A DNA stretch of 50,989 bases from positions 1-50,989 of the IMG/VR virus record IMGVR_UViG_3300022744_000039; one strand, 5' to 3'. Numbering within the stretch: the first letter of the stretch is position 1; every line of letters begins with the position of its first letter. The position numbers were made by a program, and so were the translations under genes. The DNA is from a virus. The notes under the pieces were generated by a model, which did not search any database, was not told the origin of the DNA, and saw nothing but the letters and a program-made list of their open reading frames with translations. Of the stretch, positions 1-50,989 are shown piece by piece.

Positions 1-127
1 GTTCGGTATGGAAAGTGCCGCCGAATACGTCGGGACCTTCAACTACGAAGGCGCTCAAATGTATACGCTCGGAGGCTTCCCCGGCATCAAGTTGACCCCG
101 GATGATCGGCAATCTATCATCGTCGGT
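1..127. repeat. Terminal overlap: 1..127 is identical to 50863..50989
   Basis: Both ends read base by base and the same 127 nt occur (gttcggtatggaaagtgcc...ctatcatcgtcggt). This implies a circular or permuted 50,862-bp unit. The length is typical of an assembler k-mer overlap. Confidence 0.95.
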
Positions 128-322
128 GATCTGTATAAGGTCCGTGATCCCTCACTTCTTCTGTCTCTGGACAGTTATGAAGGGTATGATCCAAGGTACC
201 CGGAGCACTCTCTTTATATTCGAACGGAGATTGAAGTTAATGGCTGTCCCTGTTACGTCTATGAATACAACCGAAGCCTCCCGGAGACGGCACGGATCAG
301 GTCCGGTGATTGGGCAGCGTAA
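1..322 (+). CDS. Gamma-glutamylcyclotransferase-like (AIG2/GGCT fold) protein, 3' part; 5' part is at 50804..50989
   Basis: The reading frame is continuous across the circular junction. The joined product starts (M)IEHIFVYGTLRRGQGANRV, the YGTLRxG signature of the GGCT/AIG2 fold, and is about 120 aa. Confidence 0.75.
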   Translation, partial: FGMESAAEYVGTFNYEGAQMYTLGGFPGIKLTPDDRQSIIVGDLYKVRDPSLLLSLDSYEGYDPRYPEHSLYIRTEIEVNGCPCYVYEYNRSLPETARIRSGDWAA

Positions 323-980
323 GCGGGTATTCATCGTCGGAAATCAGATCAAAGACTATGCTCTGCTTTTTCAAACCCGCAATCTCCAATTTATGGGGAC
401 GCGAAAGATTGAAGAAGCCGATGTTGTTGTCTTTACTGGTGGTGCAGACATCAACCCGAGACTGTACGGGGAACGTGCTATTCCCTCTACAGCGTTTTCC
501 GAGACCCGTGATACCGCCGATATGGCCGCATGGCACGCCACACAGAAACATCAAGTCTGTGTTGGTATTTGTCGTGGGGCTCAGTTTCTGAACGTCATGT
601 GTGGCGGAACTCTTTGGCAAGACATTTCCCATCACAAATACGATCACCACATCATCGACCGAATGACTGGTACTCGTGTTTGGGCAACAAGTACACACCA
701 TCAACAAATGATCCCAGGAGAAGGGGCACGTATAGTGGCTACGGCTGGCGTAGCTATGACCAAGAAGTCTGATGGAGCTATATGGACTCGTCCAGTAAAC
801 CAGATGGGAGAAGTTATTTCTATCGATGGAGATCGTGTCGACTACGAAGTGATCGAGTACCCAGAACGCAATGTTCTGTGCTTCCAACCGCACCCGGAGA
901 TTGACCGAGCGTCGCTCCCGTTGCGCAACTATTTCTTCAACCGCCTGGGCATCATGCTCGCAAGTGTGAAAAGGGATTGA
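306..980 (+). CDS. Class I glutamine amidotransferase-like / peptidase C26 (gamma-glutamyl hydrolase type)
   Basis: Nucleophile elbow VCVGICRGAQFLNV and the His-Glu motif CFQPHPE are present, as is the N-terminal strand RVFIVGN. The start is uncertain: GTG 306 overlaps the upstream stop, with ATG 393 as the alternative. The track ATG at 102 lies inside the upstream gene. Confidence 0.8.
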   Translation: MIGQRKRVFIVGNQIKDYALLFQTRNLQFMGTRKIEEADVVVFTGGADINPRLYGERAIPSTAFSETRDTADMAAWHATQKHQVCVGICRGAQFLNVMCGGTLWQDISHHKYDHHIIDRMTGTRVWATSTHHQQMIPGEGARIVATAGVAMTKKSDGAIWTRPVNQMGEVISIDGDRVDYEVIEYPERNVLCFQPHPEIDRASLPLRNYFFNRLGIMLASVKRD

Positions 981-981
981 T

Positions 982-2127
982 ATGTGTGGACATGTTGGTG
1001 TCGCTGGCACCATGGCTAAAGTAGACATTGATGTCTTCAATGATCTGCTGTACTTCGATACGCTGCGAGGTCCTCACAGCACTGGTGTTGCTGCTGTCAA
1101 TCGCAATTCAACGAATCGAAGCTGGGACCTGCTGAAGCGGGTTGGTCCGGCGTATCAGCTTATGGAGAATAAGCGGTACGATTCGGTTGTCTCCCTCGGA
1201 AATTCGGCCATTATCGGTCATAACCGACATGCTACGGTCGGTAAGATCAACAACGCTAACGCTCACCCGTTCGAATTTGAGCACATTGTCGGTGCTCACA
1301 ATGGAACTATCCCGTGGGACGAGCGGTCCTCCATTATCGGGGGCGACAAATTCGATACCGACTCCGAAGGTATCTTTAACATGATCAATGAGTTTGGGAT
1401 CGAACAGACAATCCCCGAACTTTATGGGGCTTGGGCTCTGGTCTGGTATGATAAGCGTGATCACACCCTGAACATGCTTCGAAATGATCAGCGCGATCTT
1501 TTCTATGTCATTTCGAAGTCTGGTAGGACAATCTATTGGGCATCTGAATCCGCTATGCTTCATGCCGCTCTGATGCGTCGTGGTATTGAATATGAGAAGG
1601 CAACTTATATTCGTCCGGACGTACACTATAAGTTCAGAATTCCGGACACTCATGGTGGTGAGTTTGGTGATCCTGAACAGGTGAAGCTTTGTGGGCGCAC
1701 AGAAGCGACGAAAAGAACGTATCCGGGGTACACTCATGGCTTCCCGAACCGGGGCAAGGAAGAGGGTGACAGTGGCCTCCCTTTTGGTGCGAGGGGTGGT
1801 CCGACGACTCCGACTATTGGTAAGCAGCTTACGGACTCTAATGACGACGAAGATTGGGCACGACCCAGTGTAGCAGTACAGAAGAAACGGAAGATCAAAA
1901 CCCCTCTTCTTGTCTGCTACAAAAACGAAGTCATGGGAGAAAGGGCCTACAAGGCTCGTACGGGACAGACGTGCTGTCAATGTGACAAGGTTGTCCCGTT
2001 TGAAGAAGTTCATGAAGGAAAGGAACGGGTCAAGTTTATGACCAAGGATACCTTCCTCTGTGAAGAATGTGCTGAAGACGATTGGGTCTCCAGTTGGTTT
2101 GGTGAAGCTCAAAGGATTATGCAATGA
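982..2127 (+). CDS. Ntn-type (class II) glutamine amidotransferase-like protein with a C-terminal zinc-ribbon-like tail
   Basis: It begins MCGHVGVAG, with Cys2 as the Ntn nucleophile, followed by SAIIGHNRHATVG and the NAHPF motif. The C-terminus has CCQC, about 25 residues, then CEEC. The start lies 1 nt after the upstream stop. Confidence 0.7.
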   Translation: MCGHVGVAGTMAKVDIDVFNDLLYFDTLRGPHSTGVAAVNRNSTNRSWDLLKRVGPAYQLMENKRYDSVVSLGNSAIIGHNRHATVGKINNANAHPFEFEHIVGAHNGTIPWDERSSIIGGDKFDTDSEGIFNMINEFGIEQTIPELYGAWALVWYDKRDHTLNMLRNDQRDLFYVISKSGRTIYWASESAMLHAALMRRGIEYEKATYIRPDVHYKFRIPDTHGGEFGDPEQVKLCGRTEATKRTYPGYTHGFPNRGKEEGDSGLPFGARGGPTTPTIGKQLTDSNDDEDWARPSVAVQKKRKIKTPLLVCYKNEVMGERAYKARTGQTCCQCDKVVPFEEVHEGKERVKFMTKDTFLCEECAEDDWVSSWFGEAQRIMQ

Positions 2128-2927
2128 AGATTCTCGTCGGTGCCGATCCGGAACTGTTTCTGTTCAACCGGAATTCAAACAAGTTCGTCAGTTGCCATAA
2201 CATGATCCCCGGCACGAAGTATAACCCTCACAAGGTAAACTTCGGCGCTGTTCAAGTCGATGGCATGGCGGCTGAATTTAACATCGATCCTGCTGCGACC
2301 GGTGAAGAGTTCGTCCGCAACATCAATGCGGTTCGTGAGCAGCTTCAGAACATGGTGCCTGGGTATCAACTCATGGCTTCCCCTGTAGCTGACTTCAACG
2401 AAGAGACGATGAAGTCTCAACCTCCCGAGGCATTGGAGCTGGGCTGTGAACCAGATTATTGTGCTTGGACTGATGACATTAACCCTCGTCCTGATGGTGC
2501 TGTCAGCTTCCGCAGTGGCGCTGGCCACATCCATATCGGATGGACTTCAGACGTCGATATCCGCTCTGTTAACCACCGTGCCGACTGCGTGGCTGTCGTT
2601 AAGCAGATGGACTATTACCTTGGTCTTCCTAGTCTGCTCTGGGACCCTGATAACCGTCGCCGCTCTCTGTATGGTCGCGCTGGCGCTTTTCGTATTAAGC
2701 CATACGGTGTTGAATATCGTACACTTAGCAATGCTTGGGTCGGTAATGAACGACTCATTAAGTGGGTATATGCTGCAACTCGTCAAGCGATGGCAGACCT
2801 CTCGGCTGGTGTGAAAGCTGTTGACAAGTACGGTGATGCCGCTCGTGACATCATTGACAACAACCGGGTTGACTGGCCCACGACCAGTAACATTAAACTT
2901 CCTGTGTCTCTCCCTGTAGCTGCATAA
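2124..2927 (+). CDS. GCS-superfamily carboxylate-amine ligase (phiEco32-like COOH-NH2 ligase type 2)
   Basis: The N-terminus MKILVGADPELFLFN and the later GHIHIGW and EYRTLSN motifs match my recollection of the COOH-NH2_lig family. An ATGA overlap couples it to the upstream gene. Confidence 0.6.
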   Translation: MKILVGADPELFLFNRNSNKFVSCHNMIPGTKYNPHKVNFGAVQVDGMAAEFNIDPAATGEEFVRNINAVREQLQNMVPGYQLMASPVADFNEETMKSQPPEALELGCEPDYCAWTDDINPRPDGAVSFRSGAGHIHIGWTSDVDIRSVNHRADCVAVVKQMDYYLGLPSLLWDPDNRRRSLYGRAGAFRIKPYGVEYRTLSNAWVGNERLIKWVYAATRQAMADLSAGVKAVDKYGDAARDIIDNNRVDWPTTSNIKLPVSLPVAA

Positions 2928-2937
2928 GAGGTAAACT

Positions 2938-3561
2938 ATGGTTTCTCCGTATCAAACTCCTGAGGATGCTGCACAACATCTGAACCATACGATCATTATG
3001 TACGATGATCGCCCGGTGTACGTGCAAGAAGTCTTCAGGGCCGGGGGCGTTATTCGTCTCAGCCTGCTACCTGTTCCTAGTCTTCGTGACCCGTTTGCTG
3101 TCGATCTTTTCGATCCGCTGATCGATGCGAAGATCATGGGTCAACGTCTTGGTTACTGCAATCTTGGCTCAGGGCTGGGGGCCACGTGGGTCAGCCGAAT
3201 CCCGGCACGACAATATCATCAAGGCCTTTGTGGACAAAACCTCTCCATCGGTAATGTCAATGGACGAGGAAATGTTCTCCGTTGGGACAGCTTGATGCGT
3301 CGAGCCGAGTTTGCTGACATGCTGCGCCGTCAGTACCCTTCGTACAAGGAAGTGCTGAAGCAACTCGAAAACGATCATGACATTCCGTCTATCGCCTTCC
3401 ATCCTCACCTGGCTATTGAACGTCAGGAGCTTGGGTACTATCTGCTTCTTTACAAGGCCGAGCGTGTTGCGTGGGGCGACCCTCTGCAATTCAAGCTTCC
3501 AAAGAAGTTCGAGTATCTGAAAGAGACCCTCAACAAGTGTGGAGTTCCGTATGTCGCTTAA
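2938..3561 (+). CDS. Hypothetical protein (207 aa) embedded in the ligase cassette
   Basis: An ATG start is preceded by a GAGG ribosome-binding site, and the ORF fills the gap between two ligase genes. No motif recognised. Confidence 0.6.
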   Translation: MVSPYQTPEDAAQHLNHTIIMYDDRPVYVQEVFRAGGVIRLSLLPVPSLRDPFAVDLFDPLIDAKIMGQRLGYCNLGSGLGATWVSRIPARQYHQGLCGQNLSIGNVNGRGNVLRWDSLMRRAEFADMLRRQYPSYKEVLKQLENDHDIPSIAFHPHLAIERQELGYYLLLYKAERVAWGDPLQFKLPKKFEYLKETLNKCGVPYVA

Positions 3562-4582
3562 GACCGATTGGTATAACCGTCCGTTCGAAGATTACTTCAA
3601 CAATCAGTACGGTGGTTTCGGACGTAATGTTCCTGAAGGAGCTGAAGTTGGAATCGAGATCGAAGTCGAAGGCCGAAATCTGCCCCGAAACGGGATTACC
3701 GGTTGGACTGTCGTTGAGGATCACAGCCTACGAGGAGAGTCGGCGGAATATGTCTTTAGGGCTCCTGAACCCCGCACCCGCGTGCCAACCCGTCTGGCAA
3801 CACTTTCGGGACATCTCGCGCGTGAGGGCGTCGAAGTAAACCAGAGCTATCGGACTTCTGTCCATGTCCACATGAATGTGCGTGGCTGGCAGATCAAGAA
3901 GATTTACAACAACATCATGTTGTACATCATCTTCGAAGACATTCTTGGTGAAATGGCAGGCAAGGACCGTATCGGTAACCTGTTCTGTCTTCGGGCTAAG
4001 GATGCTGAGTTCTTTCTCGATCAGCTTCGACAATCTATCATCACCGACAACATCGGCCTGATGAATTCTCAGAATCTGCGATATAGTGCTGTTAACCCCT
4101 TGGCTCTCTTTGTCCACGGTTCCCTTGAGTTCCGGGCCTTTCGGGGCACTACGGATACGGCCCTCATTCAAGAGTGGGTAGACACTTTGTTTGCCATTCG
4201 TGATGCGGCTCAACGGTTTGACAACCCTATCCAGATTGTCGAACAGATGAGTTCAATGGGTGCTCGTGACTTTGCGCGGTCGATCTTTACCGATGAACAG
4301 ATCAGCCGTTGGACAGGCAATTGGGAAGAACACATCTATGAGGGTATTGGTTTGATCCAGCACGCCGCTTACGGTCATGGTTGGGTTGTAACCGATATCA
4401 ATCGAAAGATTCGTGCTAAGTCTCAGGACACTATGGCATTCACTCAGGCTATGAGAATTCTCCGTGATCCGGACGGTCTTCGCCCCGGTCAATGGGTTCA
4501 GCCAGCACCGCCTGAACCGGCCGTACTCCATATAGATGAAATCGATTTTGACGACATGGCCCAAGATGAGGAAGACTTGTAA
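3551..4582 (+). CDS. Amidoligase_2-family putative amidoligase (GCS/glutamine synthetase-like fold)
   Basis: Motifs GIEIEVEG, GESAEYVF, TSVHVHMNV and LEFRAFRGT are present. I prefer ATG 3551 with GGAG 8 nt upstream over the track GTG at 3539. Confidence 0.75.
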   Translation: MSLKTDWYNRPFEDYFNNQYGGFGRNVPEGAEVGIEIEVEGRNLPRNGITGWTVVEDHSLRGESAEYVFRAPEPRTRVPTRLATLSGHLAREGVEVNQSYRTSVHVHMNVRGWQIKKIYNNIMLYIIFEDILGEMAGKDRIGNLFCLRAKDAEFFLDQLRQSIITDNIGLMNSQNLRYSAVNPLALFVHGSLEFRAFRGTTDTALIQEWVDTLFAIRDAAQRFDNPIQIVEQMSSMGARDFARSIFTDEQISRWTGNWEEHIYEGIGLIQHAAYGHGWVVTDINRKIRAKSQDTMAFTQAMRILRDPDGLRPGQWVQPAPPEPAVLHIDEIDFDDMAQDEEDL

Positions 4583-5337
4583 TGACACTCCACATTTACG
4601 CCTGGAACCAAGCATCGGAGGGTGCCCGTGAACTCGCAGAAGCTCTTGGAATTCGACGCATCAAAGCTGAACGCTCAACCTATGTTGGTCGGCCTGACAA
4701 GACAGTTATCAATTGGGGAGCGTCCACTGTGCCGGATAATGTGGCAGCAGCGACCCTACTCAATGCGCCTTCTAATGTGGGTGCGATGTCCAACAAAAAT
4801 ACTTTCTTTGACCTACTATCCATTGGGGACGCACGTCTTCCGGAGCACACGACGCAATCTCAAACTGCGTCTCAATGGTTGCGTTCCGGTGACAAAGTTG
4901 TCGAACGTCACGTTCTCAACGGGCACAGCGGAGCCGGTATTCGAATTGTCGAAAATGGACTTGACTTGCGTACCGCGCCGTTGTATACTAAGTATGTACC
5001 GAAGAAGTATGAATATCGTGTCCACTTCGGCGGCGGTGAAATCATCGACGTACAGCGCAAAATCCGTGATCCCAACCGTGAGCCTACGGATTGGACAGTT
5101 CGGAATCACCAGAACGGGTTCATTTACGTGCGGAATGGTGTCCGAGAGGCAATGCCTCATGATGTTCTTGAGCAAGCAACCATTGCTTTCCGAGAGAGCG
5201 GCCTGGATTTCGGAGCAGTTGACGTCATCTATAACCAAAGCCGAGCGGAAGCTTACGTTCTGGAAATCAACACAGCACCCGGCCTGACGGGAGAAACGGT
5301 CAATAGCTATGCAAACTACTTCCGGCAGTTCCTTTAG
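4582..5337 (+). CDS. ATP-grasp carboxylate-amine ligase (RimK/glutathione synthetase-like)
   Basis: Motifs HSGAGIRIV, YEYRVHFGGGEIIDVQRK and GAVDVIYN...AYVLEINTAPGL are present. A TAATG overlap couples it to the upstream gene. Confidence 0.8.
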   Translation: MTLHIYAWNQASEGARELAEALGIRRIKAERSTYVGRPDKTVINWGASTVPDNVAAATLLNAPSNVGAMSNKNTFFDLLSIGDARLPEHTTQSQTASQWLRSGDKVVERHVLNGHSGAGIRIVENGLDLRTAPLYTKYVPKKYEYRVHFGGGEIIDVQRKIRDPNREPTDWTVRNHQNGFIYVRNGVREAMPHDVLEQATIAFRESGLDFGAVDVIYNQSRAEAYVLEINTAPGLTGETVNSYANYFRQFL

Positions 5338-5348
5338 AGGATTTTACA

Positions 5349-5630
5349 ATGCCCTGTAGAGATCAAGAATCTTGTGACTATTATAATCAGGAGGAACGGC
5401 GCAAGATAATGCAAGATCGTATTGATGCTCACGCACAGAAGTTGTGCCGCGTCTATACGGTTTTGGAGAAACAAAGCCTTCATCATCTGATCCCTCCGGA
5501 AGATCGTCTTTGGTGGGAGAATCATAAGGAATTCGACAGGAAGCGTCGGAAAGTGGAGCAAGAATCGCTAAAGAAACGTAAGGCAGATTTGGAGCGTCAA
5601 CTTCAAGAAGTAAACAAGAAGATTCGATGA
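5349..5630 (+). CDS. Hypothetical protein, charged coiled-coil C-terminus
   Basis: ATG with GAGGA 7 nt upstream. The C-terminal half is K/E/R-rich. Confidence 0.55.
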   Translation: MPCRDQESCDYYNQEERRKIMQDRIDAHAQKLCRVYTVLEKQSLHHLIPPEDRLWWENHKEFDRKRRKVEQESLKKRKADLERQLQEVNKKIR

Positions 5631-5830
5631 CACCCTGTTATATCTGCGGAGCACCTATCAGTGAACTCCGCCTTGATGCACGAGACATGAAGACCCGTCC
5701 GTGCATGACGTGTGAGACAATCATCGCTGAGACCGCTAATGAGCGCGTCCGAGAGCGACAAGAAGAAGAAGATGACGAGTTCATGCAACTCGATCTAGAA
5801 GAGTATCTCCATGACCTTGAGTCTATTTAA
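5627..5830 (+). CDS. Small zinc-ribbon-like protein with an acidic tail
   Basis: ATGA overlap with the upstream gene. The sequence has CYICGAP...CMTCE followed by an acidic C-terminus. Confidence 0.5.
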   Translation: MTPCYICGAPISELRLDARDMKTRPCMTCETIIAETANERVRERQEEEDDEFMQLDLEEYLHDLESI

Positions 5831-6281
5831 GGAAGTTCTCGACCAAGGGCCTCCCGGTGCTATCATCGCCGGGGGAGCCATTCGGGACCTGTTCTTTGGA
5901 AAGTCCTTCAAAGACATCGACGTGTTTTATGTTGGTGATGGCTATACATGGCCGGAGAGTTTTACCTTCGCGGAAGGCCCTAAGTGGACCGACTATGGTG
6001 ATCTCCACAGTGTTGTCGAAATTACCAACCTGAAGTACAAAGGGAATGATGTTCAAGTGATGCGTCTCACTGAGCACCCTATCCCATACGTTTATCAGTT
6101 CGATATCGATCTGTGTAAGGCGTACTACGATGGTGGTCTGTATTACACGGAAGACTTCGTAAAGGATGCCGTTAATAAGACACTGACGATCAATGGTGGA
6201 CACGGTAAACGCGCCGTCGAACGTGCTAACCGGATCAACGAAAAGTATAACTTTATTATCAAGGAACCTGACTATCTCTAA
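5811..6281 (+). CDS. Minimal nucleotidyltransferase (Pol-beta superfamily, CCA-adding/poly(A) polymerase head-domain-like)
   Basis: IIAGGAIRDLFFGKSFKDIDVFY matches the GGxVRDxLLGxxxxDxD signature of class II CCA-adding/poly(A) polymerase heads. At 156 aa it has no body or tail domains. Confidence 0.5.
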   Translation: MTLSLFKEVLDQGPPGAIIAGGAIRDLFFGKSFKDIDVFYVGDGYTWPESFTFAEGPKWTDYGDLHSVVEITNLKYKGNDVQVMRLTEHPIPYVYQFDIDLCKAYYDGGLYYTEDFVKDAVNKTLTINGGHGKRAVERANRINEKYNFIIKEPDYL

Positions 6282-6936
6282 CGTAGAACTTGTATCTGTA
6301 ACTCAAGGTGTCGGTCGCTGGGCTAAGTACACCGCAGATGATATCATTGCTTACCTTGCTCGGGTAAGTAATCCGTCTAACGAGAGCAACACTGAAACTG
6401 CACCTAGGCTCCTTCGGTACCTGATCCGTAAGAAGCACTGGTCACCTTTTGAGATGGTGAACGCCTGTGTCTATATTGAGTGTCCGCGAGATATCAGCCG
6501 ACAGATACTTCGACATCGCTCTTTCAGCTTCCAAGAGTTCAGTGGACGTTACGCCGCGTATGACGACCTTCTCTCCGAAAGAGAACCACGAGATCAAGAT
6601 ACGGGAAATCGGCAAAACTCACTTCCTATTGTGGACGACGCGAAAAGGCTCCTATGGGAGAAGCTCGTCGAGACGGTTCGAAGTGTTTGTATCGGAGCCT
6701 ACCGATCTGCACTCGATATGGGGATTGCTAAAGAAGTCGCGCGTTCGCTGCTCCCCGAAGGCCTAGTCCCGACCCGACTGTACATGAACGGAACTCTTCG
6801 TTCATGGATTCACTTTTGGGATGTACGGTGTACCCCGGAAACTCAGAAAGAACATCGAGAAATTGCAGAGAAAACTCGTGAAGCTATTCTCAAAGCCTAC
6901 CCCCAAATTGGAGAAATCATCAATGAAGCGTCCTGA
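6193..6936 (+). CDS. thyX: FAD-dependent thymidylate synthase ThyX
   Basis: The ThyX signature RHRSFSFQEFSGRY (RHRxxSxxxxSxR) and HWSPFEM are present. There is no start codon between the upstream stop (6281) and the conserved core. The in-frame starts are ATG 6193 and GTG 6223, so the gene overlaps the upstream gene by 59-89 nt. Confidence 0.85.
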   Translation: MVDTVNAPSNVLTGSTKSITLLSRNLTISNVELVSVTQGVGRWAKYTADDIIAYLARVSNPSNESNTETAPRLLRYLIRKKHWSPFEMVNACVYIECPRDISRQILRHRSFSFQEFSGRYAAYDDLLSEREPRDQDTGNRQNSLPIVDDAKRLLWEKLVETVRSVCIGAYRSALDMGIAKEVARSLLPEGLVPTRLYMNGTLRSWIHFWDVRCTPETQKEHREIAEKTREAILKAYPQIGEIINEAS

Positions 6937-7129
6937 AGAAGTTGTAGGTAATGAACTGCGTAATGCGTTCAATGAATATATCCGACTGAAGAAAGGGATG
7001 ATCGACCTTGGGTATTCAGTGCGTCATCCTTGGAAAACGTATGATTATCCAAATGTTTACGCTCGGCCAGGACCTGATACGGATCGCCTTGAAATTGAAA
7101 AGACAGTCTCGCGGACGTTCAAATACTGA
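6923..7129 (+). CDS. Hypothetical protein (68 aa)
   Basis: ATG 6923 with GGAGAA 8 nt upstream. The earlier part of the track ORF lies inside thyX. Confidence 0.5.
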   Translation: MKRPEEVVGNELRNAFNEYIRLKKGMIDLGYSVRHPWKTYDYPNVYARPGPDTDRLEIEKTVSRTFKY

Positions 7130-8769
7130 TGGGTAGTAAATTTGTCAGACACATGGCATGTGACCACTGCGGGTCATCCGACGCAAATAGTCTATACGAC
7201 GACGGGCATCAGTACTGTTCGGTTTGCAAACACTATGTACCCTCAAGTGGAGAGAAAAAGCCTGAAACTTCCGGAGAGCGGCGACCTGATCGTCCTTTCA
7301 AGATTCGGGCGGTACCGTCTAGTGGTTTTCAGCCGCTCGAAGACCGATCTCTATCTGCTTCGTCTACACAGAAGTTTGGAGTTTCCAAGCTCCCTGACGG
7401 CGGACATGTCTATCCGTATTTCAATGCGGACGGGCATCACATCGCAAACAAGATACGGCCCGGTGGTCCTAAGTTCTTCTTCTGGGAAGGTGATCACACT
7501 CAGGCAACGCTTTTTGGACAAGCACAGTTTCCGGTTGGCTGTGCTAAGGCTATCACTATTGTCGAAGGTGAATGCGATGCCATGGCTGCCTTCGAGCTTA
7601 CGGGCAGTCGTTGGCCATGCGTATCAGTCCACTCTTCAGCGGCTGCTACAAAGAACGTCGCGGACAACTTCGAATACCTGAATAGTTTCGACAAGATCGT
7701 CATCTGTTTCGACAAGGATGAGGCTAAGGTACGACCTGATGGTACGACCTTCTATCCTGGTCAAGAAGCTGCTCTAGCGGTTGCAGCTATGTTCCCTATT
7801 GGCAAGGCGTTCATCATGACGCTTCGGGAACACAAGGATGCAAATGACTATCTGATCAACAAGAAGCAGACTGAATTTGTCAAAGAGTGGTATCAAGCTC
7901 AACCTTACACGCCTTCCGGGCTCAAGCTCGGTAAGGATATGTGGGACGAGATCAGCACCCCTAAGAACTATGAGACCTGTCCTTATCCGTGGAAAGGGAT
8001 CAACGACAAAACGTATGGCATCCGTCTCAGTGAGCTTGTCATCGTCACCGCAGAGACAGGCGTTGGTAAGACGTCCTTTCTGAAGGAGATTGAACATTAC
8101 ATCCTCAACAATACCGACAAGGGTGTGGGTTTTCTCCATCTCGAAGAACCCAACGCCGACACCGCCTTGGGGCTTATGTCTATTACTGCTAATAAGCCTC
8201 TGCATCTACCTGATGTTCGAGAGAATGTGACGTCCGATGAACTTCGCAATTATTATGATGCTACTGTTAACAGTGATCGTGTGGTCATCTGGGATCACTT
8301 CGGCAGTAATTCTGTACACGAGGTCTTGGCCAAAATCCGCCACATGCATAATCTCGGTTGCAAATATATTGTGCTTGACCATCTTAGCATCGTGGTTAGT
8401 GATCAATCTGGCGACGAACGGAAGCAACTAGATGAAATCTCGACTAAACTCAAGACTCTGTGCATGGAGCTTAACATTAGCGTTATTGCTGTCATCCATC
8501 AGAACCGGCAGGGTCAAATCCGTGGCACAGCCGGGGTTGAGCAACTGGCCAACATTGTGGTCAAACTTTTCCGAGACAAGGAAGACCCGGATGACTGGCG
8601 TCGTAATGTCACCAAAGTCGTCATCCAAAAGAATCGTTTTTCTGGTATTACCGGCCCTGGTGTCTACCTCTGGTACAATCCGGCCACTGGTCGTCTGGTT
8701 GAGCTAACCCCTGATGAAATCAAAAAGTATGAGTCCGGAGCTTCTGTCCCAAGTGAAGAACAGTGGTAG
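7129..8769 (+). CDS. Bifunctional DNA primase/helicase (T7 gp4-like)
   Basis: It has an N-terminal Cys4 zinc finger (CDHCGSSD...CSVCKH), a TOPRIM motif IVEGECDAMA, Walker A TAETGVGKTSF and Walker B YIVLDHLS. Confidence 0.9.
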   Translation: MGSKFVRHMACDHCGSSDANSLYDDGHQYCSVCKHYVPSSGEKKPETSGERRPDRPFKIRAVPSSGFQPLEDRSLSASSTQKFGVSKLPDGGHVYPYFNADGHHIANKIRPGGPKFFFWEGDHTQATLFGQAQFPVGCAKAITIVEGECDAMAAFELTGSRWPCVSVHSSAAATKNVADNFEYLNSFDKIVICFDKDEAKVRPDGTTFYPGQEAALAVAAMFPIGKAFIMTLREHKDANDYLINKKQTEFVKEWYQAQPYTPSGLKLGKDMWDEISTPKNYETCPYPWKGINDKTYGIRLSELVIVTAETGVGKTSFLKEIEHYILNNTDKGVGFLHLEEPNADTALGLMSITANKPLHLPDVRENVTSDELRNYYDATVNSDRVVIWDHFGSNSVHEVLAKIRHMHNLGCKYIVLDHLSIVVSDQSGDERKQLDEISTKLKTLCMELNISVIAVIHQNRQGQIRGTAGVEQLANIVVKLFRDKEDPDDWRRNVTKVVIQKNRFSGITGPGVYLWYNPATGRLVELTPDEIKKYESGASVPSEEQW

Positions 8770-8905
8770 TACACCGCACGAACAGGGATGGCTAGCGTGT
8801 CACCGGGCATGGCCTAAAGGACGAAACCCTTATGATCCTCAAACTGAGGCGATGGAGTTCATTGCTTGGCGTGAGGGTTGGGAACGGAGATATTATAATG
8901 AGTAG
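8753..8905 (+). CDS. Small Rmf/CrpP-like protein (50 aa)
   Basis: EQGWLACHRAWPKGRNPYDPQTEAMEFIAWREGWERRY fits the Rmf pattern G(Y/W)xA...(C/N)PY...W..GW. The start is uncertain (GTG 8753, or ATG 8729/8714 inside the helicase gene). Confidence 0.4.
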   Translation: MKNSGSTPHEQGWLACHRAWPKGRNPYDPQTEAMEFIAWREGWERRYYNE

Positions 8906-9419
8906 GACTTGGGTAATCAGTGACACTCACTTCGGTCACAAAGGGGTGACACAATTCCTTCGTAAAGACGGTTCTAAGCTTCGTCCATGGGATCACCCTG
9001 ATGAAATGGATGAGGCTCTAGTTGCTAATTGGAATTCTGTTGTAGAGCCCCGAGATCGTGTATATCATCTAGGTGATGTGGCTATTAACCGCCGAGCGTT
9101 GCCTATACTGAATCGGCTAAATGGGCGTAAGGTTCTCGTAAAAGGGAATCATGACATCTTCAAACTGTCGGACTACGTGAAGTACTTTGATGATATCAGA
9201 GCCTATGTTGTCGGAAAGTTTGGTCCAGATAAGATGTATGTGATGTCTCATGTTCCTGTGCATGAAAGTCAACTATATCGATTTAACATCAATATTCACG
9301 GACACCTTCATTCAGACACACTAGACGACCCAAGATATATTAATGTATCAGTGGAGCAGATTAACTACACTCCAATTGAACTAACAGAGCTTTGCAAACG
9401 TGTATTTGCTACCGACTAA
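8898..9419 (+). CDS. Metallophosphoesterase (calcineurin-like)
   Basis: MSRTWVISDTHFGH, HLGDV, VKGNHD and IHGHLH motifs. The start is ATG 8898. Confidence 0.8.
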   Translation: MSRTWVISDTHFGHKGVTQFLRKDGSKLRPWDHPDEMDEALVANWNSVVEPRDRVYHLGDVAINRRALPILNRLNGRKVLVKGNHDIFKLSDYVKYFDDIRAYVVGKFGPDKMYVMSHVPVHESQLYRFNINIHGHLHSDTLDDPRYINVSVEQINYTPIELTELCKRVFATD

Positions 9420-11220
9420 CAAACACTGGATTATAGACATTGAAACAGACCCAATTCCAGCCACACTCATTCATTGCATCGTACTCCAAAACGCATCCAC
9501 CCGAGAGCGTCTGGTCTTTGACAACCTTCATCTTGCTGGCTTTGTCCGCTGGCTTGCTGACCATCCTGACATTTATCTAGTAGGTCACAACGCTGTCTCG
9601 TTTGACGTTCCTACTCTCAATCGCCTGCTTGATTTGGGTTTCCCCCTTGATCGTGTTGTGGATACTCTCGTCCTTAGTTACCTATATGATCCTGTCATGC
9701 CTAGGCCTCAAGGATGCAGAAAAGGTCCACACTCCCTAGAAGCTTGGGGTATACGTCTTCGTATGCCTAAAAGGGACTTCCATGATTTCTTTGAGTTCAC
9801 TCCGGAAATGCTCACGTACTGTATTCAGGACGTTAACATTTCTACCGAACTTTATGACCGTCTATCTGCTCGAATGCGTAGTAGAGGATTCAGTGAGAAG
9901 TCTTGCGAGATTGAACACAAGATCAGGATCGTCGTCGATGAACAGGAACGTAACGGCTTTTACTTCAACCGAGGGGACGCTGTTGCGCTGCATTCACGAC
10001 TTGTCGAACGTCAAGAGCAGCTTGCAGCACCTATTAAGGAACTCTTCCCACCTGTCCTCGTCCGACAAAACAGCTATCAATATCGTCCTAAGAAAGATGG
10101 AACCCCTAACTCCCATTATCTCCGACATTGTGAGCAATACCCGAAGATCGAATGGGACGAAGATGGAGAGACATATCACGTTCTAGATTGGCAAGAGTTT
10201 AATATTGGTTCACCACAGCAAAGGGTCAATCGTCTGCTATCTCTCGGATGGCAGCCGCAAAAGTTTACCGAGGCCGGGAACCCCCAAGTCGACGAAGAAA
10301 GCCTTCTGGCGTTCGCTGAAGAGTCGGGACAGGCGGAGGTTAAAGCGATGGCTGAGTGGCTTGTCCTCCAAGGGCGAGCTACCATGGTCCAAGGGTGGGT
10401 CAATAATTGTGGTCCTGACAGCCGAATCCATGGACGTGTGCTCACTTGTGGGGCAGCCACTCGACGGATGACGCATAGTTCTCCGAACACAGCTAACATT
10501 CCGAAGGCGAAAGCGAAGGTACCGTATGGGATTGAATGTCGGCGTCTTTGGACGGTTAGTGACCCGGAGACTAGACGGCTCGTGGGTTATGACGCTGCTG
10601 GATTGGAAATGCGGTGCTTTGCACACTACCTTAACAATCCGAAAGCGTTCGAACTGTACACCACTGGTGACCCGCACCAATTTAACGCCGATCTTCTCGG
10701 TATCGAACGGGACCCCGTTAAGAACGTATTCTACGCTTTCATTTACGGTGCCGCTAACGAGAAGCTTGGCTGGACAGGTAACACTAAATTGGTGGACCCT
10801 AAGGAACAGAAAAACTTTGGAGCATCGATCAGACGTAAACTCATCAAGTACACGCCCGGACTCAAAGAACTCACCGATGCTATCGCAGCAGAAGGGGACT
10901 GGCTTCAAACTATCGACGGAGGATATGTTCGCTGTTTTTCACCGCACGCTCGGATCAACTACAAGCTCCAGAGTGCCGGTGGTATCGTAATGAAACAGGC
11001 TTCCATCTTCATTGAAGAGCGGATCAAAGCCAAAGGATATGATGCACTAAAGGTTAATGACGTACATGACGAATCACAACACGACTGCGATTATCGATGC
11101 GCAGAGGAAGTCGGAAAGCTCAAAGTCCAGGCCCTACAGGATGCCGGAGAAGAACTCGGATTCAGAGTCCCTCTCGATGGCGAGTACAAAATCGGACTCA
11201 ACTGGGCCGAGACACACTAA
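9400..11220 (+). CDS. Family A DNA polymerase with 3'-5' exonuclease domain
   Basis: Exonuclease motifs: ExoI IIDIETD, ExoII LVGHNAVSFDV, ExoIII YCIQDV. Polymerase motifs: A GYDAAGLEMR, B KNVFYAFIYGA, C VNDVHDES. A GTG start at 9400 is needed to include ExoI. Confidence 0.9.
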   Translation: MYLLPTNKHWIIDIETDPIPATLIHCIVLQNASTRERLVFDNLHLAGFVRWLADHPDIYLVGHNAVSFDVPTLNRLLDLGFPLDRVVDTLVLSYLYDPVMPRPQGCRKGPHSLEAWGIRLRMPKRDFHDFFEFTPEMLTYCIQDVNISTELYDRLSARMRSRGFSEKSCEIEHKIRIVVDEQERNGFYFNRGDAVALHSRLVERQEQLAAPIKELFPPVLVRQNSYQYRPKKDGTPNSHYLRHCEQYPKIEWDEDGETYHVLDWQEFNIGSPQQRVNRLLSLGWQPQKFTEAGNPQVDEESLLAFAEESGQAEVKAMAEWLVLQGRATMVQGWVNNCGPDSRIHGRVLTCGAATRRMTHSSPNTANIPKAKAKVPYGIECRRLWTVSDPETRRLVGYDAAGLEMRCFAHYLNNPKAFELYTTGDPHQFNADLLGIERDPVKNVFYAFIYGAANEKLGWTGNTKLVDPKEQKNFGASIRRKLIKYTPGLKELTDAIAAEGDWLQTIDGGYVRCFSPHARINYKLQSAGGIVMKQASIFIEERIKAKGYDALKVNDVHDESQHDCDYRCAEEVGKLKVQALQDAGEELGFRVPLDGEYKIGLNWAETH

Positions 11221-11292
11221 TGGGGATATCCTTCCCTGGTCATCCTAAGGGATATTATACACTGAAATTTGAATTTGTCAAGGAGATAATTC

Positions 11293-11565
11293 ATGTCTGT
11301 AACAGGTGTTAAAGACGGATACCCCGTAACGACTGGACCTAATCGAGCATCAGCGACCCCTGATGCAGACGCTCAAGTCACGTACTACTATGATCTTGGG
11401 ACGACCGATGCAGGTGCTCAGGCCGCAGAGTTTCAAGCTCTGTACGGTGAGTATACTGCATTCAAGGGTATGGGGCCTAAGGCAGCTTATGATGCTGCTC
11501 TCCGGGCTCTTGGTATCAATCCTGCTGATATCTTCGTCTACTACACTGATGACGATCACGGTTGA
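11293..11565 (+). CDS. Hypothetical protein (90 aa)
   Basis: ATG preceded by AAGGAG. Confidence 0.55.
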   Translation: MSVTGVKDGYPVTTGPNRASATPDADAQVTYYYDLGTTDAGAQAAEFQALYGEYTAFKGMGPKAAYDAALRALGINPADIFVYYTDDDHG

Positions 11566-11574
11566 AATTAGTAC

Positions 11575-11603
11575 TTGACATTCGCATCGTCGTATGTCAT
11601 ACT
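11575..11603 (+). promoter_or_regulatory. Sigma70-like promoter upstream of the tRNA pair (TTGACA-N17-CATACT)
   Basis: A perfect -35 sits at 11575..11580, followed by a 17-nt spacer and -10 CATACT at 11598..11603. This is 29 nt upstream of the first tRNA. A small hairpin AGATAG-GGAA-CTATCT lies in the leader. Confidence 0.5.
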
Positions 11604-11631
11604 AATGTTTAGATAGGGAACTATCTAGCTA

Positions 11632-11708
11632 GCCACTCTAGCTCCAATTGGTAGAGCGTCCGTCTTGTAAATGGTTGGTTCTCAGTTCGAATCTGAGGGG
11701 TGGCACCA
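11632..11708 (+). tRNA. tRNA-Thr (anticodon UGU), CCA encoded
   Basis: Hand-folded cloverleaf. Acceptor GCCACTC/GGGTGGC, D arm GCTC-CAATTGGTA-GAGC, anticodon loop CTTGTAA, T arm CTCAG-TTCGAAT-CTGAG, discriminator A, then CCA. Confidence 0.85.
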
Positions 11709-11709
11709 A

Positions 11710-11786
11710 CGCGGGGTAGCTCAGGTGGCAAGAGCACTTGGCTCATAATCAAGAGGTCGTGGGTTCGAAGCCCACCCCCGCAACCA
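11710..11786 (+). tRNA. tRNA-Met (anticodon CAU) with initiator-type acceptor stem, CCA encoded
   Basis: Hand-folded. Acceptor CGCGGGG/CCCCGCA gives a C1xA72 mismatch. D arm GCTC-AGGTGGCAA-GAGC, anticodon arm CTTGG-CTCATAA-TCAAG, T arm GTGGG-TTCGAAG-CCCAC, then ACCA. It lies 1 nt after tRNA-Thr. Confidence 0.8.
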
Positions 11787-11818
11787 AACTAAAACTCAAT
11801 GAGGTAACACTTTTGACT

Positions 11819-12262
11819 ATGATTACCGGGCCGATTTACTGGCCCAAGATTCTTGGCGAACCGCAACCCGGTTACGACAAGCGCATTCGGGAATGGTCCT
11901 TCGACTTTGGTGTCGACAAGAAGACCGAGAAGCAACTCAATGATCTCGGTGTTGGAGACTACATCAAGACCAAGGATGGACACGTCTCTAAGGGTCCGTT
12001 CATGAAGTTCACCCGTCGTGAGAAGCGGGCGGACGGTACCGATGCGACCCCGATTAGTGTTGTCGGGCCTGATGGCAAGCCTTGGCCGCAGGATAAGCGT
12101 ATCGGCAACGGGAGCATCTGTAACGTTAAGATTGCTCTAAACGAAAAGGCAACAGGCGGACTGAAGCCGTCTGTGATCGCCCTCCAAGTATGGGAATACG
12201 TCCCGTATGAGGGTGGTGATGCTTTCCCGACGCGGGAAGCTGGTGGCGAAGAGGCTTGGTAA
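11819..12262 (+). CDS. Single-stranded DNA-binding protein (T7 gp2.5-like)
   Basis: Its size, its position in the replication block and the acidic C-terminal tail ending in an aromatic residue (EAGGEEAW) resemble the gp2.5 family. The track ORF start at 11738 lies inside the tRNA gene. ATG 11819 or TTG 11813 are the likely starts. Confidence 0.6.
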   Translation: MITGPIYWPKILGEPQPGYDKRIREWSFDFGVDKKTEKQLNDLGVGDYIKTKDGHVSKGPFMKFTRREKRADGTDATPISVVGPDGKPWPQDKRIGNGSICNVKIALNEKATGGLKPSVIALQVWEYVPYEGGDAFPTREAGGEEAW

Positions 12263-12471
12263 CGGCCTGATTGCCAAGGGCGCACAGTATATCGTCTGTG
12301 CTTGCAGGGTTCAGCGGATATGGAAGGGGCTGGCCCTGCTCCAATTGTGTCACCGGTTAAGTCTACTCTGTAGGTACCCTATGCAGATAGAAGGTTCCGG
12401 ATGCGGCTCCCGAAAGGGGTAACCGGGCTCCCGTCAGTCTAATAAACGGGGATTAAAGCCGAAAGATTAAA

Positions 12472-12675
12472 ATGCGATTCAAGTTTGTATTTGAACAGAC
12501 GGTCAGTGGTACTGAAATCTGTGAAGCGATCATTGAAGGTGAGACAAAAGAAGAAGTCTTCGAGAAGTTTTACAATCGAGACTTCCGTACATACCTAATT
12601 ATGAAACAGGATTTCGAAAGAGTTCTTAGTCCTGATACCAACCCTAAGGTGGAAATTGTCAGAGAAGTCGATTGA
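12472..12675 (+). CDS. Hypothetical protein (67 aa)
   Basis: ATG-initiated ORF following a 209-nt intergenic region. Confidence 0.5.
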   Translation: MRFKFVFEQTVSGTEICEAIIEGETKEEVFEKFYNRDFRTYLIMKQDFERVLSPDTNPKVEIVREVD

Positions 12676-13516
12676 AACTCTTGTCGATGATATCTATGGT
12701 CTTTTCTCCGGACATGAATGTGATCCGGCAAACGTGGACCAATTTGCAGCTAGCCTTTCTCGCATTGTGTCGGAACGTCTGGCTGAGCACCGTGGAGACG
12801 GTCCTCGTACTCTGCGAATGTCTAATCTTGGTAAGCCTGATCGTCAGCTATGGTATGACATCAATGATCCGGGCGATGCTGAAGAACTATCACCTAGCAC
12901 GCGCATCAAGTTCCTCTTTGGGGACATTCTTGAAGCGCTTCTTCTTTTCCTTGCTCGGGAGGCAGGACACCAAGTAACTCATGAACAACAAGAAGTAGAG
13001 CTTGATGGTATTGTCGGACACACTGACGCCGTAATTGACGACGTTGCTGTAGATGTGAAGTCGGCCTCTACTTATGCATTCGGTAAGTTCAAATCGGGCA
13101 CGCTCCGAGAGAACGATCCGTTTGGCTACATGGAACAGCTAGCCTCCTATGCTACCAGTCTTGGTGGCCGTGAAGGTGCATTCCTAGCCATTGATAAAAC
13201 CCTTGGCAACTTGACACTAATGCGTGTCCCCGCTGAGGAACTGCAAGCCCTGGACATTCGCGGACGAATTGAGCACATCAAAGAAGTCATTGCATCCGAC
13301 CGAATGCCAGACCGCTGCTATCCCGAAGAAGAACACGGGAAGTCGGGTAACATGAAACTCGGCGTTAATTGTTCTTACTGTCCACACAAGTTTAAGTGTT
13401 GGGCAGATGCCAATGACGGCGAAGGTCTTAGAAGCTTTATCTATGCTAATGGACCTGTCTATCTGACTAAAGTAACAAACGAACCGAAAGTGTTCGAGAA
13501 TTTTCCAAGGAAGTAA
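12656..13516 (+). CDS. PD-(D/E)XK nuclease (RecB/Cas4-like) with C-terminal Cys cluster
   Basis: GIVGHTDAVIDDVAVDVKSAS carries a D...D-x-K motif, and the C-terminus has C..., CSYC and KC cysteines. The TTG start follows AAGGTGG by 5 nt. Confidence 0.65.
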   Translation: MSEKSIETLVDDIYGLFSGHECDPANVDQFAASLSRIVSERLAEHRGDGPRTLRMSNLGKPDRQLWYDINDPGDAEELSPSTRIKFLFGDILEALLLFLAREAGHQVTHEQQEVELDGIVGHTDAVIDDVAVDVKSASTYAFGKFKSGTLRENDPFGYMEQLASYATSLGGREGAFLAIDKTLGNLTLMRVPAEELQALDIRGRIEHIKEVIASDRMPDRCYPEEEHGKSGNMKLGVNCSYCPHKFKCWADANDGEGLRSFIYANGPVYLTKVTNEPKVFENFPRK

Positions 13517-13764
13517 TGACTGATATTGTAAATCTTCGGGGTGAAACTGTTAAGACCCCTGTGTACTACGACTATGAAATCACTCTGAAGGATGGCACGG
13601 AGCCCCTTCGAGACTATGGTTTCCTGATCGCTAATGGTGCCTTCTGGGCTATTGGTCGTGGACCGAATGGTGCAGTTGAACTGATGACCGCAGTTCCGTG
13701 GGACGACGTTAAGTATATTAAGTCTGTCGGTGTCCATGAAGAGCGGACAAATACGCTAAACTAA
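13516..13764 (+). CDS. Hypothetical protein (82 aa)
   Basis: Stop/start overlaps on both sides. Confidence 0.5.
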   Translation: MTDIVNLRGETVKTPVYYDYEITLKDGTEPLRDYGFLIANGAFWAIGRGPNGAVELMTAVPWDDVKYIKSVGVHEERTNTLN

Positions 13765-14111
13765 TGGCGTTCAAGAGTGGCTTTGAGCGTACTATTGCGA
13801 CGAATCTAAAGAAGCGCAAGGTAGGCTTTAAGTACGAGTCGTTGAAGGTCCCTTATACGATCAATCACAACTACAATCCAGATTTCATTCTGGACAACGG
13901 AGTGATTATTGAAGCTAAGGGACGCTTCATGAAAGGTGACGCAGCTAAGATGCGAGCCGTTAAGTACCAACATCCTGAGCTAGACATACGATTCTGTTTT
14001 ATGGCAGCTCACGCTAAAATTCCAGGACAAAAGACAACCTATGCCCAATGGGCTGAGCGCCACGGTTTCCCTTGGTGTGAAGGTGAGATTCCTGAGGAAT
14101 GGACTCAATGA
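13764..14111 (+). CDS. Holliday-junction resolvase, T7 endonuclease I (gp3)-like
   Basis: SGFE...FKYESLKVPYTINHNYNPDFILDNGVIIEAKG...KYQHPELDIRFCF...TYAQWAERHGF...IPEEW tracks the T7 gp3 sequence as I recall it. Confidence 0.85.
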   Translation: MAFKSGFERTIATNLKKRKVGFKYESLKVPYTINHNYNPDFILDNGVIIEAKGRFMKGDAAKMRAVKYQHPELDIRFCFMAAHAKIPGQKTTYAQWAERHGFPWCEGEIPEEWTQ

Positions 14112-14863
14112 GTACACATCTAATTATTCCGGATAGTCATGCACACCCGGACTATAACAACCAACGTTTTTCTATGCTCGGGATGCTCATCCACGATCTT
14201 AAGCCCGATGTGGTCGTGGACATCGGAGACTGGTTTGATATGCCCTCTCTGTGCTCCTATGATCGGGGCAAGAAGTCCTTTGAGGGACGCACCTATCGTC
14301 GAGATATCGAAGCGGGCCTTGATGCCCAAGACAGGATGATGCATGAAATCCGTAAGTACAAAAAGAAGCTTCCGCGCTTTGTCCGAACCCTCGGAAATCA
14401 TGAAAACCGTGTTAATCGGGCGGTTGAACTTGATCGTATCTTGGAGGGTACGGTGGGGACAACTGATTTCCTCAGCAAAGAGTACGGCTTCGAAGAGTAC
14501 CCGTTCCTTCAACCTGTAACTATTGACGGTGTAGACTATGCTCACTACTTTGTTACTGGTGTCTCTGGTCGCCCTATTGGTGGTGAGCACCCTGCTTACA
14601 GCCTCCTCACCAAACGCTTTCGATCTAGTACTTGCGGCCATGTTCACACTTTTGATTACTGTATCAGGGCTAGTGGTGCTGGCAAACTTCATAGCTGCGT
14701 TGTAGGCGTTTATCAGGACTATCGCGCAGACTATGCTGGTCCTGCTAATGATATCTGGAATCCCGGTGTAGTAATCAAGCGTGATGTAAGTAATGGGGCA
14801 TATGACATCGAACACATTTCGCTCAAGCGTATCGAAGAAGCATATGGTCGATTTGTCAAGTGA
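14099..14863 (+). CDS. Metallophosphoesterase (second copy of the fold, not a close paralog of 8898..9419)
   Basis: IIPDSHAHPD, DIGDWFD, LGNHENR and CGHVHTF motifs. Confidence 0.75.
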   Translation: MDSMSTHLIIPDSHAHPDYNNQRFSMLGMLIHDLKPDVVVDIGDWFDMPSLCSYDRGKKSFEGRTYRRDIEAGLDAQDRMMHEIRKYKKKLPRFVRTLGNHENRVNRAVELDRILEGTVGTTDFLSKEYGFEEYPFLQPVTIDGVDYAHYFVTGVSGRPIGGEHPAYSLLTKRFRSSTCGHVHTFDYCIRASGAGKLHSCVVGVYQDYRADYAGPANDIWNPGVVIKRDVSNGAYDIEHISLKRIEEAYGRFVK

Positions 14864-15011
14864 GGATCGTGATCTGATTAAAGATCATTATGACATCTAT
14901 GATCTGATCGAACTCCTTGACGTTTCTGTCGAAGAGTTCATCGATGCATTTGATTTCAAAATTCTAGAGTCTGAAGAAATCTTGGAGAAGATCGGATATG
15001 ACACCCGATAA
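14844..15011 (+). CDS. Small acidic hypothetical protein (55 aa)
   Basis: ATG 14844 is the first start compatible with the upstream stop at 14863. Confidence 0.4.
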   Translation: MVDLSSEDRDLIKDHYDIYDLIELLDVSVEEFIDAFDFKILESEEILEKIGYDTR

Positions 15012-15387
15012 CGGCGGCCTTCGATTTAATGATGGTAAACCTGTCTTTAGTCTAATCCCTCCGGAGGCCATGTTTGCTCTCGCTCAGCATTTCACTGTTG
15101 GTGCGACAAAGTACAAGCCTCGTAATTGGGAACGGGGGATGGATTGGGATCACTGTTTTAATGCCATCCAGCGTCACAGTTGGGCTTGGTATAACGGTGA
15201 AGACCATGATCCCGAAACAGGGACGCACCATATGATCTGCGTTGCCTGGAATGCTCTTGCTCTTTTTGTCTATTTTATCCGAGGAATTGGACGTGATAAT
15301 CGACCCCAAGGCTCGTCGAGCACAACGTCGGAAGCGCAATCTGATGGCACGCGAGTTGAATCGACCGATCTACCGCCAACGGATTAA
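14998..15387 (+). CDS. MazZ-like dATP/dGTP diphosphohydrolase-domain protein
   Basis: FSLIPPEAMFALAQHFTVGATKYKPRNWERGMDW...RHSWAWYNGEDHDPETGTHHMICVAWNALALF matches the phage all-alpha NTP pyrophosphohydrolase N-terminal domain. The last ~35 aa are low complexity. Confidence 0.65.
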   Translation: MTPDNGGLRFNDGKPVFSLIPPEAMFALAQHFTVGATKYKPRNWERGMDWDHCFNAIQRHSWAWYNGEDHDPETGTHHMICVAWNALALFVYFIRGIGRDNRPQGSSSTTSEAQSDGTRVESTDLPPTD

Positions 15388-15451
15388 AGATCACAAAGAT
15401 AAGCCGCCGCCCGAAATTCAAGACTGGGAAGACGACGAATGCGAGTACTAG
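15293..15451 (+). CDS. Possible small basic protein (52 aa) with an ArfA-like PxYRQRI motif, overlapping two neighbours
   Basis: GTG 15293 is preceded by GAGGA 7 nt upstream. The product is (M)IIDPKARRAQRRKRNLMARELNRPIYRQRIKDHKDKPPPEIQDWEDDECEY. It overlaps the 3' tail of 14998..15387 in another frame. Confidence 0.3.
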   Translation: MIIDPKARRAQRRKRNLMARELNRPIYRQRIKDHKDKPPPEIQDWEDDECEY

Positions 15452-15999
15452 TTGCTTGTGAGTATAGTGGTACAGTAAGAGACGCGTTCAACGCGAAGGG
15501 TCATGAGGCAATGTCTTGTGACCTTTTGCCGTCTGAAAGTCCGGCTGGCATTCACTATCAGGGTGATGTTTTCGATATCATTGACAAAGGTTGGGACCTG
15601 ATGATTGCGCATCCACCTTGTACACATTTAGCTGTCAGCGGTTCACGGTGGTTTAAGGACAAGAAGGATGAACAGGAAGAAGCACTCGATTTTGTTAGGC
15701 GTCTGCTCGCTGCACCCGTACCGCACATTGCCATCGAGAATCCAGTCAGTGTTATTTCGACACGCATCCGAAAGCCAGACCAATACATCCAACCTTGGCA
15801 ATTTGGGCATGGAGAGACTAAAAAGACTGGCCTATGGCTTAAAGGACTTCCGAAGCTCGTACCTACCGATATCGTTGAAGGACGAGAGCCACGAGTTCAT
15901 TATATGTCGCCGGGACCGGATCGGTGGCGAGAACGTAGTCGTACTTACACTGGAATAGCTGCCGCCATGGCAGAACAATGGGGATCAATTGAAGACTAA
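15439..15999 (+). CDS. Short DNA (cytosine-5) methyltransferase-like protein (186 aa)
   Basis: VLVACEYSGTVRDAF resembles motif I, MIAHPPCTHLAVSG carries the motif IV PC dipeptide, and IAIENPVS resembles motif VI. No target-recognition domain is present. Confidence 0.55.
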   Translation: MRVLVACEYSGTVRDAFNAKGHEAMSCDLLPSESPAGIHYQGDVFDIIDKGWDLMIAHPPCTHLAVSGSRWFKDKKDEQEEALDFVRRLLAAPVPHIAIENPVSVISTRIRKPDQYIQPWQFGHGETKKTGLWLKGLPKLVPTDIVEGREPRVHYMSPGPDRWRERSRTYTGIAAAMAEQWGSIED

Positions 16000-17893
16000 T
16001 TATCAAGAGTTCATTGCGCTTAGCCGATACGCACGATGGATCGAAGAAGAAAATCGGCGAGAGACTTGGGAAGAAACAGTACGACGTTACGTTGATAATG
16101 TGATCATTCCACGCTTGGGTGAAACAGGAAAGGTCGATAGTTCAACAATTGTCGAAATTGAAAAAGCTATCATTTCCCTAGAGGTCCTGCCATCTATGCG
16201 GGCTCTTATGACTGCTGGCCCGGCCCTAGACCGTTGCAACGTCGCTGGTTATAACTGTGCTTATCTGCCGGTAGACAGTCCCCGAGCCTTTGACGAGGCT
16301 ATGTATATCCTTATGTGTGGTACAGGAGTTGGGTTTAGTGTTGAAGAAAAGTATGTTGGACAGCTTCCCACTGTTAACGAGCACTTCGAAACGTCTGAAT
16401 CAGTTGTGCGAATCTCAGACAGTAAGTCCGGATGGGCTAAAGGACTTAGAGAACTTATTGCGCTACTGTATACAGGCCAAGTGCCCTCTTGGGACACTTC
16501 CGCCGTACGTCCGGCTGGAGCCCGTCTTAAGACATTTGGAGGACGCGCGTCTGGACCTGGCCCGCTCATTGACCTCTTTGAATTTGTCTGCGAGACATTT
16601 AAACGCTCTGCTGGTCGGAAACTAACGTCCCTTGAGTGTCATGACATCATGTGCAAGATTGGTGAGGTCGTCGTTGTCGGTGGCGTCCGTCGCAGTGCCA
16701 TGATTAGTCTTAGTAACCTTACCGACGAACGGATGCGTAATGCAAAACACGGAAACTGGTGGCAAGAAAACGTCCAACGAGCTTTGTCTAATAACAGCGC
16801 TTGTTACACCGAACGACCAGATGTTGGGGTCTTTCTCAAGGAGTGGTCATCTCTATATGAGTCCCGAAGCGGTGAACGTGGTATCTTCAACCGTCAAGCC
16901 TCACAACGACAAGCTGCCCGCAATGGCCGCCGCAATGCAGAAATTGACTTCGGAACTAACCCATGTAGTGAGATCATTCTTCGACCCTATCAATTTTGTA
17001 ACCTCACCGAAGTCGTTGTCCGAGCCGAGGACGACCTTGACTCCCTACGGAAGAAAGTTCGACTAGCTACGATCCTTGGGACGATTCAGTCGACTCTGAC
17101 TGATTTCAAGTATCTGCGAAAGGTCTGGCGTGACAACACTGAAGAAGAGCGCCTGCTTGGTGTGTCTCTCACTGGTATTCTGGATCATCCTACCCTATTT
17201 GCTGATCCCGATAGCTTGGCTAATCTACGTGATTATGCGGTTGAAGTAAATGCTGAGTTTGCTAATATTCTCAGCATTCCAGTGTCTACTGCTATTACTT
17301 GCGTTAAGCCTTCTGGCACAGTCTCACAGCTTGTTGATTCAGCATCTGGGATTCATCCTCGTTGGTCTCCTTATTATCTCCGCTCTGTAAGGGCAGATAA
17401 CAAAGACCCACTCACCCGCTTCCTTATTGACCAAGGTGTCCCGTATGAAGCAGACGTCACGAAACCAGAGACTACTACTGTCTTCTACTTTCCTCAAAAG
17501 TCTCCAGACAATGCAAGGGTTCGCCGTGAACTTAGTGCCGTCGAGCACCTTGAAATCTGGAAGACAATCCAAGAGCATTGGTGCGAACACAAGCCGTCGA
17601 TCACGGTCAATGTAAGGGAGAGTGAGTGGCTTGAAGTTGGTGCTTGGGTCTATGAGAACTTTGATGTTCTTAGTGGTGTATCATTCCTGCCGATGGATGA
17701 ACATACTTATCGACAGGCACCTTACCAAGAGATTACGGAAGACGAGTATAATGATTGGGTTTCAAAGATGCCTCAATCAATTAACTGGTCATATCTTTCA
17801 CAATACGAAGTGGAAGACACTACCTCCGGGTCTCAGGAACTCGCTTGTTCTGGGGGAGTGTGTGAAGTAGTTGAAATCGGACGCGTAAGTTAG
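15989..17893 (+). CDS. nrdJ: Class II (adenosylcobalamin-dependent) ribonucleotide reductase
   Basis: Active-site stretch TNPCSEIILRPYQFCNLTEV, C-terminal redox pair ACSGGVCE and a single-chain size of 634 aa. The TTG start overlaps the upstream stop. Confidence 0.85.
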   Translation: MKTNYQEFIALSRYARWIEEENRRETWEETVRRYVDNVIIPRLGETGKVDSSTIVEIEKAIISLEVLPSMRALMTAGPALDRCNVAGYNCAYLPVDSPRAFDEAMYILMCGTGVGFSVEEKYVGQLPTVNEHFETSESVVRISDSKSGWAKGLRELIALLYTGQVPSWDTSAVRPAGARLKTFGGRASGPGPLIDLFEFVCETFKRSAGRKLTSLECHDIMCKIGEVVVVGGVRRSAMISLSNLTDERMRNAKHGNWWQENVQRALSNNSACYTERPDVGVFLKEWSSLYESRSGERGIFNRQASQRQAARNGRRNAEIDFGTNPCSEIILRPYQFCNLTEVVVRAEDDLDSLRKKVRLATILGTIQSTLTDFKYLRKVWRDNTEEERLLGVSLTGILDHPTLFADPDSLANLRDYAVEVNAEFANILSIPVSTAITCVKPSGTVSQLVDSASGIHPRWSPYYLRSVRADNKDPLTRFLIDQGVPYEADVTKPETTTVFYFPQKSPDNARVRRELSAVEHLEIWKTIQEHWCEHKPSITVNVRESEWLEVGAWVYENFDVLSGVSFLPMDEHTYRQAPYQEITEDEYNDWVSKMPQSINWSYLSQYEVEDTTSGSQELACSGGVCEVVEIGRVS

Positions 17894-17895
17894 AC

Positions 17896-17937
17896 AAAGA
17901 AAAACCCCCTCGGAGTAATCCTTGGGGGTTTCTTTTT
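17896..17937. terminator. Bidirectional intrinsic terminator where the two arms converge
   Basis: AAAGAAAAACCCCC-tcggagtaatcct-TGGGGGTTTCTTTTT. An 8-bp G/C-rich stem is flanked by an A-run and a T-run, between the stop codons of nrdJ (+) and the holin gene (-). Confidence 0.85.
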
Positions 17938-18409
17938 AATGCAGCCAATCAGGAAGGATTGACTTTGATTTCTTTTTTGGAGGTTCTGTGGGTGGCCGCC
18001 CAAGAGAGCCTGTGGCCACACCGGCGACCTTCTCGTAGGTTCTCATTCCGGCAACGCCAAGCATCGCCAATACAACCGGAAGAATTTGGTCCGTGGGAAC
18101 AGCAGGTAGCTCTGTTAGACGGAACACAGACTTCGCAATCGGAGCGATAATCCAGGTGTAACCTAGGGCCGAAGCGCCTACCCATCCAATAGCAGGACGC
18201 CAACCGGCGACAAAGATATTACCCGATGCAGCCTCAATTTTATTTACCTCGATCTGTCCGGACAGAAGTTCAGCATTGCGCTCGTCAGCTTTATCTGCTA
18301 ATTCAGCGAACTTCAGATCAATATCCATACGCTTGTCGGCATCTGGTACCAGCTCGCGCACAGTTGCTCCGACTTCTCGAATCACATCACCCAAAATTGG
18401 GATAGTCAT
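17936..18409 (-). CDS. Holin-like membrane protein (GTA-type 3-TM holin family-like)
   Basis: FVAGWRPAIGWVGASALGYTWIIAPI plus further hydrophobic segments. It is the last gene of the late arm, adjacent to the endolysin. Confidence 0.5.
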   Translation of the reverse strand: MTIPILGDVIREVGATVRELVPDADKRMDIDLKFAELADKADERNAELLSGQIEVNKIEAASGNIFVAGWRPAIGWVGASALGYTWIIAPIAKSVFRLTELPAVPTDQILPVVLAMLGVAGMRTYEKVAGVATGSLGRPPTEPPKKKSKSILPDWLH

Positions 18410-18993
18410 CCTAGGTACTCCTTACCTTTTTCGAACTTTAGGCGGACAGCATTTGCTGCTTCCGCTTTTGTTATATAACCGTTCTTGTCCCTATCAAGGC
18501 CAGCGTTTTGTCGATATGTTACTCCGCCCCTTACGAACAACTGGTACGTGTCCGGTTTTCCGATAGCACTTGGCCACAAGATTGCCATGTAGAGATCAGA
18601 GAGACTATTTATCCGCCCCTTGTTGGGTTCGAAGTATTTGTAGACGAACTTGAGTTGATCCTCCGGAGTCAAGAGGGCGAGTTCCGGACAACTGGTCCCA
18701 AGAGCTTTGGCGGTGGATGGCATAAATTGAATGAGCCCAACTGCCCCACTTCCAGCAGCATTCTTGACGCTCGAACTGAATGTCTCTCCAGACTCGAACG
18801 CCATACATGCCATCAACCAGTTTGGATCAAAACCAAGTTCGTTCGCAATCCATTTCACACGGTCTTTAAAGACTGTCGAAACTTTGCGACCCCAGATTAG
18901 CTGATCACTGGGTGAACTTGTATCTGTCGTCTCGTTTTCTAACTCATCTAGGGCAGCTTTAAGGAGCTGTTTTAGCCGCTCAGTGTTCATCAT
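18406..18993 (-). CDS. Endolysin, lytic transglycosylase-like, with a C-terminal EF-hand-like loop
   Basis: ACMAFESGETFS carries the candidate catalytic Glu, and GAVGLIQFMPSTAKALG is SLT-like. The C-terminal loop is DRDKNGYITKAE. Confidence 0.6.
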   Translation of the reverse strand: MMNTERLKQLLKAALDELENETTDTSSPSDQLIWGRKVSTVFKDRVKWIANELGFDPNWLMACMAFESGETFSSSVKNAAGSGAVGLIQFMPSTAKALGTSCPELALLTPEDQLKFVYKYFEPNKGRINSLSDLYMAILWPSAIGKPDTYQLFVRGGVTYRQNAGLDRDKNGYITKAEAANAVRLKFEKGKEYLG

Positions 18994-21620
18994 TAGGCTT
19001 TCGGATAAGCACCAACAGCGTCACCGGTGACATAACTCGCCCCATTCAGACCTTTCGGGAATGCCAGAAGATTAGTTGTAGTGATCATCCCAATAGCTCC
19101 ATTCCCTGTTGTCGGGGTATACGTTCCATCGCCAGTTTTCGGAGAACCAAAGAACGATTTATCTGCTGTAAAGTTTCGTCCAAGAGGTGTAACGGATGTC
19201 GGACGAAGATCATTCTGTCCCCAAGCTTCTCCGATGTTATTGCCCGGACCTGCGTTGTAGTTGAACGATCCTGCCGTTCCGGGAATGAAGTTGTAAGACC
19301 AATCGACATGGTATCTTAGAAGCAAGTTACCAATCTTCGTCTCTGAAGACGTGGTATCATCCCGATAATCTCCCTTGTGGTTGATATCGTCCATCCAGTT
19401 AAACCCGCCGAAGAGATACTTATAAGCGAATCCGGCATTGTTATAACCGATATTAGGTCCATCACCAACAATAGTGTTCCAAGCAAAATGGATTTCACTG
19501 ATGGGTGTGGCATTAGAGTCACCACTATAAGTGCCACCCTTGGCAGACCCAGTGCCGGGATTACCCGTACCATCAGTAGAGTAAGCCTCTACCAGATTCA
19601 TGATGAATGCACCGCGTTCAACGCGTTCCTTAGCAGTACCAGAGCTAGTACCATTAAAGCAACTAACACCGGTAGATAACAGACACCTCGGCCAAGTGTT
19701 AAACATGTAGCAGTTGAACTCATTCTCGACCAACGAACCGGTAGCTTCACCCCAAGCACGGGCGTCTACAGCACCAAGGTCAGGTGAACTGAAGGTGCTG
19801 GTACGTGTAAGCTGACATCCAATAAGAGCAACAGGGGCAATTTGTGCTTGACGGTTGACGCTTCGAATAGAACAACCGGCCATGTACTTTGTGACGGTAC
19901 GGCCAGACCCAGCACCAAACTTAGTGTTAACGTCGTCAAGTGTACAGTTTGCAAACCACATCATCCCAGGACGGTTAATCGGGTTCTGGGCTGAAGTACA
20001 AACTAACTGACAATTCTCATATCGTTGCTCGACAGCGAAGTCATTAGTGCCTGCAGTGGCAATACCGGTAGCAGCAACATTGTCAATAGCCGGAGACGAA
20101 GATGAAGCAGGTGTGAACTTAATGCCACGAATGATGGCCCTGTTAGGTCCTTGTTTGTCTGCTGTCGCCACACCCGCTGTCGGCTGGAAATTGACACTAC
20201 CGGGAGTAGCCAGAGGGTCAATTTCAATGATGAGAGGTGTACTGCCATAGGTCAGGCCCGACTGCATATTACCAGCAGATGCGGTGTTTCCCCATCCAGT
20301 ATCATACGCTGAACCTTTATCCTTCACTCGAATAATGCAAGTGCTATCAACAACACTACTATTTGCCGATTGAAGCGCTAGAGCCGCCTGACGAATTCCA
20401 GAGTATGGCGTATTTCGGGCTGTAGCAGCGTCTGTGCTGATTGCCGGAGCGGCACCAACCCCGTCGACATAAGCATAACGGATTGTCGGACTAGATTTTC
20501 GACTGAACGGAATGTACTTACCAACATTACCGGTTAAAGATTTGTTAGTTGCTAGGGTAGAAGTGCCGTAGCCATTTGTCTCAGTTGTATAAGCAGCACC
20601 ACGCCAAGGATAAGATTCCTCAAACAGATAATAGTCAGCGTTGTCTGTAGTACTCGACAGATCAATATCAGCAGAGAATACTTGAACAGTGTTTCCGCCA
20701 GTGTACAGTGTAGATACTGAAGTACTTGTTACAACAGTTGTAGATTGTACAGTTCCGCTGCCGTTCTTCACAATGAACTTGTGACAGGCGACTGGACGAG
20801 AATACCGAGCCGCATGGTGCCAGACAGCAGTTTCGACATGAAGAGTATTACCGACAAGTTGGCGACTAATGGTAAGAGGAACCAAGATAGGTTTTACAGG
20901 GGCTAGCGTCTGCGAGTGGGTTTTAGTCGCATTAACATAAACAGACGAGTTAGATGTCCCGTATGTATTTGCTCCAACATTGTGCGTCCTGATGATAGCA
21001 CCGGTCGGGATACTATGAGACAAAACCCCATAGATGGTTGTATTGCCTCCGCTTGTTGTCTCCATATAAGTGGAGAACGCATCTTCTGTTACAGACGTAT
21101 TATCTGTAGGGTTACCTAGGTAGAGCCATTTGTACCCATCAGACAAGATACCAGTATCGGTAACCCCGGCTGTACCTCCTGTCGTCGGAGCAACAGTAGA
21201 CAACGTAGGGGCCGCAGACGTCAACAGACGATACATATAACCCTTGGATGAGACACGATTAGAGCGGATGTCACCGACACTAAAGGTTGCTGAGGCCCAA
21301 TCTTTAGGGAAGGGCATACGCAACCAACCGTTTAGATACACAGTCTCAGTTACAGTTGTGCTGTTTCCCGAGCTGTCATAACCGGGATAATCAACTTGAA
21401 AACTGACCTGAGTGTGGTCTCTCGATAGACCTCCAGCCATGCCCTTAAATGTAAGAGCAACAACTCGCCCGTTGGGGTCTACGTTATTTGTGGGTGCAGT
21501 GACAATAGGTGTTGACCCTAGGACTTCAATAGTCATAAGGTCATTTGTTCCAGGATCACGATAGACCGGCCCCATAGGAGGGGCCGACATCATATAACCA
21601 ACGCGAGAAAGTTGAGGCAT
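18993..21620 (-). CDS. Tailspike / tail fibre protein (875 aa), probably a beta-helix
   Basis: Its size and its position before the lysis genes support the call. It is T/S/G/N-rich, with periodically spaced Cys in the segment NCQLVCTS...FANCTLDD...AGCSIRS...IGCQLTRT. This periodicity is typical of parallel beta-helix depolymerases. Confidence 0.5.
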   Translation of the reverse strand: MPQLSRVGYMMSAPPMGPVYRDPGTNDLMTIEVLGSTPIVTAPTNNVDPNGRVVALTFKGMAGGLSRDHTQVSFQVDYPGYDSSGNSTTVTETVYLNGWLRMPFPKDWASATFSVGDIRSNRVSSKGYMYRLLTSAAPTLSTVAPTTGGTAGVTDTGILSDGYKWLYLGNPTDNTSVTEDAFSTYMETTSGGNTTIYGVLSHSIPTGAIIRTHNVGANTYGTSNSSVYVNATKTHSQTLAPVKPILVPLTISRQLVGNTLHVETAVWHHAARYSRPVACHKFIVKNGSGTVQSTTVVTSTSVSTLYTGGNTVQVFSADIDLSSTTDNADYYLFEESYPWRGAAYTTETNGYGTSTLATNKSLTGNVGKYIPFSRKSSPTIRYAYVDGVGAAPAISTDAATARNTPYSGIRQAALALQSANSSVVDSTCIIRVKDKGSAYDTGWGNTASAGNMQSGLTYGSTPLIIEIDPLATPGSVNFQPTAGVATADKQGPNRAIIRGIKFTPASSSSPAIDNVAATGIATAGTNDFAVEQRYENCQLVCTSAQNPINRPGMMWFANCTLDDVNTKFGAGSGRTVTKYMAGCSIRSVNRQAQIAPVALIGCQLTRTSTFSSPDLGAVDARAWGEATGSLVENEFNCYMFNTWPRCLLSTGVSCFNGTSSGTAKERVERGAFIMNLVEAYSTDGTGNPGTGSAKGGTYSGDSNATPISEIHFAWNTIVGDGPNIGYNNAGFAYKYLFGGFNWMDDINHKGDYRDDTTSSETKIGNLLLRYHVDWSYNFIPGTAGSFNYNAGPGNNIGEAWGQNDLRPTSVTPLGRNFTADKSFFGSPKTGDGTYTPTTGNGAIGMITTTNLLAFPKGLNGASYVTGDAVGAYPKA

Positions 21621-21622
21621 TA

Positions 21623-21922
21623 TTAAGTAGTCGGGATAATGTGGACAGAACCGGCTGTAGTGTCTTGAATAGCGGCCAGCTTATGTGTTGGATCAATGCT
21701 GGCGTGGAACAAAGCTCCGGCCTTAAGCAGAATATTTCCTGCCGTATCTGCTGCAGCAGTCGGAGAAGTCCCAAATGTAATCCAAGCATCTTGAGTAGCA
21801 AAGATCAGTACTTCGCTGTATCCAATAGCGTTGGTTGTCGCTGCACTTGTGCCCGATGTAGTCCTTTTAACTGCCGCAGCCAGATTGTACTGACGGGTTG
21901 TAAGTTCACGAGGATTAGCCAT
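21623..21922 (-). CDS. Hypothetical protein (99 aa)
   Basis: ATG-initiated ORF immediately upstream of the tailspike gene. Confidence 0.5.
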   Translation of the reverse strand: MANPRELTTRQYNLAAAVKRTTSGTSAATTNAIGYSEVLIFATQDAWITFGTSPTAAADTAGNILLKAGALFHASIDPTHKLAAIQDTTAGSVHIIPTT

Positions 21923-22040
21923 ATTTTATAATTCCTGACTTAGCATTATGGATGATTTTCCGGACTGTTGAGTAATGTCTTCCACTCTCCGGATAGAGCA
22001 GTTGAAACAGTTGATGCTGATTGAATATACCCTCAGACAT
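21915..22040 (-). CDS. Possible small ORF (41 aa), not in the ORF track
   Basis: Hand translation gives MSEGIFNQHQLFQLLYPESGRHYSTVRKIIHNAKSGIIKYG. Its stop overlaps the ATG of the next gene, and it fills an otherwise empty 131-nt gap. The ribosome-binding site is weak. Confidence 0.3.
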   Translation of the reverse strand: MSEGIFNQHQLFQLLYPESGRHYSTVRKIIHNAKSGIIKYG

Positions 22041-22053
22041 CAACTGTCTTGTT

Positions 22054-24462
22054 TTAACGTAGAGTGAAGAATCGGGTGTCACCGAAGTCTACTCCTGTTC
22101 CGTTGTCCCACGAAGGCTTCTCACGACCAAGGGTGGCTTGAGCCTTAGGTGCATAAAAGTGCGTATATGGGTCACGCTTTGTGTCTCCTGTAAGCAGTGG
22201 TGCAATCATTTGCATAACTCGTAGGTACTCCTTGCTGGTAGGACTAATAGACAACAGACGGGCCCGAGTTTCATTATTACCCCACGGCTCAAATTGCCAT
22301 GTCTTGCCATCGTTGGCTAGAACCACATCAGGGACCTTATTGATATCACCACCGGCTCTATTAAGGACCACAGAGGCGATCCGTGTGGCGTTCTTCGGGT
22401 CTTCACCGATTACAGTACGGACAAGAGCATCGACCGGAGACGAGAACCGAATATCACTGATATTCACCGGTTCAACCTTAGTTCCATCCTTCTGAAGTTG
22501 AGTGCGGAACTTGTCGACTTCTTGAGTAAACTGTTCGTCACTGGTCAGCATAGGTTTACCATTCACCTTAGCAAACGGGGTACCGAGGGCATAGTGCTTG
22601 TACAATTGTTCAGAGGTTACACCCTTCGGTACAGACTCATCGTACTGAGCAGTATGGACAAGATGCGTAAGACTAAGATTAAGAATGTTCAGCTTGTCTT
22701 GTGTTGCCTTAGAGGGTGTAGCGGCATCTTTATAGCTTTGGTAAAGACGACCACCGCCCATTTCCATTTGACGAGTAGAACTTCCACGCCACCGTTCCCA
22801 ACCTTGTCGATCAAAGACAGCTCGATAACCAGAACCAGTAAACTCAATCTTCATAAAAGGCTTGTCAGTTGTGGTGTAGTCTGCACCTTTAGCTACCGTC
22901 AATGCTGTAGCAGCGGAGCCACGGGATGCAATTGCCATGGCCTTACCTTGTTCTGCATAGTCCGGGGAAGCAATTAGACGTGCAAGCACTGTGCGCGCAC
23001 CACGAGAGGCGATGAGCTGCGTACCCTTGGACAAGGATGATAGATTACGTTGACCCGGCTGAACTTCGGAGGCTGCATCAAGCAGAACAGTATAGGCATT
23101 AGACCAATTACTGACCGTAGTATGATCTAGGTTTTCGCCATTAGTAAGAATGGCACCCTGAAGATTAGCGACAGTAGTAGCCATAGCGGGCATCTGAGCA
23201 ATCGCTTCTTCTTCGGTCAGGTCCTTAAGACCAAGTTGTCCTTTAAGAATCGCTGAAAGCTTTGCCAAGTGAGCACGTCCACGAGACGCATCCGGAGTTT
23301 GATATCCTTGAATCTCGGCTGTGACCTGTTTCATGATCTCGGGCTTGAACGGAGGTTGCCCGGCGGCAAACCAACTATTAACCGTCTCTCGACCAAACAC
23401 TGTAGACAAATCAGTGTAGGTTCTCATCGACGTAGCAGCGTTGACCTTGGCGAGATTGCCGATGTGTTCAACCGCCTGTCGCGTCTGATTATAAGACGTA
23501 AGAGTGCCGCTGAATTGATCCTCAAGCATCTTCTTAGCTCGGTCATACTCTTGGTTGACCTGACTAATAGTGTCCTTTGTAGCCGCAGTTCCGAGTTGAC
23601 TTAGAGCGTTCTGTCGATCTGTTTCGACCTTATTGAGCATCAAAGGCGCGAGTTCAGAAAGCTTCTTTTCTTTTTCTGAGTCACCAACGGCTCCGCCAAC
23701 CAGACTATGAAGAACAGGCATCCACTCATTCATTTGAGTTTGAATACGAGCGTTGATAACACCGACCGCATCACGATCAAGTTGACCTTGGTTAAATGTT
23801 TCTTCGGCTCGACCCTCAGCAGCAGCTTTTTGTTGAGCCTCAGCAAGTGCCCTGATCTCTTCTAGACGTTTATCTTGGTATCGGAGAAGCATCCCAAGGT
23901 CTCGATTGTGTTCGAAAGACTTATCAGGATTACCTAGACCTTGGTCGAAAGCATACTTATAGTCTGCTGTTCCAGCGGCCACCTCAGCAGTTTGTTGAGC
24001 TTCTTGAGCAGCAGCAGCAGCTTTAACTTCTCGGAATTGCCAATTATCCCAACCCTTTGCGTGCATATAGTCAACAATATCGTTCTTGTTCTCGGGGAAC
24101 TTATTGAACAGTTGACCAACAACAGCATCAAGATGGATATCAAGACGACCACTAGGGGCTCGTCCTTGATCTACAGCAGCCTTTGTTTTAGCTAGGTCCG
24201 CCGTAGCTCGTGACATTTCGTCATACCACGCTTGAGCTGTAGCATTCTCGGCAGCCGTTTTGAGGTTTGCCTTCTCCTCCGTACGAGCTGCACGTGCCTG
24301 AGTATCGGCGCGGTACGCACGAATTGCCTTATCATCCAACCCATCAAACAGGCTCGTCGCAGCCCCGGCAATCATACCGAGGGGCGACGGAGCATACTGC
24401 TTAGGTTGAGCCTGCGGTTGTCCTCGGCCAATAGAGTCTAGTGTACCAGTAAGACTAGCCAT
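22054..24462 (-). CDS. Internal virion / ejection protein with a C-terminal SleB-type cell-wall hydrolase domain
   Basis: The C-terminus TVIGEDPKNATRIASVVLNRAGG...WQFEPWGNN...THFYAP...DTRFFTL matches the Hydrolase_2 (SleB/CwlJ) pattern. The N-terminal part is long, A/Q/E-rich and helical. Confidence 0.7.
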   Translation of the reverse strand: MASLTGTLDSIGRGQPQAQPKQYAPSPLGMIAGAATSLFDGLDDKAIRAYRADTQARAARTEEKANLKTAAENATAQAWYDEMSRATADLAKTKAAVDQGRAPSGRLDIHLDAVVGQLFNKFPENKNDIVDYMHAKGWDNWQFREVKAAAAAQEAQQTAEVAAGTADYKYAFDQGLGNPDKSFEHNRDLGMLLRYQDKRLEEIRALAEAQQKAAAEGRAEETFNQGQLDRDAVGVINARIQTQMNEWMPVLHSLVGGAVGDSEKEKKLSELAPLMLNKVETDRQNALSQLGTAATKDTISQVNQEYDRAKKMLEDQFSGTLTSYNQTRQAVEHIGNLAKVNAATSMRTYTDLSTVFGRETVNSWFAAGQPPFKPEIMKQVTAEIQGYQTPDASRGRAHLAKLSAILKGQLGLKDLTEEEAIAQMPAMATTVANLQGAILTNGENLDHTTVSNWSNAYTVLLDAASEVQPGQRNLSSLSKGTQLIASRGARTVLARLIASPDYAEQGKAMAIASRGSAATALTVAKGADYTTTDKPFMKIEFTGSGYRAVFDRQGWERWRGSSTRQMEMGGGRLYQSYKDAATPSKATQDKLNILNLSLTHLVHTAQYDESVPKGVTSEQLYKHYALGTPFAKVNGKPMLTSDEQFTQEVDKFRTQLQKDGTKVEPVNISDIRFSSPVDALVRTVIGEDPKNATRIASVVLNRAGGDINKVPDVVLANDGKTWQFEPWGNNETRARLLSISPTSKEYLRVMQMIAPLLTGDTKRDPYTHFYAPKAQATLGREKPSWDNGTGVDFGDTRFFTLR

Positions 24463-27400
24463 TATTGCATGTTCTCAATCATTTGTTGTTCTGCTTGTTT
24501 CTTTTCCACTTGTCGTGCAACACCTTCATAAAGGGACGGATCGATCTTCTTGTGAGCTGAACGAACAGCTTCAGCACGAATGTCAGCCGGAAGAAGGGAT
24601 GTATAAGCCGCCATCTCACGGGAATATTCGTCGATCTTATCTGTGTCATTCAACATACGAATACGATAATTCTCGATCACTTTTGAAGCATCGTCGACTT
24701 GTTTCTTTCGATCCTTCAGATAATTGATCTTAGCTGAAAGGTCATATTGCTTACCGGGCTCTGCACCAAACAGCATGATTTCCCATGCAGCATTAGTCGG
24801 AAGATCGCGGTATAGTGTTTGACCTTTAGTGCTCTCGATTGTTCCTTGTTGAGACACGAGCCAAGCTTTGTGGGCCGCACTAAAGGACGAGATATTGGAG
24901 GCTAGACGAATCCAATCATCTTTTGAGACCGGTTCGCCAATGTCCCCAGCATTCTCGGCAACACTGTATTTAATCAGCTTGTCCATGATATTCCATCCGT
25001 CCCCGAAAGCACGGAAGACAGTAGAGCCTGTGGCACCAGATGCCATGTCAAGGACCGACTTCTTATCACCGTATGAGCTGAATCCCATGATCTCTTTGAC
25101 GGTATCAGCGATCCAGTTACCAGACGCATAACGCTTACCGAATGTCGTATCAGCACCAGTCACGTTATACATGAAGGTGTCAATCATGCCGCGATCAACG
25201 GAGCCCCAGAACGTATCAATAGCAGGGGCTTCCCCCCGGTGCTTAGCAATCTCAGAGGACACTAGACCAGCTAACGGCAGGCCCGCTGATCCGTACATTA
25301 CAGTTTGACCAATAGCCAATCTAAGACGTTGAGCAGGGGTGAATGTGTTACCGAGCATCGCCTCCAACATACGCGCCTGATAGGCCCAGAATTGTGTCGG
25401 AATAGACATAATCCCACGCTGCCACCAAGCTTGACTTTCACGCGACATGTTCATGCCGTACTCTTCAGCACGACCTTCCCATCGACGAATAAAGTCTGCA
25501 CTCTTAGTCGACAGATTCGGGAACATTTCCCTTGTCTCTTTCCAAGCGACGTGCATGGCCACCGAGCGGTTCCAGAGTTCACCTTCATTGAAGAAGAAGC
25601 GCATCTGTTCACGGAGAGTCTGTACAGAGTCACCCAAATTGCTGAGAGCAGCGTCTGGACCCCACTGATTGACCATACCATGAGTACCACCAATGTCCAA
25701 GAAACCGGACTGCTTAGAGGCCTTCATAAATGCCTTGAACTCAGCGGGATCACTGAAGCCAGAGATAGTGTGAATACCCCGTTTAACATATTCGTCGAGC
25801 AGGTGATCGGTCCCAGATTTAGTAAGATATTGTCTCAGCCAGATCAAATTACCCATAGCATGTGCCCCATATTTAGGGGACAAACTAAAGATCGACGCCA
25901 TAGTTGAAGCCTGAAGCGGAAGCTGGGCCGCATTAAAAAGACCAAGCTTAGCATCAAATGCTAGAGCACGGATAGCGGCCACAGGGTTATTGTTGTTAAA
26001 CCAATTACCGACGTTCCTAGCAGCCTCATTACGGAAGCTCGTAGGGTCGTCCCCGTTCACCCATTCAAGGATAGAGCGGATACGGAAATCATTGGCCATA
26101 TCCTTGTCTGTACGCCAGCCTATAGTCCGCTTGATCAGTTCACGTTGCTTACCGGCAGCGTTGATGATTCGTTGGTTTGTACCCTTCTTCCATGCACCTT
26201 CAGAAAAGACAGTTAGATCAGAGGCACCGCTTTTGTAGTCTAGATAGCCACCATAGGTCTTCACCCACCGTTCAACCGCCGAGACTTTATAGTCCGCAAA
26301 CGATGACAGGTTAGCCACGTTCATAAGAGACTTATTGATGGCCTCATACGGATCAATGACCTGCGCTTTGTCACCAAGCCAGTTCGGGAGGTCTTCACCC
26401 TTAGGGCTGTAGTACATACGACCATTCGTGCGAAGCCAACTGTCTTCAGCATCGGTACCCGAGAAGGCATCAACACCTGTATACTCGGAAGGCATTTCTC
26501 TATCGTACAGAGTCTCGAACGGATGATCTTTCTCAAAGACACCCTTTTCGATATTACTAACAAATTCATCACCTGTCATATTAATATCGTTCAAGATATT
26601 ATCAAGGGTTTCTGTGTCTACGAACCCGTCTTCGTCCAGCATACGACTATACTCAACACGAGCCGCTTCCATCCGGCCAGTCCAAGCATCTACCTCGGCC
26701 TTAGTGCCGTTGATGTAGGTATTAGGATTGTCAAGGAATGAAGCACCAGTATCAGGTTGACGACGACGCACAGTTTGCTTAGCGAAGTACTTGTCCTTAT
26801 AGAATGTGTGGCCACCCGGACGATACGCCAGTTGATCACGACGAAGAGGTTCGATATCAAGACCACCACCCTTCACCAAGAAGTTCTTGATACGTGTCCC
26901 GTCATGAAGTACAATGCCGCGCTCTGTAGTAACAAGGATGTAACCCTCAGACTTCAACTGTTCGAGCATAGTCGGACTGATGGACCCTTCTAGGTGATGT
27001 ACACCACGAGTTACGTTGTAGATGCGATCATTAGGTAGTTTGTCCAGAAGACGGTTGACTAGAGCATTCTCTCGCGAAACTTCTCCGATACCTGTGTCGA
27101 AAGAAACAGTGGAGAAACCTTTGATGTGCTTTTGCATGTACACATCGTCGTTGCGGAGACGCCACTCAAGGTCGAGTGAATCCTTCATCGCATTGTAAGC
27201 GTTATGCTCACGCTCAGACATAGGACGCCCAAAGGCACGCTCATAGAGCATGTCACGCATCTCTTGGTCAAACCACCCACCTTCTGAACGACCACGATCC
27301 CAGAGAGCCCCCAGGCGTCCCTTCTCTTTAGCATTAAGCTTGTTGATCGTATTAGTGAGCGGTTCAATAATCGCCTTAAGGTTCTTATTGAGAGCATTGG

Positions 27401-29015
27401 TAGCGCGTTGAGCTTGGTTAGCCAGGAGCTTGTCACCGAACAGACGAGCATTGACAATGTTCGCCATGATCGGATCATCAGTCTTAAGACCAAGAACCTT
27501 GCCTTGAGCCGGATTCAGCTTTTGGACATACCAACCCGTCTCCGGCATATTGACCCGAGTCTTAACAAAGAACAGACCTGATTCGTCTCGGATGACTTCA
27601 CCCTGTTGGGACAGCTTAGCGAGGTATTGCTTAGCGGACTTCTCAGTGGCAAAAGCTTTACCGTCGCCACGACCGAGGACAATCTCTAGGTCACGGACCT
27701 TTGAACCGTTAGCGAGTTGGACTTCATTGACCTTGACGTCAACTAGAGGTCGTCCGAAGTTGTCGGAGATTTGTCCCTTAACCTTTTCAATCGCCGCATT
27801 AAGTTCTTCTTCGGACGCAAAACGGTCGGTCGGAAGTTGCTCAGGGAGACGCTTGAGAAGTTCTTGGGTACGATCCATCGCCGAGACAATCTCACTACCC
27901 AGCGGGATGGAAGTTGTCGGTGTCGGATTTACAGCAGACGGAAGAGACGCATCGATAGCCTCTTCAGCCGTGATGCCAGTCTTCTCTGCAACAGCTTCTG
28001 CGCCTTCTTTGGCCGCGACATCAAAGGCTCGTGTAAGGGCCTCAGCGGCTTGCTTACGAGCCCCGTTACGGACCATCATACCGGGAAGAGACGTGAACCC
28101 TTTGCCGAGACGTGTGAACGGAAGACCGCCAAAGTTGTCCAGAGCGTTCCAAGTATTTGTCTCAAGGACCGAAGGAGTATCTTTAAGGCCAGTGAGGATA
28201 TTCAGTTCCTCTGTGCGGTCGTGATAACCGAAGAGAGTTGAGTTTTCGTTTACAGCCGGGATGACATGATCACGGATATATCGCGCAAAGTCTTCCGCAT
28301 CCATGTTCCAGAGAGACGATGCTTCTGCGCGCCTACGGCCACCGGCGAAGATATTGTCGTACCAATTCCTCATTGTCTTCGGGATGTCGACGTTACCAAC
28401 TTCACCAGCCGAATAGTTAAACGGGATCATACCGGCAACAAAGTCAGTGACATCACGGAACCAAGGTTGAGCTTCCTTGGCAATACCGGCTCGTTCAATC
28501 TCGCGCTGAAGGATCATCGACTTCACATTGATGTCGGTAATACGATCATCAGCGGTACCAAGTTCCATAGTATTCAGCATCATCTTGGCCTGCACCGGAT
28601 CGGTCAAAGCCATGTCTTGAATACGTTGAACGGTTTGCTTCTCTAGGGCAGCCTCTTTACGGCGCTCAATATCATCATTGATAACTGCCGCAGCCGCAGC
28701 CCGAGCACTGTCAACAAGACTAGGGTCACCAGAAGGCCCAGCAATCTTAGCAAGGTCGTTGAGCCTGAGTCGATTTTGATTGGTAGCAGCTCGCGTACGA
28801 ATGACGTCTTCACCTGTAGTCTCAATCATTTGACTATAGGTTTGGGTCAGTTCTTCGATCTTACGCCCTGAAGCTGCCTCCATGACATCTACATCACCAA
28901 GCGCAGCCATACGGGCCGTACGATTGATATCAGCACGAGCCGTAGGCGCAGGAGCTTCCTCTAGTCCTTGAAACAGATCAGGCTGTTGATCTAGACCTTG
29001 AAAGAGGTCAGCCAT
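24462..29015 (-). CDS. Large internal virion / DNA-ejection protein (1517 aa, T7 gp16-position analogue)
   Basis: It is the largest ORF and sits between the gp14-like and hydrolase-bearing proteins. The N-terminus has a tandem DLFQGL repeat. No enzymatic motif recognised. Confidence 0.6.
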   Translation of the reverse strand: MADLFQGLDQQPDLFQGLEEAPAPTARADINRTARMAALGDVDVMEAASGRKIEELTQTYSQMIETTGEDVIRTRAATNQNRLRLNDLAKIAGPSGDPSLVDSARAAAAAVINDDIERRKEAALEKQTVQRIQDMALTDPVQAKMMLNTMELGTADDRITDINVKSMILQREIERAGIAKEAQPWFRDVTDFVAGMIPFNYSAGEVGNVDIPKTMRNWYDNIFAGGRRRAEASSLWNMDAEDFARYIRDHVIPAVNENSTLFGYHDRTEELNILTGLKDTPSVLETNTWNALDNFGGLPFTRLGKGFTSLPGMMVRNGARKQAAEALTRAFDVAAKEGAEAVAEKTGITAEEAIDASLPSAVNPTPTTSIPLGSEIVSAMDRTQELLKRLPEQLPTDRFASEEELNAAIEKVKGQISDNFGRPLVDVKVNEVQLANGSKVRDLEIVLGRGDGKAFATEKSAKQYLAKLSQQGEVIRDESGLFFVKTRVNMPETGWYVQKLNPAQGKVLGLKTDDPIMANIVNARLFGDKLLANQAQRATNALNKNLKAIIEPLTNTINKLNAKEKGRLGALWDRGRSEGGWFDQEMRDMLYERAFGRPMSEREHNAYNAMKDSLDLEWRLRNDDVYMQKHIKGFSTVSFDTGIGEVSRENALVNRLLDKLPNDRIYNVTRGVHHLEGSISPTMLEQLKSEGYILVTTERGIVLHDGTRIKNFLVKGGGLDIEPLRRDQLAYRPGGHTFYKDKYFAKQTVRRRQPDTGASFLDNPNTYINGTKAEVDAWTGRMEAARVEYSRMLDEDGFVDTETLDNILNDINMTGDEFVSNIEKGVFEKDHPFETLYDREMPSEYTGVDAFSGTDAEDSWLRTNGRMYYSPKGEDLPNWLGDKAQVIDPYEAINKSLMNVANLSSFADYKVSAVERWVKTYGGYLDYKSGASDLTVFSEGAWKKGTNQRIINAAGKQRELIKRTIGWRTDKDMANDFRIRSILEWVNGDDPTSFRNEAARNVGNWFNNNNPVAAIRALAFDAKLGLFNAAQLPLQASTMASIFSLSPKYGAHAMGNLIWLRQYLTKSGTDHLLDEYVKRGIHTISGFSDPAEFKAFMKASKQSGFLDIGGTHGMVNQWGPDAALSNLGDSVQTLREQMRFFFNEGELWNRSVAMHVAWKETREMFPNLSTKSADFIRRWEGRAEEYGMNMSRESQAWWQRGIMSIPTQFWAYQARMLEAMLGNTFTPAQRLRLAIGQTVMYGSAGLPLAGLVSSEIAKHRGEAPAIDTFWGSVDRGMIDTFMYNVTGADTTFGKRYASGNWIADTVKEIMGFSSYGDKKSVLDMASGATGSTVFRAFGDGWNIMDKLIKYSVAENAGDIGEPVSKDDWIRLASNISSFSAAHKAWLVSQQGTIESTKGQTLYRDLPTNAAWEIMLFGAEPGKQYDLSAKINYLKDRKKQVDDASKVIENYRIRMLNDTDKIDEYSREMAAYTSLLPADIRAEAVRSAHKKIDPSLYEGVARQVEKKQAEQQMIENMQ

Positions 29016-29473
29016 TACCCAAATACCTTTTGAACTTGTTTAGCAAGTGTATCACTATTATTGAATGCACTGAGGGCAATCTTGGAGACACTGCCAAACG
29101 TATTTGCACGGTTCTCATACTTCTGAGCACGACCCATAGCGGTTGTAGCTTGATCACCAAATCGGTTGAATTGATCCAAGAATGACAGCTCCCCACGAAG
29201 TTGAGATTGAATAGACCCGAGACCTCCGATAGATGAGGAGCTATCCATAACACCCTGAGTCGCTGAACTATTAGTAGCTAGGGCCCTTGCAATACGGGCT
29301 TGACGAACAGCATCACGCTTTTGTCGTGCTTCAGCAAGGTTGTTCTGTTGCTTTGTGTACTCAGAAGCCGCGTTAGCTTGTTTAATAGACTTACGTTGGT
29401 TCTTATACGAGGCGTAGCCTGAACCAGCGGAGACAGCGAGAGAACCCACAGCGATAATTGTTTCAATACCCAT
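29015..29473 (-). CDS. Small internal virion protein (152 aa) with an N-terminal hydrophobic segment
   Basis: MGIETIIAVGSLAVSAGSG is followed by a Q/A/R-rich helix. The position is analogous to T7 gp13/14. Confidence 0.45.
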   Translation of the reverse strand: MGIETIIAVGSLAVSAGSGYASYKNQRKSIKQANAASEYTKQQNNLAEARQKRDAVRQARIARALATNSSATQGVMDSSSSIGGLGSIQSQLRGELSFLDQFNRFGDQATTAMGRAQKYENRANTFGSVSKIALSAFNNSDTLAKQVQKVFG

Positions 29474-29903
29474 TACGTACCATTACTTCAATCTTATCGT
29501 TAATTGTAACTTCAGCAGCTTTGAAACCTAGGAATTCACACCACCGGAACTTTTCGAATGTGTCAACAAGAGCGAAGTATTCATAAATACCCTTTTCTTT
29601 GAATTGACTTTCCAATTCATCACGAACTTTTCGCCAATGCTTGTATGTTGACAACGTAAACGGACCAGCCAGATAAGTATCGACAAAAATCATGTCATCG
29701 AAAATCCAGAGATACATAGAGCCGGTCGGGTCAGTTGCAATAAGCTTCCGACCCATCATGGCCTGTTCTAGCTTATACTTCTGTGTTTCCGGTGTAGCTG
29801 ACAGCCCACCCCAAGAGGTCATAATCTTTTCCGATGGCGTCAGATTCAAATCTGAACTGAATTGCTCTACCACTACCACGTACCTTGTGTTTTGTCGCGA
29901 CAA
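29463..29903 (-). CDS. Hypothetical protein; start uncertain
   Basis: The track ORF starts at TTG 29903 and would overlap the upstream gene by 131 nt. Alternative starts are GTG 29873 and ATG 29759 or 29756 (after the upstream stop at 29773). Confidence 0.45.
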   Translation of the reverse strand: MSRQNTRYVVVVEQFSSDLNLTPSEKIMTSWGGLSATPETQKYKLEQAMMGRKLIATDPTGSMYLWIFDDMIFVDTYLAGPFTLSTYKHWRKVRDELESQFKEKGIYEYFALVDTFEKFRWCEFLGFKAAEVTINDKIEVMVRNGY

Positions 29904-31986
29904 CAGGGTACCCTGTATCGAACGTGAGATTTGATTCGTTAACTACCGGCATACGCGTATGTCGATATGCTTCACGCTTAGTTGAATACTTGCCAGACAC
30001 ACTAGACGAAGACCAATTCCATTTTACTTGGAAGAGACAAGAGCTTTGACGATCAGACGTATAATCTCCGTCGCCATTGTCTATGAAGTTTTCTTCTGTG
30101 CGTTTAAAGTAGGTGATAATCCAGGGGGTCTGCTTATTACGCATAGCATCTTCAAGGATTTCGTAACCCGTCTCTACAAACGACGAATAACTCAGGCCGG
30201 TGCCGAAGAGAGGGTCGCCTCTTGTCTGCCAATCTTGAAACTCAGCGTTGTTAAACTGAGCGAAACTGAGGCGCATCCAGGGGCTATCAGAGACTCCACA
30301 GATGTATTTGATAAACGTCTTTCGAACAGTAATATCAAACGGACCATCATACCCTGAAGTCTTAGGTGTTGTGGTGATACCGATCACAACCGGATAACCT
30401 TCGGCCAGACTAATAGTCCAAGGATAAAAGGCCTGAAGAGTTAAGTCGAGATTCAGAATACGATTTGACTCGTAGACCGAAGCCCCTGCTTCATCTGCAT
30501 AGAGCCATTGGATGACGTTAGTCAGAGGGTCGTATACACCCTTAGCGTACTTCTTCCCATTCTCGGGAATGTCATTGTAGAAGCTCTGAATCGTCTGCTC
30601 GGTAATATTCTGTTTGTCGAACACTCCTTCCACAGTACCAAAGACCCCTTGCTTCTGAGACATAGCCTGAATACCAATCTCAGACCACCAGAAAAGTTGG
30701 TCGACTACCTTGACGATAGAGTTCGGGCTGACAGTTCCAATACTAGAGATATTAGAAAGACTAATGTCAGTAGCGGTAAAACCAGCGGATGTACCGCTGA
30801 CAAACCAAACACCGTTGGTGCCAAAGACAACCATGCCAGAGCCAACAGGAACAAGTTTAACCGCCTTGGCCATGTCAGGGATCGGGATAACCCCACCGTC
30901 TGTTGCGATGAGGTCACTAATCGACTCCGCCGTAGGATCGGCTTCTTGATAACAGAAACCAGCTTTTCGTTTATCATCTAGGACCTGGGAAAAATAGACA
31001 GTGCTATTAACAGCATACCAGACCCGACTGTTAGCGAAAGCAACCGTGACGGGCCGTTCAAGAGTAGACTCAACAGGTAGACCAACAATCCCAGATACAG
31101 CAGACCTATCGATATTGAAGGCATCGACAACGTAGTGCCCTCTAGGGGCAAGACTGGTTCCGAAATATTGCTTTGTAAGGAGGGCTGGGTCAAAGTCACC
31201 GGTTGTTGTATCCTTCGCTACCCACCATTGCTTATTGTTTCCGGGGTATCGACTTGTCGAACTGAAGTAAGATGAGATCGGCGTACTAGCGGCCTGTGTT
31301 GTCGTATCGGTCGTCCCGAACGGCGTGAAGTAGGCTACGCTGTTACCTGAGCCATCATTAGCCGGATCAAACCATCCTTGATTAAGAAGGTTGTATTGGT
31401 GAGCATCTGAGAGAGTCGCAGGCTCTTCATCGTTAGCCAATCCATCAGCCAGACCTTTGAAGTCTCGAATTTGAATGTAGATTCGTTGAGCAGTTACTGT
31501 CCCACCAGAATAGGTGACCATAATCGGTTCAAACTTTTCACCGACGACAAACATTACACCCTTACCAGAAGCCATCTGCACAGGGCACGAGGCATGATCC
31601 GAGGCAGCAGCAACTTTAAAAGATGTTAGGTCGATCTTAAACCCTTGCTCACCATCCAAGATCGTATCATTACTGAGATCATAGAAGTGAAGAGTCAGAC
31701 CGGTCTGGACAACAAGAAAACTCAGATTAGCATCATTGGCTACTGAGTCCCAGCGAAATTCGGAGATAGCTTGAGTGGAGTATGTCGACAGATCGGTGTA
31801 GCCCGTGTTACTGGCCGCATATTGTTCTGTGTCAATACCGAGACGACGACTGCGGTTACCCTTACGGTAAATCACGCAATTGTCTTCGTCGATTGAAGCA
31901 TCCTCCGGGTATGTAAGAGGACCGGCTTCGGTGATCAGACCCTTAACAAAGGTCCGATATAGCTTTACTGTTTTTGCTTTGGCCAA
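29773..31986 (-). CDS. Tail tubular protein B / nozzle-like protein (737 aa)
   Basis: The call rests on size and gene order only (after a gp11-sized protein, before the internal virion proteins), as in T7-like podoviruses. Confidence 0.45.
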   Translation of the reverse strand: MAKAKTVKLYRTFVKGLITEAGPLTYPEDASIDEDNCVIYRKGNRSRRLGIDTEQYAASNTGYTDLSTYSTQAISEFRWDSVANDANLSFLVVQTGLTLHFYDLSNDTILDGEQGFKIDLTSFKVAAASDHASCPVQMASGKGVMFVVGEKFEPIMVTYSGGTVTAQRIYIQIRDFKGLADGLANDEEPATLSDAHQYNLLNQGWFDPANDGSGNSVAYFTPFGTTDTTTQAASTPISSYFSSTSRYPGNNKQWWVAKDTTTGDFDPALLTKQYFGTSLAPRGHYVVDAFNIDRSAVSGIVGLPVESTLERPVTVAFANSRVWYAVNSTVYFSQVLDDKRKAGFCYQEADPTAESISDLIATDGGVIPIPDMAKAVKLVPVGSGMVVFGTNGVWFVSGTSAGFTATDISLSNISSIGTVSPNSIVKVVDQLFWWSEIGIQAMSQKQGVFGTVEGVFDKQNITEQTIQSFYNDIPENGKKYAKGVYDPLTNVIQWLYADEAGASVYESNRILNLDLTLQAFYPWTISLAEGYPVVIGITTTPKTSGYDGPFDITVRKTFIKYICGVSDSPWMRLSFAQFNNAEFQDWQTRGDPLFGTGLSYSSFVETGYEILEDAMRNKQTPWIITYFKRTEENFIDNGDGDYTSDRQSSCLFQVKWNWSSSSVSGKYSTKREAYRHTRMPVVNESNLTFDTGYPVVATKHKVRGSGRAIQFRFESDAIGKDYDLLGWAVSYTGNTEV

Positions 31987-32246
31987 ATGGCCCTCCCACC
32001 AAATTTATCGGTTGCCTCTAGACGGGCAATGAGACGTCGTTCACAGTCGGCAAAAGAGATGAATCGACCTTGTAAAGATTCGTGAAGTCTGCCACCCTTA
32101 TAGAGTCGTATGTAGTAGTAACCAAGATCATCCCTATCGATGATGAATTCTTGTAGTTTGGCTGACACATACTTAGCGTCTGGTCGAACCTTTCGCTTTG
32201 CATTAGGGTGAACCTTAGCTAGTCTTTCAGCGACGCGGTTTTCCAT
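31965..32246 (-). CDS. Hypothetical protein (93 aa)
   Basis: ORF overlapping both neighbours by about 20 nt. Confidence 0.45.
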   Translation of the reverse strand: MENRVAERLAKVHPNAKRKVRPDAKYVSAKLQEFIIDRDDLGYYYIRLYKGGRLHESLQGRFISFADCERRLIARLEATDKFGGRAIWPKQKQ

Positions 32247-32949
32247 AGTTGGGTGTCCGGTTATACGGAGGCCTGCTCTTGTCTCGATACTGATCGTTCT
32301 GCCAACGGACTAGCCCTCTTCGTGCAGCGGACTCTTCAGATTGGTTGGACACCTGTTTAAAGTGAACAAAGCATCGAGCCTTGGCACTGGCCAGTAGAGT
32401 TGGGAACAGATGGGGAGGAAGATCAGGTACAGCATCATCATTTAGGTCAAGCCTCGGGATCGTCTGAACCCATGCCATAGACTTAGAAGATAGAAGAGTA
32501 GAGCCGTCGTCTAGGTCAAGTGAGTCAGTGACGATGTATTCGTCATCAAAGGTTGTCCAGTAGGTCGGAGCTGTGTCAGTGGCAATCTTAAGAGTTACAC
32601 CACCAAAGTCTACGACATCGACACCTTCATCACGATCAATAACATGCTTCACAAATTCTTGAGGAGTCTTGTAGGTGATATCCTTGCCGTCGTACTTTAC
32701 CCAATGAATCTTTTTCAGATCATCAGGCATTCGAAGGTAGTTCGGTCGATCAACATCACTAAGACTTTCAAGAGTCACTAGGGCGTCACTTCCAGGGATA
32801 TCAAGTTGCACGATCATTTCATCGTACACGTTTTGAATTACTTGAGCGACTCCTTGAGCCGAGACAGTATCACCAATCGAGTTGACTTCATCGTCTTCAG
32901 TGGCACTCAGGATGTCTTGAGTAAGTTCAAGTAGGGTTTTCTTCGTCAT
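32227..32949 (-). CDS. Tail tubular protein A / head-tail adaptor-like protein (240 aa)
   Basis: Gene order and size support the call. The N-terminus TLLELTQDILSATEDDEVNSIGDTVSAQGVAQVIQNVYDEMI resembles podovirus adaptor proteins as I recall them. Confidence 0.4.
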   Translation of the reverse strand: MTKKTLLELTQDILSATEDDEVNSIGDTVSAQGVAQVIQNVYDEMIVQLDIPGSDALVTLESLSDVDRPNYLRMPDDLKKIHWVKYDGKDITYKTPQEFVKHVIDRDEGVDVVDFGGVTLKIATDTAPTYWTTFDDEYIVTDSLDLDDGSTLLSSKSMAWVQTIPRLDLNDDAVPDLPPHLFPTLLASAKARCFVHFKQVSNQSEESAARRGLVRWQNDQYRDKSRPPYNRTPNYGKPRR

Positions 32950-33290
32950 GCGAAACTACCGTCGTAAATAACAATTTCAACTTCAACCTCAGCGGTCGTA
33001 CCAGCAGCATCAGTAACTACGCACTTATACACCGCTTCTTTAGAACCACCAAGACCAGGGTTAGCGCTAAATGTCGTAGCAGCAGAAGTCGAAGCACCAA
33101 TAGTCAGAGTATCACCAGACACTTTAGACCACAGATAAGTGAAGCCGCCAATGCCGCCACTAGCTATTACAGTCGCTGTATTTGTAACCACAGTTCCTGA
33201 ACCGGTCCCAATACCAAAGACATTAGGTGGAGACACCGAAGCTTGGACAGGAACGTGGCCGACTGACATAGAGGCGACTACACCAGTCAT
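32946..33290 (-). CDS. Ig-like / PKD-like domain protein (114 aa)
   Basis: FTYLWSKVSGDTLTI...TTFSANPG...AVYKCVVTDAAGTTAEVEVEIVI fits the PKD/Ig-like pattern. Confidence 0.4.
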   Translation of the reverse strand: MTGVVASMSVGHVPVQASVSPPNVFGIGTGSGTVVTNTATVIASGGIGGFTYLWSKVSGDTLTIGASTSAATTFSANPGLGGSKEAVYKCVVTDAAGTTAEVEVEIVIYDGSFA

Positions 33291-34237
33291 TAGGAAATAC
33301 CTGTACCGTTAGCGACCCAGACGTCTGTGGCCTCTTGGACCAGAGTAGCCATACCCCACTGAGCAAGAGTCTTATTACCTGTCGTAGACGCCCCGGCAAT
33401 TCGGAGTGTCACCCCAGAGCCCTGAGCAAGTGTGACAGCCCCAGAACCGATATTACGAACCACTACAGCGGTACCGATTGGGTAAGCTACAGAACTGTTC
33501 GGAGGAATAGTCCAAGTGTGTGCCGAACCAGATGTATGACGGACCATCTTACCTGAGTCACCGATGACTAGGGTGTATGTGTTGTCCTGTGTTGTTAGCG
33601 GAATACCACGGAAACCCGCAGAGTATTGGCTAAGGGTGGCCGGAGCAGACGACAAGATAAGGTCGCCTGTAAGGGTATCACCAGCCACATTGGCAGGAGT
33701 GTACCCAAGATTCGAGAGAGCCACACCGCTGGCCAGTTTAGCGGCAGAAATACCTCCATCGACAAACGCAGCAGTCAATGTGAAATTGGCGGAACCGTCA
33801 AACGATTGACTTCCGCTAAGAACCCCACCAAGGGTAATTGTTCTGGCACTGGTCCAGTGGTCAGCAGTAACCGCTGCACCAATATAGTTGGCCGCTGCCT
33901 CAGCAGAAATAGCTGCCTCTACAGCAGCCGCTTGGGCCGCTTCAGCAGCATCAGGGGCCGCGAGAATTGCATCAATAAGGTCTTGATCAAGGCTTCCTGT
34001 CGCCGCATCGAGATCACTCTTACGGACGGCATCAGTAGCCGCAACAGGTTCACCCAGATTAATGAGCCGATAACCTCCGAGATCGAGAGTTGTCTGCATA
34101 GCATTCGGTGTAGACCCGTCGAGTGACAGAGTATTCTCTAGAGCATCTTCAATCTTTTGATTGTTAGAGTTAATGCTCTGAATAGCGCTTGTCTCATTTT
34201 GCAGACTAGTTAGGTCCGCAAGAGCTTCGATCTTCAT
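33290..34237 (-). CDS. Tail fibre protein (315 aa) with the shared N-terminal module
   Basis: The N-terminal ~75 aa align with the N-termini of 41324..43408 and 44030..45208 (ALENTLSxDGSTPNxM...LDLGGxRxINL...DAVRK). Confidence 0.6.
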   Translation of the reverse strand: MKIEALADLTSLQNETSAIQSINSNNQKIEDALENTLSLDGSTPNAMQTTLDLGGYRLINLGEPVAATDAVRKSDLDAATGSLDQDLIDAILAAPDAAEAAQAAAVEAAISAEAAANYIGAAVTADHWTSARTITLGGVLSGSQSFDGSANFTLTAAFVDGGISAAKLASGVALSNLGYTPANVAGDTLTGDLILSSAPATLSQYSAGFRGIPLTTQDNTYTLVIGDSGKMVRHTSGSAHTWTIPPNSSVAYPIGTAVVVRNIGSGAVTLAQGSGVTLRIAGASTTGNKTLAQWGMATLVQEATDVWVANGTGIS

Positions 34238-34458
34238 TCAGCGTACTTTCGATCAATCTTGGTTTCGATACGAATAAGAGCGTCTAGAAGTTCCTTCTTA
34301 ATCTCTTTTACGTCATCGCGTCTTGCGTATGTCTCAGGCATCGCCGCCTGATACTTTTGAATGTCGCGGATATCATCAATGATCATTTTCATGACCCAAG
34401 CCCCGAAGGCTCCGGCGATACCGGCAACGAAATTAAATGCAGCTTGCCAATCCACCAC
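34234..34458 (-). CDS. Small membrane protein (74 aa)
   Basis: GTG start with GGGAGA upstream. It has an N-terminal TM segment FNFVAGIAGAFGAWVMKMII and then a charged helix. Confidence 0.45.
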   Translation of the reverse strand: MVDWQAAFNFVAGIAGAFGAWVMKMIIDDIRDIQKYQAAMPETYARRDDVKEIKKELLDALIRIETKIDRKYAE

Positions 34459-34476
34459 ACTTCAATCTCCCTATTA

Positions 34477-34516
34477 GAAAAAGAGGGACACCAGACATAT
34501 TTCCAGTGCCCCTCTA
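34477..34516 (-). terminator. Intrinsic terminator after the capsid block (minus sense)
   Basis: The minus-sense RNA is AGAGGGGCACUGG-aaauaugu-CUGGUGUCCCUCU followed by UUUUUC. The stem is 13 bp including G-U pairs. Confidence 0.75.
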
Positions 34517-34540
34517 TAGTCCCCCACGGATAGGGAAATG

Positions 34541-35104
34541 TTAGGCGGACGTCACGTTCGGGAACGGAGGAATGAACCGGACAAGAATCCAGCCCGTACC
34601 AGCAGTCCACGTACCCGAGCCGGTAATAGCCGGGAACGCCGCAGCCGAACCGACCGAAGCCGTTTCAGCAGTTGTCGCTACACCCACACCAGCACCGTAA
34701 GTACGGGCACCACGGGTGTCGAGATTCGCCTTCACACCTTCGGTAGCGGTGACCATAAAGTCATCGTCGATAGCTGTACCAGCCTTCAGGAAGGTACCAA
34801 CCTTAATCGACGTACCGCCAGCCGCAGCCGTATCGGCCACAACCACAGTATCCAGAATCGAAGTGTAGGCGGGGAAGTTGAAGTCACCTTCAGTGAAGCC
34901 GTCTCGCGTGCCGTCGTTATCCAGATCGGCAGTGTACGTGACCGTACCTGTCGGAATCTGAGTAAGATCGTAGTAGCACAGGGCGTGCCAAATGGCACCC
35001 GATGTGTCTACCAGACGGAAGCGATTAACATAGTTCTTCGCGTCCTTGACGTACGAGGCGAACTTAACACCAAGGCCATCAGCATTTTGCCACTTAGCAG
35101 CCAT
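34541..35104 (-). CDS. Hypothetical structural protein after the major capsid gene (possible decoration/minor capsid protein)
   Basis: AGGAG RBS. It lies between the capsid gene and the terminator and contains a DxDxDG-type loop (DLDNDGTRDG). Confidence 0.45.
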   Translation of the reverse strand: MAAKWQNADGLGVKFASYVKDAKNYVNRFRLVDTSGAIWHALCYYDLTQIPTGTVTYTADLDNDGTRDGFTEGDFNFPAYTSILDTVVVADTAAAGGTSIKVGTFLKAGTAIDDDFMVTATEGVKANLDTRGARTYGAGVGVATTAETASVGSAAAFPAITGSGTWTAGTGWILVRFIPPFPNVTSA

Positions 35105-35119
35105 AATAAGTTCTCCTAA

Positions 35120-36124
35120 TTAGGAAGCAATGATCGACGGATCAGCGAGGACGGTGACCAGGTTTTCCGGACGGTAAATCTTCAGACCGTAACGGGCTGT
35201 AGTGACGTACTCGTCGCGCTGGAAGTCCTTGTTGTATTCGCCATCGACCTTCGGCATTTGACGCCACGCACCGATGAACGGCAGGACATCTTGCGAAGCC
35301 GAGAAGAACAGGTTGCAGACGGCGTTAGCACCGCTAGCGACCGAGTTGATTGTCTCCGACGTACCCGACTGCGAAGTACCACACAGAGGCAGGTAGTTCG
35401 AAGTGTAGACGTCAAAGCCAAAGATGTTCTTAACGAATCGACCGCCATTGGCCAGACCAGTCGCCACGACACCTTCCCACTTGGGGTTGTTCGAAAAGTT
35501 GGTCAGGTTGGTCAGCGTATTCAGGTGGTATTCCACCGAGGGGTCGACCAGAGCAATCAGGTTCTCTTGCGGGACGTTCGCCTTCTTCAGCGAGTACAGA
35601 GCAAGAGCAAAGTCGTTAACACCGATGGTCTGCTTCGAACTCGCAGTATCCGAACCCACCCAACGGTGCGGAGCGGCATTGATCGAGTTCAGGGCACCAG
35701 CCACTTGATAACCAGCAGGGTTGCCAGTCTTCGGCTGACCTTCCTTCAGGACGTCGATCTCAAGGCGCTCCTTGATCGCACGAGCCTGCTTCGGAACGAA
35801 GGACGACACAAGCTCGTTCATATAGAACATATCTTGCTTGGCCTTGTTCGTGATGTAGGTGCCGCTATGCAGGTACGTGTTAATAGTGAAGTTGAATTCA
35901 CCAGTATCCAGCGCCTGATAGGTAACCGGGGTGTCTTCGGTGTAGTCATGGGCATCCAGCACACCGATGCTGGGGATGGTCAGTTGGTTGCCATCGCCGA
36001 ATTCAGACATCCAACGAACGTAGCCAGAGGCTTGCAGTTCGTCAGTAAGCACGTCCTTAAGTTGGTTAGACCAAATCTCAGAACGAATAAGGGCGTCCGA
36101 ATTGCCAGTATTCATACCAGCCAT
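35120..36124 (-). CDS. Major capsid protein
   Basis: 334 aa, directly after the scaffold gene, with a strong RBS, inside a unit bracketed by a promoter and a terminator. Confidence 0.7.
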   Translation of the reverse strand: MAGMNTGNSDALIRSEIWSNQLKDVLTDELQASGYVRWMSEFGDGNQLTIPSIGVLDAHDYTEDTPVTYQALDTGEFNFTINTYLHSGTYITNKAKQDMFYMNELVSSFVPKQARAIKERLEIDVLKEGQPKTGNPAGYQVAGALNSINAAPHRWVGSDTASSKQTIGVNDFALALYSLKKANVPQENLIALVDPSVEYHLNTLTNLTNFSNNPKWEGVVATGLANGGRFVKNIFGFDVYTSNYLPLCGTSQSGTSETINSVASGANAVCNLFFSASQDVLPFIGAWRQMPKVDGEYNKDFQRDEYVTTARYGLKIYRPENLVTVLADPSIIAS

Positions 36125-36140
36125 TAGTTCTCCTTACGGA

Positions 36141-36845
36141 TTAGTTGTAGAATGCCTCCCCCAATCGCTTAGCGTCGGCAAACATTTTGTTTTGTACTTC
36201 GGCGGAGAAATAACGCTTCGGATCAGACTTACGAACAGTCTCGTAGTACTTGTACGTGCCTTCTTTCACAGCCGTCGAGTTTCGGGTATCTGCCAGTGCA
36301 ACCGGGTTAATATCACCACGGGTAGCAGCAGGTGTGGTCGGAACTTGATCGGCAAGACCAATCTGAGCATAGAAAGCTTTAGGAGATTGAGCAGCAATAT
36401 CTCGAAGCCAAGTCACGGGAACGCCAAGTTCACCGGCCTTAGTCTTCATAAATTCATTAGCTCGATCACCGTAAACCTCTTCAAGACGGTTAACGACTTG
36501 GGAAAGGTTCTGGTTTCGAATGTCTTCTTGGGTTTGTCGGTTCAGTTCTTCACGGATACGCGTAGCCAAATCTACAGGCTCTTCCTCGACGGGGCGGTTC
36601 GCTTCCCTCGGGATAGTATCAGCCGCAGGCTCGCGGGGACGCTCCAGCTCAAGGATACGAAGGCGCAGACGTTCTTGTTCTTGTCTGCTCTCTTCGAGTT
36701 CCCGATTCCGAGCTTCGATGGTACGATCAGCTTCGATCTTACCAGCGGCCAGGTCTTCAGGAGTCTTGAACTTCTTACCTTCCCCTACAAGTTGTTCGAA
36801 CGGGTTGGAAGGGTCGGAGGGAGTGTCACTAAATACGTCGGACAT
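36141..36845 (-). CDS. Scaffolding protein
   Basis: It lies between the portal and capsid genes, has highly charged E/R-rich helical segments and is 234 aa. Confidence 0.6.
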   Translation of the reverse strand: MSDVFSDTPSDPSNPFEQLVGEGKKFKTPEDLAAGKIEADRTIEARNRELEESRQEQERLRLRILELERPREPAADTIPREANRPVEEEPVDLATRIREELNRQTQEDIRNQNLSQVVNRLEEVYGDRANEFMKTKAGELGVPVTWLRDIAAQSPKAFYAQIGLADQVPTTPAATRGDINPVALADTRNSTAVKEGTYKYYETVRKSDPKRYFSAEVQNKMFADAKRLGEAFYN

Positions 36846-36867
36846 ATGGTCTTAGTCTCTTTTCTCT

Positions 36868-37116
36868 TTATTGGTCTTTTGAGAGTTTGAGCAATTCCGC
36901 AATTTCACGGTATGCTCGTAGGTAACCGTTCCTATCTGCTTGTCGATAAGCCCAGTTGGGTTCATCTAAGTAAGACTCAGGAGGTAGTTCCCTATTCTGA
37001 ATAACATTATAGCAGATTTCTTGTAGCCTGTCAAGTACTTTCGCACTCCCCAGGATCATTTTCTTGAAATCTTCTTGTTTATCCTTGGGGAGATGGTTGA
37101 ACCATTTGGTCTGCAC
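36868..37116 (-). CDS. Hypothetical protein (82 aa)
   Basis: GTG 37116 is preceded by a perfect AGGAGG 8 nt upstream. The longer track ORF (to 37215) would overlap the portal gene by 137 nt. Confidence 0.5.
   Translation of the reverse strand: MQTKWFNHLPKDKQEDFKKMILGSAKVLDRLQEICYNVIQNRELPPESYLDEPNWAYRQADRNGYLRAYREIAELLKLSKDQ
37006..37034 (-). promoter_or_regulatory. Perfect-consensus sigma70 promoter TTGACA-N17-TATAAT (minus strand) inside the 82-aa ORF
   Basis: The reverse complement of 37001..37040 reads aagtacTTGACAggctacaagaaatctgcTATAATgttat. It points at the scaffold and capsid genes. Confidence 0.65.
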
Positions 37117-38869
37117 CGGGGATACCTCCTTGTTGTTGTTCACCAGCAAGCTGTTGGGCAGATTGGAACTGTTGTTGAGTCTCATAGCTTTCAGCAATAC
37201 GGACGTTATCACCATACAGCTTATACTTACGAAGACCGAGCAGTTCTTCCATCAATCGAGCCTCAGCCTTACCACTAATGTGAGCCATGACAGCCTGATC
37301 AGTACCAAAGGCTTGTTGGAATTGTGTCAGGTTCTGCACCATGTTTGCATTATGGGCAAAGTGTCGAGCACCAACCGGACGAATCTTACCACGAGCAGTG
37401 ATATCTTCTTTAGTGATCTTCATGAAGGAGACAGCACCATATTGGTCGTCTACCACACGAACCAGATCGCTCGGACTCAGATTACGACGAGCCAGCTCAA
37501 GCATCGAGTTGATAATGGGCTCAAGGAAGATTTCCTCAAAGTAGGAAGTCTTGTTGATGAAGATACGATTAGACCCGTTCTCAAGGATTTGCATTTCGAA
37601 TGCTGTTTTTTCACCCGGCGTACGGAATCCCATAGCTTGCTTAGGGGCACCAGCCATTTCTTCCATCTTCGCTTCGTACATGGCGATCTGAGTATCAGCA
37701 TTCAGCATCGTCGTATCGGGCGGCATGAATTCTACATCACCATCATCACCCATAAAGATACGCTCGCCGGGGCCGTAATCAAAGTCTTCGACGTAGCCTT
37801 TAACCTTCATAACCGGATGGACAATCAGGTCAAAAGCGTCGGCCTTAGCATTCTCAAGGTGATCAATGCGGTATTGCATACCGACAAGATTGTCCAGAGG
37901 ACCCATGGCGTAAAGATTATCGGGACGAAGACGCCAACCAACATGGAAGATATTAGGCTTACCAAACCAAGAAGGATTAGTCTTTTGTCGAATAACCCAC
38001 GACCGATCTACAACTGTGATGATCTGATTCTTATAGAGCTTGTTGGCTTCCTTATCGTAGATGTCTCCATACAGTTCAAGAATCTCTACGTAGTCTCCTG
38101 TAAAGTAATCAAGGAACGAACCGAACCCATCAATCAAGAAAGATGTATTACGACGGAAGTCCTTCTCAGCGAGACCAAGGAACTGACCACGCTTCTCCAT
38201 CATCTTGTTGAAAACCTCAGCCATGTAACCCATCTCAGGGTGATCTTCAATATCTGCCTTCAGAGACGCGAGAGTCTTAACACTACGAATGATCTTCGCA
38301 CTGTGGTCAAAATTAGTAGCCACAGGATTAAAGACAATATCCATGGGACTGATACGCACTAGACGTGGACCCACGTAGGCTGTGGACGATTCCCCGGTGA
38401 TTGGATCAACCACCTTCTCTGCGACGAATTCAGTCATGGCGAAAGCGTTACCATAATCAATCCAGTCGTAAACTAGTCGACTAACTTCAGTCCAGAATTG
38501 AGACTGACGCAACTTATTACTAATGTAAGATTGAATGACTTCACGCTTTTGAAGCGACTCAGACGATTCGTCATCACCCTCCCATGTGATCGCATCATCA
38601 TTAGGCTTCAGTGTTGACATGTAGTTGGCATGAAGATTGTCACGAATCTGACAAAGCTTCGGAACATGTACAGAGTTCTTCCACGGAAGGACATTGTTAG
38701 TTGTCGAAGATGTATCAGTCGCAAAAACATAATCACGAATCTCTTGGACAGCATTCATCCAAGGTTGTCGTTTCATGTCCCAATCAGCATAGAGTTCGGC
38801 AATTTGAACTGCGAGTTCGTCTTGTTCGAGTAGCTCACAAATTTCGATGCCACGAGCACCAGCAGGCAT
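37079..38869 (-). CDS. Portal protein
   Basis: 596 aa, immediately downstream of the large terminase gene, with a Q-rich C-terminal tail. Confidence 0.7.
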   Translation of the reverse strand: MPAGARGIEICELLEQDELAVQIAELYADWDMKRQPWMNAVQEIRDYVFATDTSSTTNNVLPWKNSVHVPKLCQIRDNLHANYMSTLKPNDDAITWEGDDESSESLQKREVIQSYISNKLRQSQFWTEVSRLVYDWIDYGNAFAMTEFVAEKVVDPITGESSTAYVGPRLVRISPMDIVFNPVATNFDHSAKIIRSVKTLASLKADIEDHPEMGYMAEVFNKMMEKRGQFLGLAEKDFRRNTSFLIDGFGSFLDYFTGDYVEILELYGDIYDKEANKLYKNQIITVVDRSWVIRQKTNPSWFGKPNIFHVGWRLRPDNLYAMGPLDNLVGMQYRIDHLENAKADAFDLIVHPVMKVKGYVEDFDYGPGERIFMGDDGDVEFMPPDTTMLNADTQIAMYEAKMEEMAGAPKQAMGFRTPGEKTAFEMQILENGSNRIFINKTSYFEEIFLEPIINSMLELARRNLSPSDLVRVVDDQYGAVSFMKITKEDITARGKIRPVGARHFAHNANMVQNLTQFQQAFGTDQAVMAHISGKAEARLMEELLGLRKYKLYGDNVRIAESYETQQQFQSAQQLAGEQQQGGIPGADQMVQPSPQG

Positions 38870-38878
38870 TCAGTTATC

Positions 38879-40423
38879 CTATCCAAAAGCGACACCACCA
38901 AAACGGCGGTGCGTAAAAACATTGTTACCACGTTGACGGTCACGACTTGCTTGACCTGTGGGCGGAACCGCAATTTCGACACAAGACGCCAGGGCGTCCT
39001 TACAGTCGTCATGCGGGGGGTGTTGCATCATGAGTTCATCTTCTAGAATTTCGCAGTTACCGCCGCGATAATGCCAGATACTCATGTTGTCGTATCGACT
39101 CGTCAGAGCAGCATCAATACGCTCTTCCTTCGTTCCTTCGTTCTTTGTGTGTTTGATATCCTGGACAGACAGAAGAAGACCATTAGGCCTAATGTACATG
39201 TCTTTTAGTTCTTGTACGATCATCCGTTGACCAGAAGTAATTTCACAGCCGATCTTCTTGAAGTCCCACTTAACATGCATCGCAAGGATGTGTTCGTAGA
39301 TTTCACTAATTCGTCCGGTTTTAAATCTGTCGATCTCTAGGACGTAGATATTATGTTCATGATCAATACCGATAACGACAATAGCAGTATAGTCAGAGCG
39401 CTTAGTGGCTGTATAAGCAAAGTCAGCAGCAGCAAATACGTTCAGACGACGATCTTTATGATACCAATGAACCCCATCGAAGTTCAGATTTTTCTTATCG
39501 TAGTACTGAAAACTGTCTCGGTCAATCTTATTTTCACCAGGATCGTTCGGATCGTTATAGTACTGCGCCCGGAACTGTGTCCGGTCTAGGTATTGGCCGC
39601 GCTTCTTGGCAAGAACCTTACGATCAAACCCAAACCACTTACCATCCGATCTTTGAGAGCGGGGCCAGAGGAATTCACCAGTACCATCACCCGCATCTTC
39701 AACTTGACGTTCAAAAACCTCATAGATCGGTTCTTCGTCTACAATCTCACCGTCGTCGTCAAAAATTTCCTCACGCATGGCCTGTAGCTTGCTGTAGAGG
39801 TCCTTTGGATGATATCGGGTACCACACACCCATTCGTCCGCATCAGCGCCCTCAATCGAGCTGAGAAGGCTGTATTGACCTTCTACCTTTTCACGTCCCT
39901 CTTCGGTGTAGGCATTTTCGTAAACAACCACATCGTCAAGTACAGCAACGTCGCAGTGCAGACCAGTAAGACTAGTAGTAAGGCCTCCTGTAAAAATCGA
40001 AGGATCGCGGATGCCCTCTGCCTTACGCTTCGGGTGATCGACACTAATTTCACTGTTTGTCCATTTCTCTCGTTTACCCTCTTCGGGATGAACCATCTCA
40101 GGCCAGTATCGACGATAAATCGAACTTGTGAGAATGTCCTTCATGAACTTCAATTGCTTCTCAGCAAGGTTTGATGTCGCACTGATATACAGAATACGGG
40201 CATCAGGATTACGCGTCAGGTACCAGACAGTTCGAAAAGCAATAAGACGAGATTTACCGTGGTCACGGGGCATCAGAAGAAGCTGGTGACTTTTACGGTC
40301 TTGTCTTGTCCACCACCGACAGATATCTACGTGTACTTGTCCGAGTACTTGTTTAGGGGCAATGAGGCGGATGAAAGTCTCAAGGTCCGCCTCGGCTGCT
40401 TCTCTGATTTCGTCTTTAGTCAC
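38879..40423 (-). CDS. Terminase large subunit
   Basis: Walker A-like LLMPRDHGKSRL, Walker B DVAVLDDVV and a C-terminal RNase H-like nuclease region (AADFAYTATKRSDYTAIVVIG). Confidence 0.85.
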   Translation of the reverse strand: MTKDEIREAAEADLETFIRLIAPKQVLGQVHVDICRWWTRQDRKSHQLLLMPRDHGKSRLIAFRTVWYLTRNPDARILYISATSNLAEKQLKFMKDILTSSIYRRYWPEMVHPEEGKREKWTNSEISVDHPKRKAEGIRDPSIFTGGLTTSLTGLHCDVAVLDDVVVYENAYTEEGREKVEGQYSLLSSIEGADADEWVCGTRYHPKDLYSKLQAMREEIFDDDGEIVDEEPIYEVFERQVEDAGDGTGEFLWPRSQRSDGKWFGFDRKVLAKKRGQYLDRTQFRAQYYNDPNDPGENKIDRDSFQYYDKKNLNFDGVHWYHKDRRLNVFAAADFAYTATKRSDYTAIVVIGIDHEHNIYVLEIDRFKTGRISEIYEHILAMHVKWDFKKIGCEITSGQRMIVQELKDMYIRPNGLLLSVQDIKHTKNEGTKEERIDAALTSRYDNMSIWHYRGGNCEILEDELMMQHPPHDDCKDALASCVEIAVPPTGQASRDRQRGNNVFTHRRFGGVAFG

Positions 40424-40691
40424 GAGGATTCTTTTTATGAGCCCCGCGCGTACGGGGATAGGATCGATTAGAGTGCTTTGAACCCATACGAAGATTCTTA
40501 GTGCCTCGTTTGGATGTATGCATCGCGTTTCCGTCTACATGTTCAACATCTTTGCCATCACCTTTACGGGCTTTCCCGGCCTTGATCATGTTACGACGAG
40601 CACGATTGCGCATCGCTCTTTTTTTCTTTTGTTCGGGCTTACTGTTGTATCTAGCTTGTGCTGCCGCTCGCCCACCCTTGAAAGCACTCAT
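40416..40691 (-). CDS. Small, very basic protein with an HNH_3-like remnant motif
   Basis: DVEHVDGNAMHTSKRGTKNLRMGSKHSNRS resembles the vdHiDgN...NL...N pattern. It is K/R-rich and lies directly upstream of the terminase large subunit gene. Confidence 0.35.
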   Translation of the reverse strand: MSAFKGGRAAAQARYNSKPEQKKKRAMRNRARRNMIKAGKARKGDGKDVEHVDGNAMHTSKRGTKNLRMGSKHSNRSYPRTRGAHKKNPRD

Positions 40692-41242
40692 TTCACTAGA
40701 CCAATTCTCTTAGCGTCTTCTTCCTCTTCAGCAAGGATATCGACATTTCGTTTAAGTTCACCCGCGAGTTCTTCCTTAGAGGGTCGACCACGAGTTGAAG
40801 GCCTCTTTTCCCAACCTTGTTCAGCAATATAACGGGCTGCCACAAGGGCTTGCTTATCATCACTCGCTGCAATCACTCGGATGGATTCAATGGCTTCAGC
40901 TTTCTGCTTCATTCGAAGCTCTTCGCGCCAGATTGCCAAAGCATCCCTGAACCACTTACACTTCTCTAGGGCCAGCCAGTGAGACCAGTCCCCTAGATAC
41001 TTCATAGCCCACTTGTAACCTGTAGGGTCGTCTAATTCGACAAAAGCCTTACGGGCATTGATGTAACCTTCTTTGTCATCATGAAGAGTAAACACCGGAT
41101 GAATCGTTCGGTCTACTTCTCTAAGGACAACAACAAGGTCCCAGAAGAGAGCCTTAGTGTACCACTGATTGCTGTTACTCTTGTACGGCGGACTGATCTT
41201 GGGCAGATTCAAGTTCGTTAATCCTTTGATGAGCGACCTCAA
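40688..41242 (-). CDS. Hypothetical protein; candidate small terminase subunit by position
   Basis: 184 aa, two genes upstream of the terminase large subunit gene, with an RGRPSKEE AT-hook-like segment. Only TTG starts are available (41242 or 41212). Confidence 0.35.
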   Translation of the reverse strand: MRSLIKGLTNLNLPKISPPYKSNSNQWYTKALFWDLVVVLREVDRTIHPVFTLHDDKEGYINARKAFVELDDPTGYKWAMKYLGDWSHWLALEKCKWFRDALAIWREELRMKQKAEAIESIRVIAASDDKQALVAARYIAEQGWEKRPSTRGRPSKEELAGELKRNVDILAEEEEDAKRIGLVK

Positions 41243-41323
41243 GGGCGAGAGTCAGTTTAGTGATTTCGAATTGATAATTACCAAGAAGGTTCTTAATTCG
41301 ATTTTCAAATTCTTGTGTCGGAT

Positions 41324-43408
41324 TTACCATGTTTGAACGAGAGACCCCGCTTTGTAGAGTTTAATAGAGCCACCGCTGTACTCAAGACGGGAGCCATCTG
41401 TACTAAGGTAGACAATACCAGCATTCGACTGGACAGTGCCTCCAGCAATAAAATTACCACCAGTTGTGATCGAGGCATTAGTTGTCAGACCACCATTCTC
41501 TTGGAGACGAAGCCTGTAGATACCATTGTAGAGTTCGAGAACACGAACCCCAGAGACAGTATCAGAACCAATGTAGATCGGAGACGCCGGATACGTATCA
41601 GCAATCAGAGAGACGTTTTGAACAGTACGTGTGGTCGACGTATTGGCAAAGTGAATGCGGTCACCAAGCTTGAGACCAATAGCACCCTTGTTCGTACCAA
41701 AGTCGCTAGCACCACCCGCCAGGTCAATACCGACGTTGTACTTGCCAATAGCCGTAATAGCGGAGTCTAGGGCTTTAGTTCCGAAGGACTGCATGAAGAT
41801 GCCGGTCCAGACTTCACCACGAGCTGATGTATTGTTGTTCCGGTTAAACGACATAACGAGACCAATACCGGCACTGTCTGTTGACCCACCGTCAATCAGA
41901 AATTCAATGCCGGTTGAATATTGGCCATCGTAGACGTTAACAAGGTCACCACCGATCAGGCCGATAGTAGCCGTGTTAAAGAAATGAGTTTGACCTTTCG
42001 TCGGTTGATATTCATTGAAGATTCGGCCAAGCCAACAGTAAGCATCACCACCACCACTATGAGTCACTTCGTAGTGACTAATGGCATGGTGAGTCCGTTT
42101 GCCAATGTAAACACATGCCCCTGATGGAATTGTAGTTGCACTAGGGACTGCCGGGGTGAATGTAAGTGTAGAGCCTGAGACACCGAGGGACGTAGCTGTA
42201 TGGTAAATTGTACCACCATCGTTGTTTTGACCATTAGCGAAGACAAACTCTCGTCCGCTAGCCAGATCGTCACCACCGCCCGCAGTCAGGTTGAGCGAGA
42301 CTGTAGTAGCCCCTGTAGTAATCGACGCTGTGGTAAAGGCAGTGGCTCCGCTGTAACCTTGGAACGACTGCATCACCTTGAAGTCGGGGGTTGTTACTGT
42401 GTCGTAGTAGTTCTCACTGAGACCAACTCGAAGCGGAGACGAAGAAGAGCCAAAGCGCCAATGTTCGACGTTAACCTTCGAAGTGTCACCGCTGTAGTAA
42501 AACGCTAGGTCGGTACCTGTGCCAGAAGTCGGCTTAGTCGTAATATTATGATACGAAGCAGGCCGATACGTAGTACCAAAGAGAATCTTACCGGGGCCAT
42601 AGAATCGGTCGTACTGGATCGACGAAGCACTTCCAGAAGTCTTATAGGTGTCCTTAAGGTAGATACGCTTATCTGTGGATGCCTGGGCCGCAGCAAAGGC
42701 CGCTACGTTGTCTGTAGACCCATCTCCCACACCACCGTAATCTTCAAGTGATGGGACACCAGAGCCACTAGCGGTGCTGTTAATTGTGGTTTTACCGGTC
42801 GTATCATTATAAGAGACAGTGATATTCGTACCAGCCGTAATGGCCGATCCAATATAGTCTTCTACTGTCTCTTGAAGGTCTGTAACGTCAGACGACGTAT
42901 GCGTATGTGCCGAAGGCGTAAATGTAGACGGCTTACCAGTAATATCGGCCCAAGCAGTCGAGACACTACCAGTAGCAGACACTGTAGTCTCACCGGTCGT
43001 ATCATTGTACGAAACAGTGATATTGGTCCCACCGACCAGCTTAGAGCCAATCTTGTCTTCAACATATTCACCGATGTCAGTGATGTCAGCCGCAACATGA
43101 TTATGTTCTTCGGGCGGGAATGTATCAGGGACATTTACAAGATCATTGTAATCTTGTGATAGGGTCAACTCACCAGCATTAAGATCGATGATATCTTGGA
43201 GACGTACAGCATCGGTGGGGTCCGCAGGAGTGCCCACATTGATGATACGATTACCGCCCATATCAAGGTCTGCCTCCATATCATTAGGAGTCGACCCATC
43301 ACGACTTACTGTGTTCTGAAAGGCATCCGTGATTCGACTGAAGTTCTGGTTGATCTTCGAAGCCGATGTGAATCCAGCAACAATGCTGTTTAGGAATTGT
43401 AGTTTCAT
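41324..43408 (-). CDS. Tail fibre / receptor-binding protein (694 aa) with the shared N-terminal module and internal HxH repeats
   Basis: The N-terminus aligns with the two other fibre proteins. A tandem ~46-aa repeat (residues ~102-147 and ~168-213) is also visible at DNA level. Confidence 0.65.
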   Translation of the reverse strand: MKLQFLNSIVAGFTSASKINQNFSRITDAFQNTVSRDGSTPNDMEADLDMGGNRIINVGTPADPTDAVRLQDIIDLNAGELTLSQDYNDLVNVPDTFPPEEHNHVAADITDIGEYVEDKIGSKLVGGTNITVSYNDTTGETTVSATGSVSTAWADITGKPSTFTPSAHTHTSSDVTDLQETVEDYIGSAITAGTNITVSYNDTTGKTTINSTASGSGVPSLEDYGGVGDGSTDNVAAFAAAQASTDKRIYLKDTYKTSGSASSIQYDRFYGPGKILFGTTYRPASYHNITTKPTSGTGTDLAFYYSGDTSKVNVEHWRFGSSSSPLRVGLSENYYDTVTTPDFKVMQSFQGYSGATAFTTASITTGATTVSLNLTAGGGDDLASGREFVFANGQNNDGGTIYHTATSLGVSGSTLTFTPAVPSATTIPSGACVYIGKRTHHAISHYEVTHSGGGDAYCWLGRIFNEYQPTKGQTHFFNTATIGLIGGDLVNVYDGQYSTGIEFLIDGGSTDSAGIGLVMSFNRNNNTSARGEVWTGIFMQSFGTKALDSAITAIGKYNVGIDLAGGASDFGTNKGAIGLKLGDRIHFANTSTTRTVQNVSLIADTYPASPIYIGSDTVSGVRVLELYNGIYRLRLQENGGLTTNASITTGGNFIAGGTVQSNAGIVYLSTDGSRLEYSGGSIKLYKAGSLVQTW

Positions 43409-44046
43409 GTAATCTCGAATGTTGCTTGAGCCATACGGTAATCACTGTTAGACCAACTAGTCGTTAAAGTGTCACCACTGGTATAGGATGAAGAGTCTGC
43501 GTCGCTATGTACATATGAACTGGTAGACAGTTGAGCAGTGAATGGGGCCGTAATGGTTGTCAAACTAACAGTAGACAAAAACAAATTGATCAGTTTCTTA
43601 GAGCCGGTACCCTTAGTAAAGGACGTACTGAAAGTTACATCACTTAAAGGGAAACCTGTATCTGGATCAGTCGGCACCATTGTTGTCGTCTTAACAGCAA
43701 CAGCAGAACCGTTCCTATAGACAACAAGAAGACCAGGACCGTTCTGAGTAAATCCGGTAAGACTTCCACCAACGAGGTCACCAGAGACAAGAACCTTACG
43801 TCCGTGAGACATATTAGTCTGCATACCGCCACTACCGATACCGGCACTGCCGCCTGACCATCCGGAGATCAGCGTACCGCCACCAGAGGTCGAGACGTTG
43901 ATATACATTGCGATGTCTCCGGCAGTGGTTCCAGCGGGATACGGGATACCGGATGTGGCCGCATTGGAGACATAAGAAGACCCGACCAATGTAACAGAGG
44001 CCGGGGCTGCGGAAGCGTTGATGTAGCTATTAAGTACGGTGGCCAA
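43405..44046 (-). CDS. Hypothetical protein between two fibre genes (possible fibre accessory or distal subunit)
   Basis: 213 aa, S/T/G-rich, overlapping both neighbours. Confidence 0.45.
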   Translation of the reverse strand: MATVLNSYINASAAPASVTLVGSSYVSNAATSGIPYPAGTTAGDIAMYINVSTSGGGTLISGWSGGSAGIGSGGMQTNMSHGRKVLVSGDLVGGSLTGFTQNGPGLLVVYRNGSAVAVKTTTMVPTDPDTGFPLSDVTFSTSFTKGTGSKKLINLFLSTVSLTTITAPFTAQLSTSSYVHSDADSSSYTSGDTLTTSWSNSDYRMAQATFEIT

Positions 44047-45208
44047 TGATAATCACCTTAAGTCCTTTAGCACCTGTGCCTGCCGTATCAATATCGAACG
44101 TAATTTCAGAATCATCAGCGAGGCTAGAGTCAGAGAGGACATAGCCAGTAGCCGCCGTAGTTGATGTTTTCTCATTTGCATCGATTGTCAGCTTAGTTGA
44201 AAGAATAGACGACCCGCCTTCGTTGATGTCGACCGTTACGACACCGCTAGACGACACAGTATTGATTGAGGCCCTTACGTCTGTTACTGTGAACGCATAG
44301 GGCATCCGCATCGTAACCTTTGCGGTACCTGTTGTGATCGCCGTGGTCTCATCGCTCAGGGCAACAATAAAAGACTCGACTGATTTAATGTTGGTCGGAT
44401 CGGTAATATTAGAGGCGACGTGTGTATGGCTCGAAGCAGCGTAGTCGGTATGTGCATGAGTCGCTGCCGTACCAAGGGCCAAGGCTGTTCGTCCGGCGGA
44501 CTCATCGACCGCTGTCAAAACGGCCTTACCAACTGTTGTCGCATTTGAGATATCGTTAGCGACATGCGTATGAGTCGCCAAAGCGTAATCTGTGTGTGCA
44601 TGAGTAGCCGCCGTCCCGAGCCCTAGGTTCGTCCGGGATGTAGCAGCATTGGACACGTCGCTAAGGTTGTTCGTCGAGATAAGATCACCAGACCCAGCAC
44701 CTGCTGCACCAGTGGCTCCACGGATGTCCACAGCGCTGGCTAGGGTAGCCGTAAGCCCGGAGGCAGAGACATAAAGACCAGTAGTAGGTTTAGTCCCGGT
44801 GCCCCCTGTGTAATCCGAGACCTGCAACACCCGGCGGGTGCCGTCAGAGACAACAGAAAAGACCGGTACCCAGCCATCAGAGCCGTTAGCACCAGTGCCC
44901 CCTGTAGCACCAGCAGGGCCGGTAGGCCCAGGTTCCCCTTGAGGACCAGTAGGACCGATAGGACCGACAACACCAGTAACAGCGACCGAATCAACGTAAG
45001 CCTTGGTAGCGGCGTCTTGAGGGTCGGACGGATCAGTTACATTGATGATCCTGTGGTCTCCCATGTCGAGATTGGCACCCATATCGTTGGGAGTAGTACC
45101 GTCACGACTGAGGGTGTTCTCAAGGGCGTCTTGAATGTCATTAAAGTTTTCATTCAAGGTTTCGGTAGACCGATAGCCCGAGAGCAATTCAGACAAAGAA
45201 AGTTTCAA
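44030..45208 (-). CDS. Tail fibre protein (392 aa) with a collagen-like segment and the shared N-terminal module
   Basis: TTG start preceded by AGGAG. It has 11 consecutive G-X-Y triplets and a duplicated LGLGTAATHAHTDYA..HTHVA motif. Confidence 0.65.
   Translation of the reverse strand: MKLSLSELLSGYRSTETLNENFNDIQDALENTLSRDGTTPNDMGANLDMGDHRIINVTDPSDPQDAATKAYVDSVAVTGVVGPIGPTGPQGEPGPTGPAGATGGTGANGSDGWVPVFSVVSDGTRRVLQVSDYTGGTGTKPTTGLYVSASGLTATLASAVDIRGATGAAGAGSGDLISTNNLSDVSNAATSRTNLGLGTAATHAHTDYALATHTHVANDISNATTVGKAVLTAVDESAGRTALALGTAATHAHTDYAASSHTHVASNITDPTNIKSVESFIVALSDETTAITTGTAKVTMRMPYAFTVTDVRASINTVSSSGVVTVDINEGGSSILSTKLTIDANEKTSTTAATGYVLSDSSLADDSEITFDIDTAGTGAKGLKVIIIGHRT
44873..44974 (-). 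repeat. Collagen-like (Gly-X-Y)x11 coding repeat
   Basis: GVVGPIGPTGPQGEPGPTGPAGATGGTGANGSDG, residues 79-112 of the 392-aa protein. Confidence 0.85.
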
Positions 45209-45330
45209 AAAGGACTCCTATAGAGTGTAGCTATGGTAATATGTCTATAGACCCTATGTGTAGTAGAAGACCTATCGGTCTGACTGACTAACGAACTGAT
45301 CATAGAATATGGCCGGACATTCTCTGCACA

Positions 45331-45358
45331 TTGAGATGTATTCATCGACATCTAATAT
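45331..45358 (+). promoter_or_regulatory. Candidate rightward sigma70-like promoter TTGAGA-N16-TAATAT
   Basis: -35 at 45331..45336 and -10 at 45353..45358. It faces the leftward promoter, with 4 bp between the two -10 hexamers. Confidence 0.35.
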
Positions 45359-45362
45359 TTCG

Positions 45363-45391
45363 ATTATATCATATTTTGAAACCAAAGTCAA
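45363..45391 (-). promoter_or_regulatory. Leftward sigma70 promoter TTGACT-N17-TATAAT for the structural arm
   Basis: The reverse complement of 45361..45400 reads ggggTTGACTttggtttcaaaatatgaTATAATcg. It lies about 150 nt upstream of the first minus-strand gene. Confidence 0.6.
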
Positions 45392-45560
45392 CCCCTAAAG
45401 GATGGTATAGGGCGAGAAACATTAGCGTTCCTACTATGAAGGGATCAATCGGAGGTTACACAAGGCGATCCGTGAGAACCCCGGAATTTCTCCGAGAAAA
45501 TTTCTGGACGTGATATGCATAGAGAAGGCACCCCCATGCCCCCGGTGCCACCCCTTCATG

Positions 45561-45573
45561 TGTAACCGTTACA
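45561..45573. promoter_or_regulatory. Palindromic operator-like site TGTAAC-C-GTTACA (copy 1)
   Basis: 6-N1-6 perfect inverted repeat. The identical 13-mer recurs 65 bp downstream. Confidence 0.45.
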
Positions 45574-45619
45574 ATTTCCCCCGCAGGGTTAATCCCTAGT
45601 AGAGAGGTAGGATTTAAAC

Positions 45620-45649
45620 GTGACTTGTAACCGTTACACCTTCCATACT
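45620..45649 (+). promoter_or_regulatory. Candidate rightward promoter GTGACT-N18-CATACT with operator copy 2 in its spacer
   Basis: It has the same -10 hexamer (CATACT) as the tRNA promoter, and the palindrome 45626..45638 fills the spacer. It lies about 150 nt upstream of the first early ORF. Confidence 0.3.
45626..45638. promoter_or_regulatory. Palindromic operator-like site TGTAAC-C-GTTACA (copy 2)
   Basis: Identical 13-mer to copy 1. A third half-site TGTAAC lies at 45744..45749. Confidence 0.45.
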
Positions 45650-45807
45650 CACAACCATATGACTTGACTAACCTAATCCCTATCAGTCCACCAGGAATTG
45701 ATCACACTTTCGTGATCCGTGTCGAATTCCCTTGAATTACACGTGTAACCTGGCCCAGCCCGGGGTCACCGGAAGCAACCGGCCAAGCAACGCAAGGGAT
45801 ACAGACA

Positions 45808-46029
45808 ATGTTCAAGCTGCAATTCTATAGCCGCCCTGACCTGATCGAAGGTACGAACGAGGCCTACGGTTACGACGGTTCAATGACGGTCGAGACTTTC
45901 GACCCTGCGGATATCCAAGAGTACTTGGACCGCATGGATTGTGTATTTGGGCCGTGCATTGTGATTGTTGCCCCTACTAAGGGACATCAACATCGGGCCT
46001 ACCACGTTACTCGCAAATACAACTATTAA
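45808..46029 (+). CDS. Early hypothetical protein (73 aa)
   Basis: It is the first ORF of the plus arm, with ATG preceded by AAGGGA. Confidence 0.5.
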   Translation: MFKLQFYSRPDLIEGTNEAYGYDGSMTVETFDPADIQEYLDRMDCVFGPCIVIVAPTKGHQHRAYHVTRKYNY

Positions 46030-46042
46030 GGAGGTTAGACTA

Positions 46043-46168
46043 ATGTTCAACAGCATTCGCCGCATCAACCTGGTTTACATCTGTAATCCTGGCCCGATGT
46101 CAACTCACAATATTGTGATACAGGCCGGCACGATGTGGAGGGTTGACAGACGATCTATCATCATCTAG
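46043..46168 (+). CDS. Early small protein (41 aa)
   Basis: ATG 46043 is preceded by a strong AAGGAGG 8 nt upstream. The product is MFNSIRRINLVYICNPGPMSTHNIVIQAGTMWRVDRRSIII. Confidence 0.45.
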   Translation: MFNSIRRINLVYICNPGPMSTHNIVIQAGTMWRVDRRSIII

Positions 46169-46316
46169 TCGCGCGCGCTTTCCTTCCCCTTCGCGGAATA
46201 GGTCTGCAAAAACGCAGAGCCGTTCTGCAAAATTGCCTATCGACATTCCCGGTTGCGGTCACTAGCTTAGGGCTAGGTCAGGCATCCGGCTTGGCCGTTT
46301 GGGGAAGGTCCCTCCG

Positions 46317-46607
46317 ATGCGTCTCGGTAAGCGCGAAAGGGCGAAGGTTCAGGAGAACGAAAGGGCGATGGCCCTTGGCGTTCCCTTCGAACGTACGACC
46401 CTGCGCCTCTCAACCGACGGCAAGCATGGCGTGGGCCAAGGCAAGGCGTATCTGCAAGGGACGCATACGCAGGGCTTCCGCGCGCCGCAAGGTGACGGTC
46501 GAGCCTACGGCCAAGCGGTCACACTCGGGGCGGGTCCGAACAATTCGCGCATGGGGCGCATGGGTACCGCATTCGACGGTATCGCGTGCCGCATAGCGCG
46601 CAAGTAA
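46317..46607 (+). CDS. Doubtful ORF (96 aa, Gly/Arg-rich) in the GC-rich leader
   Basis: ATG with GGGGAAGG 8 nt upstream, and third codon positions mostly G/C. The product is low-complexity, and another frame and the antisense strand are also open here, as expected for GC-rich non-coding DNA. Confidence 0.3.
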   Translation: MRLGKRERAKVQENERAMALGVPFERTTLRLSTDGKHGVGQGKAYLQGTHTQGFRAPQGDGRAYGQAVTLGAGPNNSRMGRMGTAFDGIACRIARK

Positions 46608-46720
46608 CCGCGTCTTATCGGCCGGGCGATCATTCCCGGATAGGTGGCCCTAGGGGCTTTTCGTGCGCCGTTCGCAAGTCGGTTCACGATCGGTTCCGTT
46701 AGTGGTGAGAGGGTGTGACG

Positions 46721-46770
46721 CACCCGAACCCTACGTGTCTAAGGTCAACGGTTGACACCCGAACCTTACG
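46721..46770. promoter_or_regulatory. Direct repeat - palindrome - direct repeat element (CACCCGAACCnTACG / GTCAAC-G-GTTGAC / CACCCGAACCnTACG)
   Basis: The 15-nt direct repeats lie at 46721..46735 and 46756..46770 and flank the 13-nt palindrome at 46744..46756. The palindrome has the same AAC-N-GTT core as the 455xx operators. Confidence 0.4.
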
Positions 46771-46989
46771 CGACGCATCCCGCAAGGCGGACGCATACCT
46801 TTAATGTATGCCGCCTAACCTTGCCTGCCTGAAAGGGACGGGGGATGCACTCTGAACCTGCTAGTTAATCGCTAGCAGTTAGGCGGAGCACGCCCACAAA
46901 ATGTCAACAAAACCTGGCCCTACGGTGCGGACTGTCGTTCCGTCTAACTCCTAGCGATTATGCTAGGGGAACCTGAAAGGTCATACGCT

Positions 46990-47613
46990 ATGTCTAACAA
47001 GCTGAAGCTGGCGGCGGGTGCGACCATTGACAAGGCTATTGAGGCCATCGTCAAGGCGTCGGCGTCGCTGGGTCCGGACATCCACAAGTGGGGTGTTCAG
47101 GCGATGATGCACGCTGCTGAACACGGTGATGCACGCAAGGTGGACCGTCTGTTCAAGGGGCTTCACGGGGCCAATGCGCCGGAGGCGTTCAAGGATTGGG
47201 TTATGGAATACTCGCCCATCCGCTGGAACGGTGACGGTGAGGTCGGCATTCTGAAGTCCACGGCCAAGCTGTTCAAGCCCTTCAACATCGAAGGCGCGAA
47301 CGGCAACCCCTACTGGAACCGCATCGCGGTGCAGAAGCAACCCCTCACCCTTGATAAGCTGTTGAAGCTGATCTCGGGAATGTCGAAGAAGATCGACAAG
47401 GCGGAAGCTGACGACCTGATCGCGCCCGGTGAGAGCCTGGCCACCATGCGTCTGCTCGCGACTCGGACCCTTGCTGCGGCGGAGGGCGCTATTCGGGAAG
47501 CGGCGGAACTCCAGAAGAAGATCGACGCTGAGGCGCTGGCGGCGAATGCCAACCCTCCGCGCCGTCGTCGTCAGCGTACCCCTGAGGCGCTGCCCGAGAC
47601 TGTTGCCGCCTAA
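46990..47613 (+). CDS. Hypothetical protein (207 aa), GC-rich island
   Basis: ATG 46990 with GAAAGG upstream and strongly G/C-biased third codon positions. The C-terminus is basic (PPRRRRQRTPE). No motif recognised. Confidence 0.65.
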   Translation: MSNKLKLAAGATIDKAIEAIVKASASLGPDIHKWGVQAMMHAAEHGDARKVDRLFKGLHGANAPEAFKDWVMEYSPIRWNGDGEVGILKSTAKLFKPFNIEGANGNPYWNRIAVQKQPLTLDKLLKLISGMSKKIDKAEADDLIAPGESLATMRLLATRTLAAAEGAIREAAELQKKIDAEALAANANPPRRRRQRTPEALPETVAA

Positions 47614-47723
47614 GGTGGCGTACCCCTCTACCCCGTACCGGCTATTGTCGTGTCCATAGATATATGGGGCGTGGTCGCTACTATGGCGAGGCGACCATCT
47701 ATCATCAACGCTAGGTGAGGCAT

Positions 47724-47909
47724 ATGTGGCTGTTGTCTATGCTTGAACCAAGATCGCCCTATAGGGCTCATGAGTACACAATGCGTGTGCTGGCCCTTGA
47801 GGCGGCATTGGCACATGACAACCCCTATCGGCGTGATTCGTTCGAATGGGGACAGAAGCCGTCGCCTTATCGTCTGTGGGGAATGTCGGAGGTCTGGGCT
47901 CATGAGTGA
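47724..47909 (+). CDS. Hypothetical protein (61 aa)
   Basis: ATG after AGGTGAGG. Its stop overlaps the next start (ATGAGTGA). Confidence 0.4.
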   Translation: MWLLSMLEPRSPYRAHEYTMRVLALEAALAHDNPYRRDSFEWGQKPSPYRLWGMSEVWAHE

Positions 47910-48063
47910 CTTTGCGACGCTTCTGGCTGAGGCTCGTCAGATGCAACTGACAGTGCGTCGGTTACTGAAAGCTGATCCGAACAACATCAAGCGTCGGGAG
48001 GCTTTGGTCTCTTACGACCGTAAGGTTATGGACCTGCTCGACCGTGGAGCCAGGTTCCGTTAA
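47902..48063 (+). CDS. Hypothetical protein (53 aa)
   Basis: MSDFATLLAEARQMQL... The upstream part of the track ORF is an out-of-context extension. Confidence 0.45.
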   Translation: MSDFATLLAEARQMQLTVRRLLKADPNNIKRREALVSYDRKVMDLLDRGARFR

Positions 48064-48083
48064 TTTCATTCTGGAGAACGATC

Positions 48084-48254
48084 ATGAACACGCAAACTAA
48101 TCCAAAGATCGGTGTTGAGGTTGCTGAGAACGGCACTTTTCGTGCGTCGCTGCGTCATCCTGTGACGAATGAGCTGCTGCGCCTGTGTGACAAGCGCCAG
48201 AGCTACGGTGAAGCGTTCGAGCAGGCGCACAAGATGGCGATGGGGGAAGCATGA
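48084..48254 (+). CDS. Hypothetical protein (56 aa), not in the ORF track
   Basis: ATG 48084 with GGAGAA upstream. The product is MNTQTNPKIGVEVAENGTFRASLRHPVTNELLRLCDKRQSYGEAFEQAHKMAMGEA. An ATGA overlap couples it to the next gene. Confidence 0.45.
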   Translation: MNTQTNPKIGVEVAENGTFRASLRHPVTNELLRLCDKRQSYGEAFEQAHKMAMGEA

Positions 48255-48736
48255 CCACCCGCCCTGCGGAGGTCCGGAGCATGGCTGACGATCTGATTGA
48301 GAGGGAAAAGCTGAAGGCGGACGCCGGTCTGGCCCATGTGCCGACTGACTTGACCTACGAGTTGCGGATGGGCGTGGCTGGAGAGGGGGCGCGCGCCTAC
48401 GACTGGAAGGATAAGCCCCATCGCCTCGTCTATGACGCGTGCCGGGAGATAGAGCACCAAGCCGACCGCATCCGCGAACTGGAGGCGGAGCGGGATGAGT
48501 GGAAGTCGGCGAGCGAAAGCATCCTGTCGGATCAGGCCGAACTTGGCCGCATCCTGCAAGATCGCATCGACCAGTTGACCGTGGAGCGCAACGGCTTTGA
48601 GCGCCTCGCACGCACCGCAGAGTCCCGTCTCGCGGAGGCTGTGGTGGCGTTGGAGCGGATCGACGACGAAGCCATGGACTGGATTTCCAGTCAGATCGCC
48701 CGCCAAACCCTGTCCCGTATCCAGGAGAGAAACTGA
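48251..48736 (+). CDS. Hypothetical coiled-coil protein (161 aa), GC-rich island
   Basis: Third codon positions are strongly G/C-biased and the central part is a heptad-like E/R/L-rich helix. Confidence 0.65.
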   Translation: MTTRPAEVRSMADDLIEREKLKADAGLAHVPTDLTYELRMGVAGEGARAYDWKDKPHRLVYDACREIEHQADRIRELEAERDEWKSASESILSDQAELGRILQDRIDQLTVERNGFERLARTAESRLAEAVVALERIDDEAMDWISSQIARQTLSRIQERN

Positions 48737-48801
48737 TGAACGACTATTTCTATTGGTGGGCACACCTGCTCGGATCACTAGAGGAGATTGGATTCCGATG
48801 A
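48736..48801 (+). CDS. Possible micro-ORF (21 aa) bridging two genes
   Basis: TGATG start overlap and ATGA stop overlap. The product is MNDYFYWWAHLLGSLEEIGFR. Confidence 0.25.
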   Translation: MNDYFYWWAHLLGSLEEIGFR

Positions 48802-48974
48802 ACCAACTTCATTGGCAGAGTTTTCACCAGATGTGGGTTGTTCTGTCTGTATTGAGTCTCTTTGGTGTCCACGGATGGTTCATGTTTGGACATCCGATCA
48901 AAGGGGTCATCCACGTCATCACCGGTCTATCAGTTATTTCGGCGTATGCTCTGATCTACGGTTTTGGGACTTGA
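48798..48974 (+). CDS. Small membrane protein (58 aa, two hydrophobic segments)
   Basis: MNQLHWQSFHQMWVVLSVLSLFGVHGWFMF...VIHVITGLSVISAYALIYGFGT. Confidence 0.5.
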   Translation: MNQLHWQSFHQMWVVLSVLSLFGVHGWFMFGHPIKGVIHVITGLSVISAYALIYGFGT

Positions 48975-48999
48975 CAAATAGCAATTCATGCTGTATCCT
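48971..48999 (+). promoter_or_regulatory. Sigma70-like promoter TTGACA-N17-TATCCT upstream of the paralog/cassette operon
   Basis: A perfect -35 at 48971..48976, a 17-nt spacer and -10 TATCCT at 48994..48999. It lies about 33 nt upstream of ATG 49032. Confidence 0.45.
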
Positions 49000-49031
49000 A
49001 TCCTTTGGATGCGGCCAGGAAAGGGAATACC

Positions 49032-49544
49032 ATGTTTACTGTTGGACAAGAGGTCATCTGTATCAACGCCCAAGGGTCTCAGACTCTTGTTGTCGGTGAT
49101 GCTTACACTGTTTCCGAGGTGACTCCGAATGGGTCGGCCATCAAGATTGACGATCTATCATCGCGGTTCCGGGCTGATCGCTTCCAAGATGTTGATGAAT
49201 ACGATGCAGAAGAAGAAGAAGCCGCTGCTCTGGACAGTGAGCCCTATGATTGGGAAGAATTCCACGGGTGCTGCGGTGTCGCTGATGTGTTCTTTGGAAA
49301 CGAACCTGTTGTGCGCTTGGCACGTCTCCATGTGACGGAACGAAATCTGAGCGACTTCGGTATGCTGCTGAGCGTCGTCACTACGGATCAACTCACTGAG
49401 GCTACACAGAAAGCGTTTGATGACGCAGGCTGGGAAAAGGTCGGTGTGTCAGGCAATCGTCACCAAAACACTCAGCTTCATCTTTTCCGTAAGATTCTGA
49501 AGCCGGTGGCCGAGACTGTCGTCGAAGAAGAACGGAGGTTCTAA
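49032..49544 (+). CDS. Paralog family member 1 (170 aa), unknown function, GCCG motif
   Basis: MFTVGQEV..., RADRF, PYDWEEFHGCCGVADVFFG and AGWEKVGVSGNRH. It aligns along its whole length with the next gene. Confidence 0.65.
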   Translation: MFTVGQEVICINAQGSQTLVVGDAYTVSEVTPNGSAIKIDDLSSRFRADRFQDVDEYDAEEEEAAALDSEPYDWEEFHGCCGVADVFFGNEPVVRLARLHVTERNLSDFGMLLSVVTTDQLTEATQKAFDDAGWEKVGVSGNRHQNTQLHLFRKILKPVAETVVEEERRF

Positions 49545-50041
49545 TGTTTCAAGTCGGACAAACTGTCTATTCCGTTAACACTCGTTACGGATGTCGATAT
49601 CGTTACGGCCAAGCTACTACTGTATGCGGTGTTCGTGGGGATTACGTTCTAGCTGGAGGGTACTGGCACCGAGCTGATCGCTTCTCGGCTACACAGCCTA
49701 AAAATCTTCCGAATGCGGTACCGTATGACATTCAAGGATTCTACGGATGTTGCGGAGCCTGTATCGTCTATTTCGGGGGTGTAGTAGGAACCAAAGTCGA
49801 CCCTGAACGACTGGAAGCCACCGATAATAGGGCTCGGAGTTTGGGCTATGGGACGATGGTCGGAATTCTGAACTATTTGCAGGAGAAACGGAACGGTGAA
49901 ATCCTCCGGAAAGCAGGCTGGCAAAGAGTTGGCGTTTCAGCGTCGCGCTATGGGGCAACCACACCGCTTTATACCTACCACAAAGCAATCAAAGAGGCCC
50001 ACAGTGGATCAATCGTCGAAGTCGCAAGGTCTTTCGCCTAA
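49544..50041 (+). CDS. Paralog family member 2 (165 aa)
   Basis: MFQVGQTV..., RADRF, PYDIQGFYGCCGACIVYFG and AGWQRVGVSASRY. A TAATG overlap couples it to member 1. Confidence 0.65.
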   Translation: MFQVGQTVYSVNTRYGCRYRYGQATTVCGVRGDYVLAGGYWHRADRFSATQPKNLPNAVPYDIQGFYGCCGACIVYFGGVVGTKVDPERLEATDNRARSLGYGTMVGILNYLQEKRNGEILRKAGWQRVGVSASRYGATTPLYTYHKAIKEAHSGSIVEVARSFA

Positions 50042-50156
50042 TCCGCGCTACGGATGTGAGGTCGCTCCCGACCCGAATTTCCCGAATATTCGTCGGCGTC
50101 AAGGACGTTATATAGGCCAGTACGAGTACTACGAAGCGTACCAATACGGCGTTTGG

Positions 50157-50807
50157 GTGAAGCCCGGACAAAGTCATGGGATAGTTGTTTGCGAAATCCC
50201 TGGTCGTGGCTTTGTGATGCACAATTACAGTGTTATCGTCCAAAGGACTCCGTCAGTTCATCTACTTGCAGACGCGGTGTCTACAGGGGGACCATATATC
50301 CCGGACGGATACGAAGTCATACAAGGCCGATTCGGTAGACTTTATAAACTTCCGGGTAAGACATACCTGAAAGGTGAGTGGGTTGACGACTCCGACCCGA
50401 GAATCTTGGCCCAGCCCTGTACGTGGCAAGACCTTGGAGTTCGCTTCAACGGTGAGGTGACAGGCCTTGGTTGTGGCACTAAGACAATCACAGGATTCAG
50501 CTTCAATGTCTTTCCGACACAAGAAGCGGCGTCTAAAGCTGGTCAACCAAAGATGTCTTTCGATAAGATTCGTCAGACGTTTTTGAATGAACTAGCGCCA
50601 TATCGTGGCCGACAAACAGGTATCGTTCTGGCCCTGTTGAACCCGACACAAGAGCCCGTGTATGGTGAACTTCTGCGGTCGGTAGGGTTTAAGTTGTTGT
50701 CTAAGCACAACAATTTCAACCACGGAAACAATCATCCCAATTACCTCTATGGATGGTGTTGCGATGAAAACCGTGATGAAGTCAAAGAAACGGAGAAAAA
50801 GTTTTGA
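50157..50807 (+). CDS. Divergent paralog family member 3; start codon unresolved
   Basis: The C-terminal half (GLGCGTKTITGF...TGIVLALLNPTQ...SVGFKLLSKHNNFNHGNN) parallels members 1 and 2. The frame is open from 49896. After the upstream stop (50041) the first in-frame starts are GTG 50157, GTG 50214 and ATG 50217. Confidence 0.5.
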   Translation: MKPGQSHGIVVCEIPGRGFVMHNYSVIVQRTPSVHLLADAVSTGGPYIPDGYEVIQGRFGRLYKLPGKTYLKGEWVDDSDPRILAQPCTWQDLGVRFNGEVTGLGCGTKTITGFSFNVFPTQEAASKAGQPKMSFDKIRQTFLNELAPYRGRQTGIVLALLNPTQEPVYGELLRSVGFKLLSKHNNFNHGNNHPNYLYGWCCDENRDEVKETEKKF

Positions 50808-50989
50808 TTGAACACATCTTTGTCTACGGAACCCTTCGGCGCGGTCAAGGTGCTAACCGGGTGTTCGGTATGGAAAGTGCCGCCGAATACGTCGGGACCT
50901 TCAACTACGAAGGCGCTCAAATGTATACGCTCGGAGGCTTCCCCGGCATCAAGTTGACCCCGGATGATCGGCAATCTATCATCGTCGGT
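50804..50989 (+). CDS. Gamma-glutamylcyclotransferase-like protein, 5' part (continues at 1..322)
   Basis: TTG 50804 overlaps the upstream TGA (TTTTGA) and is in frame with the ORF at the window start through the 127-nt overlap. Confidence 0.7.
   Translation, partial: MIEHIFVYGTLRRGQGANRVFGMESAAEYVGTFNYEGAQMYTLGGFPGIKLTPDDRQSIIVG
50863..50989. repeat. Terminal overlap, identical to 1..127
   Basis: See the first feature. Confidence 0.95.

Follow-up and report, generated by a model that had tools for sequence, protein, structure and literature searches.

A seven-gene cassette of predicted glutamyl-amide enzymes with a conserved 207-aa core protein in a Zobellviridae-like podovirus

Which bonds do the seven tightly packed genes at the ends of this phage contig make and break, and on which molecule? 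The window (the whole stretch analysed, 50,989 nucleotides) carries a new example of the known phiEco32/LUZ24/RIO-1-type cluster, not a fresh discovery, to which our analysis adds the recognition of the 207-aa gene 5 product as a core component. We give a probability of roughly 0.6 to the reading that the cassette performs an early-expressed, cytoplasmic "build-and-trim" chemistry on glutamyl-amide bonds.

A complete cassette in the replication arm of a circular genome

Sequence comparison shows the last 127 nucleotides of the window to be the same as its first 127, an assembly duplicate that implies a true circle of 50,862 bp. The genome is that of a circularly assembled, Zobellviridae-like podovirus of ~50.9 kb, and the phage itself, judged by its sequence, is new; the closest nucleotide match of the region reaches 71% identity at 7% coverage. 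The seven genes lie co-directionally on the + strand, overlapping or near-abutting, and span the window ends; all were found where the initial annotation had put them, and the overlaps it claimed (ATGA at 2124 and TAATG at 4582) are both real. The copy is complete, with all seven members present. Close spacing (gaps of at most 11 nt, or overlaps) runs from 49005 to at least 6281 and hence extends beyond these genes, so that spacing does not delimit the unit, which rests instead on homology and co-occurrence. The cassette is located in the early/replication arm, just upstream of the primase-helicase (7129-8769), with the DNA polymerase further downstream, a placement that is alike in phages GP100, CW02, PhiCHU and SU10. 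A hydropathy scan detected no membrane-spanning segments in the seven proteins, which thus appear soluble.

Cassettes of this type were reportedly described by Iyer and colleagues in 2009 and by Hardies and colleagues in 2013, and the link to the former that had been drawn for this locus is right. The operon has been published before (PMC5498523, PMC4819975, PMC11945000), and was later named a "seven-gene peptidoglycan modification cassette" or an "operon metabolizing gamma-glutamyl amide linkages". We found no experimentally shown product in the searchable literature, in agreement with the initial annotation; of the precedent that would have refuted that annotation, a characterised pathway built from these genes, one half exists, namely the published gene set. 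We found the COOH-NH2 ligase in 319 records of isolate phages, and among 185,579 species genomes most of its matches lie on contigs of phage size (40-55 kb) or shorter. At 45 loci the Ntn GATase, COOH-NH2 ligase, Amidoligase_2 and ATP-grasp genes occur together on one strand, in at least four gene orders, a co-occurrence that survives reshuffling and therefore speaks for functional coupling and against synteny by mere inheritance. Pseudomonas phage GP100 and three relatives from metagenomes (L002, L012 and L013) have the gene order found here. In the 45-locus table, GGACT and C26 are in some lineages either missing or outside the fetched flanks, which suggests that the "trim" may not be obligatory. 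The cassette genes of phage HP1 are "expressed immediately" after infection (PMC7082346).

Six enzymes and a conserved protein of 207 residues

Families were assigned using Pfam curated cut-offs, PHROG profiles and searches of profiles against the PDB, and the six enzyme families originally proposed all turned out to be correct. Five of them (GGACT, Peptidase_C26, GATase_6, COOH-NH2_lig and Amidoligase_2) exceed the Pfam cut-offs; the ATP-grasp enzyme falls below these and is placed by its PHROG and by profile matches to RimK structures instead. The catalytic motifs quoted initially are present, and in five of the six enzymes the catalytic residues are invariant in the five to nine phage genomes compared, which represent at least three named lineages for every one of those enzymes except C26; for the Ntn GATase, the alignment to GlmS and an N-terminal Cys kept in most homologues serve this purpose.

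The first three genes encode enzymes of families that cleave gamma-glutamyl bonds. Gene 1, a GGACT/AIG2-like gamma-glutamyl(amine) cyclotransferase of 126 aa, is split by the window break into a 5' part (50804..50989, + strand, of which 50863-50989 repeat window positions 1-127) and a 3' part (1..322, +), and reads on the circle as 50804..50862 followed by 1..322. It starts with a TTG that overlaps the upstream TGA stop, matches Pfam GGACT (67.5 bits, 2.1e-18), and carries the YGTL motif and the catalytic Glu80, with Y8, G9 and E80 invariant in 7 phages. Gene 2 (306..980, +, 224 aa) encodes a PuuD-like class-I GATase-fold hydrolase of peptidase family C26 (Peptidase_C26, 69.9 bits, 3.4e-19). 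Its start is most likely GTG 306 and not ATG 102, since the gene then overlaps gene 1 by 17 nt, like its orthologue in L002. It matches PDB entries 3fij, 7d4r and 6vtv (PuuD) in an alignment that covers the GICRGAQ elbow, and its triad Cys89/His196/Glu198 is invariant in 5 phages. The nearest named relatives are gamma-glutamyl-X hydrolases, namely PuuD, SpuA-like proteins and gamma-glutamyl-CDP-amidate hydrolase. Gene 3 (982..2127, +, 381 aa) encodes an Ntn class-II GATase with a Cys2 nucleophile (GATase_6, 58.7 bits, 7.9e-16), composed of a GATase part (residues 1-222), a variable linker and a C-terminal four-Cys zinc ribbon, the CxxC...CxxC module of which is common to L002, GP100 and CW02. 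The Arg, Asn-Gly and Asp residues of the glutamine pocket are kept in the alignment to GlmS, and the N-terminal Cys in 8 of 10 homologues. The protein weakly resembles glutaminase domains, including EgtC; a two-domain glutamine amidotransferase of the GlmS/PurF/AsnB type was rejected, as the match is confined to residues 1-222 and there is no synthase domain.

The three ATP-dependent ligases are encoded by genes 4, 6 and 7. Gene 4 (2124..2927, +, 267 aa) specifies a COOH-NH2 ligase type 2, a GCS2/GS-like carboxylate-amine ligase (PF14395, 36.9 bits for a cut-off of 25, 3.1e-09; PHROG 3815, 2.4e-83), in which E10, E51, H135, H137, R179, R190, E197 and R199 do not vary across 11 phages. Gene 6 (3551..4582, +, 343 aa) specifies an Amidoligase_2, a GS-like ATP-dependent amidoligase (PF12224, 35.0 bits for a cut-off of 22, 1.8e-08; PHROG 7469, 9e-59), with E36, E38, E66, H105, H107, E193 and R195 invariant in the same number of phages. 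The most likely start of gene 6 is ATG 3551, from which it overlaps gene 5 by 11 nt, just as its counterpart does in L002; GTG 3539 is less likely. Neither of the two ligases has a sequence-detectable relative among solved structures, and their substrates are therefore not readable from homology. Gene 7 (4582..5337, +, 251 aa) encodes a RimK-like ATP-grasp amino-acid ligase (PHROG 2599, 7.4e-79). No Pfam or NCBIfam model is matched above its cut-off, the best curated hits fall far short, and no RimK-family model is among the matches. A profile built from 11 sequences nonetheless matches RimK-family structures best in the PDB (7qys at 2e-8, 4iwx and 5zct at ~1e-6). Its invariant positions include a Gly-rich loop (G117/G119), the E144-x-R146 motif, K160 and, as Mg ligands, D214, E228 and N230.

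Gene 5 (2938..3561, +), whose place is always between the pair of GS-like ligases, encodes a conserved 207-aa protein (PHROG 11055). The initial annotation could not place it, and indeed no Pfam family was matched and the AF2 model (pLDDT 95) found no whole-fold match in the PDB (best E 0.06, TM-score below 0.3); yet it is among the most consistently placed components and, on the evidence of its sequence clusters, model and synteny, qualifies as a core member of the cassette. Its family comprises 2,828 sequence clusters at E<=1e-3, with syntenic homologues in GP100, CW02 and RHph_I3_11 and a remote match to an ORF of LUZ24/phiEco32-type phages. The model consists of mainly beta-strand N- and C-terminal segments with a helical middle between them. 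A Pup-like tag was considered and rejected, because the product of gene 5 has a confidently predicted fold and lacks a conserved C-terminus, while Pup is disordered.

Proposed chemistry and candidate targets

We propose that the seven soluble proteins probably act jointly in the cytoplasm of the infected cell soon after infection. The products of genes 4, 6 and 7 would activate carboxylates as acyl-phosphates at the expense of ATP and would next create amide bonds of the alpha- and gamma-glutamyl type on a substrate that bears an amine or a carboxylate. The C26 enzyme, the Ntn hydrolase and the GGACT would strip or recycle gamma-glutamyl groups that have a free alpha-amine, and gamma-glutamate would be a handle attached for a time only, a chemistry known from the Puu pathway and from the routes to butirosin (BtrG) and ergothioneine (EgtC); some or even all three of these "trimmers" could instead supply ammonia for amidation. 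Gene 5, which looks non-catalytic and is locked between the GS-like ligases, is most likely a scaffold, a specificity subunit or an acceptor, but it could instead be a new type of enzyme. As a conserved, apparently non-enzymatic component it tilts the target toward a macromolecule or a bound precursor. What the analysis itself shows is gene content, catalytic residues, conservation, co-occurrence and restriction to phages, and others have shown immediate-early expression in HP1; every chemical step and the target are inferred. Glutamylation of a host or phage protein or peptide would be the leading candidate, if short of even odds, followed by a tentative small amine or cofactor conjugate; a peptidoglycan precursor seems rather doubtful and a nucleotide or DNA improbable.

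Taken as pathways in their own right, the alternatives account for different parts of the gene set. The cassette might gamma-glutamylate a free amine, for instance the polyamine putrescine or spermidine, and then process it, or make a glutathione-, cofactor- or glutamate-tail-like conjugate, and would in that case rewire host metabolism or neutralise a defence signal. A ligase paired with a gamma-glutamyl remover is characteristic of small-molecule routes (Puu; butirosin, BtrJ/BtrG; ergothioneine, EgtA/EgtC), gene 2 has its nearest characterised relatives in gamma-glutamyl-GABA hydrolases (PuuD and proteins of SpuA type), gene 3 resembles glutaminase domains, that of EgtC among them, and MptN, a cofactor glutamate ligase and a weak match, is a member of the RimK family. 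Yet the cassette has no conserved oxidase, decarboxylase or transferase that could act on a protected intermediate, and the invariant gene 5 together with the zinc ribbon of gene 3 suits macromolecular recognition better; we regard this alternative as possible, at some distance from our preferred reading. Its folate version, raised initially from the vicinity of ThyX, needs an adjacency that is not conserved, being absent in GP100, CW02, PhiCHU and SU10. The initial annotation omitted the standard hypothesis of the literature, namely that peptidoglycan side chains are modified for superinfection exclusion. It is attributed, reportedly, to Iyer and to Hardies and their colleagues. The ligases would here assemble unusual linkages of stem-peptide type (gamma-glutamyl, D-Ala-D-Ala-like) on precursors of the cell wall in the cytoplasm, the hydrolases would degrade or recycle them, and the altered envelope would keep other phages from superinfecting. 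Precursor amidation of the MurT/GatD type is cytoplasmic, and soluble enzymes are therefore compatible with such a role. The gene 7 profile also matches D-Ala-D-Ala ligases (1.7e-4 and weaker), but it is nearer to RimK (2e-8), the set holds no Mur-ligase-type, lipid-II-handling, exported or membrane protein, and the conserved gene 5 is given no role. The hypothesis has been repeated (PMC5498523, PMC11945000, PMC10580990), but we found no experimental support in the literature, and we consider it unlikely, somewhat more so than the small-molecule alternative.

Two further explanations appear much weaker. Ligases and amidotransferases might decorate a DNA base, before or after replication, and so evade restriction, and the cassette does always lie among replication and nucleotide-metabolism genes by the primase-helicase (in phi14:2 between primase and UDG); moreover, amidoligase/amidotransferase genes adjoin thymidine-hypermodification genes in some viral contigs (Lee et al., PMC8989533). 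Against this, the dTMP synthase of the genome is an ordinary one, ThyX, the contigs were assembled and read without anomaly, and the cassette is devoid of a DNA-binding or glycosylase-fold enzyme. The partner genes that the DNA-base idea of the initial annotation would call for (5-hmU kinase, aGPT-Pplase, hydroxymethylase, TET/JBP, DpdA-type) did not appear among the best 25 of 63 PHROG families for the other 36 ORFs. We rate base modification as quite improbable. Still less probable is a role in nitrogen recycling, in which the turnover of glutamate, ammonia and 5-oxoproline would be raised for nucleotide synthesis, with no dedicated product. Published papers label the genes as AMGs or "host material recycling" (PMC10580990, PMC5498523) and two glutaminase-type enzymes are present, but bulk nitrogen flux does not necessitate three dedicated ligases and an adaptor-like protein, these co-occur across the sampled phage lineages despite gene shuffling, and the ligases belong to phage-specific families and are not copies of host GlnA or GshA.

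Relation to known systems

Several known systems share features with the cassette. The ligase of gene 7 resembles the RimK family (LysX/ArgX, MptN, CofF), to which positions 57-248 of its 315-position profile align at 2e-8 to 1e-6, and with which it shares the Gly-rich loop, E-x-R and the D/E/N Mg ligands; unlike in the RimK system, RimA/RimB partners are absent here. With the Puu (PuuA/PuuD), butirosin (BtrJ/BtrG) and ergothioneine (EgtA/EgtC) pathways the cassette shares the combination of an ATP-dependent glutamyl ligase and a remover of C26, Ntn or GGCT type, whereas the intermediate-modifying enzymes of those pathways are absent, the similarities lie far below equivalog cut-offs, and three ligases are joined here by three removers and a non-enzymatic core protein. 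Pupylation (PafA/Dop/Pup) likewise combines carboxylate-amine ligases of GS/GCL fold with a small non-enzymatic protein in gamma-glutamyl-lysine isopeptide chemistry, and GGACT cleaves a bond of this isopeptide type. Gene 5, in contrast, is folded, mainly beta-strand and 207 aa long, while Pup is disordered with a C-terminal GGQ/E, and neither a proteasome nor a Dop homologue is found here.

The closest likeness is to the cassette of phiEco32, LUZ24/PaP3/tf, RIO-1/HP1, CW02 and 7-11-like phages (Iyer 2009; Hardies 2013; Duhaime et al., 2017). The COOH-NH2 ligase type 2, Amidoligase_2, ATP-grasp, class-II GATase and GGCT/AIG2 genes are common to both, as are the single strand, the position ahead of the primase-helicase in the early/replication region and a ~200-aa ORF between the two GS-like ligases; C26 is shared with Zobellviridae-type versions. 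The copy described here differs in that its seven genes are contiguous and very compact, with no HNH or small-ORF insertions, the GGACT gene stands at the 5' end instead of the 3' end, and the Ntn GATase measures 381 aa as against 517-676 aa in LUZ24/phiEco32-type phages.

Genome context and layout of the cassette

The seven-gene set that spans the ends of the window is correctly annotated and constitutes a new example of a known, widespread, biochemically unsolved phage cassette. It lies in a phage genome that is complete and assembled as a circle. The 127 bp at positions 1-127 recur exactly, in direct orientation, at 50863-50989, which is the mark left when an assembler run at k=127 yields a circular or terminally redundant contig; the true genome length is therefore 50,862 bp. 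Early and replication genes occupy the plus strand from ~45.3 kb across the junction to ~17.9 kb, and the remainder of the genome consists of structural genes on the minus strand. Outside the cassette, a PHROG scan predicted a primase-helicase, a family-A DNA polymerase, a ribonucleotide reductase, a DNA methyltransferase and a Cas4-like exonuclease, as well as a terminase, a head-tail adaptor, an internal virion protein and tail proteins, a gene content typical of podoviruses. The nearest isolate is Pseudomonas phage GP100 (Zobellviridae), with 71% identity over just 7% of the 5.4-kb region. The replication arm also carries adjacent tRNA-Thr(TGT) and tRNA-Met(CAT) genes (11632-11786), and the early-gene region at 46001-50000 is markedly richer in G+C (0.54-0.58, against about 0.48 elsewhere), which points to another origin or to mosaicism in the early module.

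All seven co-directional ORFs of the initial annotation were found on the plus strand, and the ATGA and TAATG overlaps it described are both correct. Gene 1 (GGACT/AIG2 family, 126 aa) runs from 50804 to 50862 and then from 1 to 322, its TTG start overlapping an upstream TGA. Gene 2 (peptidase C26, 306-980) most likely starts with GTG and then overlaps gene 1 by 17 nt, as does its orthologue in the metagenomic relative L002. Gene 3 (Ntn-type GATase, 982-2127), gene 4 (COOH-NH2 ligase type 2, 2124-2927) and gene 5 (207 aa, 2938-3561) are followed by gene 6 (Amidoligase_2, 3551-4582), which most likely starts with ATG and then overlaps gene 5 by 11 nt, as it does in L002, and by gene 7 (ATP-grasp ligase, 4582-5337). 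Tight packing extends past the cassette in both directions, from 49005 to at least 6281, so that spacing alone does not delimit a seven-gene unit; a promoter and terminator scan returned counts near those of shuffled controls, with no convincing terminator-like match. HNH homing endonuclease genes lie inside the cassette at differing points in GP100 (10158-10625), in the compared locus L011 (8538-8996) and in UFV-P2 (ORF24); the window's copy carries no such insertion.

Directly upstream, and translationally packed with the cassette, are three paralogous ORFs (49005-49544, 49544-50041 and 49896-50807) that share a C-terminal domain of ~110 aa. In this domain the Cys-Gly of F-x-G-C-C-G is invariant, and the very last residues follow a conserved pattern (E-x-x-[RK]-x-F). 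Orthologues are present in L002; none of the three matches a Pfam family, and PHROG matches, all weak, are confined to the N-terminus of the first. A papain-like reading was discarded, the match to the catalytic-Cys motif of procathepsin S being weak (E = 0.016) and the candidate His missing in one paralogue. At the same position, other lineages have paralogous pairs (300-400 aa) of unrelated appearance. Upstream proteins of ~300 aa are thus present in every lineage, but they were rejected as a shared cassette component, since they show only within-lineage paralogy (cross-lineage E of 0.09 or worse). Downstream lies a gene for a minimal nucleotidyltransferase of 156 aa (5811-6281), with a GGAIRD...DID motif and a match to the head domain of Pfam PolyA_pol (9.6e-5). 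Its L002 homologue (E = 1e-16) has a precomputed Pfam match to Gad2 (PF26128), so that the gene is a candidate for counter-defence of the anti-Gabija type. As listed, the ThyX ORF (6193-6936) overlaps it by 89 nt; the Pfam match of ThyX starts at residue 47, so its true start is probably a GTG at ~6283, which would give a protein of ~217 aa (relatives have 197-211 aa).

Enzyme families and the 207-aa protein

Profile searches recovered all the enzyme families named in the initial annotation, five of them in Pfam above the curated cut-offs: GGACT for gene 1 (E = 2e-18), Peptidase_C26 for gene 2 (3e-19), GATase_6 for gene 3 (8e-16), COOH-NH2_lig for gene 4 (3e-9) and Amidoligase_2 for gene 6 (2e-8). 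PHROGs agree for these five genes, with much stronger scores. The ATP-grasp of gene 7 was recovered through PHROG 2599 (E = 7e-79). Its description as RimK-type is reasonable as a statement of resemblance but does not extend to curated-family membership, the protein being sub-threshold in Pfam and NCBIfam: an 11-phage profile searched against structures found the RimK family best (7qys, 2e-8; 4iwx and 5zct, ~1e-6), with weaker matches to cyanophycin synthetase, D-Ala-D-Ala ligases and microviridin ligases.

The expected catalytic residues are present and do not vary across the five to nine phage genomes aligned, which for most genes included Zobellviridae-like, Bruynoghevirus, Kuravirus and Grimontviridae phages and one crAss-like phage. 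These are Y8, G9 and E80 in gene 1; C89, H196 and E198 in gene 2; E10, E51, H135, H137, R179, R190, E197 and R199 in gene 4; E36, E38, E66, H105, H107, E193 and R195 in gene 6; and G117, G119, E144, R146, K160, D214, E228 and N230 in gene 7. Alignments of 11 sequences concur for genes 4, 6 and 7. Gene 3 has Cys2, the N-terminal Cys being kept in 8 of 10 phage homologues, and its alignment with GlmS retains the Arg, Asn-Gly and Asp of the glutamine pocket. Past residue 222 it carries no synthase domain, which points to a stand-alone glutaminase or gamma-glutamyl hydrolase rather than a classical two-domain amidotransferase. Instead, a variable low-complexity linker (~100 to ~400 aa by lineage) leads to a four-Cys zinc ribbon (CCQC...17-20 aa...FLCEEC, window 2000-2127) that is conserved in L002, GP100 and CW02. 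This ribbon was rejected as a LysW-like carrier, the helix that follows it being non-acidic and an acidic C-terminal Glu tail being absent. A hydropathy scan of all seven proteins found no membrane-spanning segment.

Gene 5, which the initial annotation could not place, is a structurally novel core component of the cassette. It has no match in Pfam (nor have 54 homologues), NCBIfam or PADLOC, and a 54-sequence profile found none among PDB sequences. Among 1.84 billion representative proteins, a profile search retrieved 2,828 clusters, nearly all ~200 aa long, at E<=1e-3, of which 1,002 reach E<=1e-10; tblastn with the protein itself returned 4 records only. Structure prediction from the 54-sequence alignment yielded a confident AlphaFold model (pLDDT 95, pTM 0.89; an earlier model from four sequences reached pLDDT 79.5, with no significant PDB match), in which a helical middle lies between mainly beta-strand N- and C-terminal segments. 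Foldseek found no whole-fold relative of the pLDDT-95 model in the PDB (best E 0.06, TM-scores < 0.3), only local matches of ~50 residues to RapA, Mfd, the UvrD/PcrA Tudor domain, RimM and chromo-type domains; in BFVD, the named matches, CW02 gp8 among them, are without exception uncharacterised phage proteins.

The near-invariant residues of gene 5 are G72, Y73, N75, R87, R91, Q95, G96, N101, Y133 and P134. Cys, His, Asp, Glu, Ser and Lys are all absent from the invariant and near-invariant columns, and we therefore read the conserved site as a putative site of binding, not of catalysis. A role as a Pup-like tag was rejected, the C-terminus not being conserved. A gene-5 HMM picked out the ORF between the COOH-NH2 ligase and Amidoligase_2 genes in GP100, CW02 and Rhizobium phage RHph_I3_11 (1e-24 to 3e-26), and next among 1,415 ORFs it ranked those found at the corresponding position in SU10, SE131 and PhiCHU. 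More distant homologues occupy the equivalent position in the metagenomic relatives L012 and L013. The LUZ24/phiEco32-type ORF family matches the gene-5 family in a profile-profile comparison (E = 8e-5, 61% probability) over the GY..N / R.P.RQ..(Q/K)GL motif.

Distribution and earlier descriptions

By tblastn, the COOH-NH2 ligase occurs in 319 phage records, including 121 Pseudomonas phages, largely LUZ24-like, and 94 Escherichia phages, some of them phiEco32/Kuravirus. Further carriers are Vibrio and Salinivibrio Zobellviridae, phages of Aeromonas, Proteus, Salmonella and Cronobacter, and the crAss-like Cellulophaga phage phi14:2. When 185,579 species were scanned, each represented by a single genome, 33 loci emerged, most of them on contigs of phage size (40-55 kb) or less; just two are on contigs above 100 kb, one of which, 546 kb in length, carries a lone divergent ligase. 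When gene neighbourhoods were compared, the Ntn GATase, COOH-NH2 ligase, Amidoligase_2 and ATP-grasp genes co-occurred on a single strand in 45 loci, usually together with C26, gene 5 and GGACT, in at least four distinct gene orders. That the set survives such heavy reshuffling argues for a shared function. Six cassette contigs (L022, L023, L026, L032, L033 and L045), half of them phage-size (46-48 kb), were assigned to MAGs from Patescibacteria/Saccharibacteria and further phyla, which is either mis-binning or a hint of a much broader host range.

The gene set itself has already been described: RIO-1, phiEco32, 7-11, PA11, tf, MR299-2, LUZ24, PaP3 and CW02 are listed as carriers (Duhaime et al., PMC5498523), and in phage HP1 the cassette genes are "expressed immediately" upon infection (PMC7082346). 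As for a product, none has been reported since the prediction of 2009: searches of the full-text literature, subscription journals lying outside their coverage, found no experimentally determined product or target. The question is genuine and long recognised. The cassette is very widespread, with the gene 5 family reaching thousands of metagenome clusters, and its carriers include therapy-relevant LUZ24-like Pseudomonas phages and phiEco32/Kuravirus phages of E. coli; solving it would bring to light a new type of modification, post-translational or of the cell envelope, or else a new early-infection metabolite. The contribution of the window is modest, a clean, compact and complete example, and cultured carriers are better suited than a metagenomic genome; the leads from this analysis are gene 5 and the specifically RimK-like character of the ATP-grasp.

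Possible targets and mode of action

The three ligases would activate carboxylates with ATP and form glutamyl-type amide bonds, with alpha-linkages expected from the RimK-like gene 7 and gamma-glutamyl-amine linkages from the GS/GCS-like genes 4 and 6. Gene 5 would likely serve as scaffold, specificity subunit or acceptor. This role, the zinc ribbon of gene 3 and the RimK resemblance together tilt the balance towards a macromolecular target, and we give a protein or peptide a probability of about 0.35; the similarity behind the earlier proposal of an S6-like protein is real (7qys, above). A small amine or cofactor is a somewhat doubtful alternative. Within it, the folate tail formerly suggested by ThyX 850 nt downstream loses its basis, as this adjacency occurs only in close relatives of the window phage and ThyX is absent from the equivalent stretch of GP100, CW02, PhiCHU and SU10. 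Bacterial folylpolyglutamate synthase is a Mur-type ligase. A peptidoglycan precursor, unlikely in our estimation, would be in line with the hypothesis of Iyer et al. (2009), as repeated in later genome papers, that a cell-wall modification prevents superinfection. Modification of a nucleotide or DNA base, also proposed initially, is the most improbable: partner DNA-modification genes are missing among the PHROG families listed (best 25 of 63), and the genome carries an ordinary ThyX.

A more specific and rather unlikely version of the macromolecular reading is that the COOH-NH2 ligase, gene 5 and Amidoligase_2 form an unrecognised three-component conjugation machine, in which gene 5, whose family of ~2,800 clusters is phage-restricted and has no relative of solved structure, would be the acceptor or specificity subunit. 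It would place a new glutamyl-type modification on a host or phage macromolecule, which the RimK-like ligase would extend and the three gamma-glutamyl hydrolases would edit; if true, this would be a tool of lytic podoviruses for host takeover or counter-defence.

For the cassette as a whole, genes 1, 2 and 3 are each predicted to act on a gamma-glutamyl group bearing a free alpha-amine, and might thus either serve to trim or edit the product or be the ammonia source for an amidation. Their named relatives are gamma-glutamylamine cyclotransferase (gene 1), PuuD/SpuA-like and gamma-glutamyl-CDP-amidate hydrolases (gene 2) and EgtC- and GlmS-type glutaminase domains (gene 3). The trimming or editing role proposed here for the cassette hydrolases resembles that in the Puu, butirosin and ergothioneine pathways, in which a gamma-glutamyl product is trimmed or edited.
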